From: a virus
Lineage: Duplodnaviria > Heunggongvirae > Uroviricota > Caudoviricetes
Length of the DNA stretch: 48,941 bases
Strand: one strand, 5' to 3'
Virus record (IMG/VR): IMGVR_UViG_2802429253_000004
Part shown: positions 1-48,941 of the stretch, piece after piece
How positions within the stretch are numbered: the stretch's first letter is position 1
How the letters are laid out: the number at the start of each line of letters is the position of its first letter
Made by a program: the position numbers and the translations under genes
The notes under the pieces: generated by a model
The model's input: the letters and a program-made list of their open reading frames with translations, nothing else
The model's database searches: none
What the model was told of the DNA's origin: nothing

Positions 1-121
1 AAACCGAGGTTTTTGCGAATTGCCTCTGTATCGTCTGAACGATATTTTTTCCCGCTTTTAGCAACAATCGCGGTTTAGAAAGTATGCAATATGGTTATGC
101 GAGAGTGTCAACTTTTGACCA
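1..121. repeat. 121-bp terminal direct repeat, identical to 48821..48941 (overlap of a circular molecule)
   Basis: The first 121 nt match the last 121 nt of the window exactly. Confidence 0.9.
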
Positions 122-638
122 GAATTTAGAATTACAACTGGAGGCGCTCAGGCGTTCAGGATGTGACCGGATTTTTGAAGATAAAATATCCGGTGCTAAA
201 TCAAAACGACCTGGACTTGATAAGCTACTGAAGGTGTTACGGCCGGGCGATACGGTTATTGTCTGGAAGCTGGACCGAATGGGGCGTTCTCTGATTCATC
301 TTGTTGATTTACTTAACCATTTTTTATCAAACGACATTGAGTTTATTTCGATTACGGAAGGGATAAAAATTAGCACTTCAATTGGCCGCTTTGCCTACAC
401 GATGCTGAGTGCAGTCGCAGAGATGGAGCGGGAAAATATGATTGAAAGAACGCGTGCAGGATTGGCGGTGGCAAGGGCTAACGGCAGGATAGGAGGACGC
501 CGCTCAAAACTGGCACCAGAGCAATGGGAACAGATCGGAAGGCTTATTGCGAATGGTGTTTCACGTAAGCGGATAGCGATTATCTTCGATGTTACCTTAT
601 CCACGCTTTACCGCAGGTTTCCGGCTGGGAATCATTGA
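84..638 (+). CDS. Serine recombinase, DNA invertase of the Gin/Cin/Hin/Pin family
   Basis: 184 aa; N-terminal YARVSTxDQ catalytic motif, resolvase fold and C-terminal HTH, closely resembling Mu Gin; lies next to an invertible tail-fiber segment. Confidence 0.9.
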   Translation: MQYGYARVSTFDQNLELQLEALRRSGCDRIFEDKISGAKSKRPGLDKLLKVLRPGDTVIVWKLDRMGRSLIHLVDLLNHFLSNDIEFISITEGIKISTSIGRFAYTMLSAVAEMERENMIERTRAGLAVARANGRIGGRRSKLAPEQWEQIGRLIANGVSRKRIAIIFDVTLSTLYRRFPAGNH

Positions 639-768
639 CTGGAGTTAGGCCAGTAGTATGATGCTCGCAAAACGAGATCCAATTTAGATCCTTTTACTGG
701 TGGATTATCGTTCGATTAGTGAGAGACTTCGTGCATGACCGAAAGTGTTGTGGTAGAGTTCTCTTAAA

Positions 769-783
769 ACCACGTAACGTGGT
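769..783. promoter_or_regulatory. Operator-like palindrome ACCACGTAACGTGGT upstream of repA, same ACCAC-N5-GTGGT architecture as the cI/cro operators
   Basis: Perfect inverted half-sites ACCAC/GTGGT with 5-bp spacer; same pattern at 10711..10725, 11463..11477 and 11565..11579. Confidence 0.5.
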
Positions 784-821
784 TACGATTGTGGGTGTCT
801 GGTTGGAAAACGACCAGATAT

Positions 822-915
822 GGAAACAAAAAGCCCGCAGATAAATCTGCGGGCTTCTTGCGACATCCACGGAAAAACCAACAAACATATCCATGGGCGC
901 CTCGACAACTCCCAT
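822..915 (-). ncRNA. Candidate CopA-like antisense RNA of the repA leader (3' end defined by an intrinsic terminator on the minus strand)
   Basis: Minus-strand hairpin (about 832..856, stem AAGCCCGCAG/CTGCGGGCTT) followed by a U-run (about 821..830), just upstream of the repA start as in IncFII control regions; the 5' end is not defined. Confidence 0.35.
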
Positions 916-951
916 TATACGTTGGTTTTCCGTGGACGCAAGAGCGAACAT

Positions 952-1800
952 ATGGATAGACCAATGCCGTCTCTACGTTCAGCTTACGTTTGTAATTTGT
1001 CGCCGGAGTTCCAGCCTCCAAAGCACCATACGCACAAGCTGCCGCTGGTGTTATCTGATGCTTTACAGCGCATTAATGGTCGTGATCTTACGTGTGAGGT
1101 TGCGTTCTACGTTAATCAACCGTCAGAGCGGAAACGCCGGATAAACGAGCATCGTCGTCGGGCAATTAATGCTGTGATTGCTGCGATTTTGCACCATGTA
1201 AACATCATTTCTAAGCGGGTTCTGGCCAGTGCTGAGGCGTTGGCTGATTTTTGCGGCCTGTCTACCGTATCCGAAGCTGGGAACAAGTCTATAACGCGCT
1301 GTACAAGGGCGTTGTCGCAACTGAAAGAGTTAGGTTTTATTGATTATGAACGTCGCTGGGATCGGGTGAATAAACAGTATTGGCCAGCGAAAATCGAGAT
1401 TCGTGATCAACTGCTGGAAACAGTTGGTATTACTGAACAAGCATGGAGACGTGCGGTTAGCCAGAAACTTAATTACTTCAATGCGAAGAATAGCGAACGG
1501 CTTAAAAAAGCGATAACGGAGGCTGATTATAAGCGTATTGTTATTCAGGAGCAGATGGAGAATGTATGGCGTCAGAGGAAGACGGCCAGAGAGATAAAGG
1601 CAAAACAGAAAGCAGCGGAGAGAGCTGCGCGTCTTGTTCAGGAAAAGGGAGAGGCCGAACTTCGTCACCAAATCACTAGAGAGGTTAGCCAGGAATTTGC
1701 TGATGGCATGTATCCTGGTGCTGACCTTGCATATTTACGCTCCCTCGTTGATCAGCGTTATAACAGGCTAAGAAAGACCTGGACATCACTCCAACATTAA
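952..1800 (+). CDS. repA: Plasmid replication initiator RepA, IncFII (RepFIIA) RepA1-like
   Basis: Recognisable similarity to R100/R1 RepA1 (region LSTVSEAGNKSITRCTRALSQLKELGFIDYE); the ORF is open from 820 but the Met at 952 gives the RepA1-like length (283 aa) and clears the antisense hairpin; start is uncertain. Confidence 0.8.
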   Translation: MDRPMPSLRSAYVCNLSPEFQPPKHHTHKLPLVLSDALQRINGRDLTCEVAFYVNQPSERKRRINEHRRRAINAVIAAILHHVNIISKRVLASAEALADFCGLSTVSEAGNKSITRCTRALSQLKELGFIDYERRWDRVNKQYWPAKIEIRDQLLETVGITEQAWRRAVSQKLNYFNAKNSERLKKAITEADYKRIVIQEQMENVWRQRKTAREIKAKQKAAERAARLVQEKGEAELRHQITREVSQEFADGMYPGADLAYLRSLVDQRYNRLRKTWTSLQH

Positions 1801-1835
1801 CCCACCTGAATGATGAATCCGGTTTTACCGGAGGA

Positions 1836-2050
1836 TTATCCACGTCGCAATAAAATAGCTGTTCAAAAAACAAGCTAAATTAATTTTCTCTAAACCTGAA
1901 CACAGCGAAAATATCGTCTTTACAGGCATCAGCTAATCAAGTTATTCACAGTTTTGATATGTATATGCAAATGGTTTTTTATAATAGATGCACTAAACAA
2001 ATAAATGCAAAATCACTTTCTTTTATTAAAACTTTCTTTATTTAACTTAC
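1836..2050. other. Candidate replication origin (oriR-like): DnaA-box-like TTATCCACG at 1836..1844 followed by an AT-rich tract
   Basis: Lies directly downstream of repA as in IncFII replicons; 8/9 match to the DnaA box consensus; AT-rich stretch at about 1920..2040. Confidence 0.4.
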
Positions 2051-2443
2051 GCAGGCTTTGCCTGTGAATATGTTCGCCCTTGCAGCGAGCTAAAGCTCGC
2101 GCCGGTTCGAGTCGCTACGCTCAAATATACCTCCTCCGGCACTTGCCGGAGGCATGGAGCAGCCTGATCATCCTTTTCGAAACGGCGCGTTTCGAACTAT
2201 ACAAAATCAATTTATATAAGGCCGAAATAAGGCCTACGGCCGGGCTTTGCAGGAGGAAGGGGCGAGCCTTATCAATAAACGTCGATAAATACGCACACAG
2301 TAGCCATCAGAACGCGATAAAACGTAAGAAACATCATTTCCTATTAGACATAGAAAACTTGTCTTATACGCAATGTAGTAAATTTCTATTGCCACATAGG
2401 AAAAGATTTCCTACCATCGTAGATATAATAAATGGAGATGGTT

Positions 2444-2731
2444 ATGGATAAAGATACTGTTTTAAAAATGTTGAATCCGGCTTGTTTAAAAAAAGCGGAT
2501 GAATGGGAATCTCCTACATGTGGAGAAGTTCGGGCAGTCATTGGCCTGACCGGAATGAGCGGCTCGCAGTTGGCCAAAAAACTAGGCTTAAAAGATAGTC
2601 GCAATGTTCGCAACTGGCAGATGTTAAAGGAGTCCACATCCAGATCCAGCATTCCGTATGCAGCCTGGGCGCTGCTGTGTTACTTCGCTGGGTTAGGGTT
2701 AATCTTCATTGATAACAAAACAGATGTTTGA
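2444..2731 (+). CDS. Small HTH DNA-binding protein, function unknown
   Basis: HTH-like segment LTGMSGSQLAKKLGL; GGAG ribosome-binding site 6 nt before the ATG at 2444. Confidence 0.5.
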   Translation: MDKDTVLKMLNPACLKKADEWESPTCGEVRAVIGLTGMSGSQLAKKLGLKDSRNVRNWQMLKESTSRSSIPYAAWALLCYFAGLGLIFIDNKTDV

Positions 2732-2754
2732 AACATGCAAATATGAGGTTTGTT

Positions 2755-3018
2755 ATGGAACTTGTACGCAAAACACGCAAAGAGTTCTTGGACCTGTATC
2801 GCATGGGAGCTTTCACTTGTGTTGTGGCTACCCAGGACGAAGTGACAAAAAGCTGGCGGCTTTTTGCTCTCAATAAAAAAGGGATTGCCGTTTTCATTGA
2901 AAAAGCCCGTGGTGGTATCCGCGAATGGGCGGGATTGAATTATGTGGCTGATTTTTGCGCAGCTATGGGGATTCGTCGCTGGGAAGTCCATATGCCAGGA
3001 GTAAAGTCACAAAAATAG
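2755..3018 (+). CDS. Hypothetical protein
   Basis: ORF directly downstream of the HTH gene; GAGG ribosome-binding site before the ATG at 2755; no recognisable motif. Confidence 0.4.
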   Translation: MELVRKTRKEFLDLYRMGAFTCVVATQDEVTKSWRLFALNKKGIAVFIEKARGGIREWAGLNYVADFCAAMGIRRWEVHMPGVKSQK

Positions 3019-3262
3019 GGCTTTCGCGTCGAAAATGAGGCGAAACTGAAAACGAGATTTCATTAACAAATAAGCAACATAAAAAACGGTGGAAAACGCC
3101 CAGGAAAACATGATCTTTTGAGCGGATTTTTTAGATCCGACAATGAACGGTGATCCGGTGGTGCCGATAACGTCCATTATGTTAAATAGCCCCGTTTTTC
3201 TTGAAATTATAACTCACAGGTTATATAGTTAGTGATATAAACTACAGGTTATAGGATTGAGC

Positions 3263-3610
3263 ATGTGGACGGTACTTTTTAGCCAGCGATTTGACGACTG
3301 GCTAAATGAGCAAGAAGACGCTCTTCAGGAAAAGGTTTTGGCTGATTTGAAAAAGCTACAGGTTTACGGACCTGAGTTACCCAGGCCATATGCCGATACC
3401 GTAAAAGGTTCTCGGTACAAAAATATGAAAGAGCTTCGCGTTCAGTTTTCTGGCCGTCCGATAAGAGCCTTTTATGCGTTCGATCCGATTCGCCGGGCCA
3501 TCGTTCTTTGTGCAGGAGACAAAAGTAACGATAAGCGGTTTTATGAAAAACTGGTGCGTATAGCTGAGGATGAGTTTGCAGCACATCTGAACACACTGGA
3601 GAGCAAGTAA
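3263..3610 (+). CDS. higB: Type II toxin, RelE/ParE superfamily, HigB-like (Gp49-like killer protein)
   Basis: About 115 aa; toxin-first order with an overlapping downstream HTH antitoxin (stop and start share 3608..3612). Confidence 0.65.
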   Translation: MWTVLFSQRFDDWLNEQEDALQEKVLADLKKLQVYGPELPRPYADTVKGSRYKNMKELRVQFSGRPIRAFYAFDPIRRAIVLCAGDKSNDKRFYEKLVRIAEDEFAAHLNTLESK

Positions 3611-3909
3611 TGAGAACATTAGATGAGGCGATTGCCAGCCGTTCACCGGAAAGCCAGGCGCGAATTAAAGAAATGGCAGATGAGATGATTCTTGAGGTCG
3701 GCTTGCAGATGATGCGTGAAGAACTCCAGTTATCACAAAAACAGGTTGCTGAGGCGATGGGTATAAGCCAGCCAGCAGTAACAAAGCTGGAGCAGCGCGG
3801 AAATGATTTAAAGCTGGCGACATTAAAGCGTTACGTTGAAGCTATGGGAGGCAAATTAAGCCTGGATGTTGAGCTTCCCACAGGAAAACGAATAGCGTTT
3901 AACATCTGA
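3610..3909 (+). CDS. higA: Type II antitoxin, XRE-family HTH, HigA-like
   Basis: 99 aa; HTH motif LSQKQVAEAMGISQPAVTKLE; translationally coupled to the upstream toxin. Confidence 0.65.
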   Translation: MRTLDEAIASRSPESQARIKEMADEMILEVGLQMMREELQLSQKQVAEAMGISQPAVTKLEQRGNDLKLATLKRYVEAMGGKLSLDVELPTGKRIAFNI

Positions 3910-3924
3910 TCAGAACGAATGATA

Positions 3925-3952
3925 AGCCCCTGTTGCAAAGGGGCTTTTTTGT
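3925..3952 (+). terminator. Rho-independent terminator after the higBA-like pair
   Basis: Stem AGCCCCT/AGGGGCT with 7-nt loop, then TTTTTT. Confidence 0.7.
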
Positions 3953-3955
3953 GCT

Positions 3956-4072
3956 TATAGAATTATATAATTATAGATTTATATAAAAAGTGCTTTACAG
4001 GTGGGAAAAAATTTCCTATGGTTATACCCGAAACCGAGCGATACCCGCCCTGGTTAAACCGGAGATAACCCG
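3956..4072 (+). promoter_or_regulatory. Promoter/leader cassette, copy A (AT-rich iterons, -35 TTTACA, 17-bp spacer, -10 TATGGT, conserved ~45-nt leader with GGAG ribosome-binding site)
   Basis: Near-identical to 13991..14118 and 20858..20974; each copy ends at the ATG of a different gene. Confidence 0.6.
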
Positions 4073-4453
4073 ATGAGCATGATTAAAATCCGCAAAAACG
4101 CTTTCCTTAAAATTCAAACTATCCTGGCTGGTTCTGTTGGCGTGATTTGCCGTTCTTCCTCAAGCCGCATCGATGACTGCTACGATGATGAGTATCGTGT
4201 GTCCTCATGCGATGAGGCTTTAACCTGGCTGAAGGAGAATCAGGAACGTGCCCAGGTATATCTGGAAACAGAGAACGGCAATCAGATGCTGCGTATTAGC
4301 GGTCGTTATGGATTTGAAACTACATTCATGGCCTATTTTAATCAGGCTTACTTTGACAAGGAGTTGGCCTGGTACACTGATCGCATGAGCAAAAGCGAGC
4401 CAGCCCCGATTACACCGCCGAACAATAAACCATTTTTATTCCTCGTTAAGTAA
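4073..4453 (+). CDS. Hypothetical protein driven by cassette copy A
   Basis: 126-aa ORF whose ATG directly follows the conserved leader. Confidence 0.5.
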   Translation: MSMIKIRKNAFLKIQTILAGSVGVICRSSSSRIDDCYDDEYRVSSCDEALTWLKENQERAQVYLETENGNQMLRISGRYGFETTFMAYFNQAYFDKELAWYTDRMSKSEPAPITPPNNKPFLFLVK

Positions 4454-4516
4454 ACACAATGTGCAAAGTGTCATTTTGACACTTTGCGAGTGTTAATATT
4501 GTGCGAGGAGGGTGCT

Positions 4517-4789
4517 ATGACGGGTTATGAATTGAAATTATGGCGTCGTGGGATGAACTGGACGCAGGAGCGAGCCGCCGAAGAATTTGGGATATCGTTG
4601 GCTACATATAAGCGATATGAGAAGGGGGAGCCGCCGAGGGTCATTGAGATGGCCATTCGCGTTCTGTCGTTTGACGATATGGTGAAGGATCTTTCACACC
4701 TTGATAAAGACGCGATTCTGTTAAGGCTGCAAACCCTTGTATGGGAAAAGGTTAAAGTGTCGTCAGAATTGGAACAAGGGATCAAATGA
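4517..4789 (+). CDS. Small HTH-domain protein (XRE-like)
   Basis: Motif WTQERAAEEFGISLATYKRYEKGE; strong ribosome-binding site GAGGAGGG before the ATG at 4517. Confidence 0.5.
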   Translation: MTGYELKLWRRGMNWTQERAAEEFGISLATYKRYEKGEPPRVIEMAIRVLSFDDMVKDLSHLDKDAILLRLQTLVWEKVKVSSELEQGIK

Positions 4790-4837
4790 TCCTTTACGGA
4801 TCGTTTTATGGTGGTGTAATGTAAGCGCCAGAAAGAC

Positions 4838-4865
4838 AAAAACCGCCTTGCCGGGCGGTTTTCAG
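4838..4865 (+). terminator. Rho-independent terminator
   Basis: Stem AACCGCC/GGCGGTT followed by a T-run. Confidence 0.6.
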
Positions 4866-5424
4866 TCTGAAATTTAAATCTTGCTTGGTCGGCTGGATTT
4901 AAAAAGACACCTCTTGATTGGGGCGGCTTTCTTGCGTCTAAAGATAATCAAATCTTTTTGCGCCTGCAACCCCTTTTTTACTGGTGCCCATTTCAGACTC
5001 ACGCTCGCGTCGTTGTCTTTGCCACTTCGTTGGGTTCGGTGTTTTTGGGCGAAGTGGTGCGCGGGTATGCGTACAAGGGGAAAGTGTGCTGACGCAAGCC
5101 AGGAACAGCGATCTAAACTAAGTCGAGTCTGAGAAAGGCAGGAGTGCGACAACTCGCCTGTGCTCTATGAGCAGAAGAAGGTATATCAGACGACCAATGG
5201 CATGATTGTGGGCCACAGGGCGCACACGGCGGCGAAGCATTGGAAACGATGTGGAGCTATCTGGTGGCATGAGTTCCGGTACTCGATCTCGAGCTTTTTT
5301 TGATGCTTTTGAGAAGGGGCCGGAACTCCGGTAAAGGGCACCCTGTATGGGGGGAGGGGGGGTTGTGTCTAAAGGAAGATCTAATACGATATTGCTTTAC
5401 CCTTATATCTAAAAGGAGATTTCT

Positions 5425-6060
5425 ATGGGGATGCTGGTGGCGTTTATTATTAGCCTGATTTTGTGTTTCTTCGTAGTTCGTGGCGCATATCGGAAACAAT
5501 GTGCCTCGTCTTCTGGTAGTAAGTTCAAGGTTGTTTTAGTGAGTGGCTTTCTCGGGATTGCTACTTTTGTAGTTGTTAATACTTTTGCGGCTGTGACCTT
5601 GATCCCCGAAGACTCCAGCGCTACGGCTACTACCGGAGCTGCTTTTGATGGTGTGACCGTAGATAAGTTTAAGCAGTTATATAATGATGACCTTGAAGGC
5701 ATCGCTACATCAGGAAAAGCCACCTCCACTATAAGAATTAAGTCTGTTAAACAAGGTAACAACACCGTTGAATTTGCCATCAACTCATCTGTTAACGGTC
5801 GAGCTAGAGTTGATAAGGATGGGAAGATTTCAGAGTTATTATGGCGAGTATCTAAGCCTAGCTCTGATTCCTTGCTTTCTATGGCCGTAGCTGTTGAAGT
5901 CTTGGATGCATCAAGTGATAGAGACACAGTGATCGCGCAGTTAGAGCAGATTGTTAAATCTGATACGCAGAAAGCTGAGTTTAAGACTAAGAGAGGCGAG
6001 TATTACGTTTCTCGTGACAAATCAGGGCACGTGTCGCTATTGATTACACCGAAATATTAA
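5425..6060 (+). CDS. Membrane protein with two N-terminal transmembrane helices, function unknown
   Basis: 211 aa; hydrophobic segments LVAFIISLILCFFVV and VVLVSGFLGIATFVVV; AAGGAG ribosome-binding site; stand-alone gene bounded by terminators. Confidence 0.6.
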   Translation: MGMLVAFIISLILCFFVVRGAYRKQCASSSGSKFKVVLVSGFLGIATFVVVNTFAAVTLIPEDSSATATTGAAFDGVTVDKFKQLYNDDLEGIATSGKATSTIRIKSVKQGNNTVEFAINSSVNGRARVDKDGKISELLWRVSKPSSDSLLSMAVAVEVLDASSDRDTVIAQLEQIVKSDTQKAEFKTKRGEYYVSRDKSGHVSLLITPKY

Positions 6061-6070
6061 GAATTGAAGA

Positions 6071-6096
6071 AGCGCCCAAATCGGGCGCTTTGTTTT
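6071..6096. terminator. Bidirectional intrinsic terminator between convergent genes
   Basis: Stem AGCGCCC/GGGCGCT with a T-rich tail on the plus strand and a U-rich tail on the minus strand. Confidence 0.65.
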
Positions 6097-7237
6097 ATGG
6101 TTTTGCACCTGCGGCCAGTTTATCCGCAGATATTTTTATCAGTTCCTGTAGTGTCCTGGCTGGCAGGTTTGCATCCAGAACGCTGAGTATGCTGTTGTGA
6201 TCAGCCTGGTCGACTACTTTGCCTGTCGGTGGTAGTAGCTTGAGCTGAGGATTCAGGTTTTCGTCAAAGCTGATAAGTGCTCTGGCGTTTCTGAGCAGAT
6301 CAAGAAGTAAGGCTGATATCACATCATCTTTAGTCATTGTTGGTAGATTTAGTGCCGCTTTAGTTTTCTCCGTCGCCTTGTCAAACTCTTTGATTAGTGT
6401 CTTGCGGTAGTTTGGTTCTGTTAATAGCCGATGATGTTCTGTTGCCGTTCGGATAATCTTTGTTTCCTGATACAGTCGGTTGTATAGCATTCGCTCGTAT
6501 TCTGCCTTTAACACGCTGCTGATAGCGTTAAAGGCTTCAATGTAGGCCAGCTTGATATCCTTCACGCCTGGACCGTCGATACTTTCCATGAGCAAGGTAA
6601 ATCCGTCTTTTGTCATGCGATAGATTGTTATTTCGCGGTCGCTTCCTTCCAGCGGTCGTTGCTCTTTAAAGAAATGACGCGCCGCAGCCGTGCGAGGAAT
6701 GCGTAATGCATCGATGGCCATTACGATGGAATTGTTTGTGGTGCTGAATGCTTGGGCAACATCGGCTGAGGTTGTGAGTGGCTCGTTGTTGCACACCTTA
6801 ATGTAATACATCGGTTTGGCATTGAGTGTATCGACAACCTCACGAGCATTGTTTGGCGAGACGGTTACGGTCGCGGCCGTTTGCGCGTTCTGGTTGAAGT
6901 AGCAGTCTTCCAGCCGTTCGAATACATCCCACGCCTGATCGGTTTCGAGCATTTTAGCGTGACGTGCAGCCCCGCGTTCGGTCCAGAGGATGAGTTTTCT
7001 AACGTTATTCGCGATGGTTTGAAAATCTCTTAAAGAGATTTTCAAACTTTGGAGATCTGTACCTTTTACAACTATGAAATGTTTTCCTTCTGTAAACCGG
7101 GACTTATTACGGTGGTGATTTCTGTGAAGACATTCGACGCTACAGCCATATAGTTTGGCAAGCAGCTCCGTGGTGATAACGGGGAGCTGGTTATGCAGGA
7201 TAGGCTGTAGGGTGTTAACGGTCGGAAGCGTTTTCAT
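6095..7237 (-). CDS. Antirepressor-like regulator with ORF6N-type N-terminal domain and Rha domain
   Basis: 380 aa; N-terminal segment ending LWTERGAARHAKMLETDQAWDVFERL, central Rha-like segment ITIYRMTKDGFTLLMESIDGPGVKDIKLAYIEAFNAI. Confidence 0.7.
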   Translation of the reverse strand: MKTLPTVNTLQPILHNQLPVITTELLAKLYGCSVECLHRNHHRNKSRFTEGKHFIVVKGTDLQSLKISLRDFQTIANNVRKLILWTERGAARHAKMLETDQAWDVFERLEDCYFNQNAQTAATVTVSPNNAREVVDTLNAKPMYYIKVCNNEPLTTSADVAQAFSTTNNSIVMAIDALRIPRTAAARHFFKEQRPLEGSDREITIYRMTKDGFTLLMESIDGPGVKDIKLAYIEAFNAISSVLKAEYERMLYNRLYQETKIIRTATEHHRLLTEPNYRKTLIKEFDKATEKTKAALNLPTMTKDDVISALLLDLLRNARALISFDENLNPQLKLLPPTGKVVDQADHNSILSVLDANLPARTLQELIKISADKLAAGAKP

Positions 7238-7425
7238 TTTGCACCTCCCATAACTACTTTGGTTACGAGGGAGATTTTTGCGTCAGAAACAGCGTTATCG
7301 TTGCTGGCGATGCGCATAGCTTCGCGCTCGATGATTTCAGCCAGGCGGAATTTATCGGCGTATGAGGCTTTCTTGAGAAGGATCTTTACGAGGTTGACGT
7401 AATAGTCATGGGGTAGGTTTGTCAT
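7234..7425 (-). CDS. Small protein translationally coupled to the antirepressor gene (positionally Icd-like)
   Basis: 63 aa; its stop overlaps the ant start (ATGA); ribosome-binding site AAGGGA on the minus strand. Confidence 0.45.
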   Translation of the reverse strand: MTNLPHDYYVNLVKILLKKASYADKFRLAEIIEREAMRIASNDNAVSDAKISLVTKVVMGGAK

Positions 7426-7587
7426 TGTGATGATTCCCTTAAAGGTTAAGGATACTCACCACCGTCAGGTTCCAATCATTGGGTGGTGAGACGTGCAGGG
7501 TTGGAACTACCGGACACAATGACGAACCGGCGAGTCTTACGACTCCCCCGCACGCCCCACCATAATTTGGGTGTAGCAGTGCTTTAC

Positions 7588-7612
7588 GCATAAAAAAACC
7601 GCTAACGCGGTA
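7588..7612 (-). terminator. Intrinsic terminator on the minus strand within the leader of the antirepressor operon (3' end of a candidate small RNA or attenuator)
   Basis: Minus-strand hairpin ACCGCG..GCGGT followed by TTTTTTT; mutually exclusive pairing segments upstream (TCTACGG / CCGTAGA / CTACGG at 7626..7663). Confidence 0.4.
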
Positions 7613-7875
7613 TGCGCCATTGTGTCTACGGGGTTCCAATCCCGACCGTAGATTTTGCTACGGCTCGGAAAGTGTCCACCAATGGCGCATTCATGTCAAT
7701 ACGGCGGGATTTTAACAGAGGCAACCACATAGCGTGGGTTTGAATGCAGGGCTTTTAATTTTCTTGATATGCTAAGAACGGGAATGTATAGTTCCTGTAA
7801 GGAACAAATCAGTCCTAAATTGTGATGTTTTGTTAAAGTTGGGAACAAGAAAAAAATTTATTATGGGGATAAAAA

Positions 7876-8415
7876 ATGATTGAACCGTCAAAAAACTCAT
7901 GTTTTTCAACCATTCACCTAATGATCATAAAAGAACTTAGGCTAGAAAGAGGTGTGCATCAAGGGATGCTAGCTCAAGCTGCTGGTAAAACACCGAACGC
8001 ATGGACAAAGATAGAGAACGGGCAGTCTGTATTAACAGTTGACGCACTTTTTGGTGCTTTCACAGCCCTTAATATTACTCCAGTGAATTTCATGTCATTG
8101 GTAGAAAATCTTATTTCCGAATTTAACCGTTATGGTTACCACTTCCATCCAGGAACCATTCCTCTGGAAGAAGATAGTCTTTTGCCTCTGATGCTGCGTT
8201 ACTTTAATAGCAAGGGGTTTGAAGCATTGAGAAATAGGCCATTCGAAAGAATTAGCATAAGCTCAATGGGGTTCTCATTTGGGGGGGGCATCCCTGTTAC
8301 TCCAACTGCTGTAATGTATTGTTGCGATGAAGCATATAGAAATTGGGTCGATAACGGCGCTGATATGGATAATCGAGATTATCTGAAGCCATTAACAGGT
8401 CTTGGACGGTTTTAA
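7876..8415 (+). CDS. XRE-type HTH protein with an uncharacterised C-terminal domain
   Basis: 179 aa; HTH near residues 20-60 (GMLAQAAGKTPNAWTKIENGQS); transcribed divergently from the antirepressor operon. Confidence 0.55.
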   Translation: MIEPSKNSCFSTIHLMIIKELRLERGVHQGMLAQAAGKTPNAWTKIENGQSVLTVDALFGAFTALNITPVNFMSLVENLISEFNRYGYHFHPGTIPLEEDSLLPLMLRYFNSKGFEALRNRPFERISISSMGFSFGGGIPVTPTAVMYCCDEAYRNWVDNGADMDNRDYLKPLTGLGRF

Positions 8416-8834
8416 TGAGTGAAGAAACAAAAAAACCGCCCTATTGAGGACGGTTCTTTCGTGCTGATCGGATTCGCAGTCCTTTCAGCATAACGTCGTT
8501 GTATAAATACAACCACGCAAGCACAAACAGCGTTCTTATTCTTACCTAACTGAATAAAATTGTCCAAATAAATTTGGTTTATTAGAGCACAAAAGCAAGT
8601 GATATTTTGTAATATGCGGTTAAGTCAATGAAAAACAATATTTTTTTATCCCTTCATTATGAAGGGGCGGCGGCGTAACATTACGCGGGGCCTTTTCGCC
8701 GATTCGCACCCGGGCACCGACTTTCAGGAAAGGATTATCCAACCGCCGTACCACGCAGGCACAAACAGCGTGCTTGCTCTCGCGTCATTTTCGTCGGTGG
8801 AGATGCCGTGGAACGGCCTGCGAGGGCCAATACA

Positions 8835-8954
8835 ATGAGGAAATACGTATGTATTTTGATCGTTGTTACTGGAGCTTTGTTTACGCCACATGGGGAGGGT
8901 TGGAAGATTACTGATAACGCTCTGAATGTGACGATAAACATTAGCAGCAAGTAG
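8835..8954 (+). CDS. Candidate 39-aa hydrophobic peptide (MRKYVCILIVVTGALFTPHGEGWKITDNALNVTINISSK)
   Basis: GAGGG ribosome-binding site 8 nt upstream; strong intrinsic terminator immediately downstream; no homolog recognised. Confidence 0.3.
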   Translation: MRKYVCILIVVTGALFTPHGEGWKITDNALNVTINISSK

Positions 8955-8959
8955 CGATT

Positions 8960-8982
8960 AGGCCCCTTCGGGGGCCTTTTTT
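8960..8982 (+). terminator. Strong rho-independent terminator
   Basis: Stem AGGCCCC/GGGGCCT with loop TTCG, then TTTTTT. Confidence 0.8.
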
Positions 8983-8992
8983 ATGGTTGAAT

Positions 8993-9142
8993 TTAAACGC
9001 TGGAGCGCATTAAGCCTTTCAGAACTGCTTCACGTACCCATTCTGGCCTGGTGGATAGCAGGGCAAATAAGCGACCAGCTTGCAGCCGTTTGAGGTCGGT
9101 TAGACGAGTTTTCAGTAACCGTGTATATTGTTGCTCGGACAT
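8993..9142 (-). CDS. Small hypothetical protein downstream of the partition operon
   Basis: 49 aa from the internal Met, with an AGGGGAA ribosome-binding site; same strand as parA and the RHH gene. Confidence 0.35.
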   Translation of the reverse strand: MSEQQYTRLLKTRLTDLKRLQAGRLFALLSTRPEWVREAVLKGLMRSSV

Positions 9143-9204
9143 AACAAATTCCCCTTGTTGTGTCGCGACGGCCAACAGTTGGCGCTGGAGGCCGTCACCT
9201 TCTC

Positions 9205-9453
9205 TTACTTCTGGTTGTATTGAGCCTTGAGTAACTCAAAAGATTTTGTCAGCACTTCTTTCAATGACATATCCATTGAGCTGGCGAATGTTTTGTACTC
9301 ACGTTTAAATTCAGGGTCGACGTTAAACGCCATTTGTGCTCCACCTGATTTGGTTCTGGTCGGCGTTTCAGTCGGGTCGAAAACCTGCGGTTGTTCGATT
9401 GATGGCGGTACGCCTTTGCTGTTCTTCTTTGGTGGTTTTGATGGTGCGGCCAT
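9205..9453 (-). CDS. Small partition protein, ribbon-helix-helix ParG-like centromere-binding protein
   Basis: 82 aa directly downstream of parA; unstructured basic N-terminus then an RHH-like segment MAFNVDPEFKREYKTFASSMDMSLKEVL. Confidence 0.6.
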   Translation of the reverse strand: MAAPSKPPKKNSKGVPPSIEQPQVFDPTETPTRTKSGGAQMAFNVDPEFKREYKTFASSMDMSLKEVLTKSFELLKAQYNQK

Positions 9454-9465
9454 GTGTATCCCCTC

Positions 9466-9497
9466 TTATATAAATCTATAAAACTATAATTATATAT
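9466..9497. repeat. AT-rich 15-bp iteron pair (TATAGAWTTATATAA family, inverted orientation) downstream of the partition operon
   Basis: TATATAAATCTATA and AAACTATAATTATATA; same motif family as at 3956, 10172, 10246, 13991, 15218, 19728 and 20858. Confidence 0.7.
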
Positions 9498-10165
9498 TAC
9501 GCGGCAGTAGTCAGAGCCTCAAGCTGGTTGATAATCCCCTGAATAACGTCGTCTGCCTTTTTGCGTGGCGCAACGTATGAACACTCAATGAGGCTTAAGC
9601 CCTTATCCTGAGCTTTGCTCAGAGCTGGCTTGTGGGGAATGTACTTATCGACAACAAAGTATGGCGTATTAGCCAGGTACTCTTGGGCTTCGATGTAGTC
9701 AGCTTCGTTTTCAGCCGCGCCGGAAAACACCATGCAAATTTTCTTGATTGGTACACCCTTTTTAACGATGCCGTGAGCTGTGTTAACGGTGGTTTCCAGG
9801 TCATCGGTAGAGAATCTGGTTGGCAAAATAACCATATCCAGAAATTCAGAGAGCTTCGGTACTGATTCAGATGCGTAGGCACCGCCATCGACGATAACCA
9901 GGTCGTATACTTCTGATTCGATGATTTTCTGGACTTGTGATGGTGTGCCGCACGGCTGCGCCGCGATTGCTGGTTCGATATTGTTGGCCATTCTGCGTTG
10001 TACCCAACGCGTTACCGTTCCGTTAAGCACATCCATATCGATCAGGCATACATTCCAGCCAGCCTTTGCATAAGCAACTGCTAAAGCACGAGCAATGGTT
10101 GATTTGGTTACGCCGCCTTTTCCGTTGAAAATACCTACAGATATAGTCATTTGTCGAGACTCCAT
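9497..10165 (-). CDS. parA: Partition ATPase ParA, small type Ib (ParF/Soj-like)
   Basis: 222 aa; deviant Walker A GKGGVTKST near the N-terminus. Confidence 0.85.
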   Translation of the reverse strand: MESRQMTISVGIFNGKGGVTKSTIARALAVAYAKAGWNVCLIDMDVLNGTVTRWVQRRMANNIEPAIAAQPCGTPSQVQKIIESEVYDLVIVDGGAYASESVPKLSEFLDMVILPTRFSTDDLETTVNTAHGIVKKGVPIKKICMVFSGAAENEADYIEAQEYLANTPYFVVDKYIPHKPALSKAQDKGLSLIECSYVAPRKKADDVIQGIINQLEALTTAA

Positions 10166-10171
10166 ATGTTT

Positions 10172-10277
10172 GATTATATAATTCTATAAATCTATATTTA
10201 TAGAATGAGGTAAGCATAACCAACTTTTTGGCGGATGAAAAGTGTTTTATATAATTATATAAATCTATAATCATATA
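10172..10277. repeat. Two blocks of AT-rich iterons immediately upstream of parA (candidate centromere/operator)
   Basis: Blocks 10172..10207 and 10246..10277 each carry two or three copies of the 15-bp unit in both orientations. Confidence 0.7.
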
Positions 10278-10300
10278 AGCGGGCGTTAGCCCGCTTGCAG

Positions 10301-10675
10301 TCAGAGGTCAGCTATCGTTGATATCAGTTGATTTGCTAGCTGTCGCTGTTTACGTGAGAGGGTTAGAGCAGCTTCTGAGCGGTCGCTAAGAGGGGTGTTT
10401 TCATCGAGAATCATGAGGCATACAGAAATAATAGCCCTGTTATATGCCATCAATGGCTGGCACAGCTTCGATACCGCTGGCACATCGTATTGTAAGGCCG
10501 TTTTGAGGCAGACTTTTTGTTCTGATGCCAGATGAAGGATAGATTCTATCCAGTCGATATCTTTCTCATTATCAATGATTTGGCATAACATACACTCAAT
10601 CGCTATGTTCAACGCTTGGATTTCGATTCCAGCAGTGATCAGAGTTTCGTTTTTATTGGCTGTATGTAATTCCAT
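10301..10675 (-). CDS. Hypothetical protein downstream of cI on the same strand
   Basis: 124-aa ORF; likely co-expressed with the repressor in the lysogenic/plasmid state. Confidence 0.5.
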   Translation of the reverse strand: MELHTANKNETLITAGIEIQALNIAIECMLCQIIDNEKDIDWIESILHLASEQKVCLKTALQYDVPAVSKLCQPLMAYNRAIISVCLMILDENTPLSDRSEAALTLSRKQRQLANQLISTIADL

Positions 10676-10710
10676 GCGTAGCCTCTTTTATACTTTTACA
10701 TGTTGTCAAA

Positions 10711-10725
10711 ACCACAAAATGTGGT
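10711..10725. promoter_or_regulatory. Operator-like palindrome ACCACAAAATGTGGT
   Basis: ACCAC-N5-GTGGT dyad between cI and the downstream ORF. Confidence 0.5.
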
Positions 10726-10767
10726 TTTTTTGAGCGTAGAAATGCACGGCTTTCGCCGTGCTGTGTA

Positions 10768-11424
10768 TCATAACCAGTTGACAACACTAACTACGCGGCC
10801 AAGAACTTTATAACGCTTAAATTCCTCGTTATTCAGATGCTTAGTGTTCATTTCAGCATCCCTTTCGGTTGACAGCATAACAGCATTGTCACCCGGTATG
10901 ACTCTACAGTGCCTCAAAACAACCAGGCCATTTCTGTCTTCAAGGGCATAGATCCCCTCATGAATCTCTGTATCGTCTGTATTAATCAGGACTTGGGAGC
11001 CTGGGGATATTGTTGGTGACATTAACTCATCGTTGCTCTGGAGAACTGACAGAGACGATGGGTTGATGTTCTTGCTTCGTAGAATCTCCTGTTCTATCGC
11101 CAGCACTGGCTTTTCTCCGGCGTGCGATGCTATGTCATTTTTTATAGCTACAAGCCCAGGAATAACAGGAGCGTTAGTATTCTGGGGTGGGAACGGGTTA
11201 TCTGTTAAGCACGCGATATAAGGCGCTGATGCTTTCAGGGCGTGCGCGATTTTCTTGATGGCAGGTATAGATGGTTGTCTTAATCCGGCCTCATAGTTCT
11301 GCAAGGTGCTTAAGCCTATTCCAGTGACTTGCTGGAGATCTCCGGCAGTCATGCCGGATTGTTTCCGTAGAGTCTGAATGCGCAGACCTATTTCTTTCTT
11401 GATGTTCTCGTCGTTGCTTTTCAT
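10768..11424 (-). CDS. CI-like phage repressor (N-terminal HTH, C-terminal S24 LexA-like peptidase domain)
   Basis: 218 aa; HTH at residues about 15-60, C-terminal autopeptidase-like domain; divergent from a cro-like gene. Confidence 0.85.
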   Translation of the reverse strand: MKSNDENIKKEIGLRIQTLRKQSGMTAGDLQQVTGIGLSTLQNYEAGLRQPSIPAIKKIAHALKASAPYIACLTDNPFPPQNTNAPVIPGLVAIKNDIASHAGEKPVLAIEQEILRSKNINPSSLSVLQSNDELMSPTISPGSQVLINTDDTEIHEGIYALEDRNGLVVLRHCRVIPGDNAVMLSTERDAEMNTKHLNNEEFKRYKVLGRVVSVVNWL

Positions 11425-11462
11425 GTCTCATCAATCGTGAATGGTGGGTTATTTATACATTA

Positions 11463-11579
11463 CCACATTTAGTGGTTTTCACATGGTAAGACGAGAGGTG
11501 GACCACAAATAGAAGGTTATTTTTTGTTTCGCCCATTGAAAAACTCACGATATGTGGTTTTAATACCACATATCGTGGT
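11463..11579. promoter_or_regulatory. Divergent cI/cro promoter region with at least two full operators (ACCACATTTAGTGGT at 11463..11477, ACCACATATCGTGGT at 11565..11579) and a half-site
   Basis: Repeated ACCAC-N5-GTGGT dyads in the 175-bp intergenic region; larger palindrome CACGATATGTGGTTTTAATACCACATATCGTG. Confidence 0.6.
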
Positions 11580-11598
11580 TTTAACTGGAGTTCGTTAA

Positions 11599-12093
11599 AT
11601 GACCTTTCAGGAGTGGGTTGACGAAAATGGAGGCCAAATTGGTGTTGCCAGAAAGTTTGGCTTTACGTCATCACTGATTGGTGCCTGGTATCGCTTCGAG
11701 AGATTCCCTCGTGCGGATAACCTGACGCTGCTGGTGGCGTATTCGGAAGGCCGGATTAACGTCCAGCAATGGGCGGCAGATTTTGCCGAACGTCAGCGCC
11801 AGCGTAGCGATGGCACATCGGTTCGGCAGAACAAGATCAAAGGGAATCTCCCTGTTAACTGCTTATCAAGGCTGAAAGCGGTTTTCTCTGAGCTGGGGAT
11901 GCCTGCGGAGCGTTGCAATCTACGCGGTCCGCGATTCATTGCTCGCTGGAAACACTCACACGTAACCGTTTCAGAGGTTCGTGATGCGATTACCGTGCTG
12001 GAGCTTAAGAATAAAGATTCCAGCGATATCGAGCTGATTCATAAGGAGATTAGCAACGCCCGGCGTTCAGCACTTGGGAGGCTTGAGGAATGA
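11599..12093 (+). CDS. Cro/YdaS-like HTH regulator with C-terminal extension (first gene of the early rightward operon)
   Basis: N-terminal segment ENGGQIGVARKFGFTSSLIGAWY resembles Cro/YdaS-type HTH; position opposite cI. Confidence 0.55.
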   Translation: MTFQEWVDENGGQIGVARKFGFTSSLIGAWYRFERFPRADNLTLLVAYSEGRINVQQWAADFAERQRQRSDGTSVRQNKIKGNLPVNCLSRLKAVFSELGMPAERCNLRGPRFIARWKHSHVTVSEVRDAITVLELKNKDSSDIELIHKEISNARRSALGRLEE

Positions 12094-12605
12094 TGATTCT
12101 GGCCTTCTTTGGTGATAATCACCAGATTCAATCGCAGGTGGTGCACTACCTTGATCAAACGATTAAAGGATTTGTTATCGATCATATTGATAACGATAGC
12201 AAACATCTATCTGTAGATCAGAAAATTGGACGTGTGCAGCGACTGGTTGCCAGCCGTAACAGACGTGACACCGTAACAGTAGTCACGGGGATAACGGAGG
12301 TCATGGAGTACCAGATGTTGCTGCATCGTGGAGCTGTTTTCTGCGTTCTTCCTGGCATTCTGCCAGCAATTCTTGCTCGTGGTTTTGTCTCTATTGATGA
12401 GTCGTTTTTATATGTAACCCCAAGCCGTTCCCTTCTGGATACGGAGGCGAAGCGTCGCATTTATATGATGCCGGACGAGGCATTTTCTGAATGTTACCGC
12501 CGTGAAATGAGGTTGGGTAAACGAGAAGTGTCTGTTGTTCGTGATGGCAGGTTTTTAAGAAGCCGCACGGTGAAAAGCACCAGAAATGACGGGGGCCATC
12601 AATGA
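12090..12605 (+). CDS. Hypothetical early-operon protein
   Basis: 171-aa ORF with start overlapping the upstream stop; no motif recognised. Confidence 0.5.
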   Translation: MMILAFFGDNHQIQSQVVHYLDQTIKGFVIDHIDNDSKHLSVDQKIGRVQRLVASRNRRDTVTVVTGITEVMEYQMLLHRGAVFCVLPGILPAILARGFVSIDESFLYVTPSRSLLDTEAKRRIYMMPDEAFSECYRREMRLGKREVSVVRDGRFLRSRTVKSTRNDGGHQ

Positions 12606-12835
12606 GTAGTTATGTTCGCGGTGCTGCGATGCATTGCCAGAATCCCCAATTCTGGCGCTTTCTGACCAGTAAAACAGGGAAGAACGTTTCAAACAGTTCT
12701 GAGGCCTCTGTGATTCTGCGTGAGTTTTGCGGGATCTCATCCCGTAAAGAGCTGGCAAAGAACTACGCGGCCAGAAGCATGTATGTCCAGTTAATCAACG
12801 AGTTCAACCTCTTTATCAATGGTAAGGGGCGCTGA
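12602..12835 (+). CDS. Hypothetical small protein
   Basis: 77-aa ORF, overlapping start and stop within the operon. Confidence 0.4.
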   Translation: MSSYVRGAAMHCQNPQFWRFLTSKTGKNVSNSSEASVILREFCGISSRKELAKNYAARSMYVQLINEFNLFINGKGR

Positions 12836-13239
12836 TGAACGGACGTACACCAACGAAGAAAGAGAAACTTTATATACAAGCGGTGCTCACTCACGTGGGT
12901 TGCATAGCTTGCATTATTGATGGCCGTGAAATTGAGAATCCAGAACTGTGGACGGAGCTGCATCACGATCCTGATTACGGCAGCGTTGATGAGAATTGCC
13001 ACTTCCATAGCTTTGGGTTGTGCGCACCACATCATCGCGGTGTTGTGCCTGGTGGTGGGCGCGTGCCTCCGCATATTGCCGTTCGTCACCCTCCCCTGAG
13101 TAATTGTGCTCGCTTTGTTGAGCGTTATGGCACAGATGAATTTTTGTGTGCGCAGACGTGGGAGCTGTTGCCGCAGTCAGTTAAAGACGAAATTGGGTTT
13201 GATCTTAGTCTTGGTGAAGTACCAGGGGATACCAAATGA
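12835..13239 (+). CDS. Cys/His-rich NinG/YbcO-like protein (putative nuclease)
   Basis: Cys/His pattern GCIACI...HFHSFGLCAPHH; sits in the nin-like region between cro and Q as in lambdoid phages. Confidence 0.4.
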   Translation: MNGRTPTKKEKLYIQAVLTHVGCIACIIDGREIENPELWTELHHDPDYGSVDENCHFHSFGLCAPHHRGVVPGGGRVPPHIAVRHPPLSNCARFVERYGTDEFLCAQTWELLPQSVKDEIGFDLSLGEVPGDTK

Positions 13240-13568
13240 GATATACCGGCTTTCGCAAACCAGCGACCAGGAAAAGCAAATACGGCAATAAAAAAACTGT
13301 TGTCGATGACATCGCTTTTGATAGCAAAAAAGAGGCTGATTACTACTGCGAACTGAAGCTACTGAGAAAAGCTGGCCGCGTTGTGACGTTTCTTATGCAG
13401 GTGCCTTTTCATCTGCCTGGTGGTGTCGTTTATAAACTTGATTTCATGGTGTTTTATGACGATGGGACGATTGATTGTGTCGACACTAAAGGTGTGCGAA
13501 CAGACGTCTACATCATGAAGAAAAAGCAGGTAGAGGCGCTTTATCCCGTCACGATACGGGAGATCTGA
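13236..13568 (+). CDS. DUF1064-like phage protein (conserved KYGNKKT motif)
   Basis: 110 aa; N-terminal RKPATRKSKYGNKKTVVDDIAFDSKKEA signature recalled from phage nin-region proteins. Confidence 0.45.
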   Translation: MRYTGFRKPATRKSKYGNKKTVVDDIAFDSKKEADYYCELKLLRKAGRVVTFLMQVPFHLPGGVVYKLDFMVFYDDGTIDCVDTKGVRTDVYIMKKKQVEALYPVTIREI

Positions 13569-13571
13569 ACA

Positions 13572-13949
13572 GTGAGACGCGATCTGGATAGCTTGTTTGA
13601 GCTATGGGCGCTGTGGGTGCGCAATGGCTGCAACGCCCGTAGCGGTTTCGCGTCGATGTTAGAAATGATGATGGTTACGCGCTGCCAGTTTACCGGAGGG
13701 GGCGGCGCACCAAATGACTCACTGGAAACCAGTATCGAGGGAGCGGTGACGGCCCTCACGGTAGTTGATGAGACTGCGGCGCTGGTTGTCCGAATTGAAT
13801 ACGGGGCGTGGGAGATTCGGGGCCTCGACATAAATGCACCGCATATTGATAAAGCCCACGCCCTTTCTCTTAGTCTCAGACAGTATCGCCGGAAGCTGGC
13901 AAAAGCCAGGACGTATGTTGTCGACTACTTGAAAAAGAGAAGAGAGTGA
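13572..13949 (+). CDS. Putative antitermination protein Q-like late regulator
   Basis: 125 aa; N-terminal LFELWALWVRNGCNARSGFASML resembles small Q-type antiterminators; last gene before a promoter cassette; GTG start. Confidence 0.45.
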   Translation: MRRDLDSLFELWALWVRNGCNARSGFASMLEMMMVTRCQFTGGGGAPNDSLETSIEGAVTALTVVDETAALVVRIEYGAWEIRGLDINAPHIDKAHALSLSLRQYRRKLAKARTYVVDYLKKRRE

Positions 13950-13990
13950 AAGTGTCATTTTGAGCTGTTTTGGTGATTTGTAGGCACCGG

Positions 13991-14118
13991 GAATATCGGA
14001 AATCTATAAATATATAATTATAGATTTATATAAAAAGTGCTTTACAGGTGGGAAAAAATTTCCTAAGGTTATACCCGAAACCGAGCGATACCCGCCCTGG
14101 TTAAACCGGAGAAATCTG
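13991..14118 (+). promoter_or_regulatory. Promoter/leader cassette, copy B
   Basis: Near-identical to 3956..4072 and 20858..20974; directly downstream of the Q-like gene. Confidence 0.6.
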
Positions 14119-15186
14119 ATGAATAAACAAGTAATTATTTCTGACTGGATCAACAACCCTAACAGCCTGTTGAGCACTGATACTGGCTATAGATTACGTC
14201 ATGTTAATGGCCGTATGGTCAAAAGCGATGAGCACGAAACCTTTTTCGTTGTTGAAGACGATGGACGTCTTTATGAGGATGGTCACTCTTATGAATCCCA
14301 AACAGGTTGTATCCCTGCGGAGTTGGTAGACGTAACAGAAAAGCTGCGCAAAGCATGGCTTGAACAGCAGCAGCGCGGAGATGATTACGTAAATACCTAT
14401 CAGGAACGCCAGAACGCGCGTCTTGCCCGATATATTGCTCGTGCAGAAAAAGCTAGAAAAGAAGGTGCGGTGGCGCATAAGCGAGCGCATGAACTGTTGG
14501 ATGTGATCCCGTTAGGCCAGCCGATTTTAGTTGACCATTATAGCGCGAAAGGCCATCGCCGCCGTTTGTCTAAAGCTGATGCGTTATTCAGAAAATCGTT
14601 TGTTGAGTGTGAAAGCAGAGCATCGTACTACGAAAGCAAAGCCGCAGGTGTCGGCCGTAATGGAGTTTCGTCTGATGATCCTGATGCGCTATTTAAGTTG
14701 CTTCGTAAGCTGCAAGGCTGCATGAAGTCACACATCAAAATGAAGGCCGCAAATAAGGCTATTCGCAAATACAAAAAAGACCAATTACAGCAGCTTTCCG
14801 CATTAATTGACCTTGAGTTTACTGAAAGCGAAGCCAAAGAGTTACTCGCCGGAGATTTCTGTGGGCACATTGGCTTTCCTTCATACTCACTGAGTAACAA
14901 TAACGCCGAAATCAAACGCCTACAGAGCCGTATTAAAGAGCTTGAATCGGTCAAGTCTGTAACAGGATCACAGCGCGAAGAATACGACGGCTTTTCTATG
15001 GAGGTAGATCCAGAGGATAACCGCATCCTGTTTTATTTCCCTGGCAAACCAGAGGCAAACATTCGTTCGCTGCTTAAATCACGCGCCTTTAAGTGGAGTC
15101 CAACCCGTAATGCATGGGTTCGCAAGATTACTCCAAACGCCCTGGCTGATGCCCGATATCTGAAAGAATCGCTATTGAAAGCCTGA
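14119..15186 (+). CDS. Hypothetical 355-aa protein, first gene after cassette copy B
   Basis: Long ORF with basic, coiled-coil-like central region; function not recognised. Confidence 0.6.
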   Translation: MNKQVIISDWINNPNSLLSTDTGYRLRHVNGRMVKSDEHETFFVVEDDGRLYEDGHSYESQTGCIPAELVDVTEKLRKAWLEQQQRGDDYVNTYQERQNARLARYIARAEKARKEGAVAHKRAHELLDVIPLGQPILVDHYSAKGHRRRLSKADALFRKSFVECESRASYYESKAAGVGRNGVSSDDPDALFKLLRKLQGCMKSHIKMKAANKAIRKYKKDQLQQLSALIDLEFTESEAKELLAGDFCGHIGFPSYSLSNNNAEIKRLQSRIKELESVKSVTGSQREEYDGFSMEVDPEDNRILFYFPGKPEANIRSLLKSRAFKWSPTRNAWVRKITPNALADARYLKESLLKA

Positions 15187-15242
15187 CAGTAAGCCTACGG
15201 CGGGATGTCTCCCGCCGTATATAGAATTATATATTTATATAA

Positions 15243-15545
15243 ATGTATAAGGACGCCTCGACAATGAAACGCAAAATTATTAACCCCCAAGATGTGATTA
15301 ATTTCCTGACCGATCACCCATGTTCAAAAGTGGACGTAATCGCGGAGCACATTGGTGTGTCGCAGAACTCTATGCGTTGCAGACTGAGAAGCATGGTTGC
15401 CGAAGGACAGATAACAACCAGGAAAATAAATGGTTGCCTGTACTACTCCGCTAAACCGGAATTGCCATTTGGCATGAATCCTAACTCCATGTTGTTTAAC
15501 ACCTTATTAGCCAAAGTTAAGCCGTTGAGAGGGGCTGTGGCATGA
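15243..15545 (+). CDS. Small winged-helix-like DNA-binding protein
   Basis: Segment DVIAEHIGVSQNSMRCRLRSMVAEGQI is HTH-like; start uncertain (15243 or 15264). Confidence 0.45.
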   Translation: MYKDASTMKRKIINPQDVINFLTDHPCSKVDVIAEHIGVSQNSMRCRLRSMVAEGQITTRKINGCLYYSAKPELPFGMNPNSMLFNTLLAKVKPLRGAVA

Positions 15546-15907
15546 GCATCAAAACCCATACCGGAATAATCATCACCATTGATGGTGAGAAAAAAGTGAA
15601 GTTACGCGAAACGCCGACAACCTGGTGTGTTGGTCCGAAAGAAACATATCGCAAGGAAGATGGGCGCCGTTGTGGGTCGCCACTTTCCAGCCGTCGCCTC
15701 CTTTTGAGCACGATAAAACCTATCGGGCAGGTTGAGCAACCAACGACTCCGGTAACGAAGATTTCAGACAAGAGTCTGGCAAACCTGATCGCCGATGCGG
15801 ACAAGGTGCTGGAGCGAAACACCCCCGTTGCAGATGAGGAATGGTGGCAGGATTTCCGAGCCGCAATGCTAGAGCTTCAGGAACGTCGTCGGGAGGAGTT
15901 GAAGTGA
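15542..15907 (+). CDS. Hypothetical protein
   Basis: 121-aa ORF with overlapping start and stop in the operon. Confidence 0.45.
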   Translation: MSIKTHTGIIITIDGEKKVKLRETPTTWCVGPKETYRKEDGRRCGSPLSSRRLLLSTIKPIGQVEQPTTPVTKISDKSLANLIADADKVLERNTPVADEEWWQDFRAAMLELQERRREELK

Positions 15908-16152
15908 GTGGATCAAATTGTCGAATTAATGGCAATCGAATAGAGCCGTGTGCTGCATTGGCAAAGTCTCTTGAGCACGATGCTGAATGCTCAGTAAGAA
16001 AAGGCTTACTGCTATACAAAATCTGGAATGAGAGTTTAACCCGTGGACCTGATTTGGTGATGTTGCGTTCCGGTGAGTTTTCTAAATCACCTATTCGAGT
16101 CTCATTTTGCCCGTTTTGTGGTGAAAGTCTGAAAACGTGGGAGGGAGAGTGA
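15904..16152 (+). CDS. Small Cys-rich (zinc-ribbon-like) protein
   Basis: GTG start overlapping the upstream stop; Cys pairs CxxxxxxxxC and CPFC. Confidence 0.4.
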   Translation: MSGSNCRINGNRIEPCAALAKSLEHDAECSVRKGLLLYKIWNESLTRGPDLVMLRSGEFSKSPIRVSFCPFCGESLKTWEGE

Positions 16153-16163
16153 AAGAGCGCGGC

Positions 16164-16769
16164 ATGATTTTTAACGATGAGATGGTCCGGGCCATCCTCG
16201 AAGGAAGGAAAACGCAGACTCGCCGACCTGTAAAAAATGTCAGGGCCGATAACTGCCTGGTTATCCGTAAACCGACAAAGAAACGCAATGGTGTCTATAC
16301 CCACGTTATGGATGCACCGGAACATGGTTTATGCCCGTTCGGTAACGTTGGTGATCGCATATGGGTACGTGAGACATTCAACGCTTTTTGGCTGGATGAC
16401 GATGTTATTCAGGAAATCAAAGATGGTGTCTCTCTGGCTTCTGAGCTGTGTGATTACAAGGCTGATTACTCAGATAGTAGCAAACCATCTGAGGGCTGGA
16501 CCCCGTCAATTCTCATGCCGAGATGGGCATCGCGAATTTTGCTGGAAATTACCGACGTGCGTGTGGAGCGGCTGCATGACATGAGCGAGGCAGATGCCAA
16601 AGCGGAAGGCGCATCTCCGGCAACGTACAAGATTACGCCGCCGGAAGCTGTTTATCGTGTTGGTTTTGGTGATATCTGGCGCGGTATTTACGGGCAAGAG
16701 AACTGGCTATCTAACCCGTGGGTATGGGTAATTGAGTTTAAACGTATTCAGGGGGCAACCAGTGAGTAA
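16164..16769 (+). CDS. Phage protein, possibly ASCH/PUA-like
   Basis: N-terminal MIFNDEMVRAILEGRKTQTRRPV is a signature recalled from prophage ASCH-like proteins; unverified. Confidence 0.4.
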   Translation: MIFNDEMVRAILEGRKTQTRRPVKNVRADNCLVIRKPTKKRNGVYTHVMDAPEHGLCPFGNVGDRIWVRETFNAFWLDDDVIQEIKDGVSLASELCDYKADYSDSSKPSEGWTPSILMPRWASRILLEITDVRVERLHDMSEADAKAEGASPATYKITPPEAVYRVGFGDIWRGIYGQENWLSNPWVWVIEFKRIQGATSE

Positions 16770-17019
16770 TTCCGCACGGCTACAGCTTGGTTTTTCACCG
16801 CTATCAAAAACCATCGTGTTGGCCAAAATGCGCGATTTAGGTGACGGAACAAAACGCCGTGTAGGCAATGATCGCGGTCGTGATGTAACCAACGAGGCCG
16901 CACAACTCGTTTGGCATCTTGTCATGGCAGAAGGCGGTGAAATCAATTGGGAGCTGGATGATGGTTCTCGCATGGTGTTAAGGGCAGAAAAGCAGGGGGC
17001 AAACGATGAAAAACCGTAA
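16762..17019 (+). CDS. Hypothetical protein
   Basis: GTG start overlapping the upstream stop; 85 aa. Confidence 0.35.
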   Translation: MSNSARLQLGFSPLSKTIVLAKMRDLGDGTKRRVGNDRGRDVTNEAAQLVWHLVMAEGGEINWELDDGSRMVLRAEKQGANDEKP

Positions 17020-17197
17020 AGCAAAGATGCTTATTTCCCGTGTATACAGACGTTGCTATCCCAGCCAGTGGTTGAGAGTTAGCAATCGCCGTGTGGTGTT
17101 GTACTTATATTCTGGAATTGCCAGAGAGGGAGTCAAAGATAAGCGTAGCGCGGCGCAAAACCGCTGGAAAAACTACTTGCGCACTAAAGGAGAGTGA
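17006..17197 (+). CDS. Hypothetical small basic protein
   Basis: 63-aa ORF; weak support. Confidence 0.25.
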   Translation: MKNRKAKMLISRVYRRCYPSQWLRVSNRRVVLYLYSGIAREGVKDKRSAAQNRWKNYLRTKGE

Positions 17198-17255
17198 GGT
17201 GCCTACACTATTCAGGAAGCTACACAATAAAATTAACCCACATAAGGAAACAGAT

Positions 17256-17642
17256 ATGGCAACTATTACCAGAGAAAGCGCAGAGATTAAATCATTCATC
17301 ACTGGCTTTCTGAGCGATGCGGCGCACGATAAACAATCTTCAAACAGTCTGCTTGCTAATGTGTTTCGTATCGCGCTGGCATCGCTGGAAGCAGAGCCGA
17401 TAGCGTGGGAATGCGGTGAAAACATAATCCTGTTTAACCCTGACACAGTTGAAGCATACGCAAAACGTGCGGAGATATCACCTAAACCACTATATGCCGC
17501 GCCGCCAGTTCCGGAAATGCAGGCTGATGTCGCGCAAGCAATTGAAAATCTCAAGCAGAAGTTAGTGGAATGCAATCGCTATAACTACTGCGCAGATGCA
17601 GTTAAGGGCGTAGAGGATGCCTGCCACGCCGCCATGCTTTAG
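17256..17642 (+). CDS. Hypothetical protein
   Basis: 128 aa from the ATG at 17256 with an upstream AAGGAAA ribosome-binding site. Confidence 0.45.
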   Translation: MATITRESAEIKSFITGFLSDAAHDKQSSNSLLANVFRIALASLEAEPIAWECGENIILFNPDTVEAYAKRAEISPKPLYAAPPVPEMQADVAQAIENLKQKLVECNRYNYCADAVKGVEDACHAAML

Positions 17643-17658
17643 GGGAAAGGGAAGTGAT

Positions 17659-17934
17659 ATGGCTACTTTTACCAAAGAGCAATTGATTGCCCATATTCGT
17701 GAACGTAAGGAAGCGCGCCAGAGAATGTTGGATACGGTAACTATTAACCCCGGATTTCGTGAATATCTTGAAAGAGAGCTTGCTACAGATGAAATTGCAC
17801 TGGCATCCCTGGCATCTGCACCTGTTGCATGGCTAGTTGGAGGGCGTTTGTTCACAACTGAGATAGCTGCGGGGATGTATGCTAGTGAGGTGAGGAAAGC
17901 AGTTAAGCCGCTATTCTTTTCTGCACTACTGTGA
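17659..17934 (+). CDS. Hypothetical protein
   Basis: 91 aa from the ATG at 17659 with a GGGAAAGGGAAG ribosome-binding site. Confidence 0.45.
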   Translation: MATFTKEQLIAHIRERKEARQRMLDTVTINPGFREYLERELATDEIALASLASAPVAWLVGGRLFTTEIAAGMYASEVRKAVKPLFFSALL

Positions 17935-18079
17935 GTATTGTTTTTTTATTGATCGATTGACCACATTTTGAAGGTTTTTTTATGGGAAAACCTTGTTTTA
18001 GGTGGTAACTGGGTGTAGTGTTTCATTTAACGTAGTAAAACTGCGTTAAGCGATTACCGCGTAATTTGTTGCTTTATGA

Positions 18080-18109
18080 AGCCCTGCCTTTTCGGCGGGG
18101 CTTTTTTTT
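18080..18109 (+). terminator. Strong intrinsic terminator immediately upstream of the lysis cassette
   Basis: 9-bp stem AGCCCTGCC/GGCGGGGCT with loop TTTTC, then an 8-nt T-run. Confidence 0.7.
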
Positions 18110-18122
18110 AACGAGGATTTCA

Positions 18123-18518
18123 ATGTCAGCAGAACCAATTTCCGGTACGGCCGTTGCTGCTGGTGGCCTGATGGGTGCCAGCGTTTTTGGTATTGCAACT
18201 GGTATTGATTACGGCGTTGTATTCGGGGCATTTGCTGGCGCTGTTTTCTATGTTGCTACAGCGGTGAATATTAGCCGTCTCAAGCTGATTGGCTATTTCT
18301 TTACATCGTTCATTGTTGGAGTGATTGGAGCGCCGTTAGTTGGCTCATTTCTTGCCAAATGGACCAGCTACAACGATCGACCTCTTGATGCGCTTGGTGC
18401 GGTTATTGTGGCTGCATTGACCATTAAAATCCTCACGTTCGTAAACAGCCAGGATCTCGGTAGCATCTTTGGAATGCTTTCCCGCTTACGTGGAGGGGGT
18501 TCAAATGGTAAGCAGTGA
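18123..18518 (+). CDS. Holin-like membrane protein
   Basis: 131 aa with several hydrophobic helices; first gene of the lysis cassette. Confidence 0.55.
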   Translation: MSAEPISGTAVAAGGLMGASVFGIATGIDYGVVFGAFAGAVFYVATAVNISRLKLIGYFFTSFIVGVIGAPLVGSFLAKWTSYNDRPLDALGAVIVAALTIKILTFVNSQDLGSIFGMLSRLRGGGSNGKQ

Positions 18519-18801
18519 CCCGTCAGCACTGATTAATGCGGTGCTTTGCACAGTAATAGTAATGGCGCTGATGCTTTATCGACGGAAAGACTCCAGGCAT
18601 CGTCCAGTTGTTTCCTTTCTGGCTTATATCTACGTCATTGTATACGCCAATGTTCCCTTCCGTTATGTGTTCGGTCTTTATCAAGAATCCCACTGGCTGG
18701 TGGTTATTGGAAATCTGATTATCTGCATCGTTGTTCTGTATTTCAGGGGCAATCTGGCGCGGATAGTTGACGCATTAGGGTTTAATCATGACCAAAGATG
18801 A
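18505..18801 (+). CDS. Second holin/antiholin-like membrane protein
   Basis: 98 aa with three hydrophobic segments; GGAGGGGG ribosome-binding site; overlaps the upstream gene end and the endolysin start. Confidence 0.5.
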   Translation: MVSSDPSALINAVLCTVIVMALMLYRRKDSRHRPVVSFLAYIYVIVYANVPFRYVFGLYQESHWLVVIGNLIICIVVLYFRGNLARIVDALGFNHDQR

Positions 18802-19330
18802 GATTTTTAACAGCATTCTTGGAAAAGAGGGCGGCTATGTGGATCACCCTGACGACAAGGGAGGCCCAACAAAGTGGGGCATTACTCAGAACACTGCCCG
18901 TGCTCATGGATACCGTGGCGATATGCGCGATTTAACTCGCGAACAGGCTCTGGAAATCCTTGAGGCTGATTACTGGTACGGCCCACGTTTTGACCAGATA
19001 GCAACTCTGTCGCCGGATATTGCCGCAGAACTGTGCGACACGGGCGTCAACATGGGGCCAACCGTGGCGTCGAAAATGCTTCAACGCTGGCTGAATGCGT
19101 TCAATCTGCGCGGGAAGTTGTATCCCGATATGAATGTGGATGGAAGAATCGGCCCACGTACCATTAATGCCCTACGTGCTTATCTTGCATACCGTGGCAA
19201 GGAGGGAGAGCTGGTGATGCTGAGGTCCCTTAACTGTACGCAGGGTTATGGATATCTTGAGCGCACAGAGAATCGTGAGGCCAATGAATCGTTTACCTAT
19301 GGCTGGATGAAAGAGCGAGTGGTGGTATGA
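18788..19330 (+). CDS. Endolysin, GH108-family muramidase with peptidoglycan-binding domain
   Basis: N-terminal GKEGGYVDHPDDKGGPTKWGIT is the GH108 signature; 180 aa. Confidence 0.8.
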   Translation: MTKDEIFNSILGKEGGYVDHPDDKGGPTKWGITQNTARAHGYRGDMRDLTREQALEILEADYWYGPRFDQIATLSPDIAAELCDTGVNMGPTVASKMLQRWLNAFNLRGKLYPDMNVDGRIGPRTINALRAYLAYRGKEGELVMLRSLNCTQGYGYLERTENREANESFTYGWMKERVVV

Positions 19331-19605
19331 CTGGTTTGAAGGCCGTTTTGTCATTTATTGGCACAATTATATTGGTTGCATTCGGCGCGTTTGGTTTTGG
19401 TCGTATGAAGGGGCGAGAAAAGGCCGAAGATGAAGCTGAAAAGCAGCGCATTAATGAGAATGCAGCCGCCGTAAAAGCCACTGCGGAGCGGCGTATAGAA
19501 GTGACAAAAGAGGTGGGCAATGTACAGCAGAGTGTTAACCATATGGCTGATGACGATGTTGATCGCGAGCTGCGGGAGTCGTGGAAGCGTCCCGGTGGTG
19601 GTTGA
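19327..19605 (+). CDS. Spanin inner-membrane subunit (Rz/LysB-like)
   Basis: N-terminal transmembrane helix then charged coiled-coil region; follows the endolysin. Confidence 0.55.
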   Translation: MTGLKAVLSFIGTIILVAFGAFGFGRMKGREKAEDEAEKQRINENAAAVKATAERRIEVTKEVGNVQQSVNHMADDDVDRELRESWKRPGGG

Positions 19606-19729
19606 TACCGCCTGTGATTGGGTAAAGCCCATCTACCTGACTGATCACGACATCGATGTTATGGACCGCCAGACAAAGAAAGATATTCTGGCTCATAACA
19701 GGGCATGGGAAATCAACTGCCAAAAGTAA
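19520..19729 (+). CDS. Spanin outer-membrane lipoprotein subunit (Rz1/LysC-like), nested in an alternate frame
   Basis: Signal peptide with lipobox LIASC; overlaps the 3' end of the i-spanin gene out of frame. Confidence 0.5.
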   Translation: MYSRVLTIWLMTMLIASCGSRGSVPVVVDTACDWVKPIYLTDHDIDVMDRQTKKDILAHNRAWEINCQK

Positions 19730-19890
19730 TATATATTTCTATAAATATATAGTTACAACATTCTATACGCTTTTCTCATGAGCGCACGCATCAACCATGT
19801 TTGTCTGATATGCCGCCGCGCCCAAAAATCCTGAATTTATTGGCTGGGATTTTCGTGCGCGGCGCCACACCAGACAAACAAATCAAATAT

Positions 19891-19966
19891 GGCCCCTTAG
19901 CTCAGTGGTTAGAGCAGGCGACTCATAATCGCACGGTCACTGGTTCAAGTCCGGTAGGGGCCACCA
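19891..19966 (+). tRNA. tRNA with CAU anticodon (tRNA-Met, or tRNA-Ile2 if lysidine-modified)
   Basis: 76-nt cloverleaf: acceptor GGCCCCT/AGGGGCC, D-arm GCTC-AGTGGTTA-GAGC, anticodon loop CTCATAA, T-arm ACTGG-TTCAAGT-CCGGT, encoded CCA. Confidence 0.85.
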
Positions 19967-20274
19967 ATTCACTCTCACACATAAAGATAAGCGCGGTGGA
20001 GTTACTTCTTCGTGCTTATCTTTATGCGTGCCTGGTGCACATTTCGGGAAGCCGTTGGTTAGTGAGTACAGGCAGGGCCTGTTATCCGCAAAGGGGTAAA
20101 AGCTGGAGCGGCACGGAACTGTAGCCGTGTTACCAAAACAGCGTTGTCGGGCGATATCCGGCACACAACAGGCAAGGGCACTAACCAGACTGATTAATGC
20201 CCTTTTCGTTGTGTTTGCTGTAGAGCTGGCCAGCGTTATGACTGCCGGAGATAAGCGCCGGAGACACAACTAAC

Positions 20275-20862
20275 ATGGAGGCAATTGTATTGTTTAATCT
20301 GATTTATGCAGATCCCCCCTGGGAATACAAAGACAAGTGTAAGGATGGGAATCGTGGCGCTGGTTTTAAGTATCCAACGATGAAAGCTGAGGAGATTGCT
20401 CGTATTCCTGTCTGGCAGCTTGCTAATCCTGAATCGTGTTTGTTGGCTATGTGGTGGGTTCCGACTCAGCCAGAAGAAGCGTTGCTGGTGGTGAAAGCAT
20501 GGGGATTCAGGCTTATGACCATGAAGGGCTTCACATGGAACAAATGTGGTAGCCGACAGCCAGACAAGCTGGTGATGGGGATGGGACATATGACTCGTGC
20601 AAACAGTGAAGATTGCTTGTTTGCGGTAAAAGGCAAATTACCGACACGTCTTGATGCGGGGATCATTCAGTCGTTTACATCGCCTCGTCTGGAGCATTCT
20701 CGGAAGCCTGATGTGGTCCGTGACAAACTGGTAAAGCTGTTAGGCGATGTTCCTCGTATTGAGCTGTTTGCTCGCGGTGATTTACCTGCTGGCTGGCATG
20801 GCTGGGGCAACCAGTGCAACGGAGGTATCCAGTTGCATGATGCTCTCTGGCAAGTGTCATAG
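20275..20862 (+). CDS. MT-A70-family N6-adenine DNA methyltransferase
   Basis: DPPW catalytic motif (IYADPPWEY) near the N-terminus; 195 aa; no adjacent restriction endonuclease. Confidence 0.8.
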   Translation: MEAIVLFNLIYADPPWEYKDKCKDGNRGAGFKYPTMKAEEIARIPVWQLANPESCLLAMWWVPTQPEEALLVVKAWGFRLMTMKGFTWNKCGSRQPDKLVMGMGHMTRANSEDCLFAVKGKLPTRLDAGIIQSFTSPRLEHSRKPDVVRDKLVKLLGDVPRIELFARGDLPAGWHGWGNQCNGGIQLHDALWQVS

Positions 20863-20974
20863 AATTATATAATTATAGATTTATATAAAAAGTGCTTTAC
20901 AGGTGGGAAAAATTTTCCTAAGGTTATACCCGAAACCGAGCGATACCCGCCCTGGTTAAACCGGAGATAACCCG
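20858..20974 (+). promoter_or_regulatory. Promoter/leader cassette, copy C
   Basis: Near-identical to copies A and B; ends at the ATG at 20975. Confidence 0.6.
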
Positions 20975-21196
20975 ATGAAAGAACAAGACCGTAAAGTAAT
21001 GCGTATTTCCTTCAAACGTGCGACTGAGCAGCAACGCAAAGAGTTCCTGGCTGATGATGTAGCGGCCGTTTATGACCTCATGAAAGAGGTTGTGGAATCA
21101 GGGAACTACACGGCGGCAAAGATGCTTAAACTGCAATTCTTGCTGGGCGACCTGAAATACAAATCCGAAGTTGTCGCCGGACGACGCGAGCATTAA
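20975..21196 (+). CDS. Hypothetical 73-aa protein driven by cassette copy C
   Basis: ORF directly after the conserved leader; terminator downstream. Confidence 0.45.
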   Translation: MKEQDRKVMRISFKRATEQQRKEFLADDVAAVYDLMKEVVESGNYTAAKMLKLQFLLGDLKYKSEVVAGRREH

Positions 21197-21216
21197 ACCG
21201 TAACGATAACGAACAA

Positions 21217-21246
21217 CGAGCCTCGGCAATTGCCGGGGCTTTTTTA
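21217..21246 (+). terminator. Rho-independent terminator
   Basis: GC-rich hairpin (GCCTCGGCAATTGCCGGGGC) followed by TTTTTT. Confidence 0.6.
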
Positions 21247-21270
21247 CATCCAGACAAAGGAGAACATGGG

Positions 21271-21726
21271 ATGCCTTCGACAAGCACCAAAAAAGAAATG
21301 GCGGTTAGTGATGTGCTTTACGCGCTTTCGACTATATGTGACGGAGCAATGATGAGGATGAAAGTCCTCCATGAAGCATACGGAAAAAGTCACGATGAGG
21401 CAGCTAAAGAATGCCTGAATGAGATTGTGGACTTCATTGATAGCCATCGGTCGCTGATAGCTCTCGATAACCAGCCGCAAGCTGAAGAATGCCAGGAGCG
21501 CGAGTATAAAACGATATACGGGAATAAGTTCTCCTGTCTAAGCGAGTTGGCTGCAAAGGTGGCCGACATTCTGGAGAACAACGGCGGTCGAATGCGTCAG
21601 GTTAGCTATCGGTCTGAATATGAAGCTCTAATCATGTTAGTTGATCAGTTAGTTGATACCGGAGCTTTACAGCTCAACTGCGTAAGGCTATCTGGTCATC
21701 CGATAAAAATGAATGGAAGGATATAA
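21271..21726 (+). CDS. Hypothetical protein
   Basis: 151-aa ORF with a GGAGAA ribosome-binding site. Confidence 0.5.
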   Translation: MPSTSTKKEMAVSDVLYALSTICDGAMMRMKVLHEAYGKSHDEAAKECLNEIVDFIDSHRSLIALDNQPQAEECQEREYKTIYGNKFSCLSELAAKVADILENNGGRMRQVSYRSEYEALIMLVDQLVDTGALQLNCVRLSGHPIKMNGRI

Positions 21727-21728
21727 CC

Positions 21729-21935
21729 GTGGACTTGCCGAGTGATTTGTTCTGGTTTCCGCTTCCAATAAGAGATTTGTTGGTATTTCTGGCTGGCGCT
21801 TACGTCTGGAGAAAAGTGAAAGACACCTCGTTATCTTTGAGGTTTGTCTTAGCTATATCGGTAGGAACCGCGCTGGGTACGGCGTATCTCTTGATATTAC
21901 TGGAGGTATTCATTGAAAAATGGATAGTTTCATGA
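21729..21935 (+). CDS. Small membrane protein
   Basis: 68 aa with two hydrophobic helices. Confidence 0.4.
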   Translation: MDLPSDLFWFPLPIRDLLVFLAGAYVWRKVKDTSLSLRFVLAISVGTALGTAYLLILLEVFIEKWIVS

Positions 21936-22096
21936 ATGGTCTTGGCATTTTTCTGATGGTTGTGGCCGTGTGTTTTTGTATCTCGCTGGTGGTTATTGCT
22001 GGTGTCCTGTGGCGCATCTTAGTGGCGCAGAGAGCTTTTCGGTGTAAGCGGGAGCAATTGCGGTCAGGGTGCGTTTCATTCAAGTCAATGAGATAG
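21932..22096 (+). CDS. Small membrane protein (54 aa), translationally coupled to the upstream gene
   Basis: ATG overlaps the upstream stop (ATGA); hydrophobic N-terminus; shorter than the ORF-track cutoff. Confidence 0.3.
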   Translation: MNGLGIFLMVVAVCFCISLVVIAGVLWRILVAQRAFRCKREQLRSGCVSFKSMR

Positions 22097-22112
22097 ATGT
22101 AGGGTTATTTAT

Positions 22113-22826
22113 ATGATGCATTTAAAAAATATTAGTGCGCCGCTTATTGATCCCCGTGGCAAACATCCAGATGTGCTACCGCTTTTTACTGAAGACGGAA
22201 GAGATTGGTATGAGGAACAGAAGAAATTTCAGCCTCATACTTTAAAGATTGCGTATGACAATAACGGCATTATCCGCAGTGTATCGAAGGATGTATCGTT
22301 GCTTTGCCCGGATGGGATGAGTGTTATTGAGTTACCTGATACTGATGAGTATCGAAAAGTAGATAACACAGGTGATTGGCTCGTCAAAGATGTTCAAATT
22401 GTGAAGCGTGAAGGTACAGAGCACCGAGAAAACTCACTGATATCTATTGGTGCCGAGGCTGTTCCGTTTAAGTTTGAATTATCCCAACTGGTAACAATGC
22501 GTATCAGTGACGAATGGGGAGAAGTTCAAGCCCGTGCTCAGTATGCAAATGGCGAAAACCAGTATCTGATTCACTATCAGGCGGCTGATGGCCGTGCTAC
22601 TACAGAGTGGTTCTGTGAGTCGATGCTGATTGCGATGGAGGATAAACGTCATCCTGGCTGTCCTGTTTTTGCTTGTATTGATCTGCCAGAAGGCGCGGTA
22701 CTTGAAGACGACAAAGAAGAATGGTCGCCTGATGGCGAACTTGTCATTACCGGAATCGTGGATGGTAAGCCGAGATACTCTCGCATTGAGGTAAATAACG
22801 GCCACATCTGTTTGATACCAGAGTAA
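22113..22826 (+). CDS. Tail fiber assembly (Tfa)-like N-terminal domain fused to an uncharacterised C-terminal domain
   Basis: N-terminal ~110 aa align with the Tfa proteins at 46836..47369 and 47398..47925 (MMHLKNI..WYEEQ..FQP.TLK..YD.NG.I); C-terminal ~125 aa unrelated to them. Confidence 0.6.
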   Translation: MMHLKNISAPLIDPRGKHPDVLPLFTEDGRDWYEEQKKFQPHTLKIAYDNNGIIRSVSKDVSLLCPDGMSVIELPDTDEYRKVDNTGDWLVKDVQIVKREGTEHRENSLISIGAEAVPFKFELSQLVTMRISDEWGEVQARAQYANGENQYLIHYQAADGRATTEWFCESMLIAMEDKRHPGCPVFACIDLPEGAVLEDDKEEWSPDGELVITGIVDGKPRYSRIEVNNGHICLIPE

Positions 22827-23060
22827 CGCATTACAGCAGCTCTTGTGCTTATCAGGGGCTGCGATAATGCGCAAACCAAAGCTGCCTCATTAACTCCAGC
22901 TCATTGTGGAGTTAATGCTGGTGGCTTTTTTATTACTGGAAGGTGGGCGACCGCCGTCAGTTGCGACCTGACGACAGTCATTCATACCCACAGGGTGCCG
23001 TGGATACAAACCGAGGCCCACTTGCTTGCACAAGCGAGGGGATTTTAGCGGATAAACGGC

Positions 23061-23684
23061 ATGACAAAACATCTTAATGTGGTTTCTTTACCACTTTCTG
23101 TGTTGATTGGTTATGAAAAGAACGCTCGCACACACTCCGTGGAGCAGGTAGATCAGATTGTTGCCAGCATACAGGAGTACGGATGGACTAATCCGATCCT
23201 GATAGACGAAAACAACGTTGTAATTGCTGGTCATGGTCGAATTGCTGCGGCCACTCAGTTGGGGATGGATGATGTTCCCTGCATTGTTCTGGAAGGGCTA
23301 ACGGAGAATCAGAAGAAGGCATATCGTCTGGCCGACAACCGTATTCCGCTGAATGCTGGTTGGGATGAAGAGTTGTTAAGCGCGGAGCTTGCAGATCTTG
23401 CGGCCGATGATTTTGCTCTGGACTCAATTGGTTTTACTCAGCGCGAACTGGATAACTTATTGAGTGCGGCGGTCTACGATGACACAGAGGGTATGGATAT
23501 CCCATTTGAGAAGGATGAGGCCAAATCAGGCGTAAAAGTTCAGTACCTGTCATTTGGAGGTCATAAAATCCCGGCAACGGATGAGGAAGCGGATCGTTTT
23601 GACTGCGCGGTGTCTCGTTATGTTGATGATAATGGCAGCTATATCGGATTTGTATCCGCATTGCTGGCTGGGGAGGTGTGCTGA
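23061..23684 (+). CDS. ParB N-terminal (ParB/Srx nuclease-like) domain protein
   Basis: Conserved ParB-N segment VIAGHGRIAAATQLGMDDVPCIVL; paralog of 26351..26941. Confidence 0.7.
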   Translation: MTKHLNVVSLPLSVLIGYEKNARTHSVEQVDQIVASIQEYGWTNPILIDENNVVIAGHGRIAAATQLGMDDVPCIVLEGLTENQKKAYRLADNRIPLNAGWDEELLSAELADLAADDFALDSIGFTQRELDNLLSAAVYDDTEGMDIPFEKDEAKSGVKVQYLSFGGHKIPATDEEADRFDCAVSRYVDDNGSYIGFVSALLAGEVC

Positions 23685-25057
23685 TGCTTCACCTGAATTA
23701 CGACATAACGCACCTACGCGGCGCGGAATATAACCCGCGTTTTATCGGTGAGGATGATCTTGCGAGGCTGGCTGAAAGCGTCAGGGAGCTGGGGCTTGTG
23801 AAGCCATTGATAGTGCGCGGCGATTTGCTGGTGGCGGGACACCAAAGGACGAAGGCGCTACGTAAGTTGGGAATAACGCGTGCTGCGGTGTATGTGTTGC
23901 CCTGTGAAACGACGGTATACGACGAAGTTCGGTTTAACCAACTGCATAACGGAACGGATTTTGATAGCGGAGATGAGCGTTGCAGGGTGTCCGGTCTGGA
24001 AGATAAGCATGGTTTTGTTCAGGTATCGGCAAGCCAGATCTCAGGCAATATGCGCGCGAAAATGGCATATGTTCGAAAGAACATAGCGGAACTGGTTATC
24101 AAGTATGGTCCGTGGGGTGGTTGTGTTGCTACTCAGTCTGGCGAGGTTATTCACTGTGCTCAGTATGCATTAGCAGCGAAGATGACGCGCACACCGCTAA
24201 CGGTGTTTGTGATCCCTGATGTTGAGAAGGAAAAATACCAAAGTTATCTGAATAAAACTTATGGTGTATTTGAGTATTCTCATCTGGAGAAAACAACATA
24301 CATCCAGACGTATGCGCAGCTTATGCGGTTGCGTAATGGTGGCAGCCTGAAATCAAACCTGTATGAGTCGTTGATCCTCCCGATCATTGCCAAGACGCCA
24401 AGAGGAATTGATTTTGGTTCGGGGCAGGGAGACTACGCGCGAATGCTCAGGGCAAAGGGGTATAACCTGCATGATCTTGAGCTTTTCCGCCGTAAGGGCG
24501 CAGGAAACACTCTGGATAGGGCTGCAACAAACCGAATGATTGATACGCTGGTGGACGACTTAAAAACGCGAGGGCGTTACGACTACGTGATTTGCGATAG
24601 CGTTTTGAACTCGGTCGATAGTGTCGAGGCTGAATGGTCCGTTCTGACGGTTCTGAAAGGCCTGTGTAAAGCTGGTGGGTCAATATTCTTTTCTGGCCGT
24701 AGCCGTGGAGAGCTGGAGAGTGTGCTTAAACGAACGCAAGCTGCTAGCTCTATAAGTCGGCTTTATTTTATTGACCATAACGGTTTTTCTGCTTTGTACC
24801 GGAAGGGACACTGGTTTTATCAGAAGTTTCATTCTGATGAGGAAGTGAAGCAATTGTGCCGTGAGCATAGCTTCAGAATAAAGCGGTCGGTATTTAACGG
24901 TAAGAGCTGGTATTTGCACGTTATTAACGATGATTCTCTTCGCTGGGAGAGTCTGGAGAAAGCTGTTCGTTTTGAGTTTGAGTTGCCGTTGCCTGGTGGT
25001 TCAACAATCGGACGATCTGATGATGTGTTGGCGGCTTTCCGGCCGTTGATTAAGTAG
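23684..25057 (+). CDS. ParB-N domain fused to a class I SAM-dependent methyltransferase domain
   Basis: N-terminal ParB-like segment (LVAGHQRTKALRKLGI), C-terminal methyltransferase motif I IDFGSGQGDY and post-I acidic motif YVICDSVL; start placed at the ATG at 23684 (ORF open from 23678). Confidence 0.65.
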   Translation: MLHLNYDITHLRGAEYNPRFIGEDDLARLAESVRELGLVKPLIVRGDLLVAGHQRTKALRKLGITRAAVYVLPCETTVYDEVRFNQLHNGTDFDSGDERCRVSGLEDKHGFVQVSASQISGNMRAKMAYVRKNIAELVIKYGPWGGCVATQSGEVIHCAQYALAAKMTRTPLTVFVIPDVEKEKYQSYLNKTYGVFEYSHLEKTTYIQTYAQLMRLRNGGSLKSNLYESLILPIIAKTPRGIDFGSGQGDYARMLRAKGYNLHDLELFRRKGAGNTLDRAATNRMIDTLVDDLKTRGRYDYVICDSVLNSVDSVEAEWSVLTVLKGLCKAGGSIFFSGRSRGELESVLKRTQAASSISRLYFIDHNGFSALYRKGHWFYQKFHSDEEVKQLCREHSFRIKRSVFNGKSWYLHVINDDSLRWESLEKAVRFEFELPLPGGSTIGRSDDVLAAFRPLIK

Positions 25058-25073
25058 TGTGTAGGAGGCGCTG

Positions 25074-25793
25074 GTGGCTGACAGAATTGAGATAAAGATG
25101 GATTTTTCTTCTCAGGATATTCAACGACAACTCCAGCGCCTTGAAGAACGCGAATTGCCATTCGCAATGGCGCTTGCGGCAACCAGAACGGCAAAGGCTT
25201 CTCAGGCTGCGATTAAGAATGAAATTAATCGGGTATTTGACAGGCCCACGCCGTGGATTCAGAACTCTACTTACGTTTTGGCCGCAAAGAAGAGTGATCC
25301 TACAGCCATTGTGTATGCTCGTGAATGGGGAGGAACGCCAGCCCCTGTAACGTTGACTCCGCAAATCGAAGGTGGCCAACGACAGTACAAACGCTCAGAA
25401 GGGGCGCTAAGGGCTGGTGGATATTTGCCTAACGGCTGGCAGCTTGCTCCTGGTCCCGGCGCAAAGCTGGACAAATACGGGAATATTTCGCGGGGGCAAT
25501 TACAGCAGGTCTTATCTGGCCTAAGAGTTCAGCGAGATGCGCATCAAAATCGCCGTCAGGGCAAGCCTACGGAGTTTTTTGTTGTTCGACCTGGTACAAG
25601 TAACCCGCTTCAACCAGGCGTCTGGCAGCGCGTTGGGCGGCGTCCTACGTTGATCCTTACGTTTATCCAGCAACCTAACTATTCGCAGCGTCTTGATTGG
25701 CATGGCGTGGCGCTACGTGCTGGTGAGGATGCGTTTGCTGATGAAGTCACAAAGGCTATTGATGACATTCTTTCTAAGACGTTCTCTCGTTAA
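25074..25793 (+). CDS. Hypothetical phage protein
   Basis: 239-aa ORF; no motif recognised. Confidence 0.5.
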   Translation: MADRIEIKMDFSSQDIQRQLQRLEERELPFAMALAATRTAKASQAAIKNEINRVFDRPTPWIQNSTYVLAAKKSDPTAIVYAREWGGTPAPVTLTPQIEGGQRQYKRSEGALRAGGYLPNGWQLAPGPGAKLDKYGNISRGQLQQVLSGLRVQRDAHQNRRQGKPTEFFVVRPGTSNPLQPGVWQRVGRRPTLILTFIQQPNYSQRLDWHGVALRAGEDAFADEVTKAIDDILSKTFSR

Positions 25794-26350
25794 TCATCGT
25801 GTGGTTGATGGTGTTGTTATGCAGGGTGTATTCACTGTGTGCTGTAGCGTCGCTCGCTGGCTGTCTGTGGGTGAGCACGAGCATCGTTTCATCGTCCGGC
25901 AGAATTGGGTCCTTCTGGCCAAAAGCGTTGGATGCGGGTCATTCGAACCCCGATGTTCGGCTAGCTAAACGTGAAAAAAGTTAGGTTAAAAGTTGCGGTA
26001 AAAGAAATTTACTCATCTCATTGAAAAATATTGGGAAAACGTGATTTTTTGCTGTGCTTGCGATGGTAAAAAGAAAGTAGAAAATTTTCTTTTAGATCAT
26101 CAAGATACGCGCAGATCTTTAACTAATGTAAGGCTGTTTTGATAAAAATCGTTATAAATCATGCAAATACATCCAATCTTTTAACCAAAACACCATATCA
26201 AGATCCTTTTTACTTATAAAAACTTAATAAAATCAGATGATTATGCTGGTTTGTGTGATTTTTTATGAGTAAAAAGATCGTCATTTTTCTCTTTTAGTAT
26301 CAATAAGTTAAACAGTTTTCTTTAACCTGTTGTGTTATGGCGGTTAAAAA

Positions 26351-26941
26351 ATGGCTCTAAAAATCGAATATTTACCAGTCGGTAAGCTGCTCAGATACGC
26401 CAAAAATTCACGGACTCATTCAGATGAGCAAGTTGAACAGTTGGTGAACAGTATCCGTGAGTTCGGTTTCACTAATCCTGTGCTGATCGATGAAAAGAAT
26501 GAACTGATTGCGGGGCATGGGCGGCTTGCAGCAGCCGAAATTCTGGAAATGGATAAAGTTCCAGCGATTCGGTTGAGTAACCTTTCTGAAAAACAGAAGA
26601 AGGCTTACAGGATTGCAGATAACAAGCTGGCCTTAAATGCTGGCTGGGATATGCAGCTTCTGGCCGAAGAAGTCAAAGCGTTAATGGATGATGATTTTGA
26701 TATTGATCTGCTTGGGTTTAATGATGCAGAGCTTGACGAAATGTTAAGCGATGAACAGCCGCAGGAAGAAGACGATAATTCTTCCCCTGTTGTTCAAATT
26801 AAGTACCTGGCTATTGATAAAGAACGTATTCCCGCGACGGATATGGAAATTGCATTGTTGCTGGATGTTTATCGTCAGTACCACGACGCGCATGAAACTC
26901 ATGAGGGATTTGTTCAGTATCTTGCTAATGGTTGCAAGTAA
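26351..26941 (+). CDS. ParB N-terminal domain protein immediately upstream of the terminase genes
   Basis: Paralog of 23061..23684 (LIAGHGRLAAAEILEMDKVPAIRL); acidic C-terminal half. Confidence 0.7.
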   Translation: MALKIEYLPVGKLLRYAKNSRTHSDEQVEQLVNSIREFGFTNPVLIDEKNELIAGHGRLAAAEILEMDKVPAIRLSNLSEKQKKAYRIADNKLALNAGWDMQLLAEEVKALMDDDFDIDLLGFNDAELDEMLSDEQPQEEDDNSSPVVQIKYLAIDKERIPATDMEIALLLDVYRQYHDAHETHEGFVQYLANGCK

Positions 26942-27492
26942 TGGCCATCGTCAGTAAGTCAGAGTTTGCCCGCCGGAAAGGTATTTCTCCGGCAATGGTT
27001 ACGAAGCTCTGTCGTTCCGGTCGCATTCCAGTGCTGAAAAGCGGCAAGCTGGATTTTGATAAAGCTAGTGCGGCTTATGAAGCGAGCCGACAGGTTGGTC
27101 GTGAGGTATCTGCTGAAAATGGAAAAAGAGGGCATGGGATATCTTCGGAACAACCAGAGTTACCCGCTGATGATGCCGGATTAGCTGGTGGTACTTCCGG
27201 TGTTGCGGTGCAATTCAACAAGGCTAAGACCGCAGAAAAAATTTATCAGGCAAAGCTGAAACGCCTTGAATTTGAAGAAAAGGAAGGCTCTCTCATCGCT
27301 AAAGATGCGGTCAGGGATGATGCATTTCTGGCAGCTAATGAATTGCGTAGCCGCTTATTTAGTATTGCTCCAAGAGCAGCTCCCCGTTGTGAAGGCAAAA
27401 CAGCCAGGGAGATCGAACGCATTATTGAAGACGAGATTAATTTTGCGCTTCAGGCGCTCCAGGAATCCCGATTTATTAAGCAGGAAGAATAA
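26932..27492 (+). CDS. Terminase small subunit
   Basis: N-terminal HTH (KSEFARRKGISPAMVTKLCRSG), located directly upstream of the large terminase. Confidence 0.7.
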   Translation: MQVMAIVSKSEFARRKGISPAMVTKLCRSGRIPVLKSGKLDFDKASAAYEASRQVGREVSAENGKRGHGISSEQPELPADDAGLAGGTSGVAVQFNKAKTAEKIYQAKLKRLEFEEKEGSLIAKDAVRDDAFLAANELRSRLFSIAPRAAPRCEGKTAREIERIIEDEINFALQALQESRFIKQEE

Positions 27493-27497
27493 ACCTC

Positions 27498-29354
27498 ATG
27501 GGCGAAACAGTATGGAGCACCGCTTTTTTCCGTGCGCTTCGCCCTAAATCACGGCTAACTGTTTCCGAATGGGCTGATAAGTATCGTCATGTAGCGCCGG
27601 GAACGTCTCCAGAGCCAGGGCCGTGGCGTACAAGCCGAGTGCCATATTTGCGTGAACCAATGGATGTTATTGGTGACGCTGATACAGAAACAGTAGTGAT
27701 GCAATGTAGCTCGCAAATTGGTAAATCCGAATTACAGCTAAATGTTATGGGTTACTTTGCAGATCAGGAGCCATCTCCTCAGTTGATGATTTATCCAACG
27801 GTAGAGGCGGCTGAGGCTTTTTCAAAAGAGCGTATTGATCCGACGTTCAAATATTCCCCTGGTTTGAAACACAAGCTGCATGAAGGGAAAGAGGGGCGCG
27901 GTGCAGCCAAAAAGTCCAGCACGACTATACGTATGAAGCATTACGCTGGTGGATATATAGCACTTGTTGGTGCTAATTCCCCAGCAGGTCTTGCATCCAG
28001 GCCAATTCGAATATTGTTAGCTGATGAGATTGATCGTTACGGTGTGACGCAGGAGGGCGACCCACTAAAACTAGGTATTCAGCGTACTACCAACTTTCAT
28101 AATCGTAAGAAAGTTTTTGTTTCTACTCCTGTTTTGGAGGAAACGAGCAAAATCCACAAGTGGTTTAAGCTCTCCGATCAGCGTTACTACCATGTTCCTT
28201 GCCCATGTTGTGGCACCATGCAGGTGATGAAATGGTCGCAAGTCAGATGGGATAAGAGCGATTCAGGTGAGGCGTTACCGGAAACGGCCAGATATGAGTG
28301 CTGTGAGTGCGGCGGGATTATGCGCGGATCTGGTAAACCAGACGTTGATTGGTTGGCGAAGGGGGTATGGATAGCTGAACATACTGGAGTTAAAGGTATT
28401 GTTGGTTTTCATATTAACAGTCTTTACTCCCCGTGGGTTGCATTGTCAGAGCTGGTTGAAGAATTTACGGAAGCAACCAGAAACCGCGATAAAAATGGAT
28501 TAATGGAGTTTATTAACCTTAAGCTGGGTGAGCCATGGAAAGAGGATGCTAAAGACGATATCGATCCTGAATACTTGTTGCAACGCAGAATAAGGTTTGA
28601 AGAGTTTTTACCAGATGATGTTTTATTGTTAAGTGCTGGTGTTGACGTACAGGACACGTATTTAGTTTGTGAATTGGTCGGTTGGGGAAAAGGTAAGGAG
28701 TCATGGGGGATAGAATATAAAATATTCCCAGGTGATCCCGCACAAGATGTTGTCTGGAAACAACTTGATGAATACTTACTCCGTAGCTGGTCATTCCGTG
28801 ACGGTCGAAAATTACAGATTTCTTCCGTTTGTATTGACTCTGGTGGGCATTTTACGACAGAGGTATATCGCTTTACTAAGCCGAGAGAATCAAGGCGAAT
28901 ATACTCTATCAGGGGGCGTGGTGGGGTAGGTTTACCATTTATAGGAAAGCCAAGTAATAATAACCGTGTGGGTGCTATGTTGTTTAATTTGGGGGTTGAT
29001 GATGGTAAAGGGACCATCATGGCAAGAATTAAACTACATGATCCTGGTCCTGGTTATATGCATTTCCCATTAGATTCTGACAGAGGATATGATACCGAAT
29101 ACTTTAAAGGATTATTATCAGAGAAAAAAATATTTGAATATAAAAATGGGCAGACAAAAGAAAAGTGGGTGAAAGTCTACGAGCGTAACGAGCCTCTTGA
29201 TTGCCGTAACTATGCAACTGCCGCGATGGAAATTCTGAACCCTAATTTTAACTGGCTTGCCGAACAGGAAATGCGAGGTAATGTGTATGTGCAGAACTCG
29301 TCAGGTATACGTAGAAGACGCCGTAGAGTTATAAGTAAAGGCGTAACCATATAG
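27498..29354 (+). CDS. Terminase large subunit, lambda gpA-like
   Basis: 618 aa; N-terminal region resembles lambda gpA (WADKYRHVAPGTSPEPGPWRTSRVPYLREPMD). Confidence 0.85.
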   Translation: MGETVWSTAFFRALRPKSRLTVSEWADKYRHVAPGTSPEPGPWRTSRVPYLREPMDVIGDADTETVVMQCSSQIGKSELQLNVMGYFADQEPSPQLMIYPTVEAAEAFSKERIDPTFKYSPGLKHKLHEGKEGRGAAKKSSTTIRMKHYAGGYIALVGANSPAGLASRPIRILLADEIDRYGVTQEGDPLKLGIQRTTNFHNRKKVFVSTPVLEETSKIHKWFKLSDQRYYHVPCPCCGTMQVMKWSQVRWDKSDSGEALPETARYECCECGGIMRGSGKPDVDWLAKGVWIAEHTGVKGIVGFHINSLYSPWVALSELVEEFTEATRNRDKNGLMEFINLKLGEPWKEDAKDDIDPEYLLQRRIRFEEFLPDDVLLLSAGVDVQDTYLVCELVGWGKGKESWGIEYKIFPGDPAQDVVWKQLDEYLLRSWSFRDGRKLQISSVCIDSGGHFTTEVYRFTKPRESRRIYSIRGRGGVGLPFIGKPSNNNRVGAMLFNLGVDDGKGTIMARIKLHDPGPGYMHFPLDSDRGYDTEYFKGLLSEKKIFEYKNGQTKEKWVKVYERNEPLDCRNYATAAMEILNPNFNWLAEQEMRGNVYVQNSSGIRRRRRRVISKGVTI

Positions 29355-29365
29355 AGGAAATATAA

Positions 29366-29605
29366 ATGAACAATGAAGCATTTTCTCTGACTGAAGCCAG
29401 AGAGATGTTATCTGTCTGGCGGGAAGCATATCGCGCTATTGCTATTGGCGGTCAGTCATATAAATTTGGTACGCGGCAGTTAACTCGTGCGGATTTATCA
29501 GAAGTCAGAAAAGAGATGGATTACTGGCGTAATGAAGTAGAAAGATTATCAGCAGGTATACGCCGAGGCCCACGAATTAAACGAGTGGTGATAAGAGATT
29601 TATGA
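29366..29605 (+). CDS. Head-tail joining protein, lambda gpW-like
   Basis: 79-aa gene between terminase and portal, the gpW position. Confidence 0.6.
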   Translation: MNNEAFSLTEAREMLSVWREAYRAIAIGGQSYKFGTRQLTRADLSEVRKEMDYWRNEVERLSAGIRRGPRIKRVVIRDL

Positions 29606-31176
29606 ATATTCTTGATCGAGTTATTGCGCCGTTTTCACCTCAGAGGGCATTAAATCGAGCTTTGGCAAGAAAACGGTTAGAAGCACTTGAAGGTATTAAT
29701 AACCTTGGATATTCACGTCATGGTGCAAGCACTCATAAAAAATCATTAAGGGGTTGGTTTAGTAAAGCTGGTTCTCCTGATGATGATATTGTTAAAAATA
29801 TAGATAAATTGCGTGAGCGTTCTCGTGATCTCTTCATGGGAAACCCGCTATCGGTTGGCGCAATAAAAACTATCAGGACAAACGTTGTTGGTTCCGGTTT
29901 AAAACTAAATGCGAACATTGATGCCGATTTCTTGGGGATGACGCAGGAAGAAGCGCGAGCATGGGAAAAGCATGTTGAGCGTGAGTTTAGATTATGGGCT
30001 GATTCTCCAAATTGTGATGCATCAAGAATGTGTACTTTTGGACAATTGCAATCATTGGTCCAAATATCTGCGTTAACATCTGGCGATATATTTGCTGCGC
30101 TACCAGTTATTAAGCGTAAGGGTGTTATATATGATTTGTGCGTCTATTTAATTGAAGGTGATCGTGTTTGCAATCCAGAGGATCGTTTTATACCAAATCT
30201 TTACGGTGGCGTAGAGGTTGGTGAATTTAGCGAGCCTGTGGCGTACTGGGTTGCAAAACATCACCCAGCCGGGACTTCTGGTTTTGTAACCCGCAAGTGG
30301 GAACGTATTCCCGCATATGGGAGTAAAACAGGAAGAAGAAATATTCTGCATGTCATGCAGGATTTTGAAAGGCCTGGGCAACGCCGTGGCGTTCCTGTCC
30401 TTGCTCCTGTTATTGAAGCATTGAAGCAGTTAGGACGATACACCGATGCTGAATTGGTTGCTGCGGTTGTGTCAGGGATGTTTACTGTCTTTATTAAAAC
30501 AGACGCTCCTGATGGACCAGTCGGTGAATCGGGTATCCCTCAGTACGAGCAGATCGATAACCATGATGATAACACCCAAGAAATGGGGAATGGCTCCATA
30601 GTAAGTTTGGGTGAAGGTGAGTCGATAGATACAGCAAATCCCGGGCGACCAAATACGGCATTTGATGGTTTTGTTGTCGCCATATGCCGTCAAATTGGGG
30701 CTGCTTTAGAACTCCCTTACGAACTCTTGGTAAAGCATTTTACAGCAAGTTATAGCGCAAGCAGGGCCGCATTACTTGAAGCCTGGAAAATGTTCCGTAT
30801 GCGACGTGACTGGATGGTTCAGTCATTTTGCCAACCGATCTATGAGGAATGGTTGGCCGAAGCCGTTGCTAAAGGTCGTGTTATTGCCCCTGGTTTTTTT
30901 TATGGGCCTGAATATCGCGCTGCATGGAGTGGCGCTCAATGGTATGGCCCATCACAAGGCCAATTAGATCCCCTTAAAGAAGTCAAAGCTGCAAAACTGC
31001 GTGTTGAGGAAACATTCTCTACCCGTGAAAAGGAAGCGGCTGAAATGTCAGGTCTTAACTGGGAAGAAACCGCACAAATTTGTGGCAGAGAAGAGAATGC
31101 TCGCCGTGAGTTGGGGCTGATTACGCCTCCTGTTTCTGAGGTAAATGAACAAAATATGGAGACAGATGATGCCTAA
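29602..31176 (+). CDS. Portal protein, lambda gpB-like
   Basis: 524 aa, after terminase and gpW-like gene. Confidence 0.8.
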   Translation: MNILDRVIAPFSPQRALNRALARKRLEALEGINNLGYSRHGASTHKKSLRGWFSKAGSPDDDIVKNIDKLRERSRDLFMGNPLSVGAIKTIRTNVVGSGLKLNANIDADFLGMTQEEARAWEKHVEREFRLWADSPNCDASRMCTFGQLQSLVQISALTSGDIFAALPVIKRKGVIYDLCVYLIEGDRVCNPEDRFIPNLYGGVEVGEFSEPVAYWVAKHHPAGTSGFVTRKWERIPAYGSKTGRRNILHVMQDFERPGQRRGVPVLAPVIEALKQLGRYTDAELVAAVVSGMFTVFIKTDAPDGPVGESGIPQYEQIDNHDDNTQEMGNGSIVSLGEGESIDTANPGRPNTAFDGFVVAICRQIGAALELPYELLVKHFTASYSASRAALLEAWKMFRMRRDWMVQSFCQPIYEEWLAEAVAKGRVIAPGFFYGPEYRAAWSGAQWYGPSQGQLDPLKEVKAAKLRVEETFSTREKEAAEMSGLNWEETAQICGREENARRELGLITPPVSEVNEQNMETDDA

Positions 31177-32233
31177 TTGGTGGGAAATAAAAAATAGCAC
31201 GGGTGAAGATGACTCTCCGGCTGAACTTTTAATCTACGGATATATTGGCGAATTTGATGAGGTTTCTTCTTCTGACATAGTTAATAAATTAAAGGATATA
31301 TCATCAAATGCTATCAACGTAAAAATTAATAGTTATGGTGGTTCTGTTTTTACTGCTCAAGCTATTCTTTCTTCATTAAAACGTCATAAGGCTAATATTA
31401 CTGTTTATATTGATGGTATTGCTGCATCGGCTGCAACCATTATTGCAATGGCAGGTGATAAAGTTGTTATCCCATCTAATGCTATGATGATGATCCATAA
31501 TCCGTGGACATTTGCTGCTGGTGATGCGGATGAACTACGTGATATTGCTGAGATGATGGATAAGATACGAGATAGTATTTTATCTGCATATAAGGAGAAA
31601 ACAGGGCTTTCTGAGGATAAATTAATTGAACTAATGGATCAGGAAACATGGCTAAATGCAGAAGAGGCTGTAGAGCTTGGATTTGCTGACGAAGTTGAAA
31701 AACCAATGCGCTTATCCGCTTCTATAAAGGAAGGGATGCTTTCGCTCAATGGAATAACTTTTGAAGCATCAAGGTTTTCAAAATTACCTGATTCGCTCGC
31801 AAAGCTGCCGCAAAATAAAAATGAATTATCTACTGAATCAAATGAACAAAATGAGGACGATGTTGTGACTCTTGATGAATTAAAAAATAAACATCCAGAA
31901 TTATACAATCAGGTTTTTAATGCTGGTAAAGACGATGGCGTTAAATCAGAACGCGAGCGCATTGAAACAATCGAGAATAGCGTAATTCCAGGTCATGACG
32001 ACCTGGTTAAGAATGCAAAATTCAAAACGGGAATTTCTGCGGCTGAACTTGCTTTGGAAATTATGAATGCAGAGCGAGCGCGTAACAAAAACTTTCTTAA
32101 TCAACGGCAAGAAGACGCAAATGAGGTGAATGATTCAGTTGATGTTAATCAACCAGAAAACAACGGCGATAAACAAGCTGAAGTAGTAAAAAATGTTATT
32201 GGGTCAGTATTTAAAAACCGCGATAAAAATTAA
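31145..32233 (+). CDS. Head maturation protease (ClpP/S49-like) with C-terminal scaffold-like region
   Basis: ClpP-like core (SYGGSVFTAQAI..IAASAATIIAMAGDK), acidic/helical C-terminus; start uncertain. Confidence 0.75.
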   Translation: MNKIWRQMMPNWWEIKNSTGEDDSPAELLIYGYIGEFDEVSSSDIVNKLKDISSNAINVKINSYGGSVFTAQAILSSLKRHKANITVYIDGIAASAATIIAMAGDKVVIPSNAMMMIHNPWTFAAGDADELRDIAEMMDKIRDSILSAYKEKTGLSEDKLIELMDQETWLNAEEAVELGFADEVEKPMRLSASIKEGMLSLNGITFEASRFSKLPDSLAKLPQNKNELSTESNEQNEDDVVTLDELKNKHPELYNQVFNAGKDDGVKSERERIETIENSVIPGHDDLVKNAKFKTGISAAELALEIMNAERARNKNFLNQRQEDANEVNDSVDVNQPENNGDKQAEVVKNVIGSVFKNRDKN

Positions 32234-32242
32234 GGTGGGTTT

Positions 32243-32626
32243 ATGCGAGAGTCTTTTTCATTTGAACCAGATAATCTGATTATTTCTGGTGGTATGCCAG
32301 CAATTACAACAAGTATTAAACTTGCCAGCGGTAAAGTAAATCGAGGTGAGTTGCTTGCTTTTGTCAGTATTGATCAGACAACAAATGTTGTCACTGTGGC
32401 ACCAATAAATCTCTCTGGTGAGGGGGTGGCAAAAGAACCGTATTGTATCGCTCAACATAGTATTGATGCGACTGATTCAGCGCAAGTTGGAACAGCATGG
32501 CTGACCGGAATGTTCAATGCACATGCGGTTATCCTTCCTGAATCAGCAAAAGTTGCCGATGTATATCTGGCTTGCCGGAAGGTTGGAATATTCCTTAATA
32601 CCGCACAACAAAATCCATATGCATAA
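32243..32626 (+). CDS. Head decoration/minor capsid protein (positional call)
   Basis: 127-aa gene between protease and major capsid, as D in lambda. Confidence 0.45.
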   Translation: MRESFSFEPDNLIISGGMPAITTSIKLASGKVNRGELLAFVSIDQTTNVVTVAPINLSGEGVAKEPYCIAQHSIDATDSAQVGTAWLTGMFNAHAVILPESAKVADVYLACRKVGIFLNTAQQNPYA

Positions 32627-32645
32627 TATAAAGAGGTAATATTTT

Positions 32646-33683
32646 ATGGTTGATATTTTTGAGCGACGTACAATGCTTGAGCCTGTTATTCAGAATTTCA
32701 AGGCTCGTCGTTTTCTTCTTCGTACCTTTTTTCCTGGTGTTCAGACCTTTAATACAAAGAAAGTTGATCTGGATTTTGTTCGCGGTGGTCGTACTATGGC
32801 TCCGTTTGTTGGTAAACGTTTTGGCTCAAAAACCGTTGAGCGACGCGGCTTTGTAACGAGAACTCTGGAGCCACCACTTGTTGCACCTGATTTGGTAACA
32901 ACAGCAGAGCAGCTTTTAAACAGGCTTCCGGGTGAGAATATTTACAACGCAAAATCGCCAGCAGAACGAGCCGCCGAGCAATTAGGTAAAGATTTGCTTG
33001 AGCTTGATGAAATGGTTAACCGCCGTGAAGAATGGATGTGTGCACAGGTCTTGTTTACGGGACAGGTTGATATTGTTGGTGAAGGAGTAGATGACACAGT
33101 TTATTTTTGGCCTGAAGAGGAAGGTGATAAACCATACCTTGAACTGACAGGTGATGATTTATGGAGTGCCGCAAAATCAGATCCGTTGGTCAATATCCGC
33201 AACTGGAAGCGCCGGGTATCACTAACATCAGGTTTTACACCTCGTACTGCTGTAATGGGTGCAAAAGTTGTTGATGCATTCGTTAAAAATGAAGCAGTAA
33301 CTAAATATCTTGATAATCGTCGAAAAGAGTTTGGGTATATTAAGCCAGAGGACTTAGAAGAAGGAGTTACTCATTATGGTAATATTGAGGGGCTCGATTT
33401 TTATGGTTACGACGAACTTATTCTTAGTGATAAAACAGGAAAACCAGAACCATTAGTGCCGGAGGATAAGATTCTCCTTGGCTCTCCGGGGCGGGGAACT
33501 ATGTTGTATGGTGCTGTAGAGCTTGTAGATGAAGCTGAAAAGACTCTGACGATTGTTGAGTCACCACGAGTTCCAGATACTTGGGTATCTCGTAAGCCGG
33601 GAGGTCGTTATGTTGCCATGAAGTCGTCTCCACTGCCTAATCCTGGCGTGGCTGACGCCTATCTGGTGGCTAAGGTGGTTTAA
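32646..33683 (+). CDS. Major capsid protein, lambda gpE-like
   Basis: 345 aa; N-terminal pattern matches the lambda E family. Confidence 0.8.
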   Translation: MVDIFERRTMLEPVIQNFKARRFLLRTFFPGVQTFNTKKVDLDFVRGGRTMAPFVGKRFGSKTVERRGFVTRTLEPPLVAPDLVTTAEQLLNRLPGENIYNAKSPAERAAEQLGKDLLELDEMVNRREEWMCAQVLFTGQVDIVGEGVDDTVYFWPEEEGDKPYLELTGDDLWSAAKSDPLVNIRNWKRRVSLTSGFTPRTAVMGAKVVDAFVKNEAVTKYLDNRRKEFGYIKPEDLEEGVTHYGNIEGLDFYGYDELILSDKTGKPEPLVPEDKILLGSPGRGTMLYGAVELVDEAEKTLTIVESPRVPDTWVSRKPGGRYVAMKSSPLPNPGVADAYLVAKVV

Positions 33684-34076
33684 ATGGCCAGACTGGTTAA
33701 AAACATCGATACGATAAGCCACGGCTCGCTAAAAGCGGGCCGTTTGCTTAATGGGCTAATGGATAACTCCAGAATTGCCGAACTGATTGCGTCAGGACAT
33801 GCTATTGCCACCGAAGAGGATGGTGATTTGGCATCGGCTGGGGGCTATGGTGCTGCTAAGTTAGCTTTTGAGCACGGATACGCATCTGCTGTTAATGATG
33901 CTGTGGACGCGGGGTTGATTACGCGAACGGAGGCGGGTAGCTGTGTATTCGAGGTTGAGTTTGAGGATGATGGCGGCAATGAGGAAATGGTTGCTGATGA
34001 TTCATCTGAATCTGTAGCTACTTCTGATACCAGTAATGCGAAAAAATCAACGCAAAAAAAAGGTAATAAGAAGTAA
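33684..34076 (+). CDS. Head-associated protein with acidic C-terminus (positional)
   Basis: 130 aa directly after the capsid gene. Confidence 0.45.
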   Translation: MARLVKNIDTISHGSLKAGRLLNGLMDNSRIAELIASGHAIATEEDGDLASAGGYGAAKLAFEHGYASAVNDAVDAGLITRTEAGSCVFEVEFEDDGGNEEMVADDSSESVATSDTSNAKKSTQKKGNKK

Positions 34077-34420
34077 TGAACTCCTTCAAAGAGGTTATAG
34101 CGCAAGATATTTCTGCAATATTCCTCAATGAAAAAGAGTTTGCCGATACATATAACATAGACGGCAAGGATATCCTTGCCGTTATTGATACAGACCTTAT
34201 TCATGAGCGTAATAAACGCTCATATGCTGAGTTTGCAGAGGGAATAAATCAGGGACAAATAATATTATTTGTTTCAAGAAAAGATTTTCCTGTTCTCCCT
34301 GTCAAAGACCAGTCAATGAAAATCAACGGTAAAAATTATATTGTTGATGAAGTATCAGATAATGTTGGTGTATTGGAAATAACTCTCACTGTTAATACTA
34401 ACAGAGGAATGCCGATTTGA
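34076..34420 (+). CDS. Head-tail connector/completion protein (positional)
   Basis: 114-aa gene with overlapping start and stop in the morphogenesis operon. Confidence 0.45.
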   Translation: MNSFKEVIAQDISAIFLNEKEFADTYNIDGKDILAVIDTDLIHERNKRSYAEFAEGINQGQIILFVSRKDFPVLPVKDQSMKINGKNYIVDEVSDNVGVLEITLTVNTNRGMPI

Positions 34421-34902
34421 TTAATCTTTTGATAGATGCAATAAAAAATCGGTTGGAACATGAGGTTTTCCATGATTTATTAGTGCAGGGGCCTCCTTAT
34501 GATGAAACAGACAGCGATATTAAATTGTTTGTTCCAACAATATTTAAAGGGTACTTGCCTCCTAAATCACAACCATCTCCAGATAAACCGCCAGAATTTC
34601 CTCATGTGATTATCAGACCCACGGAAGGAGGAATGCAGCCTGAAACGGATGAAGTTAAGGTTAAGTTTCTTCTAGGTGGTTTTTGTGAGGACCATACTGG
34701 ATATGAATGGGTAATGGCTCTTCTTGAAAGGATGATGTTTCATTTTCAGGAGAAGCCTTTACTTGAAGAGAAATTTCTCTTTCAGGGTGATATCAGATGG
34801 CGAATGTTTGATGATCAACCATATCCATATTGGATAACGGAAGCAACTGGAACGTGGCTAGTATTAAAGCCTCAGAATATTCAGTCTCAGGAGTTTATCT
34901 AA
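34417..34902 (+). CDS. Head-tail completion protein (positional)
   Basis: 161-aa gene between head and tail modules. Confidence 0.45.
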   Translation: MINLLIDAIKNRLEHEVFHDLLVQGPPYDETDSDIKLFVPTIFKGYLPPKSQPSPDKPPEFPHVIIRPTEGGMQPETDEVKVKFLLGGFCEDHTGYEWVMALLERMMFHFQEKPLLEEKFLFQGDIRWRMFDDQPYPYWITEATGTWLVLKPQNIQSQEFI

Positions 34903-35193
34903 ATGGCTAATAAGAAAAGTAGTAAAGAAGATATAGAAAAGAAGGAAGATGTTGCTCAAACATTTGTATATATAGGACCAACAATCCCTCAACTCTCAAT
35001 TTTGAAGCATAAACTATTTAAGAATGGTTTATCTCCAGAGTGTGAAAAATTAATATCACATATTCCTGGTGCAAAGTGTTTGTTTGTGGCAACCAGTGAT
35101 TTTGCAGATGCAGAAAAAAGACTTTCTGATAAAACCAGTGTCGAGTATGTAATGTACTCTAGAGTTTCTTCTTCTATCATGGAGATTAAATAA
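34903..35193 (+). CDS. Small tail/neck protein (positional)
   Basis: 96-aa gene immediately before the sheath gene. Confidence 0.4.
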   Translation: MANKKSSKEDIEKKEDVAQTFVYIGPTIPQLSILKHKLFKNGLSPECEKLISHIPGAKCLFVATSDFADAEKRLSDKTSVEYVMYSRVSSSIMEIK

Positions 35194-36656
35194 TGGGATA
35201 TCGCCACGGTATTTATATATCTGAGCTGGCTACATCTATAACTCCTCCAGTACAAGTTAGTGCTGGGTTGATTGTCGCATTTGGTACAGCTCCTGTTAAT
35301 CAGTTAGAAGATCCAGCCTCAGCGGTAAATAAACCTATCATTGCTTATACATACGCAGAGGCCGTATCTAAAATAGGATATAGCACAAACTTCGAGAAAT
35401 ATACTTTAAGCGAAGTAATTAAAGTCGCATTTGGAATATATGGTGTTGCGCCAATTGTATTTATTAATGTGCTTGATCCAGCAAAGCATAAGAAAGACGT
35501 AACTGATGAGGTAGTAAAACTTTCTGGCGGGAAAGGTACGCTCTCTAACGATGGTGTCTTATATAAATCTGTTGTTGTGAAAAAAGCAGATGGTGATTCG
35601 GCAGGATTAACGGTTGATACCGATTATGTGCTGGCGCTGGATGATAATGGCTATACGGTCATTACCGCTATTAGCGGAGGAAAAATTACCGAAAAAGACG
35701 CTACTCTTAAGGTTAGTTATACGCATCTTGATCCCGGTGCCGTAACTAAAAATGACATTATCGGTGGTGTGGATTCCAACACTAAAGCCAATACAGGGCT
35801 TGAGTTACTGTCTGATGTGTATCCCCGCTTCAAGTTGGTTCCTGGACAAGTGATTGCGCCTGGATTTAGTTCTGATAGTGAAGTTGGTCAGCTAATGGCG
35901 GCTAAAGCCGCGTTGATTAGTGAATTGTTCAAAGCAGAAGCCATAACTGATGCACCGACCGATAAATCTACTATCAGTGATTACTCGGCTGTTCCTGAAT
36001 GGAAACAGAACAATAATCACATGGCCGCTAACCAGACAGTGTGCTGGCCGATGGTGAAACTTGGTGACAATATTTACCATCACTCAACCCATTTAGCGGC
36101 CGCAACATGCTTGCTGGATAGTCAGTATGGTGATATTCCATCACGTTCTCCGTCAAATATAAAACTACAGATGGACGGTGCTGTACGTAAAGATGGCAGT
36201 GAAGTATGGCTTAACATTAGCCAGGCAAACTACTTAAATGGACAGGGGATTGTAACAAGCCTTAATTTTGATGGTTGGAAATCATGGGGAAACCGTAATG
36301 CTATTTATCCAACATCTACAGACCCCAAAGACGCATTTCGTGTTTGCCGACGTATGTTTAACTGGGTGGGTAATACGTTAATTCTTTCGCATTGGTCAAA
36401 AATAGACAATCCTGCAAACCGTCGATTAATTGAATCGATTGTTACAAGTGCGAATATTTGGCTTAACGGCCTCACAGGTAATCAGGATATTGCAGGTGGT
36501 GTTGTTACCTTTGATCAGTCTGAAAACACGATTACGTCATTGATGGACGGGATTGTTAAATTCCATGTAAAAATGACACCATTCTCACCTGCCAGAGATA
36601 TAGAGTTCGTCATGGAATATAATCCTGATTATCTGCTGAACTTGTTTTCTGAATAA
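35193..36656 (+). CDS. Contractile tail sheath protein
   Basis: 487 aa; immediately followed by tube, chaperone and tape-measure genes. Confidence 0.8.
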   Translation: MGYRHGIYISELATSITPPVQVSAGLIVAFGTAPVNQLEDPASAVNKPIIAYTYAEAVSKIGYSTNFEKYTLSEVIKVAFGIYGVAPIVFINVLDPAKHKKDVTDEVVKLSGGKGTLSNDGVLYKSVVVKKADGDSAGLTVDTDYVLALDDNGYTVITAISGGKITEKDATLKVSYTHLDPGAVTKNDIIGGVDSNTKANTGLELLSDVYPRFKLVPGQVIAPGFSSDSEVGQLMAAKAALISELFKAEAITDAPTDKSTISDYSAVPEWKQNNNHMAANQTVCWPMVKLGDNIYHHSTHLAAATCLLDSQYGDIPSRSPSNIKLQMDGAVRKDGSEVWLNISQANYLNGQGIVTSLNFDGWKSWGNRNAIYPTSTDPKDAFRVCRRMFNWVGNTLILSHWSKIDNPANRRLIESIVTSANIWLNGLTGNQDIAGGVVTFDQSENTITSLMDGIVKFHVKMTPFSPARDIEFVMEYNPDYLLNLFSE

Positions 36657-36672
36657 ATAATAGGAGGTTGCT

Positions 36673-37194
36673 TTGAGCAATCAAATTCCTGAGAGACTTA
36701 TTAACTTTACAGTATACGGTGAGGGAAACCGTATTATCGGTGTTGCTGACGCAAAGCTGCCATCAATTGAGATGATGACAGAAACTGTTAGTGGTGCAGG
36801 TATCGCTGGAGAGCTTGAGAGCGGAACGCTGGGGCATTTCAAACCAATGACTGTCTCTCTTAAATGGCGAACTCTGACCTCTGCTGGTACAAAATTATTT
36901 CTATCCTCATCGCATCAGGTAGATTTTCGCGGTAGCCAGCAGGTTTATGATGCAGGAACAGGAAAATATAAAACGGTTCCTATTCGGGCTTCAATGAAGC
37001 TAAACCCTAAAAAACTGGATTTAGGTTCGCTACAGGTGGCAAAGGCTACTGATTCAGAGAATGAATTTGAAGTTCTCTATATCAAATTATTTATTGATGG
37101 AAAAGAAGTCTTGGAAATTGATAAGTTGAACTTTATTTGTATCTTTGATGGTGAAGATATATTAAAAAGCGTTCGTGATGATTTAGGTTTATAA
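36673..37194 (+). CDS. Tail tube protein
   Basis: 173 aa after the sheath; AGGAGG ribosome-binding site (non-ATG start likely). Confidence 0.75.
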   Translation: MSNQIPERLINFTVYGEGNRIIGVADAKLPSIEMMTETVSGAGIAGELESGTLGHFKPMTVSLKWRTLTSAGTKLFLSSSHQVDFRGSQQVYDAGTGKYKTVPIRASMKLNPKKLDLGSLQVAKATDSENEFEVLYIKLFIDGKEVLEIDKLNFICIFDGEDILKSVRDDLGL

Positions 37195-37203
37195 GGTGAC
37201 AAA

Positions 37204-37485
37204 ATGGAAACCGTTAAATTAAGTAAAGAATATCGTTTTGAAGACTTTGAGCCGGTGACTGAACTCAACCTTGATTTAGACAACCTAAAAGGCAGTGATA
37301 TTTTAGAGGTATCGGACTTACTGCAATCTCAAGGGCATGTTTCAGTTCAAACATCACTTGATAATAAAGTCCATGCAGCCTTGGCTGCTCGCTGTATTGG
37401 CCGTCCAATAGAGTATCTGAATGGATTGCCAGCGAAAGACTTTGTTAAAGTTTGTCAAAAGGTACAGAATTTTTTGCTCTCGTAG
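37204..37485 (+). CDS. Tail assembly chaperone with programmed -1 frameshift extension to 37634
   Basis: Slippery heptamer T_TTT_TTG at 37470..37476 just before the stop; the -1 frame is open to 37634, directly upstream of the tape measure. Confidence 0.7.
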   Translation: METVKLSKEYRFEDFEPVTELNLDLDNLKGSDILEVSDLLQSQGHVSVQTSLDNKVHAALAARCIGRPIEYLNGLPAKDFVKVCQKVQNFLLS

Positions 37486-37639
37486 GTTTTGATGAGCAAA
37501 AACCTATTGATAAGCAAATAATGAGGGCCGCGAGTTCTCTATCTCAATCATCTCAATCAACACCTATATCCTACTGGCTTTCGCTTCGGTTGAGGCGAAT
37601 CGTCGCATGGATTGATGTGTTTAATGAGGATTAATACTA

Positions 37640-40432
37640 ATGGCCAGCAATAAGAACTTTAAGCTGGCTTTTGAAATTGGCGGCAAAGTTGCCGCCTCTC
37701 TCCCCAAAAGTTTTACTACAGCTAATCAGGCTGTTGCTAAATTAAATGCCGAGCTTGCTGGATTAACGAAAGAACATGGGGAAATTCAAAAGCTACAATC
37801 TGTAAAAGTAAAGGTTGGACAGACTGCCCTCGAATATCATAAAGCTGCCGCTCGCGTTGAAGAGTTACAGAAGCAAATAAAAAACACGGCCAATCCAACC
37901 AGAGCGATGCTTCGTGACTTTGAGAAGGCAAAAACACATTCATCGAATTTACGAGCATCACTACGTTCTCAGCGTGAAGAACTGGCCGCTTTAAAGTCTG
38001 CCTATCAGGGAGCTGATACATCTGCCAGAGCTTTGGCCTCAAGAGAGAAAGAGCTTAAAGCCAGCATTGATCGTAATCGTGAGGCTCAGGTCCGTAGCGT
38101 TGAGCAGGTTAACCGCTACAGAACGGCTTTGGCTTTAGCCAGAGCAAATGTTCAGCAAGTGAAAAAACAGCAGGAGGAACTTAACCGGGCATTAGAAAAA
38201 CAACGTATTGATAAAATTAACAGCTATAAAAATGCGTTGGCTGAAGCACGGAAAAATGTTCTTGCAGTAAAACGTGCTCAGGAGGAGTTAAACCGCGCGT
38301 TGGAAAGGCAGCGTGAATTGAAGCGAGAGCATCTTGGTGAGGCAAAGAGTCAACTTGTAAGGTCAGGATTACAAACTGGTGCTGTAGCGGCTGGTGCATT
38401 TGCTGCTGCTAACAATGCAGCAAATTTCAATCGTGAAAACAAAATGATTGGTCTTACGGCAGATATGAAGCCGGAAGAAGTTCAGGCGATGGGGCAGGCG
38501 ATGCTTGTTACCGGAACGGCCACCAACCAGTTTGCATCTGATATTCAGGCCGCTCAGGGTTTTCTCGTCGCTGCTGGGCAGGATTATAAAGAGGCTCAGG
38601 CGAATCTACTAACTATTGGGCGAACAGCTACAGCTACTGGCTCTGATATCCTCGATGTCTCGAAAGCATCATTTACATTAAGTGACTCATTGAAGATTGA
38701 TCCATCTCAAATGAAGTCTGCAATGGGGATTCTGGTTCAGGCAGGGAAAGAGGGAAACTTTGAATTTAAAGATATGGCCAAAAATCTTCCTGTGCTTGGT
38801 GCTCAGTTCCAGGCATTAAAAATGGGAGGTAAAGAAGCCGCCGCGACGATGGGGGCAGCTTTGCAGATAGCTCGCAAAGGTGCTGCAACTTCGGATGAGG
38901 CTGCTAATAATATGAACAACTTTTTGGCGAAAATACTTTCCCCTGAAACACTAAAAAAAGCAAAGAAAAATTTCGGTGTAGATTTATATAAAATTGTCAC
39001 AACAGCGCAGAAAAAAGGGAAGAATCCATTCGAAGCTGCAATGCATTCTGTCATGAAAATGACTAAGAACGGAGATCAGAAGTTACTTGGTGAGCTATTT
39101 GGCGATATGCAGGTTCAGAACTTTGTTCGTCCGATGATTCAAAACTGGAAGGAATACCAGAGAATCAAAGCAACATCTCTTGGTGCTGGAAGTGCTGTTA
39201 TTGACCGCGATTTTGCCAACATAACGAAAGACAATGCGGAGCGATTGAAACAATTACGTATTCAGGCTAGCAATGCATCATTAAGTTTTGGTCAGGCCTT
39301 GCAACCTGCTTTGAATGCCGCGCTTAGTGTTTTGGTTCCGCTGATTACAAAAATTAGTGAATTTGTAGCTAACAACCCCAATTTTGTGTCTCAGATTGTG
39401 ATGGCGGCAGGTGCGTTTCTAACCATGAAAAGTGTGGTTATAGCGTGTAGGGTAGCTATGCTGGCTTTATCTGTAGCGACAAAGCTAACACCCTTCGGGT
39501 GGATTCAGATGGCTATATCTGCGCTGGTTGCCGCAGGAATATTGCTCTATCAGAACTGGGATAAGATCAGAGATTATGCTGTCAGAGTTTGGCCTTCTGT
39601 TAAGGAATATACAGTTAAATCGTTTGAAGCTATAAAAAACTTTATCTTAAACTTTGATCTCAATGGATGGATTATATCTATGTTTGGTAAAGCATGGGAT
39701 TATCTTTCCAACATAAACTGGAGTTCGGCAGGAGTAAGAATTTATAGTACATTAATTAGTGCTTTTAAATGGATGTCTCCGCTTCCGTTCTTAATTAAAG
39801 CATTTAAACTTACAACAAATTACCTTTCTGGTATTAACTGGAGCGAAACAGGAAAGAAAATCATAGATACACTGGTATCTGTTTTTATGCGTTTTTCACC
39901 AGTTGGACTCTTTATAAGAGCATTCCAATCTGTAACGGCTTATTTGTCTGGAATAAACTGGAGTGAGTCAGGCGCAAAAATAATTGAGACGTTAATCACT
40001 GGGATAAAATCAAAAGCAAATGCTTTAATTAATGAAGTGAAAGGCGTTTTTTCTTCTGTACGTGAGTATTTACCGTTCTCTGACGCGAAAAAAGGTCCAT
40101 TCTCACAGCTAACAAAGTCAGGTGGTGCAATAATGACTACTCTGGCATCAGGCGTTAGCAGGAATAACAGCCTACAGAATGCAATAGCAACCAAGTTCGG
40201 GCAATCAAATTTATCACCTCACGGGATATCTGCCGCCGGGACTTCTGGACCTCGCCAGAACGTTAATGCTGTGACTGGTGGAATAACCTATTCACCTGTA
40301 ATCAATCTTCCGGCTGGTTCACCAAAGGAAACTGAGGCGGCAGCTAAAAGAGCATTAGATGCGGGATATTCTGATTTTGAGAAGAAATTGAGTGCTCATA
40401 TGTTCCAACAACGGAGATTAAGTTTTGGATGA
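37640..40432 (+). CDS. Tail tape measure protein
   Basis: 930 aa; coiled-coil N-terminus, hydrophobic central segments. Confidence 0.85.
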   Translation: MASNKNFKLAFEIGGKVAASLPKSFTTANQAVAKLNAELAGLTKEHGEIQKLQSVKVKVGQTALEYHKAAARVEELQKQIKNTANPTRAMLRDFEKAKTHSSNLRASLRSQREELAALKSAYQGADTSARALASREKELKASIDRNREAQVRSVEQVNRYRTALALARANVQQVKKQQEELNRALEKQRIDKINSYKNALAEARKNVLAVKRAQEELNRALERQRELKREHLGEAKSQLVRSGLQTGAVAAGAFAAANNAANFNRENKMIGLTADMKPEEVQAMGQAMLVTGTATNQFASDIQAAQGFLVAAGQDYKEAQANLLTIGRTATATGSDILDVSKASFTLSDSLKIDPSQMKSAMGILVQAGKEGNFEFKDMAKNLPVLGAQFQALKMGGKEAAATMGAALQIARKGAATSDEAANNMNNFLAKILSPETLKKAKKNFGVDLYKIVTTAQKKGKNPFEAAMHSVMKMTKNGDQKLLGELFGDMQVQNFVRPMIQNWKEYQRIKATSLGAGSAVIDRDFANITKDNAERLKQLRIQASNASLSFGQALQPALNAALSVLVPLITKISEFVANNPNFVSQIVMAAGAFLTMKSVVIACRVAMLALSVATKLTPFGWIQMAISALVAAGILLYQNWDKIRDYAVRVWPSVKEYTVKSFEAIKNFILNFDLNGWIISMFGKAWDYLSNINWSSAGVRIYSTLISAFKWMSPLPFLIKAFKLTTNYLSGINWSETGKKIIDTLVSVFMRFSPVGLFIRAFQSVTAYLSGINWSESGAKIIETLITGIKSKANALINEVKGVFSSVREYLPFSDAKKGPFSQLTKSGGAIMTTLASGVSRNNSLQNAIATKFGQSNLSPHGISAAGTSGPRQNVNAVTGGITYSPVINLPAGSPKETEAAAKRALDAGYSDFEKKLSAHMFQQRRLSFG

Positions 40433-40643
40433 TTATAGAACGGTTCAAGGGGACTCATGGGATAGTATCGCGTTAAAGTTGTATGGTAATGAGTACCTGT
40501 CTTATCTTCTTATTGATGCTAATACTGAGCACCGCTTTACGGTGCTTTTTTCTGCGGGAATTATTCTTAAAGTTCCTGATGCTCCGGTTATGCCAATATC
40601 AGTAAACAATTTGCCTCCGTGGAGACGCAATAGTGTTACGTAA
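40425..40643 (+). CDS. LysM-like tail protein X
   Basis: 72 aa; resembles P2 gpX (YRTVQGDSWDSIALKLYG). Confidence 0.6.
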   Translation: MDDYRTVQGDSWDSIALKLYGNEYLSYLLIDANTEHRFTVLFSAGIILKVPDAPVMPISVNNLPPWRRNSVT

Positions 40644-41634
40644 AACGCTTTTTGATGTTATATATCAGAATGTAAATATTACCGCTCATATGTCACCTGA
40701 TGTTTTGTCAATGTCTTATACAGATAATGAAGATGGTCAGGTCGATGATATTTCTATTATATTAAAAAATGATGATGGGAAATGGTCTGGAGACTGGACA
40801 CCTAAAAAGGGTGATTTTATTGATTTGAGCTTTAAGCCTATAAATCAAATCGTCCTTGAGTGCGGGAAATTCCAGGTAGATGGCATAACTTGCTCTGGAC
40901 CACCTTCTGTTGTTGAGGTGACTGCTGTTTCTGTTCCTGTTTCATCAGGCATTAGACGTGATTTAAAAAGTAATGCATGGGAAAAAACAACTCTTAAAGA
41001 TATAGCAACCTCTATAGCTAAATTAGCTAACCTTGAACTGTTGTTTCTTATTGATGGTGATAGTAATCCATATTATGCGCGTGAAGATCAAATGGAGGAA
41101 AGCGATTTAAAATTTCTCCATCGACTATGCCAGGATGAAGGGTTGTCGTTAAAGGTCACTGATAGCCAATTAATAATATTTGCTCAAGAGATGTTTGAGC
41201 AAAAAGATCCTATCGCTACGCTTACGTTAGGTATTGATGAGATAATCAGATATAGCTTTAGCACACAATCTACAGATTTGTATAAAAGTTGCACGTGCAA
41301 ATATCGCGTACCTAAAAAAAGAAAGTCGCTTTCGTATACTTGGGTAGATCCATCCGTAGAAGAAGGGTCGAATCTTAAGATAAGAAAACTGGTAGCTAAT
41401 TTAGATGAAGCAAAACGTAAGGCAAAGGCTGCTTTGCGGCTTAAAAATAGATATCAAAATACAGGATCTTTAGTATTGGTTGGAGACACCAGATTGGTAG
41501 CTGGTGTAACTATAAATCTGGACGGATTCGGTTCATTTTCTGGAAAATATCTTATATCGAAAGCTGTGCATTCAATTGGGGCTAGTGGTTATACCACCTC
41601 GATTGATGTCCGAAGAGTAATTAATGGGTATTAA
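40633..41634 (+). CDS. Tail protein D/baseplate hub-like (late control D family)
   Basis: 333 aa downstream of the tape measure and X. Confidence 0.6.
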   Translation: MLRKTLFDVIYQNVNITAHMSPDVLSMSYTDNEDGQVDDISIILKNDDGKWSGDWTPKKGDFIDLSFKPINQIVLECGKFQVDGITCSGPPSVVEVTAVSVPVSSGIRRDLKSNAWEKTTLKDIATSIAKLANLELLFLIDGDSNPYYAREDQMEESDLKFLHRLCQDEGLSLKVTDSQLIIFAQEMFEQKDPIATLTLGIDEIIRYSFSTQSTDLYKSCTCKYRVPKKRKSLSYTWVDPSVEEGSNLKIRKLVANLDEAKRKAKAALRLKNRYQNTGSLVLVGDTRLVAGVTINLDGFGSFSGKYLISKAVHSIGASGYTTSIDVRRVINGY

Positions 41635-41636
41635 TT

Positions 41637-42257
41637 ATGAATGATTTAGAAACATTATTACGTCAGACTATAAGAGTTGGCGTTGTTTCTGATATTGATG
41701 ATGGTGATGTTACAGCAAGAGTTACTTTCGATGATCAGGATAACGTCACTTCGGCAAAGTTATCAGTTATTGTGAAAAATACGGATAAGAATGCTGATTA
41801 CTGGATGCCAGATATTGGTGAGCAAGTTTTGTGTATCTTTCATCCCGCAGGGCCGCAACAAGGTTTTATTATTGGTAGTTTTTATGATGAAACACAGAAG
41901 CCGCCATCTAATACTGTTAATAAACGCGTCATTAGATTTAATAACGGAACTCGTATTGAGGTAGACAGAGAATCTAATTTACTCCTTGTTGATGCTGTCG
42001 GAGATGTAACCGTTAAGGCTACAGGAACCGTAACTATTGATGCTCCAGAAACCATCATTACCGGAAATGCTACAGTTGAAGGATTACTAACCTTCAAAGG
42101 TGGAATGAAAGGATCTTCTGCTGGAGGTGTTGCAGCTACAATTTCTGGGGATGTTAAGGTTGTTGGTGGTGATATAGATGTTGATGGGATTAAATCTAAA
42201 GGCCACCATCACACGGCTCAGGGGGAATACGCTCCGACAACGGAGGCTCAGGCATGA
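41637..42257 (+). CDS. Baseplate spike/assembly protein V-like
   Basis: 206 aa; resembles P2 gpV (EQVLCIFHPAG..), Gly-rich beta-helical C-terminus. Confidence 0.7.
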   Translation: MNDLETLLRQTIRVGVVSDIDDGDVTARVTFDDQDNVTSAKLSVIVKNTDKNADYWMPDIGEQVLCIFHPAGPQQGFIIGSFYDETQKPPSNTVNKRVIRFNNGTRIEVDRESNLLLVDAVGDVTVKATGTVTIDAPETIITGNATVEGLLTFKGGMKGSSAGGVAATISGDVKVVGGDIDVDGIKSKGHHHTAQGEYAPTTEAQA

Positions 42258-42721
42258 TTGTGGGTATGCTTGGTACAATGCCTTTTGTTGCCTCATCAAT
42301 AGTGGTGAATACGTTCAACAATTTTAAAAGGACGTCAAAGCGTCGTGTAGCGCGCCATGATGTTATTGGGCTTAAACCTGTTCTGGAGGATATAGGTCCA
42401 GATCTGGATGAAGTTAGTTTTAATATGCGGTTGGATACAACACTTGGCATTGTTCCATTGGCTGCGCTTTCATTACTTAGGACAATGCAATCAATTCAGG
42501 AAGTAAATCCTGTTGTAATTGGTATTCAGTATTTTGGTAATTTTATAATTACAGATATAGAGGAATCATGGACTTATTTCGGTCCAACTGGGAATCCACG
42601 AGTGATTATCGTCGGCATTAAATTACAGGAAGTCGGACAGACCTCTCTGAAAGAAGCATTAGTTGATATTGCTGGCAATATAGAGTCAAAAACTAGAAGT
42701 GCGTTAGGTAAATTATTATGA
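42254..42721 (+). CDS. Baseplate protein (function unassigned)
   Basis: 155 aa between the V-like and W-like genes. Confidence 0.5.
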   Translation: MIVGMLGTMPFVASSIVVNTFNNFKRTSKRRVARHDVIGLKPVLEDIGPDLDEVSFNMRLDTTLGIVPLAALSLLRTMQSIQEVNPVVIGIQYFGNFIITDIEESWTYFGPTGNPRVIIVGIKLQEVGQTSLKEALVDIAGNIESKTRSALGKLL

Positions 42722-43038
42722 ATAATACGTTTACCATATCATCACCTTCTTACTCGATTGATTGGTCGCCCAAAACAGTTGTAGAAGAAGTTTTGCAAAA
42801 TGTCTCTACTATTATTAATACTCAGATTGGCACTGTACCATATGCCAGAAAATTAGGAGTTAATTCAAGTCTTGTTGATAGCCCTAGCCCAATTTTTATT
42901 GCTACAGCAACACGAGAAATAATTCAAAAAATTAGTGAGTTTGAGCCTAGAGCGATTATCCATTCTGTTACTTTTGAAAGAACGGACGTTTCTGATGGTT
43001 TTATTAGGCCAAAACTTGTGATAGGAGTTAGAGAATGA
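42718..43038 (+). CDS. Baseplate wedge protein, gpW/gp25-like
   Basis: 106 aa immediately upstream of the J-like gene. Confidence 0.6.
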   Translation: MNNTFTISSPSYSIDWSPKTVVEEVLQNVSTIINTQIGTVPYARKLGVNSSLVDSPSPIFIATATREIIQKISEFEPRAIIHSVTFERTDVSDGFIRPKLVIGVRE

Positions 43039-44159
43039 CGTTGCCGCGCGGTGGTTTGCCAGATATTACTTTCGCAGATTCTAACCCGACTGATATAACA
43101 ACTCGTTCAATCAGGGCTTTTGAGAGTATAACAGGTGAAACATTAGCACCTGCTGATCCACGTAGATTATTCATCTTGTCATTGTGTGAGATTATTATAC
43201 AGCAAAGAAAAGCTATCGATTTTTCTGCAAAACAAAACCTTCTTACATATGGTGGGGGTGAATATCTCGACCATATAGGCTATCTGACGGATACGCCTAG
43301 GCTGGAAGCTCAATCTGCCTTGACTACATTTGAGTTTAATCTGTCAACAAAATTATCGGGGATATATACAATACCTGCTGGCACTCAAATTTCAACTGGA
43401 AATAGTGTTATTTTCCAAACAGATGTTTTGTTGGAAATACCAGCTGGGAAAACAGTTGGTACAGCCTCAGGATATGCTGTTATACCTGGCTTATCGGGGA
43501 ATGGATTTTTACCTGGGCAAATAAACGAGTTGGTGACTCCGTTGCCGTATGTTTCCAGCGTAAGGAATCTAACAACATCTAATTCTGGTGCTGATACAGA
43601 GTCAGATGATAATTATGCTGAAAGAATAAAACTGTCGCCGGAAAAACTGTCTACAGCAGGGCCGGAGGATTCTTATAAATATTGGACAAGAACAGCCAAT
43701 CAGAATATAAAAGATGTGAATGTATATACACCATCGCCCGGAACTGTAGAAATCCGTTCTTTGTTAGAGAACGGGGATATACCTTCTGATGAACTATTAG
43801 AGCAGATAAATAGCGTTCTCTCTGCAACTAATATTCGACCATTCACAGATAAAGTTCTTGTTAAGAAACCAGAGAGCATTGAATACGATATAATAATTAA
43901 ATACTGGATTAACTCATCGGACAAAAACAGAACAACTTTAATTCAAAGTGAGGTTGAGAAAGCTATTGATGAGTATAAACAATGGCAACGTTCGGTTATG
44001 GGAAGAGATATAAATCCAGATGAAATTATTCAACGTTTAAAAAATGCTGGGGCTAAAAGATTAGAAATATCAAGTCCTGTATTTACTGTGGTTGGAGAGA
44101 CGCAGGTCGCCAGAGAGAGAAATATAAATTGCCAGTATGCGGGGTTAGAGGATGGCTGA
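43035..44159 (+). CDS. Baseplate protein J-like
   Basis: 374 aa; standard W-J-I order. Confidence 0.7.
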   Translation: MTLPRGGLPDITFADSNPTDITTRSIRAFESITGETLAPADPRRLFILSLCEIIIQQRKAIDFSAKQNLLTYGGGEYLDHIGYLTDTPRLEAQSALTTFEFNLSTKLSGIYTIPAGTQISTGNSVIFQTDVLLEIPAGKTVGTASGYAVIPGLSGNGFLPGQINELVTPLPYVSSVRNLTTSNSGADTESDDNYAERIKLSPEKLSTAGPEDSYKYWTRTANQNIKDVNVYTPSPGTVEIRSLLENGDIPSDELLEQINSVLSATNIRPFTDKVLVKKPESIEYDIIIKYWINSSDKNRTTLIQSEVEKAIDEYKQWQRSVMGRDINPDEIIQRLKNAGAKRLEISSPVFTVVGETQVARERNINCQYAGLEDG

Positions 44160-44733
44160 TATCTTTAATGTTAGCTTGTTGGATGTTTTACCTCCTAACT
44201 TAGCTAGAGATCCCAACGTGATAGCTATGTCGAAAGCTATCGATGATGAACTACAAGCAATTAACAATTTAATATATAAGACAGAAATATATAGCGTTGT
44301 TGATAACCTGGACTCAGTTGTTCTCGATCATTTAGCTTGGCAATGGAATGCTGATACATGGAGGGATAGTTGGCCTGTATCGTTAAAGCGTTCTGTTTTT
44401 AAATCAATAATACGAACAAAGCGAATAAAGGGTACAAGGGCAGCGGTTGAAGATGTAGTAAATAGCTTGGGTGGAGAGGTAAACATAACAGAATGGTTTG
44501 AAACATCACCACCTGGCGAACCATATACAGCCTCAATTGTTGCTTCGATTAACTCTTTTGATGGTGCCGTTCCTTCGAAAGAGATGTTGGAAGATACGTT
44601 AAGAAGTATCAAGAGCGCAAAGTCGGCAAGAACATTATTTACATTTTCGCAAGCAGCCAATGTTTCTGGTGGTGTCGGTATTGTTGGTGCTTGTCAGCCT
44701 GTGTCTTATGTACGATTAATTGGCGAGTGCTAA
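44152..44733 (+). CDS. Tail protein I-like
   Basis: 193 aa between J and the tail fiber. Confidence 0.6.
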   Translation: MADIFNVSLLDVLPPNLARDPNVIAMSKAIDDELQAINNLIYKTEIYSVVDNLDSVVLDHLAWQWNADTWRDSWPVSLKRSVFKSIIRTKRIKGTRAAVEDVVNSLGGEVNITEWFETSPPGEPYTASIVASINSFDGAVPSKEMLEDTLRSIKSAKSARTLFTFSQAANVSGGVGIVGACQPVSYVRLIGEC

Positions 44734-44763
44734 TTCGCAATTTGCTAATTCAAGGAATTAAGC

Positions 44764-46833
44764 GTGAGTAAATTATTATTTACGATGACTGACGCCGGGC
44801 GTCAGGAGCTGGTTAATGCCAACAAAACAGGAACAAATAAAGTTGAGATTGTTTCTGTTGGTTTAGGTAGTAGATATTATGTCACGTCAACTTCACAAAC
44901 AAATATAACAAACGAAATAAAACGACTTACCACAATAGGTGGCAAAGTTGTTTCCCCTGATACAATTCATGTAACAGCGAAGGATGATAGTAAAGATGAG
45001 TATGTTGTCCATACAATAGGATTGTATACGAATAAGGGTACGTTGTTTGCTGTATACTCACAAGAACAAGCAATAATAAATAAAGCATCATCTACTATCG
45101 CTTTAATATCAAGTGATATAGCAATTAAAACTCTTGATACTAAAAATATTACATTTGGTGATATTGAGTTTATTAATCCTCCCGCGACCGAAACTGTTGT
45201 TGGGGTGGCAAGATTTGCTAATGAACAAGAAATTGATGCAGGTACAGATGATTCCCTTGCTGTTTCAGCAAAGCGGCTTAAGCAAGCCATTGTGAAACAT
45301 GAGCAATCACGTAATCATCCTGATGCAACTTTAACCTCAAAAGGCTTTGTTCAACTTAGCAGCGCCACCAATAGCACGTCTGAAACGCTTGCTGCGACGC
45401 CTAAGGCTGTTAAGGCAGCATATGACCTGGCTAACGCCAAATACACCGCACAGGACGCTACCACAGCGCGAAAAGGGATTGTTCAGCTCAGTAGTGCCAC
45501 CAACAGCACGTCTGAAACGCTGGCAGCAACACCAAAGGCTGTTAAGGCAGCGTATGATCTTGCGGCCGGAAAGGCTCCGTCCAATCACACGCATTCGTGG
45601 GAGCAGATAACAAATGTGCCTGTAGCTTCACTGACTGTAAGGGGAATAACTCAGCTCAGTAGTGCCACCAACAGCACGTCTGAAACACTGGCCGCGACAT
45701 CGAAAGCTGTAAAGGTGGTAATGGATGAAACGAACAAGAAAGCGCCCCTGAACAGTCCGGCGCTGACCGGAACACCAACAACACCAACTGCGCCAAAAGG
45801 TACTAACAATACTCAGATCGCAAGCACGGCTTATGTTATGGCTGCGATCGCTGCCCTCGTGGACTCATCGCCTGACGCACTGAATACGCTGAACGAGCTG
45901 GCTGCGGCGTTGGGCAACGACCCGAATTTTGCGACCACCATGACTAACGCGCTTGCGGGTAAGCAACCGAAAGATGCCACCCTGACGGCGCTGGCCGGGC
46001 TTGCTACTGCGGCAGACAGGTTTCCGTATTTTACGGGGAATGATGTCGCCAGCCTGGCAACTCTGACAAAAGTCGGGCGGGATATTCTTGCGAAATCGAC
46101 CGTTGCCGCCGTTATCGAATACCTCGGTTTACGAGAACTCGGCACAAGCGGGGAAAAAATACCGTTACTCAGTACGGCGAATACCTGGACCAATCGACAA
46201 ACATTCAGTGGTGGCCTTTCTGGGGAACTGTCCGGCAATGCCGCTACTGCAACAAAGCTGAAAACAGCACGAAAAATTGCTGGAGTTGGTTTTGATGGTT
46301 CTAGCGATATTTCAATTAGTGCCAAAAATGTCAATGCATTTGCACTCCGACAAACAGGTAATACTGTTAATGGTGATACATCCGTTGGATGGAATTGGGA
46401 TAGTGGTGCATATAACGCCCTAATTGGTGGTGCATCTGCATTAATTCTTCACTTTAATATAAATGCTGGTAGCTGTCCTGCCGTACAATTCCGTGTGAAT
46501 TATAAAAATGGTGGCATTTCCTACAGGTCGGCTCGTGATGGTTATGGGTTTGAATTAGGTTGGTCAGATTTCTATACCACGACACGAAAACCTTCAGCGG
46601 GAGATGTTGGTGCATATACTCAGGCAGAATGTAACTCAAGGTTTATTACAGGTATTCGCCTTGGCGGTCTGTCATCTGTTCAGACATGGAATGGTCCCGG
46701 CTGGTCTGACAGGTCAGGTTACGTTGTTACGGGTTCAGTTAACGGAAACCGTGATGAATTAATTGATACAACACAGGCAAGGCCAATTCAGTATTGCATT
46801 AATGGGACGTGGTATAACGCGGGGAGTATTTAA
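44764..46833 (+). CDS. Tail fiber protein (constant N-terminal part plus variable C-terminal part, current orientation)
   Basis: 689 aa; internal fiber repeats; a gix-like crossover site lies in-frame at 46112..46137; C-terminus ends ..YCINGTWYNAGSI. Confidence 0.85.
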   Translation: MSKLLFTMTDAGRQELVNANKTGTNKVEIVSVGLGSRYYVTSTSQTNITNEIKRLTTIGGKVVSPDTIHVTAKDDSKDEYVVHTIGLYTNKGTLFAVYSQEQAIINKASSTIALISSDIAIKTLDTKNITFGDIEFINPPATETVVGVARFANEQEIDAGTDDSLAVSAKRLKQAIVKHEQSRNHPDATLTSKGFVQLSSATNSTSETLAATPKAVKAAYDLANAKYTAQDATTARKGIVQLSSATNSTSETLAATPKAVKAAYDLAAGKAPSNHTHSWEQITNVPVASLTVRGITQLSSATNSTSETLAATSKAVKVVMDETNKKAPLNSPALTGTPTTPTAPKGTNNTQIASTAYVMAAIAALVDSSPDALNTLNELAAALGNDPNFATTMTNALAGKQPKDATLTALAGLATAADRFPYFTGNDVASLATLTKVGRDILAKSTVAAVIEYLGLRELGTSGEKIPLLSTANTWTNRQTFSGGLSGELSGNAATATKLKTARKIAGVGFDGSSDISISAKNVNAFALRQTGNTVNGDTSVGWNWDSGAYNALIGGASALILHFNINAGSCPAVQFRVNYKNGGISYRSARDGYGFELGWSDFYTTTRKPSAGDVGAYTQAECNSRFITGIRLGGLSSVQTWNGPGWSDRSGYVVTGSVNGNRDELIDTTQARPIQYCINGTWYNAGSI
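46112..46137. promoter_or_regulatory. gix/cix-like recombination site inside the tail fiber gene (TTATCGAATACCTCGGTTTACGAGAA)
   Basis: Matches the Mu gix consensus TTATCCAAAACCTCGGTTTACAGGAA at most positions; inverted partner at 48807..48833. Confidence 0.75.
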
Positions 46834-46835
46834 CG

Positions 46836-47369
46836 ATGATGCACTTAAAAAACATTACTGCTGGCAACCCTAAAACAAAAGAGCAATACCAGCTAACGAA
46901 ACAATTTAACATCAAATGGCTTTATACAGAGGATGGAAAAAACTGGTATGAGGAACAAAATAACTTTCAGCCTGATACGTTGAAAATGGTCTATGACCAC
47001 AACGGCGTTATTATTTGTATTGAAAAGGATGTTTCAGCAATTAATCCAGAAGGCGCAAGCGTCGTTGAATTACCTGATATTACAGCAAATCGCCGGGCTG
47101 ATATTTCGGGTAAATGGATGTTCAAAGATGGCGTAGTGATAAAGCGAACTTACACCGAGGAAGAGCAGAGGCAACAAGCGGAAAATGAAAAGCAAAGCCT
47201 GTTGCAACTTGTCAGGGATAAAACCCAGCTATGGGACTCACAGCTACGGCTGGGCATCATTTCCGACGAGAATAAACAAAAATTAACCGAGTGGATGCTC
47301 TACGCGCAGAAAGTCGAATCCACAGACACCTCCAGCCTGCCAGTAACGTTTCCCGAACAACCAGAATGA
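46836..47369 (+). CDS. Tail fiber assembly protein (Tfa/U)
   Basis: 177 aa; Tfa-type N-terminal domain directly after the fiber gene. Confidence 0.8.
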   Translation: MMHLKNITAGNPKTKEQYQLTKQFNIKWLYTEDGKNWYEEQNNFQPDTLKMVYDHNGVIICIEKDVSAINPEGASVVELPDITANRRADISGKWMFKDGVVIKRTYTEEEQRQQAENEKQSLLQLVRDKTQLWDSQLRLGIISDENKQKLTEWMLYAQKVESTDTSSLPVTFPEQPE

Positions 47370-47397
47370 GAGAAGGCCCGCTATCGGGCCTTAATTT

Positions 47398-47925
47398 TTA
47401 CTCTGGTTTTTGTGGCCATTCTGGCTTTGCCGTATCCACGCGGCTGACCAGAACGCTGTAGCGTTCCCATGACTCCAGTCGTGTACGCTCCTCATCTGTT
47501 GCCATATTCAATCTGACAGCGCGTTCCAGTGGCTGGATAACTGATTCAGCTTCGGAAAGTAACGCGGACTTTTGTGATTCAGCCTGTTGTTGCTGTTCGT
47601 CTTCCGTATAAATCCGTTTAACCACAGCTCCATCCTTAAACATCCACTTCCTTGAATCATCGGCACGACGATTAGCTGTTATATCGGGAACCTCAACGAC
47701 GCTAAAACCTTCAGGATTAAGCGTGGAGGCATCTTTAGTGATGGCGACAATAATATTATTTTCGTCGTAAACAATCTTTATTGTGTCTTCCTGAAAATTA
47801 CTTACTTCCTCATACCAGTTTTTATCATCTTCGGACCATAACCATATAACATCAAAATTCTTTGTTAGCTGATATTGTTCTTTTGTTTTTGGATTTCCTG
47901 ATCTGATATTTTTTAAATGCTGCAT
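47398..47925 (-). CDS. Alternative tail fiber assembly protein (Tfa/U')
   Basis: 175 aa; paralog of 46836..47369 on the opposite strand inside the invertible segment. Confidence 0.8.
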
Positions 47926-47928
47926 AAT

Positions 47929-48816
47929 TTATACCTGTGCAACGTTATACCATGTACCATTGATGTATTTCTGAATTGGTCTGAAAATAGCTTCATCATC
48001 GCCATCAACTTCACCAATAATTCTTAATCCGGTAAGTGCGTGTCCGGCAATCTCATAACGCCCGCCGCGTGACATTAATTGAACAACTCGCGTACCAAGC
48101 CGGACATCTCCCACATAGCGAGAGTCAAAATTGCTGTAATTGGATGGGATAACCTGTCCGTGCACATTCAGACCGTGCCCCATAGTAACAAGACCAGTAT
48201 TAAGCGCGATATAGAATGGACGAAGACCATTCCAGCTACCGTACTGGTCACCACTGGCAGTAAATAACAGATACAAGCTGCCACCATCCTGTCGCAGAAT
48301 TGCACCATAATTTCCTGCAATCATCCTTAAAGCATTCTGTGATGTGGTTATCAGTTCCCCAGTCATGGTATCGCCAGCACGATTCCAGTCGCGACGCCAG
48401 CCAGGCGCGTAGGTGTCACCATGATTAATATAAGTAAATTGCGCTTTTGCTGTACCGTTCGTTGCAGTTGTTGGAGTAGTGACGCGAATAGTCATTGCGC
48501 TCTTGGTGCCCATCACTTCAACCACCGAGCCAGCAAGTTGAATATTCCCGCAACCTGTATCTGTAATAATTTTATTATTGGCATAAGACCATGAACCTTT
48601 GCACATCCAGTATGGGTGATTAAATGCCCCCTGAGACTCCAGCCACGCAATAAACTGTGCTGTCGTCCAGTTGCTGCTATCTCCTCCAATATTGATACTT
48701 CCGCTGGCCGCTTTCGCTGCACCAATATTTTTTGTGAAGGTATCTTTTCCTGGAATATCCGCACCGTTCTGGTTTTTCTGCAATGCGCCAGAAGCCTTGT
48801 TTATCGTTTCCTGCAA
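47929..48816 (-). CDS. Alternative tail-fiber variable C-terminal segment (Sv'), expressed only after inversion
   Basis: Open frame begins exactly at the gix core; an LGL-QETINK junction continues the fiber frame after inversion; C-terminus ..YINGTWYNVAQV parallels the plus-strand fiber. Confidence 0.8.
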   Translation of the reverse strand: MQETINKASGALQKNQNGADIPGKDTFTKNIGAAKAASGSINIGGDSSNWTTAQFIAWLESQGAFNHPYWMCKGSWSYANNKIITDTGCGNIQLAGSVVEVMGTKSAMTIRVTTPTTATNGTAKAQFTYINHGDTYAPGWRRDWNRAGDTMTGELITTSQNALRMIAGNYGAILRQDGGSLYLLFTASGDQYGSWNGLRPFYIALNTGLVTMGHGLNVHGQVIPSNYSNFDSRYVGDVRLGTRVVQLMSRGGRYEIAGHALTGLRIIGEVDGDDEAIFRPIQKYINGTWYNVAQV

Positions 48817-48833
48817 ACCGAGGTTTTTGCGAA
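48807..48833. promoter_or_regulatory. gix/cix-like recombination site (inverted partner of 46112..46137)
   Basis: Reverse complement TTCGCAAAAACCTCGGTTTGCAGGAAA shares the ACCTCGGTTT core and dyad arms with the site in the fiber gene. Confidence 0.75.
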
Positions 48834-48941
48834 TTGCCTCTGTATCGTCTGAACGATATTTTTTCCCGCTTTTAGCAACAATCGCGGTTTAGAAAGTATG
48901 CAATATGGTTATGCGAGAGTGTCAACTTTTGACCAGAATTT

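Follow-up and report, generated by a model that had tools for sequence, protein, structure and literature searches.

Arrays of an 8-bp repeat at the par operon and at dispersed promoter-proximal positions of an E. coli phage-plasmid: candidate common sites of a ParG-like RHH protein

Partition sites in described systems and the element under study

The sites recognised by ParG consist of 4-bp boxes with 4-bp AT spacers, which occur in both orientations and take up one dimer per box (PMC3130281). In TP228 these sites are both the operator and the centromere (PMC3130281). The omega protein of pSM19035 requires at least four contiguous repeats (PMC9499535), and four dispersed centromere sites are given for N15 in a passage of PMC7205306 that cites Ravin and Lane 1999.

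Phage-plasmids are common among clinical Enterobacterales. The element analysed here, a circular myovirus phage-plasmid of 49 kb from E. coli (the whole stretch of 48,941 nucleotides is hereafter referred to as the window), shows about 99% identity to many E. coli plasmids, and its phage-plasmid family comprises about 60 complete plasmids in PLSDB. A search of the literature on this family retrieved nothing relevant, the one candidate paper being concerned with a P1-like plasmid. A first-pass annotation of the window had described a family of 15-bp AT-rich iterons at seven loci, flanking the partition operon and preceding repeated promoter cassettes, and had proposed that a centromere-binding protein site is reused as a dispersed operator.

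Arrays, par operon and promoter cassettes

The repeat family at the seven loci proved to be real. Matches to the 15-mer TATAGAWTTATATAA at two or fewer mismatches numbered 25, as against 0.29 expected from dinucleotide shuffles, which marks them as non-random, and every strong match falls within the loci named in the first-pass annotation. Markov models trained on the whole window (orders 1, 3 and 5) or on intergenic DNA including the arrays (orders 1 and 3) simulated no array, compared with 7-8 in the real window, and the arrays were also recovered by an independent repeat finder. The true repeat unit, however, is 8 bp rather than 15 bp in length, namely TTATAKAW (reverse complement WTMTATAA, palindromic form TTATATAA), occurring in direct and inverted orientation, and the 15-mer represents two neighbouring units.

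Eight arrays (A1 to A8, Table 1) are present at the seven loci, each with four contiguous units (32 bp) except A7, which carries an exact 8-bp deletion in the window and whose fourth unit is present in close relatives. Comparison with the relatives shows that indels in the arrays are whole units. The array previously placed at 13991..14025 is A5, the boundaries of which are corrected in Table 1. The arrays span 17 kb of the replicon, four of the eight abut a -35, and none is found between 22 and 49 kb of the window, despite a higher AT content there than in the rest. With an 8-bp period, direct and inverted units and four contiguous copies, the architecture of the arrays is, by analogy, of the RHH operator/centromere type.

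Table 1. Positions of the arrays, par genes and promoter cassettes in the window
Feature	Position	Strand	Description
A1	3955..3986	.	Four units; 7 bp upstream of cassette 1 -35, right after terminator 3924-3946
Promoter cassette 1	3994..4076	+	-35 TTTACA (3994-3999), -10 TATGGT (4017-4022); drives ORF 4073-4453
Cassette 1 spacer palindrome	4003-4017		GGGAAAAAATTTCC
Cassette 1 5'UTR			Conserved hairpin 4032-4055, SD GGAGA, ATG at 4073
49-aa ORF	8993..9142	-	Possible third gene of the par operon; 3' of RHH gene, past GC-rich hairpin
RHH gene	9205..9453	-	82 aa, ParG-like; candidate centromere-binding protein and array binder (family profiles, predicted structure)
A2	9466..9497	.	Four units filling the parA-RHH gap; overlaps parA stop codon, ends 12 bp before RHH start codon
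parA	9497..10150	-	217 aa, small type Ib ParA ATPase, deviant Walker A GKGGVTKS (Pfam CbiA/ParA/MipZ, NCBIfam ParA_partition)
A3, proximal par array	10174..10205	.	Four units; 3' of parA -10, about +2 to +33; 24 bp upstream of parA ATG
Putative parA promoter	10213..10241	-	-35 TTTTCA (10241-10236), 17-bp spacer, -10 TATGCT (10218-10213); read from sequence
A4, distal par array	10247..10278	.	Four units; ends 5 bp upstream of parA -35, about -41 to -72
A5	14002..14033	.	Four units; upstream of cassette 2
Cassette 2	-35 14041-14046, -10 14064-14069		Drives DUF3560 gene 14119-15186
A6	15219..15250	.	Four units; right after hairpin 15199-15216, 13 bp before ATG of ORF 15264-15545
A7	19729..19752	.	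Three units; upstream of tRNA gene 19891-19966 and MT-A70 methylase gene
A8	20857..20888	.	Four units; overlaps MT-A70 stop codon, upstream of cassette 3
Cassette 3	-35 20896-20901, -10 20919-20924		Drives ORF 20975-21196, then terminator 21218-21241

The ParA of the window is without an N-terminal DNA-binding domain and its length is in the range of the small Walker-type ParA proteins (about 200-220 aa) that characterise type Ib; its match to NCBIfam ParA_partition lies below the family cut-off. The parA start at 10150 is preceded by the Shine-Dalgarno sequence GGAG and coincides with that in the RefSeq annotation. The sole PDB match of this ParA at E<1e-5 was the ArsA ATPase, and no solved ParA-family partition ATPase was detectably close. 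Repeat arrays at or over the par promoter, another type Ib feature, are also present, in a layout common to the relatives and to unrelated plasmids with the par pair.

The RHH protein is predicted to have a basic, disordered tail at its N-terminus (residues 1-40) followed by an RHH domain (residues 41-80), the AF2 model showing disorder over 1-40 followed by helices at 46-58 and 63-79. As a single query it gave no sequence match in Pfam, NCBIfam or PDB, and against Pfam ParG (PF09274) it remained below the gathering score. RHH signals were obtained only from family profiles, and the RHH assignment thus rests on weak family-level matches together with predicted secondary structure. The family comprises 102 representatives; a Pfam scan found RHH_10 in 36 of 70 members and ParG in three of the 70, the ParG matches being weak (best E = 2.7e-4). 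Searched against PDB, the family profile matched RHH proteins only, including ParG (1p94), with weak E-values of 0.17-0.7, and no omega chain was among the matches up to E = 10. Comparison with ParG by hhalign yielded a probability of 70.8%, the RHH domain being aligned over its whole length, while fold searches with monomer models of the protein returned nothing useful. In all three distant family members that were looked up, the gene lies directly 3' of a small parA. With the RHH domain predicted to lie behind a disordered tail, the window protein appears to resemble ParG in architecture.

The arrays do not flank the partition operon as had been annotated. Instead, A3 and A4 sandwich the parA promoter, A2 occupies the gap between the two genes, and there is no array downstream of the RHH gene. 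The putative promoter was left uncalled in the promoter scan because its score was under the 9/12 threshold. A terminator hairpin of the upstream gene precedes A4. The array/promoter/array layout at parA is identical in all relatives, and an array equivalent to A2 is found in the parA-RHH gap in Salmonella, the conjugative plasmids and Salinicola.

The description of the arrays as preceding promoter cassettes holds for A1, A5 and A8, each of which lies 7 bp upstream of the -35 of a repeated cassette, but not for A6 and A7, which have no recognisable sigma-70 promoter adjoining them. The ORF downstream of A6 has the start context CTCGACAATG in common with parA, and this module of array and start context is present in the relatives too. 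Some arrays in the relatives L030 and L031 have only terminators as flanks. Searches of the cassette-driven genes against PADLOC, PHROGs, Pfam and NCBIfam revealed no function beyond DUF3560, the cassette 5'UTR had no match in Rfam, and all the proteins checked around the arrays belong to PHROGs of unknown function.

Lineage-specific units and the interpretation of the arrays

Salmonella relatives, with about 80% nucleotide identity, have kept all eight array positions occupied, with identities between E. coli and Salmonella of 72-97% in the arrays and 42-87% in their flanks. The comparison was extended to eight lineages of the same backbone; additional phage-plasmid lineages came from a scan of viral contigs, while a ParA scan of genome contigs recovered only the conjugative-plasmid type and distant loci and no new phage-plasmid lineages. 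The divergent relatives carry arrays at equivalent positions with a lineage-specific unit, par and dispersed arrays having one core per lineage: TATAGA in E. coli and Salmonella, TAAATA in Serratia, TAAAGA in L030, GATATA in L028, L032 and L033, TATATA in L031, and GCTATAA in Salinicola, where the DNA is 62% GC. A first cross-lineage scan allowing four mismatches gave cross-matches because the units all have AT-rich palindromic variants, and it was replaced by counts of diagnostic hexamers and 6-mer cosines. When par and dispersed arrays of one lineage are compared, the cosine is 0.67 for L034 and 0.92-0.99 for the other seven lineages, and between specificity groups it is 0.00-0.67. Although the array sequence is wholly rewritten, the distance from the cassette arrays to the -35 is conserved in the lineages examined, being mostly 7-9 bp. 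The RHH beta-strands are the same or nearly so within specificity groups and different between them (QMAFNVD/QMSFNVD, PMNFNMD, LMNFNVD, QLLLRLD vs QLLLQLD, KLVNFRW).

Since the unit changes in step at the par and the dispersed sites between lineages, reuse of a centromere-binding protein site at dispersed promoter-proximal positions, as judged from these sequences, is strongly supported. This part of the first-pass proposal of a dispersed operator stands, while the unit size and the flanking of the operon that accompanied it do not. It appears likely that the arrays are recognised by the ParG-like RHH centromere-binding protein that the element itself encodes; at par they would act as operator and centromere, and elsewhere as dispersed operators or additional centromeres. 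The sequences show directly the arrays with their statistics, positions and conservation, the co-variation of the unit at par and dispersed sites, and the association of such arrays with parA and a small gene of this type on otherwise unrelated plasmids, whereas binding by the RHH protein, centromere function and the direction of any transcriptional effect are inferred.

Every protein of the element differs between lineages, so that co-variation by itself does not point to the RHH protein in preference to the others. The other candidate binders are the 49-aa ORF (8993-9142), which lies in the same gene cluster across all the phage-plasmid lineages, the 124-aa ORF (10301-10675) and the CI-like repressor. 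Singling out the RHH protein requires unrelated plasmids, because parA and a small RHH-type gene are the sole common content there. At the tblastn level, ParA is all that the array-bearing conjugative MPF_T plasmids have in common with the window; next after their parA comes a gene, missed by tblastn, for a 77-aa protein with this RHH architecture, and 8-bp arrays surround the parA promoter and occupy the parA-RHH gap. Similarly, TTAGCGAW units surround the parA promoter of L041, a distant RHH family member. The 49-aa ORF, in turn, does not track unit specificity, because it is 74-78% identical between lineages with different units (L028, L031, L032 and L033, where ParA is only 53-55% identical; the ORF identity is 35-47% in L030 and L003), and homologues of the 124-aa ORF were detected only in E. 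coli and Salmonella. The three binders named in the first-pass annotation fared differently: the RHH protein fits; CI was rejected, its cI-cro control region having ACCACAT...GTGGT palindromes and no array; and the HTH protein 7876-8415 was rejected as its gene lies in an indel missing from relatives that retain all the arrays. Binding of the arrays by another protein of the element is thus improbable.

Three further readings dispense with a regulatory role, with an element-specific protein or with partition. The arrays could be a multi-site RHH/ParA centromere only, the copies near promoters being devoid of transcriptional effect. Such a reading accommodates A6 and A7, which lack an adjacent promoter, and the terminator-flanked arrays of L030 and L031; the RHH ParB of pSM19035 moreover needs no more than four contiguous repeats for a functional parS (PMC9499535), and N15 uses four dispersed centromere sites (PMC7205306). 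However, the cassette arrays stay mostly 7-9 bp from the -35 in all the lineages examined while their sequence is rewritten, and this retention of spacing argues for a functional link to the promoter. The same upstream position at parA belongs to an arrangement expected to autoregulate, and with ParG and omega a single kind of site serves as centromere and as operator (PMC3130281, PMC9499535), so that a centromere without any transcriptional role is considered unlikely. The UP-element alternative raised in the first-pass annotation, or more broadly AT tracts that are targets of the alpha-CTD, H-NS, Fis or IHF with no element-specific protein, agrees with the AT-rich sequence of the arrays and with the placement of three cassette arrays and the distal par array in the classical UP zone (about -41 to -75). 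Yet the arrays are not confined to about -40 to -60 as a UP element would be, since they also occur at +2 to +33 of parA (A3, downstream of the -10), in the parA-RHH gap (A2) and beside terminators, in relatives as the only flanks. Array length is strict at four 8-bp units, with indels of whole units; the Salinicola arrays have a GC-containing unit in GC-rich DNA; and the core switches between lineages in closely related hosts, at par and dispersed sites in step, which is unexpected if the arrays are read by a conserved protein of the host. Since a site for the host alpha-CTD would not change from one lineage to the next, the UP-element reading fails as a sole explanation; host factors as the only binders are very improbable. 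Least probable of all, with hardly any likelihood left to it, is the reading as replication iterons for RepA or origin-associated repeats. The arrays are short, repeated and AT-rich and had been called iterons, but they are spread over the replicon and leave the repA-ori region (600-2450) free, which contains the DnaA-box-like TTATCCAC and other repeats instead; the conjugative plasmids with parA arrays also lack a significant RepA match, save one weak partial match in L007.

If the arrays are the sites of the RHH partition protein, one RHH dimer would read each 8-bp unit through its beta-ribbon, and four dimers would coat a 32-bp array cooperatively. A3, A4 and A2 together would form the operator for par autorepression and the centromere for the action of ParA, the ATPase of which would be stimulated by the basic N-terminal tail of the RHH protein. 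The five dispersed arrays, three of which lie at about -43 to -74 of the cassettes, one upstream of an RBS and one upstream of the tRNA gene, would provide extra centromere sites, and the RHH protein may also control the adjacent genes, most likely by repression through occupancy of the UP-element/alpha-CTD zone. These genes are probably expressed in the plasmid state, because they have a terminator-insulated single-gene layout. A protein controlling several promoters in this manner would couple partition, incompatibility and accessory-gene expression in one circuit; such coupling exists in pSM19035 of Firmicutes and would here occur in a Gram-negative virus-plasmid hybrid. More tentatively, and with less confidence than in the binding itself, the RHH protein might be the master regulator of a plasmid-state regulon across the phage-plasmid family, the specificity of which would have switched at least four to five times with concerted rewriting of five to eight dispersed arrays. 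Incompatibility and cassette transcription would then be locked in one recoding unit, expression would sense copy number or segregation state, and the logic would extend to unrelated small conjugative plasmids with this par pair. The rewriting of an entire set of sites in each lineage offers a natural experiment on the co-evolution of DNA-binding specificity and dispersed targets, and the recoded lineages would yield orthogonal protein/operator pairs.

Comparison with described partition systems

The likeness to KorB or P1 C1 sites put forward in the first-pass annotation is that of loose analogies, and closer counterparts are available. KorB of the IncP plasmid RK2 and StbA of R388 are centromere-binding proteins with sites at several plasmid promoters and coordinate partition with transcription. 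However, the OB sites of KorB are single palindromes and the StbA sites are 9-bp repeats, and both are HTH proteins of conjugative plasmids, unlike the window.

The sopAB system of N15 likewise belongs to a plasmid prophage, and its centromere is made up of several sites, IR1-IR4, scattered over the genome (PMC7205306). The N15 system is of type Ia, however: its ParB (SopB) is an HTH protein, its sites are single palindromes and the replicon is linear, whereas the window has a small ParA, an RHH-like partner and tandem 8-bp units. The type Ib system ParF/ParG/parH-OF of TP228 is similar in having a small ParA followed by a protein of 76-82 aa, with a C-terminal RHH domain behind a flexible tail in ParG and a predicted one in the window, and in its sites, which have an 8-bp period in direct and inverted orientation and are located upstream of and over the par promoter (PMC3130281). 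It differs in its 20 boxes at one locus, dispersed sites elsewhere not being described in PMC3130281. The box is ACTC in TP228 and TATAGA here, and the RHH protein of the window falls under the Pfam ParG threshold.

In the omega/delta system of the Inc18 plasmid pSM19035, the centromere-binding protein is a small RHH protein whose N-terminal tail interacts with ParA, as predicted for the window, and its sites are likewise arrays of short contiguous units, direct and inverted. Its dispersed arrays overlap or abut the promoters of different operons (PcopS, Pdelta and Pomega), the centromere being the operator. The minimum there is four contiguous repeats (PMC9499535), which is the number found in each array of the window, A7 excepted. 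The unit of pSM19035 is, however, 7 bp long (WATCACW) and occurs in arrays of 7-10, as against 8 bp and arrays of four here. Copy control and the omega-epsilon-zeta cassette with its toxin-antitoxin pair belong to the omega regulon, whereas single-gene cassettes are found here and, unlike in the omega regulon, there are no arrays upstream of repA (820-1800) or higBA (3257-3909) in the window. The element of the window is, moreover, a phage-plasmid of a Gram-negative host and its RHH protein has no detected sequence similarity to omega. Judged by analogy, the closest precedents for the arrays of the window are omega of pSM19035 and ParG of TP228.

Repeat unit, arrays and host element

The repeated element is an 8-bp unit, TTATAKAW, found also as its reverse complement WTMTATAA or in the palindromic form TTATATAA. 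It had been described in the first-pass annotation as a 15-bp iteron; this 15-mer, which has 25 matches at no more than two mismatches against 0.29 expected, corresponds to two neighbouring units when the period is read at the loci. In close relatives the array at 19729 has four or five units, and the window has lost exactly one 8-bp unit there, an independent confirmation that the unit is 8 bp long. A search for four units in phase identified exactly eight arrays (A1-A8), and an independent repeat finder returned the same eight in identical register, with none between 22 and 49 kb despite the higher AT content of that half of the window. The motif is not explained by composition: Markov models of order 1, 3 and 5 trained on the window gave 0 arrays against the 7-8 observed, and models of order 1 and 3 trained on intergenic DNA only, with the arrays left in, likewise gave 0.

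Coordinates of the arrays and associated features
Feature	Coordinates	Strand	Basis or context
Array A1	3955-3986		four-unit scan and repeat finder
Array A2	9466-9497		four-unit scan and repeat finder
Array A3	10174-10205		four-unit scan and repeat finder
Array A4	10247-10278		four-unit scan and repeat finder
Array A5	14002-14033		four-unit scan and repeat finder
Array A6	15219-15250		four-unit scan and repeat finder
Array A7, three units	19729-19752		scan and repeat finder
Array A8	20857-20888		four-unit scan and repeat finder
parA	9497-10150	-	
82-aa ORF (RHH protein)	9205-9453	-	
49-aa ORF	8993-9142	-	downstream of RHH gene
31-nt direct repeat	8512-8542, 8750-8780		non-coding
Insertion relative to p48	7742-8422		carries HTH gene
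HTH gene (179 aa)	7876-8415		
cI-cro intergenic region	11440-11580		palindromes
Inverted repeat, 14-bp arms	11545-11578		cI-cro
Second palindrome	4003-4017, 14050-14064, 20905-20919; also 2398-2412, 7074-7088		
Cassette 5'UTR stem-loop	4032-4055, 14079-14102, 20934-20957		between -10 and SD GGAGA
Shared start context	10150-10173, 15251-15266		parA; ORF 15264-15545
tRNA gene	19891-19966		CAT anticodon
Dispersed arrays, plasmid L006 (NZ_CP126328.1)	1510, 3282, 9960, 11154, 11841, 12806		

The window (48.9 kb) is an essentially complete circular phage-plasmid. Its par region is ~99% identical to that of ~60 plasmids (46-52 kb) of E. coli, E. albertii, E. fergusonii and Klebsiella, the near-identical ones including the 48.5-kb plasmid of E. 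coli ATCC 25922 and p48 of strain 1428, and ~98-99% identical to that of vB_YpM_39, 41 and 44, Yersinia phages obtained as virions. In RefSeq, p48 is annotated with repA, a HigBA-like toxin-antitoxin pair, a Rha/ORF6N antirepressor-like gene, parA, a CI-like repressor, an early operon, lysis genes, a tRNA and a long plus-strand operon for ParB/Srx-like proteins, terminase, head proteins and a contractile tail. More distant backbone members, drawn from PLSDB and IMG/VR and with ParA 39-55% identical, share CI, early genes, Ref and DUF1064 with the window. The Serratia relative (pJSRIV006_2) combines the same repA, par, CI, early operon, arrays and cassettes with a lambda-like siphovirus structural module, and the E. 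coli and Salmonella elements have the same plasmid/early module with a contractile-tail module instead, which indicates that virion genes are exchanged modularly on a conserved maintenance backbone. A literature search turned up no paper on these phage-plasmids or their par system.

The par locus and the candidate array-binding protein

Read on the minus strand, the parA control region opens with the terminator hairpin of the upstream gene and the distal array A4, followed by 5 bp, TTTTCA, a 17-bp spacer, TATGCT, 7 bp and the proximal array A3, from which 23 bp including GGAG lead to the parA ATG; parA and the 82-aa ORF are 43 bp apart, and A2 occupies this gap. Beyond the RHH gene and a GC-rich hairpin lies a 49-aa ORF (starting MSEQQYTRLLKTRL, with TRPEWVREAV further on), which is 74-78% identical in the phage-plasmid lineages L028, L031, L032 and L033, against 53-55% for ParA and ~40% for the RHH protein there, and 35-47% identical in L030 and the Serratia relative; the par operon may thus have it as a third gene. 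The non-coding stretch that separates this small ORF from the HTH insertion holds two copies of a 31-nt direct repeat (ACCACGCAAGCACAAACAGCGT...), 238 bp apart.

The RHH protein alone has no match in Pfam, NCBIfam or PDB, and its PHROGs family is listed as unknown. A full HMMER scan gave a family of 102 representatives of 70-90 aa, and among 70 aligned members Pfam matches were to RHH_10 (36/70), Antitox_RHH (20/70) and ParG (3/70). Against PDB, the family profile matched RHH proteins only (56B, ParG 1p94 and an antitoxin), weakly (E 0.17-0.7), and hhalign aligned the whole domain to the ParG RHH fold with a probability of 70.8% (the core of the ParG sequence used agrees with the PDB alignment of the family profile). 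The AF2 model, a disordered tail at residues 1-40 followed by two confident helices, is the picture expected for an RHH monomer; fold searches with this monomer model were empty. In all three distant family members looked up, the gene lies immediately downstream of a 213-223-aa ParA. Thus, parA and the small protein probably represent a type Ib ParF/ParG-like architecture, with the RHH fold predicted from the weak family-level matches.

Type Ib ParAs are known to lack a specific DNA-binding domain, and the RHH protein is therefore the candidate array binder. Lineages that share a unit specificity have identical or nearly identical predicted beta-strands in this protein, and the strand differs between such groups (e.g. 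QLLLRLD with GC-containing units, QLLLQLD with units mostly without GC). Co-variation is phylogenetically confounded, and the RHH protein is singled out only by unrelated plasmids that share the parA-plus-small-RHH pair. Small conjugative MPF_T plasmids have only ParA in common with the window at the tblastn level (46% identity), and here too a 77-aa protein with this architecture comes after parA; 8-bp-period AT-rich arrays flank the parA promoter, lie between parA and the RHH gene and recur in other intergenic DNA, one of the dispersed arrays lying upstream of a thermonuclease gene. In a distant metagenomic family member, TTAGCGAW units surround the parA promoter. The dispersed AT-rich arrays of the MPF_T/MOBC plasmids L005, L006, L007 and L011 share a TATTTTTATA-type unit, and networks of dispersed RHH sites may therefore be general to this par family.

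While the RHH protein is retained from the binders proposed in the first-pass annotation, the other two are not. The HTH protein, which resembles a HipB/Y4mF-type antitoxin (NCBIfam), has no homologue in any relative examined, and its gene lies in an indel absent from p48, which retains 8/8 arrays. A CI-like repressor is disfavoured by the cI-cro region, which has other palindromes and no array; these are of the ACCACAT..GTGGT type, presumably CI/Cro operators, and one inverted repeat scored terminator-like on both strands in a promoter/terminator scan. A role of the arrays as replication iterons was also rejected, none being near repA or the origin.

Promoter cassettes and dispersed arrays

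A1, A5 and A8 each head a 120-bp direct repeat that constitutes a complete promoter cassette: array, 7 bp, -35 TTTACA, a 17-bp spacer holding the palindrome GGGAAAAAATTTCC, -10 TAWGGT, a conserved 5'UTR hairpin, GGAGA and ATG. Cassettes 1 and 3 (after A1 and A8) each serve one gene followed by a terminator-like hairpin, with another such hairpin before cassette 1, and cassette 2 (after A5) leads to a DUF3560 gene and a GC-rich hairpin without a T-run; the arrangement is a moron-like layout. A6 directly follows a hairpin, 13 bp ahead of an ATG whose start context CTCGACAATG copies that of parA, and the same array plus start-context module also precedes non-homologous genes in Salmonella, Serratia and IMG/VR relatives, which suggests that this 5' module is portable and has been copied from parA. 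The context common to parA and the ORF after A6 is GGA(G/C)NCTCGACAA(A)TG, directly after the array.

The spacer palindrome, GGGAAAAAATTTCCT (general form TAGGA-N5-6-TCCTA), is a second operator-like element, different from the arrays; all cassette promoters have it between -35 and -10, and it is kept across all lineages, whereas the arrays are not. The fourth copy, at 2398, has a promoter-like context (TTGCCA-17-TACCAT) without an array, upstream of ORF 2432-2731, which weakly matches a PHROG annotated as transcriptional repressor. The stem of the 5'UTR hairpin, AACC/GGTT in the window, is GGCC/GGCC or GACC/GGTC in other lineages (compensatory changes in 3/6 predicted pairs); an Rfam search of the stem-loop gave no match, and it may serve to control translation or stability. 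A7 lies ~140 bp upstream of the tRNA gene, assigned as tRNA-Met by ARAGORN and as tRNA-Ile for the p48 homologue in RefSeq; it may encode a lysidine-modified tRNA-Ile2.

Conservation, proposed mechanism and comparison with known systems

In the Salmonella relatives (~80% nucleotide identity; RHH protein 91% identical), arrays of the same unit occupy 8/8 positions with unit order and orientation reshuffled, and are 72-97% identical against 42-87% in the 60-bp flanks. Each distant lineage has two arrays around the parA promoter plus additional ones, the majority of which precede the -35 of homologous cassettes, mostly by 7-9 bp; promoter-proximal position is thus kept while array sequence is rewritten. 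The unit is TTAAATAW in Serratia, TTAAAGAW in L030, TTATATCW in L028, L032 and L033, TTATATAW in L031 and TTATAGCN in Salinicola (62% GC). Within a lineage, par-proximal and dispersed arrays carry the same unit, as judged by diagnostic hexamer counts and a 6-mer cosine matrix (0.92-0.99; Salinicola 0.67), while different specificity groups do not match (0.00-0.67). The shared unit argues that one lineage-specific DNA-binding specificity reads par and dispersed sites alike.

By analogy with ParG and omega, each 8-bp unit would be bound by one RHH dimer, four dimers coating 32 bp. Bound arrays at parA would bring about autorepression and form the partition complex; at the cassettes the protein would cover ~-43 to -74, the UP-element/alpha-CTD zone, most likely causing repression, and each cassette site could double as an extra centromere. 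Sites beside terminators or without a recognisable promoter may be centromere-only.

ParG of TP228 recognises 4-bp boxes with AT spacers of 4 bp between them (8-bp period), in either orientation and one dimer per box, its sites being operator and centromere at once (PMC3130281). Omega of pSM19035, an RHH ParB, has six parS arrays overlapping the copS, delta and omega promoters and requires at least four contiguous repeats (PMC9499535). By sequence, the window RHH protein belongs to neither family, and its putative regulon is a different one: repA and the toxin-antitoxin pair have no array. N15, likewise a phage-plasmid, has four dispersed centromere sites (PMC7205306), its partner being the HTH protein SopB. 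By these analogies, the present system would be omega-like in working and ParG-like in build.

Follow-up and report, generated by a model that had tools for sequence, protein, structure and literature searches.

Predicted operators of a CI-like repressor around cI, at repA and at an anti-repressor operon in a phage-plasmid

Distribution and conservation of the dyads

The CI-like repressor, encoded at 10768-11424 on the minus strand, probably uses dyads of the form ACCAC-N5-GTGGT as its operators, a prediction made from the DNA sequence. The exact motif ACCACNNNNNGTGGT occurs four times in the window (the whole stretch of DNA analysed, 48,941 bases), at 769-783, 10711-10725, 11462-11476 and 11565-11579, against a mean of 0.01 in shuffled sequence; none of 100 shuffles reaches four. 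Allowing at most one mismatch gives eight matches where 0.61 are expected, and with at most two mismatches the count is marginally over background (21 vs. 13, with 6 of 100 shuffles reaching 21). Three weaker sites (11544-11558, 11502-11516 and 7724-7738) extend the exact set to seven. None of the seven falls within an ORF taken as a gene, and five are found on either side of cI:

769-783: O_rep, exact dyad ACCACGTAACGTGGT, at about +4 to +18 of the predicted proximal repA promoter
7724-7738, minus strand: O_ant, dyad with one mismatch CCCACGCTATGTGGT, at about -37 to -23 of the predicted ant-operon promoter
10711-10725: O_L, exact dyad ACCACAAAATGTGGT, in the gap that separates the cI terminator from the next leftward gene (10301-10675)
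11462-11476: O4, exact dyad ACCACATTTAGTGGT, 38 bp ahead of the cI start codon
11502-11516: O3, non-canonical element ACCACAAATAGAAGG (ACCAC-N5-GRAGG)
11544-11558: O2, degenerate dyad CTCACGATATGTGGT, which together with a 2-nt gap fills the 17-bp promoter spacer
11565-11579: O1, exact dyad ACCACATATCGTGGT, at about -6 to +9 of the predicted rightward promoter

The first-pass annotation had described dyads at 10711..10725 and 11565..11579, and an exact-match search returns precisely these coordinates, as it does for the dyad of the same type reported ahead of repA (769..783). The dyad placed at 11463..11477 exists, but its coordinate was one base off. Likewise, the "half-site near 11500" does contain ACCAC (11502-11506), which however belongs to the fuller conserved element O3. 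The operator set is also larger than had been described: the genome-wide dyad search, which had been suggested as a check, yields the four exact sites and brings in O2 and, at the anti-repressor operon, O_ant, both previously missed. The proposal that operators of the CI-like repressor lie on both sides of cI gains support from their location, the conservation pattern, the overlap with promoters, the conservation of the helix-turn-helix (HTH) and a deep relative.

The conservation of the sites was assessed column by column in eight lineages, in which CI is 60-66% identical and the intergenic DNA is 64-74% identical between clades. Invariant columns make up 36/40 of the half-site positions, vs. 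4/20 in the spacers and 31/119 elsewhere (Fisher p = 8.6e-14). Site by site, all ten half-site columns are invariant in O4, nine of ten in O1 and in O3 (where 'half-site' denotes the non-canonical element) and eight of ten in O2, which in most relatives reads CCCAC-N5-GTGGT. The half-sites keep both sequence and position in these lineages while spacers and flanks drift, a pattern that, as read from the alignment, is typical of protein-binding sites. The O_L position carries an exact dyad in 8/8 relative loci, with varying spacers, and O_rep is an exact dyad at the same place in 4/4 relative loci that include repA, with spacers that differ. At the O_ant position, three relatives (L005, L007 and L008) have ACCACAATG(C/T)GTGAT, and O_ant is absent from three others (L003, L004 and L009).

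A more distant comparison is provided by L141, where CI is 32% identical and both the helix STLQNYEAG and the cro-position gene are kept. Two one-mismatch dyads are found in its intergenic region of about 130 bp, with none elsewhere within 6.6 kb, and the promoter layout is that of the window (-35, 2 nt, site, -10 hexamer, site). Short HTH proteins on unrelated contigs (L145-L147) have TLQNYEAG in common, preceded by differing residues, and ACCAC dyads are absent from these contigs. Possession of the helix motif is therefore not enough to predict the site. The assignment of the sites to CI draws on their location together with the joint conservation of repressor and dyads.

The repressor and the early switch region

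The repressor gene, its terminator and the elements of the divergent rightward operon are arranged as follows:

10744-10761, minus strand: cI terminator hairpin (GCACGGC-GAAA-GCCGTGC)
10768-11424, minus strand: cI-like repressor gene, encoding an N-terminal HTH_3 and a C-terminal S24-like domain, apparently without the catalytic Ser/Lys
11536-11541, plus strand: predicted -35 of the rightward early promoter, TTGAAA
11559-11564, plus strand: predicted -10 hexamer TTTAAT of the rightward promoter, filling the interval from O2 to O1
11599-12093, plus strand: first gene of the rightward operon, in the cro position, encoding a family-specific protein of 164 aa (PHROG 7452, function unknown)

CI matches HTH_3 in Pfam (4.5e-11) and, below the Pfam cut-off, Peptidase_S24 (0.0018), and it aligns with PHROG 4 'transcriptional repressor' over residues 4-217 (9.6e-27). 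Its helix-turn-helix (residues 9-49, including the presumed recognition helix GLSTLQNYEAGLR) is almost invariant among homologs that are 60-66% identical. At the other end of the protein, GRVVSVVNWL aligns with the C-terminus of LexA. An invariant Leu134 is aligned with LexA Ser119 and lambda Ser149, and there is no Lys at the aligned position, although the Lys column falls in a poorly aligned stretch. The Ser/Lys self-cleavage pair thus appears to be missing from CI. RecA-mediated cleavage is therefore unlikely, and induction probably proceeds via the anti-repressor. A search for LexA boxes as an induction route gives a single match, at chance level and inside the structural region. Induction of N15 depends on a separate anti-repressor locus.

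The rightward promoter reads, in order, TTGAAA (11536-41), AA, O2, TTTAAT (11559-64) and O1, with a -35/-10 spacing of 17. The promoter scan makes no call here because the -10 has no A at position 2. In relatives, the -35 is TTGAAA, TTGATA or TTGCTT and the -10 TTTAAT or TTAAAT; the corresponding hexamers of L141 are TTGATG and TATGTT. Promoters were assigned by eye, and the cI promoter as well as any promoter at O_L are uncertain. The candidate cI promoter (-10 TATAAA, 11457-11452) would have its spacer/-35 region overlapped by O4. The relatives retain the cI terminator hairpin with a longer T-run, and in L010 its stem carries one compensatory change (GCGC...GCGC). Relatives do not preserve the small ORF that follows the SD-like GAAGG of O3, and it was discarded.

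How would CI act on these sites? The two half-sites are a helical turn apart, and each would receive one of the helix-turn-helix units of a CI dimer; the fuller operator consensus is about 21 bp long (A-W-W-ACCAC-R-WWW-Y-GTGGT-W-W-T). With distances between centres of 21 bp (O1-O2), 42 bp (O2-O3) and 40 bp (O3-O4), the four sites would lie on roughly one face of the helix. Bound to O2 in the spacer of the rightward early promoter and to O1 over its start, CI would jointly shut off the lytic operon, while O4, beside cI, would most likely serve negative autoregulation. O_L, past the cI terminator, may be a looping partner or may control the next leftward gene. A degenerate dyad pair at 23069-23104 has the same spacing of 21 bp but is located inside a ParB-like ORF with a PHROG match from residue 1, and probably arose by chance.

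Predicted control of repA and of the anti-repressor operon

The two remaining operators are distant from cI. The region around O_rep contains:

635-662, plus strand: upstream sigma-70-like promoter TTGACT-16-TATGAT, after hin
751-759, plus strand: predicted proximal repA promoter, extended -10 TGgTAGAGT (by eye)
820-945, minus strand: CopA-like antisense RNA predicted within the repA leader, with a long stem-loop, a terminator hairpin and a U-run
952-1800, plus strand: repA, IncFII RepA family

RepA matches Pfam IncFII_repA (PF02387; E 1.9e-44, 152.6 bits) from residue 9 of the protein that starts at 952, and the PHROG match begins at residue 54 of the ORF that starts at 820. The repA start is most likely near 952, not 820, which places the O_rep dyad before a structured leader of about 170 nt. 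For the antisense structure in this leader, RNAalifold gives 39 pairs, three of them with compensatory changes; in an Rfam search of the leader, no family reaches threshold and there is no CopA match. The proximal promoter motif TGnTAGAGT is invariant in 5/5 aligned sequences from three diverged lineages. The upstream promoter comes from the promoter scan (10/12 matches) and is kept in relatives as TTGACT...TATCAT; transcripts initiated there would pass through the repA operator. Because the operator is located just downstream of the proximal repA promoter, CI may also restrain transcription of this IncFII-type replication initiator. The gap between hin and the dyad is only about 130 bp, leaving no room for copB, and no ORF occupies the copB position.

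O_ant adjoins an operon that is read on the minus strand:

7708-7716, minus strand: predicted promoter of the c4/ant operon, extended -10 TGtTAAAAT (by eye)
7592-7677, minus strand: isrK-like RNA and c4 a1/b1 target region (Rfam RF01394, 67.7 bits, gathering score 50)
7479-7567, minus strand: C4 antisense RNA of the P1/P7 immI type (Rfam RF01695, 77.8 bits vs. a gathering score of 45)
7234-7425, minus strand: ORF of 63 aa between the c4-like RNA and ant
6095-7237, minus strand: anti-repressor-like gene for a 380-aa protein with ORF6N and Phage_pRha domains

RF03163 also aligns at 7592..7677, at 38.8 bits and below its threshold. The 63-aa ORF is 90-94% identical in L003, L005, L007 and L008, and TGgTAGATT stands in place of the c4/ant -10 in L005, L007 and L008. 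The position of O_ant would put a CI operator over the -35 region of the promoter of this P1-like c4 RNA/anti-repressor operon.

It is possible, if somewhat doubtful, that a non-cleavable lambda-like CI plays the role of CopB, that the same operator gates the c4/ant operon and that the plasmid replicon is the lytic replicon too. If so, inactivation of CI by the anti-repressor would at once release the early genes, boost repA and set off runaway replication, and the expression of the anti-repressor would itself be reinforced, forming a feed-forward loop. The early-region ORFs that were scanned contain no recognisable initiator or helicase, which is consistent with a plasmid replicon that doubles as the lytic one.

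Alternative readings and relation to known switches

Could the dyads be something other than CI operators? Chance repeats, or recently duplicated sequence without function, might be suspected from the shortness of the motif, and nothing else favours them. The shuffle test and the conservation of half-site columns effectively refute this reading, the sites being kept in position and sequence across lineages with CI 60-66% and 32% identical. It is also highly improbable that the dyads work as hairpins in RNA or DNA (small terminators, attenuators or a cruciform) rather than as protein sites. Each dyad is followed by a T-run, the segment 11545-11578 is flagged as terminator-like on both strands, and this palindrome of 34 nt folds at -24.6 kcal/mol (z = -7.8); however, the fold of the long O2/O1 palindrome needs complementarity in the spacer that is missing in relatives, and single dyads fold weakly (-5.6 to -9.3 kcal/mol). 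Furthermore, where a half-site deviates (CCCAC, GTGGG, GAAGG, GTGAT), the opposite arm never shows a compensating change, and the arms keep sequence and not merely the ability to pair. Several sites also fall within promoter spacers or -35 regions, DNA that would not be copied into RNA.

Other binding proteins have to be considered as well. The cro-position protein (11599-12093), or some other conserved factor encoded on the element, might be the main or sole binder of the dyads in place of CI, and the cro-position protein could also be a co-binder. The 164-aa protein is conserved as much as CI (72-76% identical in every relative), its gene is adjacent to and divergent from the same region, its start MTFQEWV is also found in deep relatives, and in lambda Cro and CI share operators. 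Against this, no DNA-binding domain is seen: the protein has no Pfam, NCBIfam or PDB match, and its AlphaFold2 model (11 sequences) is helical with low confidence, the pLDDT of 56 being too low for a fold search. Sites at repA and ant would also be unexpected for a lytic repressor. In phiKO2 and PY54 a single operator is recognised by Cro, in contrast to the prophage repressor, which occupies the full set (PMC4997575). On these grounds the cro-position protein or a similar factor is unlikely to be the main binder. The HTH protein encoded at 7876-8415, which adjoins O_ant, was rejected as a candidate binder, since those relative loci in which the dyads are kept encode no homolog of it. A role of the sites in plasmid maintenance (through RepA, a ParB-type protein, or a nucleoid protein or other host factor) and not in immunity could be read from the site ahead of repA and from another two genes upstream of parA. 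Nevertheless, five of the seven are grouped around cI, with overlap of the early promoter, and the site pattern tracks the CI/cro module even in L141, making a maintenance function very unlikely.

Taken as CI operators, the sites would belong to a switch that is of a familiar kind, here in a new element. As in lambda, cI and the cro-position gene are divergent, the four dyads within 11462-11579 overlap predicted promoters, with O2 and O1 bracketing the -10, the repressor combines an N-terminal HTH with a C-terminal S24-fold domain, and a distal site on the far side of cI could support looping. Unlike lambda, the repressor apparently has no catalytic Ser/Lys, the sites are 21, 42 and 40 bp apart instead of adjacent 17-mers, O_L is a single site, further operators are predicted at repA and ant, and no positive autoregulation can be deduced. 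In P1, the operators of C1 are scattered round the genome and include the c4 RNA/anti-repressor promoter and a replication function; C1 is not known to be of the HTH_XRE/S24 type and recognises an asymmetric 17-bp site. The element shares with P1 the plasmid prophage state and, by prediction, a single repressor with scattered operators, again including a c4/ant promoter and a replication function, but here the repressor is lambda-like and the sites palindromic. The order at the ant locus also resembles P1 immI, with a C4 RNA above the Rfam threshold, then the 63-aa ORF (the position of icd in P1) and then the ORF6N/pRha protein.

Copy control in IncFII plasmids (R1/R100) combines repression of the repA promoter by CopB with the CopA antisense RNA. 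The element resembles them in its IncFII-family RepA, structured leader and predicted antisense RNA, and in an upstream promoter followed by a proximal promoter with an adjoining repressor dyad; it differs in having no space for a copB gene and no Rfam CopA match. Since the dyad before repA matches the motif of the phage repressor, CI would take the place of CopB.

The logic is closest to that of the CB repressor of N15 and phiKO2. CB repressors have no Ser/Lys, bind three OR operators and two OL operators at the repA promoter through a 16-bp T-A-N10-T-A type of site, and lower the copy number when bound at the repA promoter (PMC4997575). Both systems are phage-plasmids with a CI-type repressor (here apparently) lacking Ser/Lys, several operators between the repressor gene and cro, and a prophage-repressor operator at the repA promoter, which here is the exact dyad at 769-783, where repression is a prediction from sequence. 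However, N15 and phiKO2 are linear telomere phages, while this element is circular and of the myovirus type, with an IncFII-type RepA and an antisense-RNA leader, its repA lies 10 kb away from cI with a single operator instead of two, and its operators are of the ACCAC-N5-GTGGT form and not the 16-bp T-A-N10-T-A type. A tblastn search with CI (E <= 1e-5) has no telomere phage among the 40 best matches listed and no Escherichia record in the organism tally, so that N15 is not matched by CI. The wiring of a prophage repressor directly to a plasmid replication initiator is already known in principle, and the present case would add a second, unrelated example beside N15/phiKO2.

No paper was found in the literature on the regulation of this common E. 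coli/Yersinia phage-plasmid, and a full-text search for ACCAC/GTGGT with operator and repressor has only His-tag primers as its best match, with no title on a phage immunity repressor among the matches listed. The immunity genes of the family carry generic annotations ("hypothetical protein" or "helix-turn-helix domain-containing protein"). The operator motif and the regulon of seven sites may therefore provide testable handles on immunity groups, copy-number control and induction in the family. Three elements are unrelated to it and were set aside: pTZ20_1P (P1-like), pSLy3 (SSU5-related, about 100 kb) and vB_YpM_HQ103 (a 32-kb Peduoviridae phage). A search of GTDB species-representative genomes with the CI alignment did not find relatives, and there are no RepA relatives without cI at a useful distance, RepA identity falling from >80% straight to about 36%. 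In IMG/VR, the 16-mer GTGGTTTWAATACCAC returns 120 loci, of which 112 are chance matches; the eight that also encode CI all belong to clades already covered by the comparison. The window itself is a circular phage-plasmid of about 49 kb, 99.6% identical to the Yersinia phages vB_YpM_39/41/44. A CI at least 95% identical is encoded by three Yersinia pestis phages and by at least 58 plasmids in PLSDB, which are 46-51 kb in size and come mostly from Escherichia, many of them from clinical isolates.

The element and its probable operator set

The element carries genes for an IncFII-family RepA and for ParA alongside lambda-type terminase and capsid genes, and is therefore a phage-plasmid. Among named phages, the X29 group of Vibrio phages comes closest in the terminase and capsid genes (terminase identity 63-65%). 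There is also a HigB-type toxin gene, which the phage record calls higB2. Three Yersinia pestis myoviruses (vB_YpM_39, 41 and 44, circular records of ~49 kb) are 99.2-99.6% identical to region 10200-12700, and their matching genes are all annotated "hypothetical protein". In PLSDB, at least 58 plasmids (46-51 kb, the majority from Escherichia) encode a CI-like protein at least 95% identical, annotated as nothing beyond "helix-turn-helix domain-containing protein". A literature search found no paper describing the immunity region of this phage-plasmid. Within this common but uncharacterised family, the predicted operator set is well defined:

84-638, Hin-type invertase gene (hin), at one end of the window
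769-783, O_rep, exact dyad before repA
7724-7738, O_ant, before the anti-repressor (ant) operon, minus-strand CCCACGCTATGTGGT
10711-10725, O_L, exact dyad beyond the cI terminator
10768-11424 (-), cI, the CI-like repressor gene
11462-11476, O4, exact dyad
11502-11516, O3, ACCAC-N5-GAAGG
11544-11558, O2, CTCACGATATGTGGT, centre 21 bp from that of O1
11565-11579, O1, exact dyad
11599-12093 (+), cro-position gene, 164 aa, first of the rightward operon

The first-pass annotation had proposed ACCAC-N5-GTGGT dyads as CI operators and a genome-wide search for more of them. That search finds four exact copies in the window, with 0.01 expected from shuffles, and eight sites with at most one mismatch (0.61 expected). 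At up to two mismatches the count (21 versus 13) barely exceeds background, so that weaker sites require independent support; O2, O3 and O_ant have it and extend the list by three. Three of the dyads first listed stand exactly as placed (O_rep, O_L and O1), while the one put at 11463-11477 was one base off and is O4; the half-site reported near 11500 belongs to O3. A degenerate dyad pair at 23069-23104 was taken as chance: the ORF around it is ParB-like and matches its family from residue 1 onward. The public record sets the start of this gene ~57 bp downstream of 23061, and the PHROG match runs from residue 1 of the 23061 ORF; the public start (23061-23117) looks mis-set.

Conservation and the probable link to CI

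Eight relative loci (from Citrobacter, Klebsiella aerogenes, Yokenella, Salmonella and two read-set assemblies) encode a CI 60-66% identical to that of the window, and all eight keep the gene order around cI. In the cI/cro intergenic alignment, with 64-74% identity between clades, invariant columns number 36 of 40 in the half-sites, as against 4 of 20 in the spacers and 31 of 119 elsewhere (Fisher p = 8.6e-14). O_L is an exact dyad in 8/8 loci, with differing spacers, and O_rep in each of the four that extend as far as repA. A longer consensus, A-W-W-ACCAC-R-WWW-Y-GTGGT-W-W-T, emerges from 25 pooled exact sites; its fixed arms and free AT-rich centre form the pattern expected of a dimeric helix-turn-helix protein.

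CI is probably this protein. Its HTH_3 domain (E 4.5e-11) is accompanied by a weak C-terminal S24-like domain, and it matches a phage repressor PHROG along its whole length. Residues 9-49, including the presumed recognition helix GLSTLQNYEAGLR, are nearly invariant among the 60-66% identical homologs, and divergence falls mostly in the linker and C-terminal domain. An IMG/VR scan with the CI alignment recovers deeper relatives (29-32% identity) that keep STLQNYEAG. In four of these (L141-L144, on contigs of 16-47 kb), a branch that lacks near relatives in the phage collection, CI adjoins a gene with an MTFQEWV start, as in the window's cro-position gene. Both one-mismatch dyads of the 6.6-kb L141 locus fall within its ~130-bp intergenic region; the order there, TTGATG, 2 nt, ACCCCAAATTGTGGT, TATGTT and a GTGGT half-site, parallels the window's TTGAAA, AA, O2, TTTAAT, O1. 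The other three carry more degenerate elements, ACYAC-N5-GNGNT. Among short HTH proteins on unrelated contigs (L145-L147), TLQNYEAG is shared, the preceding residues differ and no such dyads are found; the helix motif by itself is therefore insufficient.

Could the dyads have another origin or another reader? Chance is excluded by the excess of exact copies and by the invariance of the half-site columns. A role as hairpin or terminator would draw on O2 and O1, which in the window lineage have reverse-complementary spacers and so form a 34-bp perfect-arm palindrome (11545-11578, -24.6 kcal/mol as RNA). However, that complementarity is missing from the relatives, single dyads reach only -5.6 to -9.3 kcal/mol, and the arm deviations (CCCAC, GTGGG, GAAGG, GTGAT) are never compensated by the opposite arm, which argues against hairpin selection and makes such a role unlikely. 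Alternatively, the cro-position protein may bind or co-bind the dyads, but it has no detectable DNA-binding domain (its structure model is of low confidence). The dyads first listed are confirmed, and the proposal that they are CI operators is supported, with the corrections above and for an enlarged list of sites.

A further HTH protein, encoded at 7876-8415 near O_ant, was rejected as a candidate, having no homolog in relative loci that keep the dyads. Between its gene and the par genes lies a full-length ryfA RNA match (8686-8982 (+); 123.9 bits, gathering score 80, E 7.5e-32).

Promoters, replication and induction

The predicted rightward early promoter, read from the sequence, comprises TTGAAA (11536-41) and TTTAAT (11559-64), 17 bp apart and both kept in relatives; the promoter scanner passed over it, since position 2 of the -10 is not an A. 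O2 plus two bases fill the whole spacer and O1 spans about -6 to +9, so occupation of both would block RNA polymerase. The centres of O3 and O4 lie 42 and 82 bp left of O2, placing all four sites on roughly one helical face and suggesting cooperative binding. On the cI strand, TATAAA (TATTAT or TATTAA in relatives) begins 4 nt past the end of O4; if this is the cI -10, the least certain of the promoter assignments, O4 would mediate negative autoregulation. O_L is preceded by the conserved cI terminator hairpin (one compensatory change, in L010) and followed by a 124-aa gene. No convincing promoter was found in its neighbourhood; it may serve local repression or loop to the sites on the right.

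O_rep lies at about +4 to +18 from a predicted promoter with an invariant extended -10, TGnTAGAGT (751-759), and a stronger conserved promoter is predicted upstream (635-662). In the 820-start ORF, similarity to the RepA family sets in near residue 54; since family matches begin near 952, repA probably starts there, and the mechanical ORF 820-1800 would be over-extended. On the antisense strand of the ~170-nt leader, 820-945 (-) could fold into a conserved long stem-loop and a hairpin/U-run terminator, with three compensatory pairs. It looks like a CopA-type copy-control RNA; no Rfam model detects it. In the rightward early region (12090-17700), those ORFs that were scanned matched a Ref-like nuclease, DUF1064 and DUF3560, the last also in part a "primase" PHROG; no recognisable replication initiator or helicase was among them. 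If CI controls the IncFII-type repA, the plasmid replicon may also serve as the lytic replicon. Between the upstream promoter and O_rep, paired GATC sites ~10-12 bp apart (GAGATCCAATTTAGATCC, 673-690) recur in the same place in L003, L004, L005 and L008; transcription of repA could be sensitive to Dam or SeqA.

O_ant spans about -37 to -23 of the predicted promoter TGtTAAAAT (7716-7708). This promoter would drive an isrK-like segment and a C4 antisense RNA, then an ORF of 63 aa and the 380-aa anti-repressor (ORF6N/pRha); 7479-7677 (-) scores 77.8 bits for C4 and 67.7 bits for isrK, with a sub-threshold c4 a1/b1 target match. A P1/P7-type immI module is thus set in a lambda-like immunity context. 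At this position a one-mismatch dyad accompanies TGgTAGATT in L005, L007 and L008; dyad and promoter are absent from L003, L004 and L009. In an alignment with LexA and lambda CI, the catalytic Ser corresponds to Leu134, a Leu in every CI homolog, within DELM(S/A)PT in place of G(D/N)SM, and no Lys aligns with the catalytic Lys. Because CI seemingly lacks both residues and no LexA box lies near ant, induction is probably by the anti-repressor. The CB repressors of N15 and phiKO2 also lack Ser/Lys, and induction via an anti-repressor is reported (PMC4997575).

Comparison with known systems

N15 and phiKO2 are nearest in logic, but differ in replicon (here IncFII type with an antisense-RNA leader), operator sequence, virion type and anti-repressor module (here P1-like c4/ant). 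N15 is absent among the CI matches; the likeness is one of working logic, not family membership. Lambda shares the divergent layout and repressor fold but not self-cleavage or operator spacing, and P1 the c4/ant module and scattered-operator idea but not the repressor type. Compared with IncFII plasmids, CI appears to hold the place of CopB.

At the window end away from hin lie opposite-strand ORFs (47398-47925 and 47929-48816, within 46836-48816), and in relatives hin is flanked by tail-fibre or tail-fibre-assembly domains. In a circular element such an arrangement points to an invertible tail-fibre (host-range) segment, as in Mu and P1. Over the whole window the plus strand is skewed (G 25.0%, C 19.4%), consistent with its holding most long ORFs.

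Follow-up and report, generated by a model that had tools for sequence, protein, structure and literature searches.

A probable accessory-gene hotspot between a Q-like gene and the lysis cassette of a phage-plasmid

Genes and signals at the locus

The window, that is the whole analysed stretch of 48,941 nucleotides, represents a phage-plasmid of ~48.8 kb encoding RepA, ParA, a RelE/ParE-type toxin-antitoxin and a P1-like C4 antisense RNA with the Ant antirepressor. No integrase accompanies these genes, and the element is not an integrating lambdoid phage. Nine ORFs, with starts refined by Shine-Dalgarno sites, overlaps and the annotation of relatives, fill the interval 14119-17934 (g1-g9) between a Q-like gene and the holin:

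13572..13949, plus strand: Q-like putative antiterminator (125 aa), last gene of the early-right operon
14004..14123, plus strand: promoter cassette copy B (120 nt), one of three copies
14002-14033, plus strand: AT-rich array of cassette B, four 8-bp units
14041-14046 and 14064-14069, plus strand: hexamer sequences TTTACA and TAAGGT of cassette B, 17-nt spacer
14119..15186, plus strand: g1, 355 aa, DUF3560 (PF12083)
15199..15249, plus strand: g1-g2 spacer, hairpin and AT-rich array sequences
15264..15545, plus strand: g2, 93 aa, basic winged-helix protein (phrog_1687 'MarR family', 5e-32)
15542..15907, plus strand: g3, 121 aa, two-part (N half phrog_1226, C half phrog_14672)
15904..16152, plus strand: g4, 82 aa, GTG start, Cys-rich and zinc-ribbon-like (phrog_4030, 8.5e-37)
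16149..16769, plus strand: g5, 206 aa (or from ATG 16164), ASCH/PUA-like (phrog_874, 3.6e-84)
16762..17019, plus strand: g6, 85 aa, GTG start, DUF7446 (PF24233, 5.2e-17)
17006..17197, plus strand: g7, 63 aa, very basic, pI 11.2 (phrog_1380, 6.6e-32)
17199..17642, plus strand: g8, 147 aa (128 aa from ATG 17256; phrog_14306/660/5117/60)
17659..17934, plus strand: g9, 91 aa (phrog_5117, 1.9e-22)
17942..18047, plus strand: conserved non-coding element, 5' of the terminator
18078..18109, plus strand: intrinsic terminator, the first after g9
18123..18518, plus strand: holin, first gene of the lysis cassette (PF16931, 2.6e-37; phrog_198)

The gaps from g1 to g9 are, in order, +77, -4, -4, -4, -8, -14, +1 and +16 nt, with overlapping starts and stops, confirming the tight packing described before. 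All nine genes matched PHROG families (E 1e-22 to 4e-229), and none of seven antisense ORFs (97-201 aa) did so. Judged by sequence, g1-g9 are real genes, predicted from their layout to be co-transcribed.

The Q-like protein as a single sequence had no Pfam match. Its family profile (A7, 107 members) matched the PDB entries of phage 21 Q (6jnx/6p18) at E 2.7e-5, nine of the 107 members matched PF06530, and Foldseek with a model of the protein returned Q21 structures and sigma region 4 as top matches. The three lines all point to phage 21 Q, in agreement with the earlier designation of this gene, and the protein does look like a distant, putative antiterminator of that type, which would make the placement between Q and lysis genuine.

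The other two cassette copies lie at 3957-4076 and 20859-20978; the three are 90-98% identical, and each extends into the RBS and ATG of its downstream gene, in copy B after a leader of ~45 nt in front of g1. In the sigma-70 scan, copy A (TTTACA-17-TATGGT, 9/12) is above the threshold and copy B, through its -10 hexamer, below it; an E. cloacae relative keeps the hexamers and their spacing. From this we infer that cassette B is a putative sigma-70-type promoter, and the AT-rich array beside its -35 hexamer could render it repressible. The g1-g2 spacer resembles the cassette in part, its hairpin (GGCGGGA-tgtc-TCCCGCC, 15199-15216, lacking a U tract) being followed by an array of AT-rich 8-bp units (15218-15249) equal to the cassette motif with 2 mismatches, and together these could split the unit at this point.

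Both borders proposed earlier, the cassette at the operon start and a strong terminator before the holin, are present. In the terminator, an 11-bp stem (18078-18104) containing 7 G-C pairs is followed by a T run as far as 18109, which leaves 13 nt up to the ATG of the holin gene (18123); at the equivalent position, the E. cloacae relative forms a hairpin of another sequence with a T9 run. From the cassette promoter up to 18078 the sequence has no terminator, so that the block could be transcribed without the Q-like factor.

A fixed head and a variable tail

No known replication or morphogenesis family was assigned to g1-g9; the description of the products as uncharacterised therefore stands, and the ordinary phage functions against which the earlier note had set its proposal did not appear. 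The winged helix of g2 and, for the Cys-rich g4, four conserved cysteines were found, and the ASCH label of g5 stayed below the curated Pfam threshold (17.5 bits against a cut-off of 21.2, E 0.0068).

The DUF3560 assignment of g1 is strong, scoring 108 bits where the cut-off is 27. The protein begins with a beta domain, continues as a long helical bundle and closes with an alpha/beta domain; it has numerous invariant Arg/Lys residues and no significant relative among the solved structures of the PDB. Pfam matches of g2 to HTH_24/FaeA/TrmB and a match to the Ren-like exclusion protein family phrog_142 (E 0.002) are weak. The two-part nature of g3 is illustrated by the E. cloacae relative, in which its N half is a separate 68-aa gene, and by L022 and L028, which gave a match to this half alone. 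In the g5 family, with at least 8000 homologues of which a few carry the RefSeq name 'ASCH domain-containing protein', a GxKTxTRR motif is invariant.

The conservation check was made across 20 relatives, comprising 11 plasmid or phage relatives and nine viral contigs, and had a divided outcome: the Q-like gene, the cassette and g1-g3 are kept, and the remainder is variable. The three head genes occur in essentially all 20 and the cassette stays with them, lying 5' of g1 in every relative, while the Q-like gene is found in 19 and is missing solely from L036, whose 6.5-kb stretch stops immediately 5' of g1. Identity in the 11 close relatives is 100% for g2 (49-62% in diverged lineages) and 96-100% for g3. 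All 11 also carry g5, in two allele classes (95-98% and 72-74% identity); a segment inside the gene, 16372-16503, is swapped. The other genes come and go independently: g4 is present in four of the 20 relatives, g6 in seven, g9 in two (98-100% identity) and full-length g8 in none, and g7 is sporadic. The mosaic junctions (15908, 16149, 16752, 17197, 17619 and 17934) are gene ends, and of the 551 plasmids and 1789 E. coli records none covered 80% or more of the block.

Of 5426 E. coli genomes, 1611 contained segments of these cargo genes; in Salmonella phage 29485 and Rac-SA53 such segments belong to early regions of the ea or nin-like kind. With the pattern CX9C...CX2C, g4 is 86% identical to rac21 of Rac-SA53, the four common cysteines being C6, C16, C69 and C72; the early-left ea region of phage 29485 has a gene 81% identical to g6; phiV10 and O157 typing phages match g7 at 97% of nucleotides; and in phage D6 the match to g8 DNA overlaps genes annotated as DUF4014 and ead/Ea22-like. 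With 29% identity to g9 (E 2e-6), g8 is a distant paralogue of it.

Resemblance to known phage and plasmid regions

Lambdoid and Stx phages have a moron region (Q - pR' - tR' - cargo - S) that the block resembles in the order of Q-type gene, promoter, cargo, terminator and holin and in its hypervariability among close relatives. The block differs in being carried by a phage-plasmid instead of an integrating lambdoid phage, in having the terminator after rather than before the cargo, in using as promoter and leader one of three near-identical cassettes, and in that three genes are fixed rather than optional. The classical moron position named earlier is thus correct for the placement from Q to lysis and not for the type of element or of gene, since none of the individual genes has its own promoter and terminator. 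In lambdoid phages, moreover, the cargo homologues sit in early ea/nin regions and not between Q and S.

The tail also resembles the early, non-essential ea/exo-xis and nin regions of lambda, P22 and Rac: homologues of g4, g6, g7 and g8 (82-97% nucleotide identity) lie in such regions or beside ead/Ea22-like genes, mosaicism is likewise gene by gene, and small proteins that are basic, Cys-rich or coiled-coil are mixed in a like manner. The genome position is different, the block lying 3' of the Q-like gene, and g1-g9 have no detectable pairwise similarity to lambda Ea22, Ea8.5, orf61, orf63 or orf60a.

The g1 family is typical of conjugative-plasmid leading regions. DUF3560 is listed for the leading region of pO157 (PMC11125564) and was described by Samuel et al. 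2024 as a large, prevalent uncharacterised leading-region family (PMC11541004 supplement); on an IncFII plasmid, a full-length homologue with 55% identity lies between psiA/psiB/ssb and the oriT-proximal SLT-traM end. Like the anti-defence islands of such regions (PMC11541004), the block is a string of small co-oriented uncharacterised genes. However, the phage-plasmid relatives are typed as non-mobilizable and lack relaxase and oriT, the block has no ssb, psiB, ardA or ssDNA promoter, and g2-g9 are absent beside plasmid DUF3560 genes. The F leading region holds no g1 homologue, and the tie to this best-studied region is at the level of the Pfam family only. A likeness to ArdC antirestriction proteins comes from the ArdC N-terminal ssDNA-binding domain fused to some DUF3560 homologues and from database records naming g1 homologues 'ArdC' or 'antirestriction protein'; g1 itself has neither this domain nor the metalloprotease domain in Pfam, its first ~90 residues forming an unrelated beta domain. 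A role in entry, establishment or anti-defence is plausible by association only, through the occurrence of the g1 family in these plasmid regions.

Weighing the explanations

We consider the block to be, with fair probability, the accessory-gene hotspot of a phage-plasmid, with a fixed head and a tail swapped gene by gene, and not a single multi-gene machine. The combination of a conserved three-gene head with freely swapped small phage genes between Q and lysis argues for an ordinary cargo hotspot instead of one new system. The reading favoured earlier, of a single coherent and undescribed system for anti-defence or host takeover in which all nine products would cooperate, is highly unlikely: tight translational coupling, a single promoter and terminator, enrichment of the g1 family where plasmids hold anti-defence genes and the DndB-like gene that one relative has at this site (inserted with a 107-aa gene into the g1-g2 spacer of the E. 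cloacae phage-plasmid) would fit, but in the 20 relatives six of the nine vary independently of one another, this exact set occurs nowhere else although parts of a system normally co-occur, and no block product matched PADLOC, which covers defence systems only, or a known defence family in NCBIfam. Just as improbable is expression in the plasmid-prophage from a constitutive pR'-like cassette promoter, with superinfection exclusion or defence and lysogenic conversion as the outcome. The terminator-free stretch up to 18078, the conversion genes of lambdoid phages at the equivalent position and the Ren-like match of g2 speak for it; the missing PADLOC matches, the AT-rich arrays by the promoter, which suggest regulation rather than constitutive firing, and the tie of the g1 family to incoming DNA, not to resident elements, speak against it.

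Two further readings are unlikely but carry somewhat more weight. The genes just 5' of the block have recombination functions (Ref-nuclease, DUF1064 resolvase), and the head (g1-g3, perhaps g5) might continue them as an ordinary replication/recombination module for lytic growth, g1 acting in priming or origin binding. Residues 174-351 of g1 match phrog_19458, labelled 'primase' (1.6e-36), the early-right operon has no other recognisable lytic replication genes, and a PromA plasmid homologue lies near repB (primase), ssb and kfrA. Yet this label is the annotation of a single family, searches of Pfam, NCBIfam and the PDB gave g1 no domain of a primase, a helicase or a polymerase, plasmid members of the family reside in leading or establishment regions and not at replication origins, and the element has its own RepA. 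A slightly better, still doubtful case can be made for the block as mainly an exo-xis/nin equivalent, whose lysis-lysogeny and host-physiology modulators would tune induction or establishment without countering defence. The cargo homologues in ea and nin-like regions and the ead/Ea22-like annotation of neighbouring alleles in relatives agree with this, as does the influence of exo-xis genes, Ea22 included, on lysogenisation and induction (PMC7093339, PMC3824215), but similarity to the lambda proteins is lacking, g8 and g9 match no NCBIfam model, and the matched families are themselves functionally uncharacterised.

Under the favoured hotspot reading, g1-g2-g3 would always follow the Q-like gene and cassette B, and g4 and g6-g9, with g5 semi-fixed, would be traded singly with lambdoid and P1-like prophages at gene boundaries. 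The cassette promoter would transcribe the whole block rightward, probably joined by read-through from the early-right operon, and overlapping stop and start codons would couple translation. Because the terminator precedes the holin and would end transcription unless the Q-like factor renders RNA polymerase termination-resistant, expression of the block would precede that of the lysis genes and would not depend on it. The head may act on DNA or regulation as the element enters and establishes itself in the cell; g1, like its relatives in plasmid leading regions, would bind DNA and serve in establishment or in a role of the anti-restriction type. Each cargo gene may be dispensable by itself and modulate host physiology, defence or the choice between lysis and lysogeny, in the manner of the related ea/nin/exo-xis genes. 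A point against this reading is that the conserved g1-g2-g3 set (with g5) could be an unrecognised functional module. At the right-hand border, the non-coding element goes with the lysis module: close relatives keep it at 98% identity, and the E. cloacae phage-plasmid, where the flanking genes differ, at 84%; RNA folding of 17935-18125 gave z = -4.3.

Organisation and conservation of the nine-gene block

The nine genes between promoter cassette copy B and the lysis genes consist of a fixed head, g1-g2-g3, and shuffled cargo (g4 and g6-g9, with g5 semi-fixed), and do not make up a single machine. Their starts were refined by Shine-Dalgarno sites, by 4-nt ATGA/GTGA overlaps and by the annotation of relatives, which gave the following genes:

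14119-15186, + strand, g1, 355 aa
15264-15545, + strand, g2, 93 aa
15542-15907, + strand, g3, 121 aa
15904-16152, + strand, g4, 82 aa
16149-16769, + strand, g5, about 206 aa
16762-17019, + strand, g6, 85 aa
17006-17197, + strand, g7, 63 aa
17199-17642, + strand, g8, 147 aa
17659-17934, + strand, g9, 91 aa

From g1 to g9 the intergenic gaps are +77, -4, -4, -4, -8, -14, +1 and +16 nt. All nine products match PHROG families (E 1e-22 to 4e-229) and none of the seven antisense ORFs over the block (97-201 aa) has a family match, so that the genes are real and packed as described. The tight packing between cassette B and the terminator and holin, as claimed in the earlier note, is therefore borne out by the ORFs, their overlaps, the PHROG matches and the hairpin at 18078-18109. 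Genes g4-g9 overlap or abut, and on their + strand no promoter- or terminator-like site was found apart from one weak hairpin inside g5 (16714-16729; 6 pairs, 3 of them G-C). The g1-g2 spacer of the window holds a hairpin and a further AT-rich array, and Rfam gave no RNA family inside the block.

Comparison with 11 phage and plasmid relatives and nine viral contigs separated the two parts of the block. The Q-like gene, the cassette, g1, g2 and g3 are present in essentially all 20 relatives, with 94-100% amino acid identity in the close ones, and g1-g2-g3 have been retained by at least three diverged lineages within the phage-plasmid group, at 66-70% identity for g1 and 49-62% for g2, while of g3 the N-terminal half alone is kept (66-79%). 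Gene g5 occurs in 11 out of 11 close relatives but in none of the diverged lineages; inside it, some 130 nt (16372-16503) are replaced in half of the relatives, giving two allele classes (95-98% and 72-74% identity), which shows recombination inside the gene as well as at gene boundaries. The cargo is found far more sparsely, with g4 in four, g6 in seven and g9 in two of the 20 relatives, g7 at 90% identity or more in about five (plus diverged alleles), and a full-length g8 in none of the relatives examined. The DNA breakpoints (15908, 16149, 16752, 17197, 17619 and 17934) coincide with gene ends. None of 551 plasmids and 1789 E. coli records has 80% or more of the block, and 1611 of the 5426 complete E. 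coli genomes contain cargo segments. The parts of a single machine would be expected to co-occur and these genes do not; the earlier proposal of one undescribed accessory system is thus very unlikely, as g4 and g6-g9 assort apart from g1-g3 among the 20 relatives. With the fixed three or four genes now separated from the freely exchanged ones, deletion and expression screens can target the fixed set.

The block was also said to occupy the classical moron position of lambdoid phages. Topologically this stands, as the block lies in the same place as the Q-to-lysis cargo region of these phages, but the element is a phage-plasmid and g4-g9 lack the flanking promoter and terminator of their own that a moron has; only the whole block has them, as conserved core features. 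Insertion between genes that are adjacent in relatives holds for g4 and g6-g9 but not for the always-present g1-g3, and the divergent base composition of a moron is not seen (GC 0.44-0.50 across the block versus 0.36-0.51 over the genome). In gene content the block is of the type of the ea and nin regions, plus one plasmid leading-region family. In lambdoid phages the cargo segments sit in early non-essential regions, e.g., in Salmonella phage 29485 downstream of erf and abc, within its ea region, and in Rac-SA53 behind the replication genes. Overall, the block is an ordinary hypervariable mosaic accessory hotspot, whose gene families are already catalogued as unknowns.

Gene products and possible roles of the head

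The first gene, g1, encodes a DUF3560 protein (PF12083; 108.2 bits, cut-off 27.2, profile positions 2-124 of 124), and nearly all of its 391 homologues carry PF12083. The core of the family comprises about 265 aa, to which g1 adds an N-terminal beta domain of about 90 aa. Invariant positions of g1 include H140, S142, R147, S184 and D187. ArdcN (PF08401), the N-terminal ssDNA-binding domain of ArdC, occurs only in some other DUF3560 members of about 405 aa, and the Pfam scan of g1 returned DUF3560 alone; neither Pfam nor NCBIfam gave a protease family, and the sequence has no HExxH motif. Since both the N-terminal ArdcN and the C-terminal metalloprotease domain are missing, we rejected an identity with ArdC. 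Sequence searches of solved structures gave no match for g1, either with the single sequence or with a profile. An HD-hydrolase assignment was rejected as well: the label comes from UniProt names that Samuel et al. 2024 quote in their supplement, and fold and family searches gave it no support. The same supplement lists DUF3560 as an uncharacterised leading-region family of 1,913 members. A Yersinia IncFII plasmid has, in its leading region, a homologue of g1 (55% identity over the full length) flanked on one side by ssb-parB-psiB-psiA and on the other by the SLT-traM end, and DUF3560 is also listed for the leading region of pO157; searches of the F plasmid leading region (48-68 kb) by tblastn and with the g1 family profile (A2) found none of g1-g9.

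Of the remaining products, g2 is small, basic and of the winged-helix type, g4 has four conserved cysteines, g6 is a DUF7446 protein, g7 is very basic (pI 11.2), and g8 and g9 are distant paralogues. The only link of g8 and g9 to Ea22 is a DNA overlap with genes annotated as ead/Ea22-like in phages D6 and PhiR41_1; NCBIfam gave no match for such membership, and BLASTP found no similarity to lambda Ea22. Similarity to the lambda exo-xis proteins was absent from all nine products. Against ASCH (PF04266), g5 scored 17.5 bits, below the cut-off of 21.2 (E 0.0068), with residues 136-161 alone aligned, and solved structures, including those of ASCH proteins, were matched neither by its single sequence nor by its family profile. 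The ASCH signature is an N-terminal motif of the GxKxxExR type. A variant of it in g5 (G-R-K-T-Q-T-R-R, i.e., GxKTxTRR) shows no or hardly any variation among 22 homologues. RefSeq names some homologues 'ASCH domain-containing protein', and we describe g5 as ASCH-like, below threshold.

No product was assigned to replication or morphogenesis, the outcome that the earlier note had named as refuting its reading. Its further suggestion of anti-defence or host takeover gained nothing positive for a novel system: Pfam, NCBIfam and PHROG scans gave no anti-defence annotation for the nine products, NCBIfam gave nothing usable for them, and PADLOC-DB had zero matches to them or to the Q-like protein at E <= 0.01. 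Our literature searches returned nothing functional on DUF3560, DUF7446, DUF4014 or PA0613.

We consider it rather unlikely that g1-g2-g3 form an undescribed establishment or anti-defence module whose key component is shared with the first-transferred genes of conjugative plasmids. Under this reading, the module would bind incoming DNA and shield it from a host barrier or switch that barrier off, and more counter-defence genes would gather in the downstream slots, an example being the DndB-like gene of one relative. This relative, the E. cloacae phage-plasmid contig L013 (ABDOLQ020000021.1), has a DndB-like gene and a 107-aa gene inserted between g1 and g2; the former (8145-9203, 352 aa, PF14072 at 2.8e-46) directly follows the DUF3560 gene and is a candidate for counter-defence cargo. 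DndB is a regulator of phosphorothioate modification genes. A conjugative leading region adjoins oriT on a relaxase-bearing transferable element, whereas all eight close plasmid relatives examined here were typed as non-mobilizable by MOB-suite, with no relaxase in any of them. Within the hotspot that we favour, g1-g3 would act on DNA or on regulation at entry and establishment, and the cargo genes would be individually dispensable modulators. DUF3560 is among the larger uncharacterised leading-region families and here heads a conserved operon of an inducible, manipulable phage-plasmid, which makes the latter a tractable system to learn its role.

Phage-plasmid setting and putative regulatory sites

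The window is a complete circular element of about 48.8 kb, whose first and last 127 nt are identical (1-127 = 48815-48941). The Yersinia phages vB_YpM_39/41/44 are about 97% identical to it, and it is matched by dozens of circular 47-52-kb 'plasmids' of E. coli, E. albertii, E. fergusonii and Klebsiella aerogenes, species in which such near-identical 'non-mobilizable plasmids' are common. The RefSeq annotation of one of these relatives, pEA32_4, includes RepA, ParA, a RelE/ParE toxin with an HTH partner and a myovirus structural module, and no integrase. The corresponding features of the window are:

820-1800; 9497-10165 (-), RepA, ParA and RelE/ParE-type toxin of the circular element, which has no integrase
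6095-7237, - strand, Ant/Rha-type antirepressor, 380 aa
7479-7567 and 7592-7664, - strand, C4 antisense RNA (78 bits) and isrK-like RNA, upstream of the antirepressor
10768-11424, - strand, CI-like HTH/S24 repressor

The 380-aa ORF was considered as an integrase and rejected in favour of the antirepressor. With the C4 antisense RNA and isrK found by Rfam adjoining it, the Ant gene forms a P1/P7-type immunity set (an immI-style module) alongside the CI-like repressor. The element is a phage-plasmid and not an integrating lambdoid phage. The pSLy3 phage-plasmid group was rejected as its home because that group is SSU5-like; literature searches found no published description of this phage-plasmid family and nothing on the three Yersinia phages. 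The ryfA RNA family is matched over its full length at 8686-8982 (+ strand; 124 bits, E 3e-31), in the interval separating the HTH gene from the partition genes. A perfect palindrome with 14-bp arms (TCACGATATGTGGT...ACCACATATCGTGA, 11545-11578) is located between the CI-like repressor gene and the first of the early-right genes; it is the probable main operator and also came out of the scan as a bidirectional terminator.

Upstream of the block, the 125-aa Q-like protein (13572-13949, + strand) matched no Pfam model as a single sequence, PF06530 (Phage_antitermQ) included, and its close homologues number only 31. Profile searching across 1.8 billion representatives raised its relatives to 130, and among the 107 aligned family members nine match PF06530 (best E 1e-4), while others match ECF-sigma or sigma region 4 models. 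Compared with the PDB, the 107-sequence profile matched phage 21 Q chains (E 2.7e-5, profile positions 4-92). Foldseek, run with an AF2 model (pLDDT 77, residues 21-47 poorly modelled), placed Q21 among the top matches at a probability of 0.85 and a TM of about 0.5, with a non-significant E of about 0.5, together with sigma region 4 at 0.9-0.96. The best reading of profile and model is a putative distant Q21-type antiterminator.

Three copies of a 120-nt cassette (90-98% identical) each head one rightward operon, with copy B upstream of g1. The sites concerned are:

3957-4076, 14004-14123 and 20859-20978, cassette copies A, B and C
6069-6091, 18078-18109 and 21218-21241, terminators
3955-3986, 9466-9497, 10174-10205, 10247-10278, 14002-14033, 15218-15249, 19729-19760 and 20857-20888, AT-rich arrays
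17942-18047, 106-nt non-coding element preceding the lysis terminator

In each cassette, four AT-rich 8-bp units in an array come first, then TTTACA, 17 nt of spacer, a -10 hexamer (TAAGGT in copy B), about 45 nt of leader and finally the RBS and ATG of the gene that it precedes; a -10-like TATACC lies directly behind the -10 hexamer. Copy A (TATGGT) passes the sigma-70 consensus scan, and copies B and C are one match short. The leader fold is weak (z = -0.9 in copy B, -2.6 to -3.6 in copies A and C), and the exact leader is present in 21 IMG/VR stretches, with at most three copies per contig. About 4 kb separate cassette B from the lysis terminator, an 11-bp, 7-GC hairpin with a T run, 13 nt upstream of the holin ATG. 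Downstream of cassette C come a 73-aa ORF, the strong terminator at 21218-21241 and then the packaging and structural genes. This layout, with cassettes B and C each upstream of a terminator, agrees with Q-type action, in which the protein would work at a promoter-proximal binding and pause site and suppress a terminator further downstream, and the three cassettes together with the Q21-like protein resemble three antitermination units of the pR'/tR' type within a single genome. Between 13949 and 14119, the scan detected no terminator on the + strand. We propose that the cassette promoter and read-through from the early-right operon would transcribe g1-g9 as one coupled unit, and that RNA polymerase would halt at 18078-18109 unless modified by the Q-like protein, so that the block would be expressed before, and independently of, the lysis genes. 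The phage-plasmid frame, the Q21-type regulator and the three near-identical cassettes may outweigh the accessory block in biological interest.

Conservation of the 106-nt element reaches 84% in the E. cloacae phage-plasmid, where the flanking genes differ; the element has two inverted repeats (TTGATCGATTRA and TTAACG-N11-CGTTAA) and a fold z of -4.3, and may be a late promoter or regulator-binding region for the lysis genes. A small ORF of 8 codons within it (17981-18007) was rejected, as its ATG is not kept in relatives. The AT-rich arrays (TTATAGAA TTATATAA TTATAGAT TTATATAA) gave 11 matches to a 21-nt core versus 0 expected by chance, and lie on both sides of parA, in the g1-g2 spacer and, in each of the three cassettes, immediately 5' of the -35. 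One possibility is that they serve as partition (centromere) sites and at the same time as operators for the small ParA partner (82 aa, 9205-9453, - strand), an arrangement that would be comparable to omega of pSM19035 or to the dispersed Sop sites of N15, which affect late gene expression.

Further loci in the window

Several loci outside the block were noted:

19891-19966, 20275-20862, 23061-25057 and 26351-26941, tRNA-Met, MT-A70 DNA methyltransferase and ParB/Srx genes
84-638 and 44764-48816, Hin-type invertase and tail-fibre region
22181-22273 and 46919-47011, segments noted with the tail-fibre genes
22113-22826, second, partial tail-fibre-assembly homologue

The tRNA-Met and the methyltransferase follow the lysis genes, and three proteins with a ParB/Srx N-terminal domain adjoin the terminase genes. 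Beside the invertase, the tail-fibre and assembly genes are oppositely oriented and constitute an invertible host-range segment; the tail-fibre gene itself contains three copies of a 93-nt repeat.

Follow-up and report, generated by a model that had tools for sequence, protein, structure and literature searches.

A tail fiber assembly-type N-terminal domain joined in frame to an L33-type protein in the late region of an IncFII phage-plasmid

Introduction

The tail fiber assembly (Tfa) proteins of phages such as Mu (TfaU) and lambda (Tfa), which belong to the Pfam family Caudo_TAP (PF02413), are encoded immediately downstream of their cognate fiber genes. In the 48,941-nucleotide virus record analyzed here in full (IMG/VR IMGVR_UViG_2802429253_000004; referred to as the window), an open reading frame (ORF) at 22113..22826 (+) departs from this arrangement. 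Its product begins like a Tfa protein but is joined to an unrelated protein, and it lies away from the tail fiber gene. What is this protein, and how did it come to occupy this position? The original prediction, made from the sequence, left three possibilities: a domain-shuffled chaperone, a remnant of an older fiber locus, or a repurposed protein. Here, we examine the anatomy, origin, and coding constraint of the fused ORF and weigh these explanations against one another.

Results

The fused ORF lies in the late region of a phage-plasmid

The window is a phage-plasmid with an IncFII-type RepA gene (820..1800) and a late region related to that of the Stx2e phage phiP27. It also encodes a serine invertase (84..638) and a gpA-type terminase. 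Because the invertase gene lies at the start of the window and the invertible fiber segment at its end, the window is a circularly permuted plasmid. We found the region surrounding the fused ORF in 71 complete Escherichia coli genomes, with 70 of 73 matching places on circular plasmids; the plasmids among the matches listed were mostly 47 to 50 kb in size. The plaque-forming Yersinia phages vB_YpM_41 and vB_YpM_44 also match the window. The paper on vB_YpM_HQ103 covers an unrelated 32-kb phage. No integrase was found among the few ORFs scanned, which fits plasmid maintenance.

The fused ORF sits after the lysis cassette and ahead of the terminase and packaging genes. Two small hydrophobic ORFs precede it (21729..21935 and 21920..22096 [+]); the second encodes a single transmembrane segment, and its last codons are altered by the import described below. 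It is followed by two genes with Pfam ParB_N domains (23061..23684 and 23678..25057 [+]). These positions agree with the predicted setting between small membrane proteins and ParB-like genes, as does the distance of approximately 22 kb to the tail fiber gene, which starts at position 44764. The prediction that no gix site lies nearby also held: the invertase crossover sites are at positions 46118 to 46137 and 48808 to 48827, with no further copy elsewhere in the window, and no window sequence matched the Mu gix consensus within 3 mismatches. The crossover sites themselves form a 20-nt inverted repeat, TTCCTGCAAACCGAGGTTTT, which has more than 3 mismatches to the Mu gix consensus. Because the invertible segment is a mosaic that is common to many P1-like plasmids, asking whether the fused allele goes together with one fiber type was uninformative.

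The ORF is a two-module chimera

The ORF is intact, starts with ATG, and encodes 237 amino acids that form a clean two-module chimera: a Tfa N-terminal domain, a linker, and a whole L33/phrog_1935 protein. Residues 1 to 100 (22113..22412 [+]) correspond to the Tfa N-terminal domain, identified by BLASTP, by the structure 5YVQ_B, and by Foldseek, in a short variant with a 7-amino-acid deletion relative to canonical Tfa proteins. DNA alignment delimits the linker, GTEHRENSLISIGAEAV, to residues 101 to 117 (22413..22463 [+]). Residues 118 to 176 (22464..22640 [+]) contain a conserved core of ~55 residues (FKFxLxQxV..SxExGxV.ARAQY..ENQYLIHY.AADGRA..WF.ES.L) that is predicted to form an SH3/Tudor-like beta-barrel. 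The remainder, residues 177 to 237 (22641..22823 [+]), consists of an EDxxHPGCP motif and a variable beta-hairpin tail that is modeled with low confidence (pLDDT of 51 to 58) and is missing or swapped in some alleles. The same ORF, also of 237 amino acids, is present in vB_YpM_41 and vB_YpM_44, six E. coli plasmids, and one Klebsiella aerogenes plasmid. No NCBIfam match was obtained for the fusion or its neighbor genes, and the fusion matched no PADLOC defense-system model at an E value of ≤0.01. A full-length AF2 model of the fusion (pLDDT of 53) was too poor for judging the arrangement of the two domains.

We compared the N-terminal half with the two canonical Tfa proteins encoded in the invertible segment, one of 177 amino acids (46836..47369 [+]) and one of 175 amino acids (47398..47925 [−]), which are 56% identical to each other. 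In BLASTP alignments, residues 1 to 106 of the fusion share 48% identity with the former (E value of 1e-33) and 35% with the latter (E value of 2e-28), similarities that are significant and that bear out the predicted homology. Mu TfaU (PDB 5YVQ_B), the only solved relative, matches the same residues (E value of 3.7e-24), and the predicted N-terminal domain superposes on it (Foldseek E value of 2.8e-7; TMt of 0.69). Residues 1 to ~100 are homologous to the N-terminal domain of the Mu TfaU/lambda Tfa family, the part that binds the fiber tip, at 46 to 48% identity and with a matching predicted fold.

The homology to Tfa ends at a domain boundary. The Caudo_TAP profile aligns to the fusion over positions 2 to 57 of 131 only (26 bits against a cutoff of 22.1 bits), compared to positions 2 to 131 for both resident Tfa proteins (E value of 5.5e-37 for the 177-amino-acid protein, which matches 5YVQ_B at 2e-64). 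Absent from the fusion is the conserved helical domain that forms the C-terminal part of Tfa (profile positions ~58 to 131), with the alignment diverging past the sequence IVKRE. As summarized in PMC9608196 from North et al. (2019), the variable N-terminal domain of Tfa binds the distal fiber, the conserved helical domain is responsible for trimerization and assembly, and Mu Tfa remains on the mature fiber. Since the helical domain is absent, the fusion should not function as known Tfa chaperones do. The first of the predicted possibilities therefore stands in part: the protein is domain shuffled, but its designation as a chaperone is not supported. The fused N-terminal domain departs most from canonical Tfa at residues 10 to 26 and at residues 76 to 84, the latter being rewritten. 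These stretches may include fiber-contacting helices, in which case the binding partner may have changed or fiber binding may have been lost. When the N-terminal domain alone was used as the query, a word-indexed protein search returned only four matches.

As predicted, the final ~130 amino acids have no Tfa similarity. Instead, residues ~103 to 222 match phrog_1935 from end to end (positions 2 to 116 of 116; E value of 6e-62), a family without annotation in Pfam, NCBIfam, or PADLOC; Pfam contained no family for this domain even when 65 homologues were scanned. The L33 protein of phiP27 is a member of phrog_1935 and is encoded between the lysis genes and cos/terminase, the same slot as that of the fusion. 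Lambdoid prophages of E. coli encode chromosomal homologues of 130 amino acids, whose genes are flanked by those for the endolysin and Nu1/terminase. In contrast to phiP27 L33, the fused L33-type part has no terminator, ribosome-binding site, or start codon of its own and forms the C-terminal portion of a longer reading frame. A full HMMER scan identified 300 representative relatives, which have the ~55-residue core in common; it often stands alone in proteins of 57 to 65 amino acids and sometimes carries other N- or C-terminal extensions.

Modeled by AF2 with a 76-sequence alignment, the core forms a five-stranded barrel (pLDDT of 82 to 96). In this model, the fold is an SH3/Tudor-like barrel that resembles HspQ/YccV (PDB 5YCQ), an E. 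coli heat shock protein and Lon specificity-enhancing factor, as well as the YdhK/DUF1541 barrels. Sequence links to these proteins are weak: the C-terminal domain profile matched YdhK with an E value of 0.0036, and HspQ was matched by hhalign with a probability of 43% and in a pairwise comparison with an E value of 2.6e-4. Identity is 17 to 20%, and none of 65 family members matched the Pfam YccV-like model at an E value of ≤1. A BFVD fold search returned only unnamed small phage barrels.

The fused allele was imported by recombination

Most sibling plasmids lack the fusion. In unfused siblings, the small transmembrane gene is followed by an intrinsic terminator (AGCCTCGCGGTGTCGCGGGGCTTTTTATTTT), a ribosome-binding site, and a stand-alone gene that starts with MEKKEDKPIAIGAES and encodes 136 amino acids, or 105 in a deletion variant. 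This arrangement, without the insert, is present in 65 of the 71 E. coli genomes with the region; the fused state is found in the window and 6 of the 71. It is a rare allele, accounting for ~8 to 11% of sibling plasmids. DNA alignment and sliding-window identity reveal an imported segment of ~385 bp (22064..22445 [+]) that replaces ~90 bp of the unfused siblings, namely, the 3' end of the upstream small gene, the intrinsic terminator, the ribosome-binding site, the ATG, and the first codons. On either side of this segment, the window is collinear with the unfused siblings at 97 to 100% identity.

In the alignment, the linker (REGT-EHRENSLISIGAE) lies opposite the former ribosome-binding site, the ATG, and the first codons, and the part that corresponds to the 5' untranslated region appears to be homologous as well. 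The ATG of the stand-alone gene reads ACA in the window linker, while a related fusion from Escherichia albertii (described below) retains the Met. Because the linker covers the old start region, virtually all of the L33-type protein follows Tfa residue ~100, and the junction at this residue coincides exactly with the Tfa interdomain boundary.

The window allele is itself a double mosaic. Its flanks and its Tfa half are 97 to 100% and 90 to 98% identical, respectively, to those of another fused version (P0002, contig L005). Its L33 half, in contrast, is 97 to 100% identical to an unfused allele (L002) but just 56 to 87% identical to L005. This pattern indicates that a ready-made fused cassette entered the slot and that later recombination, with a crossover near positions 22440 to 22462, produced the window allele. 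The fusion was not formed in place. We also searched for a donor. A blastn search of 5,426 complete E. coli genomes with the insert recovered only the six fused plasmids; otherwise, ordinary tfa genes aligned at 74 to 82% identity, with less than 40% of the query covered. In a scan of viral contigs, a single contig was near-identical, canonical Tfa proteins reached at most 53% identity, and no donor emerged.

The fused allele removes the terminator between the upstream late genes and the L33-type gene, and with no terminator separating them, cotranscription of the fusion with these genes is probable. In the unfused alleles (L002 at ~4085 to 4135, and L003, corresponding to positions ~22064 to 22445 of the window), the terminator lies only ~10 nt before the L33-type ribosome-binding site, so expression of the unfused gene must depend on read-through. 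The L33 locus is also a hot spot of variation (L003, 4135 to 4452). Its variants include an 82-nt deletion allele encoding 105 amino acids and, among P0007, P0025, and P0030, frameshifted read-through products of 147 to 157 amino acids and a fusion of 182 amino acids with a leucine-rich-repeat-like C terminus.

Three diverged fusions are constrained in both halves

Fused proteins exist in three diverged versions: the window type, P0002 (75% identity), and P0006 (52% identity). The last of these is carried in a nonphage, AT-rich context on a 143-kb E. albertii plasmid (CP117576) and has a GC content of 30%, compared to 45% for the window copy. On that plasmid (locus L004, 2254 to 4729), the fused copy lies in a region of 33% GC straight after a gene for a radical-SAM/SPASM protein. 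A Rep3 replicon, a possible AraC-like regulator, and IS66 elements are nearby, and there are no phage genes close by.

All three versions have in common the junction, the 7-amino-acid deletion, which is found in none of 22 canonical Tfa N-terminal domains examined, ~20 nt upstream of the ATG, and several substitutions (e.g., LPLFTEDGR and ELPD.D.YR). In a neighbor-joining tree, they group together and apart from the 22 canonical domains, although the identities themselves are close (58% between fusions versus as much as 57% between a fusion and its best canonical Tfa match). The argument for selection that follows requires a single origin of the three fusions, and the shared characters support such an origin.

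Both halves of the fusion show coding constraint. For the Tfa half, dN/dS relative to close relatives is 0.13 to 0.37, a range that rests on only 4 to 11 changes. Relative to the E. albertii copy, pS and pN are 0.76 and 0.25, respectively. Across the three codon positions, the differences amount to 0.36, 0.17, and 0.51. None of the three diverged versions contains a stop codon or frameshift; in neutral simulations, a 100-codon frame remained open in only ~3% of cases. The shared junction, the shared deletion, and the constraint therefore argue that the fusion probably functions as a protein of two domains and is not a scar. Of the possibilities raised at the outset, a repurposed protein is the one that appears to fit this evidence for selection best.

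Discussion

Automatic annotation treats the locus differently. PGAP splits the ORF into an incomplete tail fiber assembly protein, missing its C terminus and labeled as a pseudogene, and a 141-amino-acid hypothetical protein that starts at an internal GTG (codon 97); one protein cluster (P0003) contains 98 annotations of this kind. On such a reading, the Tfa piece would be a dead in-frame scar of recombination, and the sole working product would be the L33-type protein, translated from an internal site, for instance the GTG. Truncated Tfa fragments are indeed frequent in phage genomes (e.g., phrog_24494 and phrog_21546, of 93 to 96 amino acids), the fused allele is in the minority, and, were the fusion only a scar, it would be an ordinary case of phage mosaicism. 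Even so, we regard this explanation as doubtful. The three diverged versions have kept their frames open, codon position and dN/dS patterns point to constraint on the Tfa half, and the join falls precisely on a domain boundary. Furthermore, no Shine-Dalgarno-like sequence is evident ahead of the internal GTG, and the window type has lost the start codon of the stand-alone gene. A translated, constrained two-domain protein is therefore probably the better description, and the division into a pseudogene and a hypothetical protein may be wrong.

That the fusion could serve as a third true chaperone with an exotic C-terminal domain, for a fiber of its own or another phage, is suggested by its clear N-terminal homology to a domain that, in the summary given in PMC9608196, contacts the fiber tip in Mu. 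This is very unlikely: the helical trimerization domain is missing, no fiber gene adjoins the ORF, cognate Tfa proteins are already present for both fiber variants, and the fusion is missing from phiP27 and most sibling phage-plasmids. The notion of a tail fiber locus once situated at 22 kb is scarcely credible. The ~50 bp upstream of the ATG faintly resemble the 3' ends of the resident fiber genes, but the insert is a sharply bounded replacement of 385 bp in flanks collinear with siblings in which an unfused L33-like gene occupies precisely this position. L33-type genes fill this slot across phiP27 and lambdoid prophages, and neither crossover sites nor any other fiber gene fragments lie nearby.

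The ORF is an intact two-domain chimera that stems from a preexisting fused allele imported by recombination, and we consider it likely, with some reservation, that it encodes an L33-type accessory protein supplemented by a binding module. The first module (residues 1 to 100) is the domain that contacts the fiber tip in Mu TfaU, and the second (residues ~102 to 237) is a complete L33/phrog_1935 accessory protein. Joining them at the interdomain boundary replaced the helical domain for oligomerization and assembly, and entry of the fused allele into the L33 slot cost the L33-type gene its terminator, ribosome-binding site, and start codon. The window copy is a secondary recombinant with an imported Tfa half on a resident L33 allele. 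If the whole polypeptide is made, it would be unable to act as a fiber-folding chaperone and would most likely have an L33-type accessory role with an extra binding module. The N-terminal domain, presumably still able to bind something, could tether the barrel to a fiber-tip-like partner or could cap or occupy such a tip.

A more specific version of this proposal is a late protein that binds fiber tips but lacks the assembly engine. Such a protein might occupy the tail fiber tips of its own phage or of coresident Mu-, P1-, or P2-type phages, either decorating fibers with an HspQ-like barrel or acting as a dominant-negative decoy in phage competition. We think this unlikely, although a role in defense or competition would fit the survival of the fusion on the nonphage E. 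albertii plasmid. A conceptual parallel is Tab, a prophage protein that blocks virion/tail assembly of other phages (PMC10884400), in that a structural-module look-alike from a resident element could hinder assembly. The parallel does not extend further: the fusion has no sequence relation to Tab and no PADLOC match, and its gene lies in the late operon, unlike a moron expressed in lysogeny.

The chimera combines two known kinds of parts, one well known and one uncharacterized, and its interest is modest unless it has a fiber-directed activity. If it is functional, the fiber-binding half of Tfa chaperones would be reusable as a portable module outside fiber loci, and the fusion would offer an initial way into the L33-type barrel proteins, which are widespread yet unannotated and lie at the end of lambdoid late operons.

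Other features of the window

Several further features were observed in the window. A 380-amino-acid protein encoded at 6095 to 7237 (−) has ORF6N and Rha (Phage_pRha) domains and is an antirepressor-type regulator. The gene at 19891 to 19966 (+) is called as tRNA-Met (anticodon CAT) by ARAGORN and in the Yersinia phage record, while the RefSeq annotation of sibling plasmids gives tRNA-Ile, which implies that the CAT anticodon is modified with lysidine. Just before the terminase is a dense set of genes of DNA modification type (20275 to 20862, 23061 to 23684, 23678 to 25057, and 26351 to 26941 [+]). The set encodes an MT-A70 methyltransferase along with three ParB_N-domain proteins. A SAM methyltransferase domain is fused to one of these three, and all three have matches to the N-terminal region of a single PADLOC "Type II MTase" model. 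Finally, strong hairpins resembling intrinsic terminators lie within the late gene array at 18078 to 18104 and 21218 to 21241 (+), and their position inside the array suggests that the late operon depends on antitermination, as in lambdoid phages.

Follow-up and report, generated by a model that had tools for sequence, protein, structure and literature searches.

The circular 48.8-kb phage-plasmid studied here belongs to the E. coli group and pairs an IncFII-type RepA with a P2-like baseplate and tail. It very probably carries a functional invertible tail-fiber switch of the Gin/Cin type (Din family). Our window, the whole stretch of 48,941 nucleotides that was analyzed, gives directly the anatomy of this switch, the conservation of the reading frame and the intact catalytic residues of the invertase. 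An invertase with Resolvase and HTH_7 domains, inverted gix-like sites and two alternative cassettes of fiber tip plus chaperone are all intact, which supports the Gin/Cin-type assignment made in an earlier sequence-only reading. The switch is of the ordinary Mu/P1 style and adds nothing conceptually to the Gin/Cin paradigm; judged by alignment, its cassette modules are a mosaic of Mu and P1 parts. Public sequences point to inversion in vivo by the invertase, a conclusion that holds for near-identical relatives and not for the window molecule itself.

Anatomy of the invertible segment

The fiber gene, the segment and its two boundary sites comprise the following features:

44764..46123, + strand: Sc, the constant part of the tail-fiber gene, part of ORF 44764-46833 and ending at the crossover
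46112-46137, + strand: left gix-like site, TTATCGAATACC TC GGTTTACGAGAA, crossover dinucleotide 46124-46125
46124..48821, no strand: invertible segment lying between the two sites, 2,698 bp from one central dinucleotide to the other
46126..46833, + strand: Sv, the fiber C-terminus in the sequenced orientation, 235 aa from GL
46836..47369, + strand: U-type tail-fiber assembly protein paired with Sv, 177 aa (Pfam Caudo_TAP, E 5.5e-37)
47373..47392, + strand: G+C-rich hairpin, AAGGCCCG CTAT CGGGCCTT, then AATTTTT
47398..47925, - strand: alternative tail-fiber assembly protein, 175 aa (Pfam Caudo_TAP, E 6.5e-35), silent in the sequenced orientation
47929..48819, - strand: Sv', the alternative fiber C-terminus, 296 aa from GL (Pfam Gp34_trimer, E 4e-22)
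48808-48833, + strand: right gix-like site, TTCCTGCAAACC GA GGTTTTTGCGAA, crossover dinucleotide 48820-48821

Both sites are 26 bp long with a 12-2-12 layout and the same central TC/GA, and 19 of their 26 positions agree when the two are compared as inverted repeats. The left site falls within the fiber ORF, where it is read as ...V I E Y L G L R E. When the whole window was scanned with the degenerate invertase-site pattern TTNNCNAAAACCTCGGTTTNCNNGAA and a tolerance of 3 mismatches, exactly these two sites came up, on opposite strands and each within 1 mismatch of the pattern; none of 100 dinucleotide-preserving shuffles matched it (0 expected by chance). Their earlier description as inverted and gix-like stands, with the start of the right site corrected from 48807 to 48808.

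As had been proposed, the ORFs and Pfam domains place a fiber C-terminus and its assembly protein (Tfa) on the + strand and an alternative pair on the - strand. The two cassettes are promoterless and converge, and the silent one is free of frameshifts and stops. Lacking its own start, Sv' comes into frame with Sc only upon inversion. When we inverted the segment in silico at the central dinucleotide, the frame was kept at the LGL junction, as the sequence-only reading had it: the native junction, ...AAVIEYLGL followed by RELGTS, yields a continuous ORF for a 689-aa fiber, and the flipped junction, ...AAVIEYLGL followed by QETINKAS, one for a 750-aa fiber. The hairpin lies between the convergent chaperone genes and is terminator-like on the + strand.

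Invertase, candidate enhancer and contig ends

Beyond the right site, the switch continues across the contig join:

84..638, + strand: serine DNA invertase, 184 aa (Pfam Resolvase N-terminal domain, E 1.8e-44; HTH_7, E 2.8e-13)
48898..48941, + strand: second copy of the invertase gene start at the right end; the gene runs over the contig join and its complete copy is 84-638
102..173, + strand: candidate Fis-dependent recombinational enhancer, gene nt 19-90, placed by alignment
48815..48941, no strand: exact terminal overlap of 127 bp, equal to window 1-127, a sign of a circular contig

The invertase gene begins 65 bp beyond the right site. Its product is 54-55% identical to Gin and Cin, and S9, R7 and M114 are invariant in the alignment of the three. 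The best PDB matches are Gin structures (3UJ3, E 2e-61, and 4M6F), with resolvases far behind (E 2e-30), and members of its 90% cluster are named 'DNA invertase Pin-like' and 'e14 prophage recombinase' by their sources. Roles for S9 and M114 have been described in Gin, where changing M114 to V makes the enzyme Fis-independent (PMC3575834); M114 of the window invertase is wild type. The candidate enhancer aligns gap-free with the enhancer annotated within the 5' end of P1 cin (nt 19-90) and contains Fis-like G-N13-C cores at 105-119 (GTGTCAACTTTTGAC) and 154-168 (GTTCAGGATGTGACC), which correspond to gene nt 22-36 and 71-85; Mu gin has its cores at matching positions. Synonymous identity is only slightly raised over this region (7/14 same-residue codons, versus 26/82 in the rest of the gene). 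By extrapolation from these alignments, the enhancer would lie here and inversion would depend on Fis. A promoter had also been placed beside the right site; this is unconfirmed, and a consensus scan from the right site to the invertase ATG gave no match of at least 9/12.

The right site reaches into the terminal overlap, as had been noticed, and straddles its start, so that its last 19 nt recur as window 1-19. The overlap had been given as 121 bp and the linearization point as arbitrary. The first figure falls short of the exact overlap, and the second claim is probably wrong. Base 1 of the window equals 48815, 5 nt ahead of the crossover dinucleotide, and the overlap begins where the native and flipped right junctions first become identical. 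An independent Logan contig also begins at this base, and two more assemblies begin exactly 21 nt further on. This placement of base 1, where the sequence first becomes common to the two orientations, suggests a mixture of orientations in the reads, and flipping is why short-read contigs of this phage-plasmid family break at the same base.

Inversion in relatives and alternative explanations

The window belongs to the same element family as the roughly 48.5-kb phage-plasmid of E. coli ATCC 25922 and its relatives pO145_122715_2, p25POL-A, vB_YpM_39 and vB_YpM_44. Gene order is shared (baseplate J, tail protein I, fiber, Tfa, Tfa', Sv', invertase, RepA), the outer half-sites, that of the left site included, show no differences, and the invertases of the window and the ATCC 25922 plasmid differ at 3 of 184 residues (98% identical). 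The right site is identical in p25POL-A, the flipped copy of pL25922_3, pO145_122715_2 and vB_YpM_44. Unlike in the window, the segment of the ATCC 25922 family is 3,074 bp rather than 2,698 bp, and its tips are about 88-90% identical or unrelated.

A single orientation throughout, the outcome envisaged beforehand as counting against a switch, is contradicted in these relatives and in contigs 99% identical to the window. The ATCC 25922 phage-plasmid occurs in both orientations among the public records of the strain, and also inside one dimer-like record. Between the reference record (L009) and p25POL-A (L010), and again between the two copies in pL25922_3 (L007 and L008), the flanks are 99.9% collinear and the 3,074-bp segment is inverted. 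An A/G polymorphism in the inner half-sites of these records changes sides with orientation, which places the crossover inside ACCTCGGTTT. The metagenome contig OBXC01000466.1 (99% identical to window 1-4016) and IMG/VR UViG_3300018477_000024 (99% identical to window 1-4619) have window 46833..46118 and 46768..46118, respectively, inverted and joined to base 1, which in both is exactly the predicted flipped right junction. Among the best 30 plasmid matches per search in a survey of the family, 12 records correspond to the native arrangement end to end and 11 to the flipped construct. A sister assembly contig, PTSM01000027.1, is in the native orientation only.

A related switch in a P2-like prophage of E. 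coli strains UTI89 and NU14 (and in Escherichia phage 520873 and similar) has a left site identical to that of the window, and its inversion is documented between near-identical strains: UTI89 and NU14 have 100% identical flanks around a 2,712-bp segment that is precisely inverted. Its cassette is 94-95% identical to that of the window over 45652-48132, and the active Sv is 99% identical to the UTI89 fiber tip at the protein level. In contrast to our element, it is a chromosomal prophage with a Gin-like invertase (55% identical to that of the window), the outer half of its right site is GGTTTTAAATAA rather than GGTTTTTGCGAA, and the flank beyond also differs.

These observations bear on whether the window element itself still inverts. 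It is improbable, in our judgment, that it is a locked fossil whose anatomy was inherited from Mu/P1-like ancestors and that now makes the 689-aa fiber only, owing to imperfect sites (19/26 symmetric), a lost enhancer or an unexpressed invertase. Such a state would fit the exclusively native orientation of both assemblies spanning the region (the window and L011), the failure to find the exact 750-aa flipped fiber in a collection of 15 billion proteins, the missing clear invertase promoter and the candidate status of the enhancer. However, the invertase has an uninterrupted ORF that retains every invariant catalytic residue, and the open silent cassette likewise speaks against decay. The same left- and right-site sequences recombine in UTI89/NU14 and the ATCC 25922 plasmids, the flipped state exists in elements 99% identical to the window, and in 4 independent assemblies the break falls either at the crossover vertex or precisely 21 nt beyond it.

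Homologous recombination between phages, with cassettes replaced rather than inverted and the repeats being conserved ...LGL coding ends, would account for mosaic cassettes built of Mu and P1 modules, and for identity to vB_YpM_44 falling sharply exactly at the left site, from 99% before it to about 85% after. It is nevertheless very hard to reconcile with same-strain pairs in which an inverted segment of 99.7-99.9% identity sits between flanks of 99.9-100% identity, with breakpoints within a 10-nt shared core and an inner-half SNP exchanged reciprocally; together these are the signature of conservative site-specific inversion. Both orientations on one record and an intact invertase gene adjoining the segment in every family member examined argue further against replacement, and we give it very little credence. 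Least probable of all is a shufflon-like system with further cryptic sites and more than two fiber variants. It has a precedent in the multi-site Min switch of p15B, and a third gene with the N-terminal part of Caudo_TAP lies at 22113-22826, but the window holds just two sites at up to 3 mismatches and exactly two cassettes in the segment, and relatives show simple whole-segment inversion only.

Module kinship, proposed mechanism and possible exchange between replicons

Among known systems, the Mu G segment is arranged in the same way (Sc / site / Sv-U / U'-Sv' / site, with the invertase gene immediately beyond the segment), and alignment of the sites, as the sequence-only reading had suggested, found the Mu site, TTATCCAAAACC TC GGTTTACAGGAA, near-identical and with the same TC core, whereas the P1 core is TT. 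The Mu sites are identical to each other, in contrast to the two in the window, and the window invertase is 54% identical to Gin and shorter (184 versus 193 aa). Mu is also a transposable phage, whereas our element is a plasmid-replicating phage with a P2-like baseplate. P1 (like P7) shares the phage-plasmid lifestyle, and Sv begins with LGL followed by RELGTSGEKIPLLSTANTW as in P1, yet the P1 C segment is 4.2 kb and Cin is 55% identical to our invertase. In both, the invertase gene lies on the side away from Sc, but P1 cin is transcribed towards the segment and the window gene away from it, as in Mu. Pin of e14, Hin of Salmonella and Min of p15B belong to the same enzyme class and use the same 26-bp site architecture; Hin switches a promoter rather than a coding end, and Min has six sites.

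The fiber modules themselves are close to those of Mu and P1, the tips and chaperones being 88-96% identical to P1 modules. Sc, with three Phage_fiber_2 repeats (Pfam, E 5e-59), is 99% identical in amino acids to Sc of Yersinia phages vB_YpM_44 and vB_YpM_39. Over its last 165 aa, Sv shares 89% identity with Mu S' (G(-)) and 88% with P1 Sv', and its first 64 aa match the beginning of the P1 Sv/Sv' part at 80% identity. The assembly protein paired with Sv shares 98% identity with Mu U' and 96% with P1 U'. In the silent cassette, the N-terminus of Sv', QETINKASGALQ, resembles Mu S' QETVNQASGALQ, the flipped junction reads ...LGL then QET as in Mu, and the final 76 aa of Sv' share 88% identity with the P1 S tip. 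The assembly protein of this cassette shares 95% identity with P1 U and 93% with Mu U. The pairing is thus shuffled relative to Mu, with a Mu-like QET start, a P1 S-like tip and a Mu U-type chaperone in one cassette. The two assembly proteins are 93-98% identical to their own Mu/P1 type and only 57% to the other's.

We propose that a late fiber transcript would cover Sc and then whichever cassette adjoins it, presumably with expression of the Sc-proximal cassette only. In the sequenced orientation, this would give the 689-aa fiber with a Mu S'/P1 Sv'-like tip and a Mu U'-like chaperone. Dimers of the 184-aa invertase, with Ser9 as nucleophile, would bind both 26-bp sites, synapsis probably being aided by Fis bound to an enhancer at the 5' end of the invertase gene (first ~90 bp), and both sites would be cut at the central TC/GA, rotated by 180 degrees and religated. 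Sc would then stand in frame with Sv', giving a 750-aa fiber with a P1 S-like tip, followed by a P1 U/Mu U-like chaperone. With two alternative fibers made by inversion, a lysogen population would release particles of two receptor specificities, and the two tips, which come with matching assembly proteins, probably serve for attachment to different hosts. We infer this effect of the two orientations on host range from the 88-98% identity of tips and chaperones to Mu/P1 modules.

In the window and in hundreds of related ~48-kb phage-plasmids of Escherichia, Klebsiella and Yersinia, the fiber gene has two alternative 3' ends, and the family probably has a built-in bet-hedging host-range switch made of Mu and P1 modules. 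For phage biology and therapy, it matters that phages isolated on Yersinia pestis are among its members. In public records, the silent cassette is labeled 'hypothetical protein' or 'phage tail protein', those of the ATCC 25922 family annotate the switch only as 'recombinase family protein', 'hin' or 'pinE', and no invertible segment is marked in any record examined.

The family's invertase is deep-branching, at about 55% identity to Gin and Cin, yet the sites it uses are interchangeable in core and inner halves with the sites of Mu, P1 and Gin-like P2-type prophages. It is conceivable, though we regard it as rather unlikely, that in cells with several such elements the invertases flip one another's segments in trans and shared sites serve to exchange entire tip-and-chaperone cassettes between replicons. 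Host-range switching and traffic in fiber modules would then be coupled across plasmid-borne and chromosomal phages. The drop in identity to vB_YpM_44 at the left site would be compatible with trans-flipping or cassette exchange, while demonstrating neither.

The invertible segment and its boundaries

Two gix-like sites in inverted orientation bound a segment with a fiber C-terminus and its assembly chaperone on one strand and an alternative pair on the other, a gene order that the sequence-only reading had described and that we also see. The left site keeps the coordinates of that reading, while the start of the right site moves by one base, to 48808.

Features of the invertible segment and its junctions (window coordinates)
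46112-46137, left site, TTATCGAATACC TC GGTTTACGAGAA
46126-46833, + strand, fiber C-terminus
46836-47369, + strand, Caudo_TAP chaperone
Between the two chaperone genes, G+C-rich hairpin
47398-47925, - strand, second chaperone
47929-48819, - strand, second fiber C-terminus
48808-48833, right site, TTCCTGCAAACC GA GGTTTTTGCGAA
From 48898 (65 bp past the right site), continuing as 84-638, invertase gene
Native left junction, ...ACCTCGGTTTACGAGAA
Flipped left junction, ...ACCTCGGTTTGCAGGAA
Native right junction, CCTGCAAACCGAGG...
Flipped right junction, CTCGTAAACCGAGG...

Compared as inverted repeats, the sites match at 19/26 positions and have their core dinucleotide in common. When up to 3 mismatches are allowed, a degenerate invertase-site pattern matches the whole window at these two positions only, on opposite strands, and it matches none of 100 shuffled sequences. 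With no further site in the window at that threshold, a multi-site system like Min of p15B is ruled out. The reading frame survives in silico inversion at the core, as had been claimed from the LGL junction, giving continuous products of 689 aa (...EYLGL/RELGTS...) in the native state and 750 aa (...EYLGL/QETINKAS...) in the flipped state.

The minus-strand flank outside the right site (48834-48897), in frame with the alternative C-terminus Sv', reads ...AKSGKKYRSDDTEAIRKNLGL after a stop codon and resembles the end of the fiber constant part Sc, ...AKSTVAAVIEYLGL; it probably remains from an Sc end that had been duplicated. A 16-nt inverted repeat, I7 (GGGAAAAAATACCGTT, 15/16 matching, 46151-46166 and 48852-48867), has one arm just inside the left site and the other just beyond the right one, and is not in register with them. 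By rough estimate about 0.1-0.3 such pairs are expected by chance per 5 kb, and we regard I7 as a chance match or the remnant of an earlier rearrangement. Far from the fiber locus, a third ORF (22113-22826, + strand) matches the N-terminal part only of Caudo_TAP (E 1e-5), and has 78% DNA identity to the U chaperone gene over 93 nt (22181-22273 versus 46919-47011).

Both orientations in related elements and a flipped junction in near-identical contigs

Evidence that such segments flip comes in four independent lines. Both orientations are seen among ATCC 25922 plasmid records and between UTI89 and NU14, and further contigs have the flipped junction. In the ATCC 25922 plasmid the genes are ordered as in the window and the outer half-sites are identical to the window's; its invertase differs at 3/184 residues. 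Between the reference record NZ_CP009073 and p25POL-A, the flanks are 99.9% collinear and a 3,074-bp segment is oppositely oriented. A further record, pL25922_3 (NZ_CP032086.1), is a linear, dimer-like 94-kb version of the 48.5-kb plasmid with one copy per orientation (loci L007 and L008), which could be a genuine heterodimer or could arise when long reads of mixed orientation are assembled. In these ATCC 25922 records, an A/G difference in the inner half-sites swaps sides upon flipping. This places the exchange inside the shared ACCTCGGTTT, where cleavage at the central TC would put it.

The chromosomal P2-like prophages of UTI89 and NU14 have 100% identical flanks around a precisely inverted 2,712-bp segment. 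Their left site is identical to that of the window, and their cassette is 94% identical to window 45652-48132. Searched against 5,426 complete E. coli genomes, native and flipped constructs each gave long matches; the strain sets concerned are closely similar, but the members matched differ between the two constructs. In a family survey covering the best 30 plasmid rows per search, 12 records matched the native and 11 the flipped arrangement end to end.

For the window's own element, the predicted flipped fibers (750 aa and 743 aa) were absent by exact look-up from a protein collection in which the native forms (689 aa and 682 aa) were present, and a 34-nt flipped right junction had no exact match when one genome per species was scanned. 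A 26-nt flipped right junction, TTCTCGTAAACCGAGGTTTTTGCGAA, matches exactly in two metagenome contigs and one IMG/VR viral contig. Two of these, OBXC01000466.1 and UViG_3300018477_000024, align at 99% identity with window 1-4016 and 1-4619, respectively, and in them window 46833..46118 and 46768..46118, respectively, is inverted and abuts window base 1. The third has the whole flipped arrangement, at 87-90% identity inside the segment.

The point at which the window was linearized had been called arbitrary, and probably is not: the first base from which native and flipped right junctions read alike, at AAACCGAGG..., is window base 1 (equivalent to 48815). An independent Logan contig (SRR3988016) starts at this same base, and two other assemblies begin exactly 21 nt after it. 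A de Bruijn graph forks at that vertex only given reads with two different upstream contexts, and the shared breakpoints therefore suggest that both orientations were probably present in the sequenced cultures; the contig start looks like such an assembly-graph fork.

The invertase and known fiber switches

The invertase (184 aa, Resolvase and HTH_7 domains) has the Gin structures 3UJ3 and 4M6F as its best solved relatives (E 2e-61), with resolvases far behind at about E 1e-30, and shares 54-55% identity with Gin, with Cin and with the Gin-like enzyme encoded by the UTI89 prophage. Ser9 and Met114 are invariant in the alignment; Ser9 is the nucleophile of Gin, and M114V frees Gin from its requirement for Fis (PMC3575834). 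Its domains, its likeness to Gin and these invariant residues thus mark it as a complete, though divergent, Din-type invertase. An enhancer is annotated inside P1 cin, and the first 90 nt of the invertase gene align to it with no gaps; they contain two G-N13-C cores at gene nt 22-36 and 71-85, positioned as in gin. Within this candidate enhancer (nt 19-90), 7/14 same-residue codons are identical, versus 26/82 in the remainder of the gene, a slight rise in a small sample. A consensus scan for a promoter between the right site and the invertase ATG gave nothing at 9/12 or better, and the only nearby match lies inside the invertase gene. By eye, TTGCCT-17-TATTTT (8/12) abuts the right site; we do not count it as evidence.

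Sites taken from annotated records, gix of Mu (TTATCCAAAACC TC GGTTTACAGGAA) and cix of P1 (core TT), share the 12-2-12 layout of the window's sites. Over its last 165 aa the active tip shares 89% identity with Mu S' and 88% with P1 Sv', and it is paired with a chaperone 98% identical to Mu U'. The last 76 aa of the silent tip match P1 S at 88% identity; the chaperone of this cassette matches P1 U at 95% and Mu U at 93%. Relative to Mu, the N-terminal ends of the cassettes are crossed, with a P1-like RELG start and a Mu S'-like QET start, so that both are mosaic combinations of known modules. Analogy with Mu G(+)/G(-) and P1 C(+)/C(-) predicts that each state would recognize a different LPS-core receptor.

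In the Yersinia pestis phage vB_YpM_44 (locus L001), 99% identity runs through Sc and ends at 46132, in the inner half of the left site; the next alignment lies about 650 nt further on, at about 85%, and the right flank is at about 90%. From these alignments, whole cassettes appear to be exchanged, with the boundary at the recombination site.

The interpretation as a Gin-type tail-fiber switch is supported, and all testable defining features of a Din-invertase fiber switch are present; a need for Fis and the enhancer is predicted from sequence, and an effect on host range would follow by analogy. Mu G/Gin is closest in layout and core dinucleotide, P1 C/Cin in life-style, and the unannotated switches of ATCC 25922-type phage-plasmids and P2-like prophages in sequence. 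The switch belongs to a well-known kind and its mechanism is not new; what it offers is correct annotation, an explanation of the contig breaks and notice of a putative host-range switch in a widespread phage-plasmid family.

The phage-plasmid carrying the switch

The window's end repeats its start exactly over 127 bp, rather than the 121 bp first described, which makes it a circular contig with a length of 48,814 bp. Its NCBI counterpart is PTSB01000033.1 (assembly GCA_002965125.1), and the fiber and invertase proteins are listed there under 'unclassified Escherichia'.

Replication and immunity features of the element
820-1800, IncFII-type RepA
6095-7237, - strand, ORF6N/Phage_pRha (Rha) antirepressor-like gene, with C4 and isrK directly upstream
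7479-7567, - strand, P1-type C4 antisense RNA (Rfam)
7592-7664, - strand, isrK (Rfam)

A P2-like baseplate and tail module (Baseplate_J, Tail_P2_I) lies upstream of the fiber. C4, isrK and the antirepressor form a P1/P7 immI-type immunity module in a non-P1 backbone. RepA, the P2-like tail module and C4/antirepressor together thus identify a phage-plasmid. Its megablast relatives are plasmids of about 48-49 kb from E. coli (including that of reference strain ATCC 25922), E. albertii, E. fergusonii and Klebsiella, and 49-kb Yersinia pestis phages, among them vB_YpM_39 and vB_YpM_44. Two candidate members were set aside: vB_YpM_HQ103 (PMC11177050) is a different phage of 32 kb, and pSLy3 belongs to the SSU5 group (about 100 kb). 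Our literature search found no paper describing the tail-fiber switch of this ~48-kb family.

The element also carries a full-length match to the ryfA sRNA (8686-8982, + strand, 124 bits) and a tRNA-Met (CAT) gene (19891-19966, + strand). A Gp49/HTH pair resembling the HigB/HigA toxin-antitoxin (3263-3909, + strand), an MT-A70 DNA methyltransferase (20275-20862, + strand) and a ParA-like ATPase (9497-10165, - strand) belong to the plasmid part as accessory or maintenance genes. A dispersed 120-nt repeat occurs in copies 90-98% identical at 3957-4076, 14004-14123 and 20859-20978, with a partial inverted copy at 9453-9498. It opens with the AT-rich palindrome ATAGAATTATATAATTATAGATTTATATAA followed by TTTACA, and two of the three copies stop a few bases inside an ORF start (ATG at 4073 and 14119); the phage-plasmid may use this repeat as a promoter/operator cassette present in several copies.
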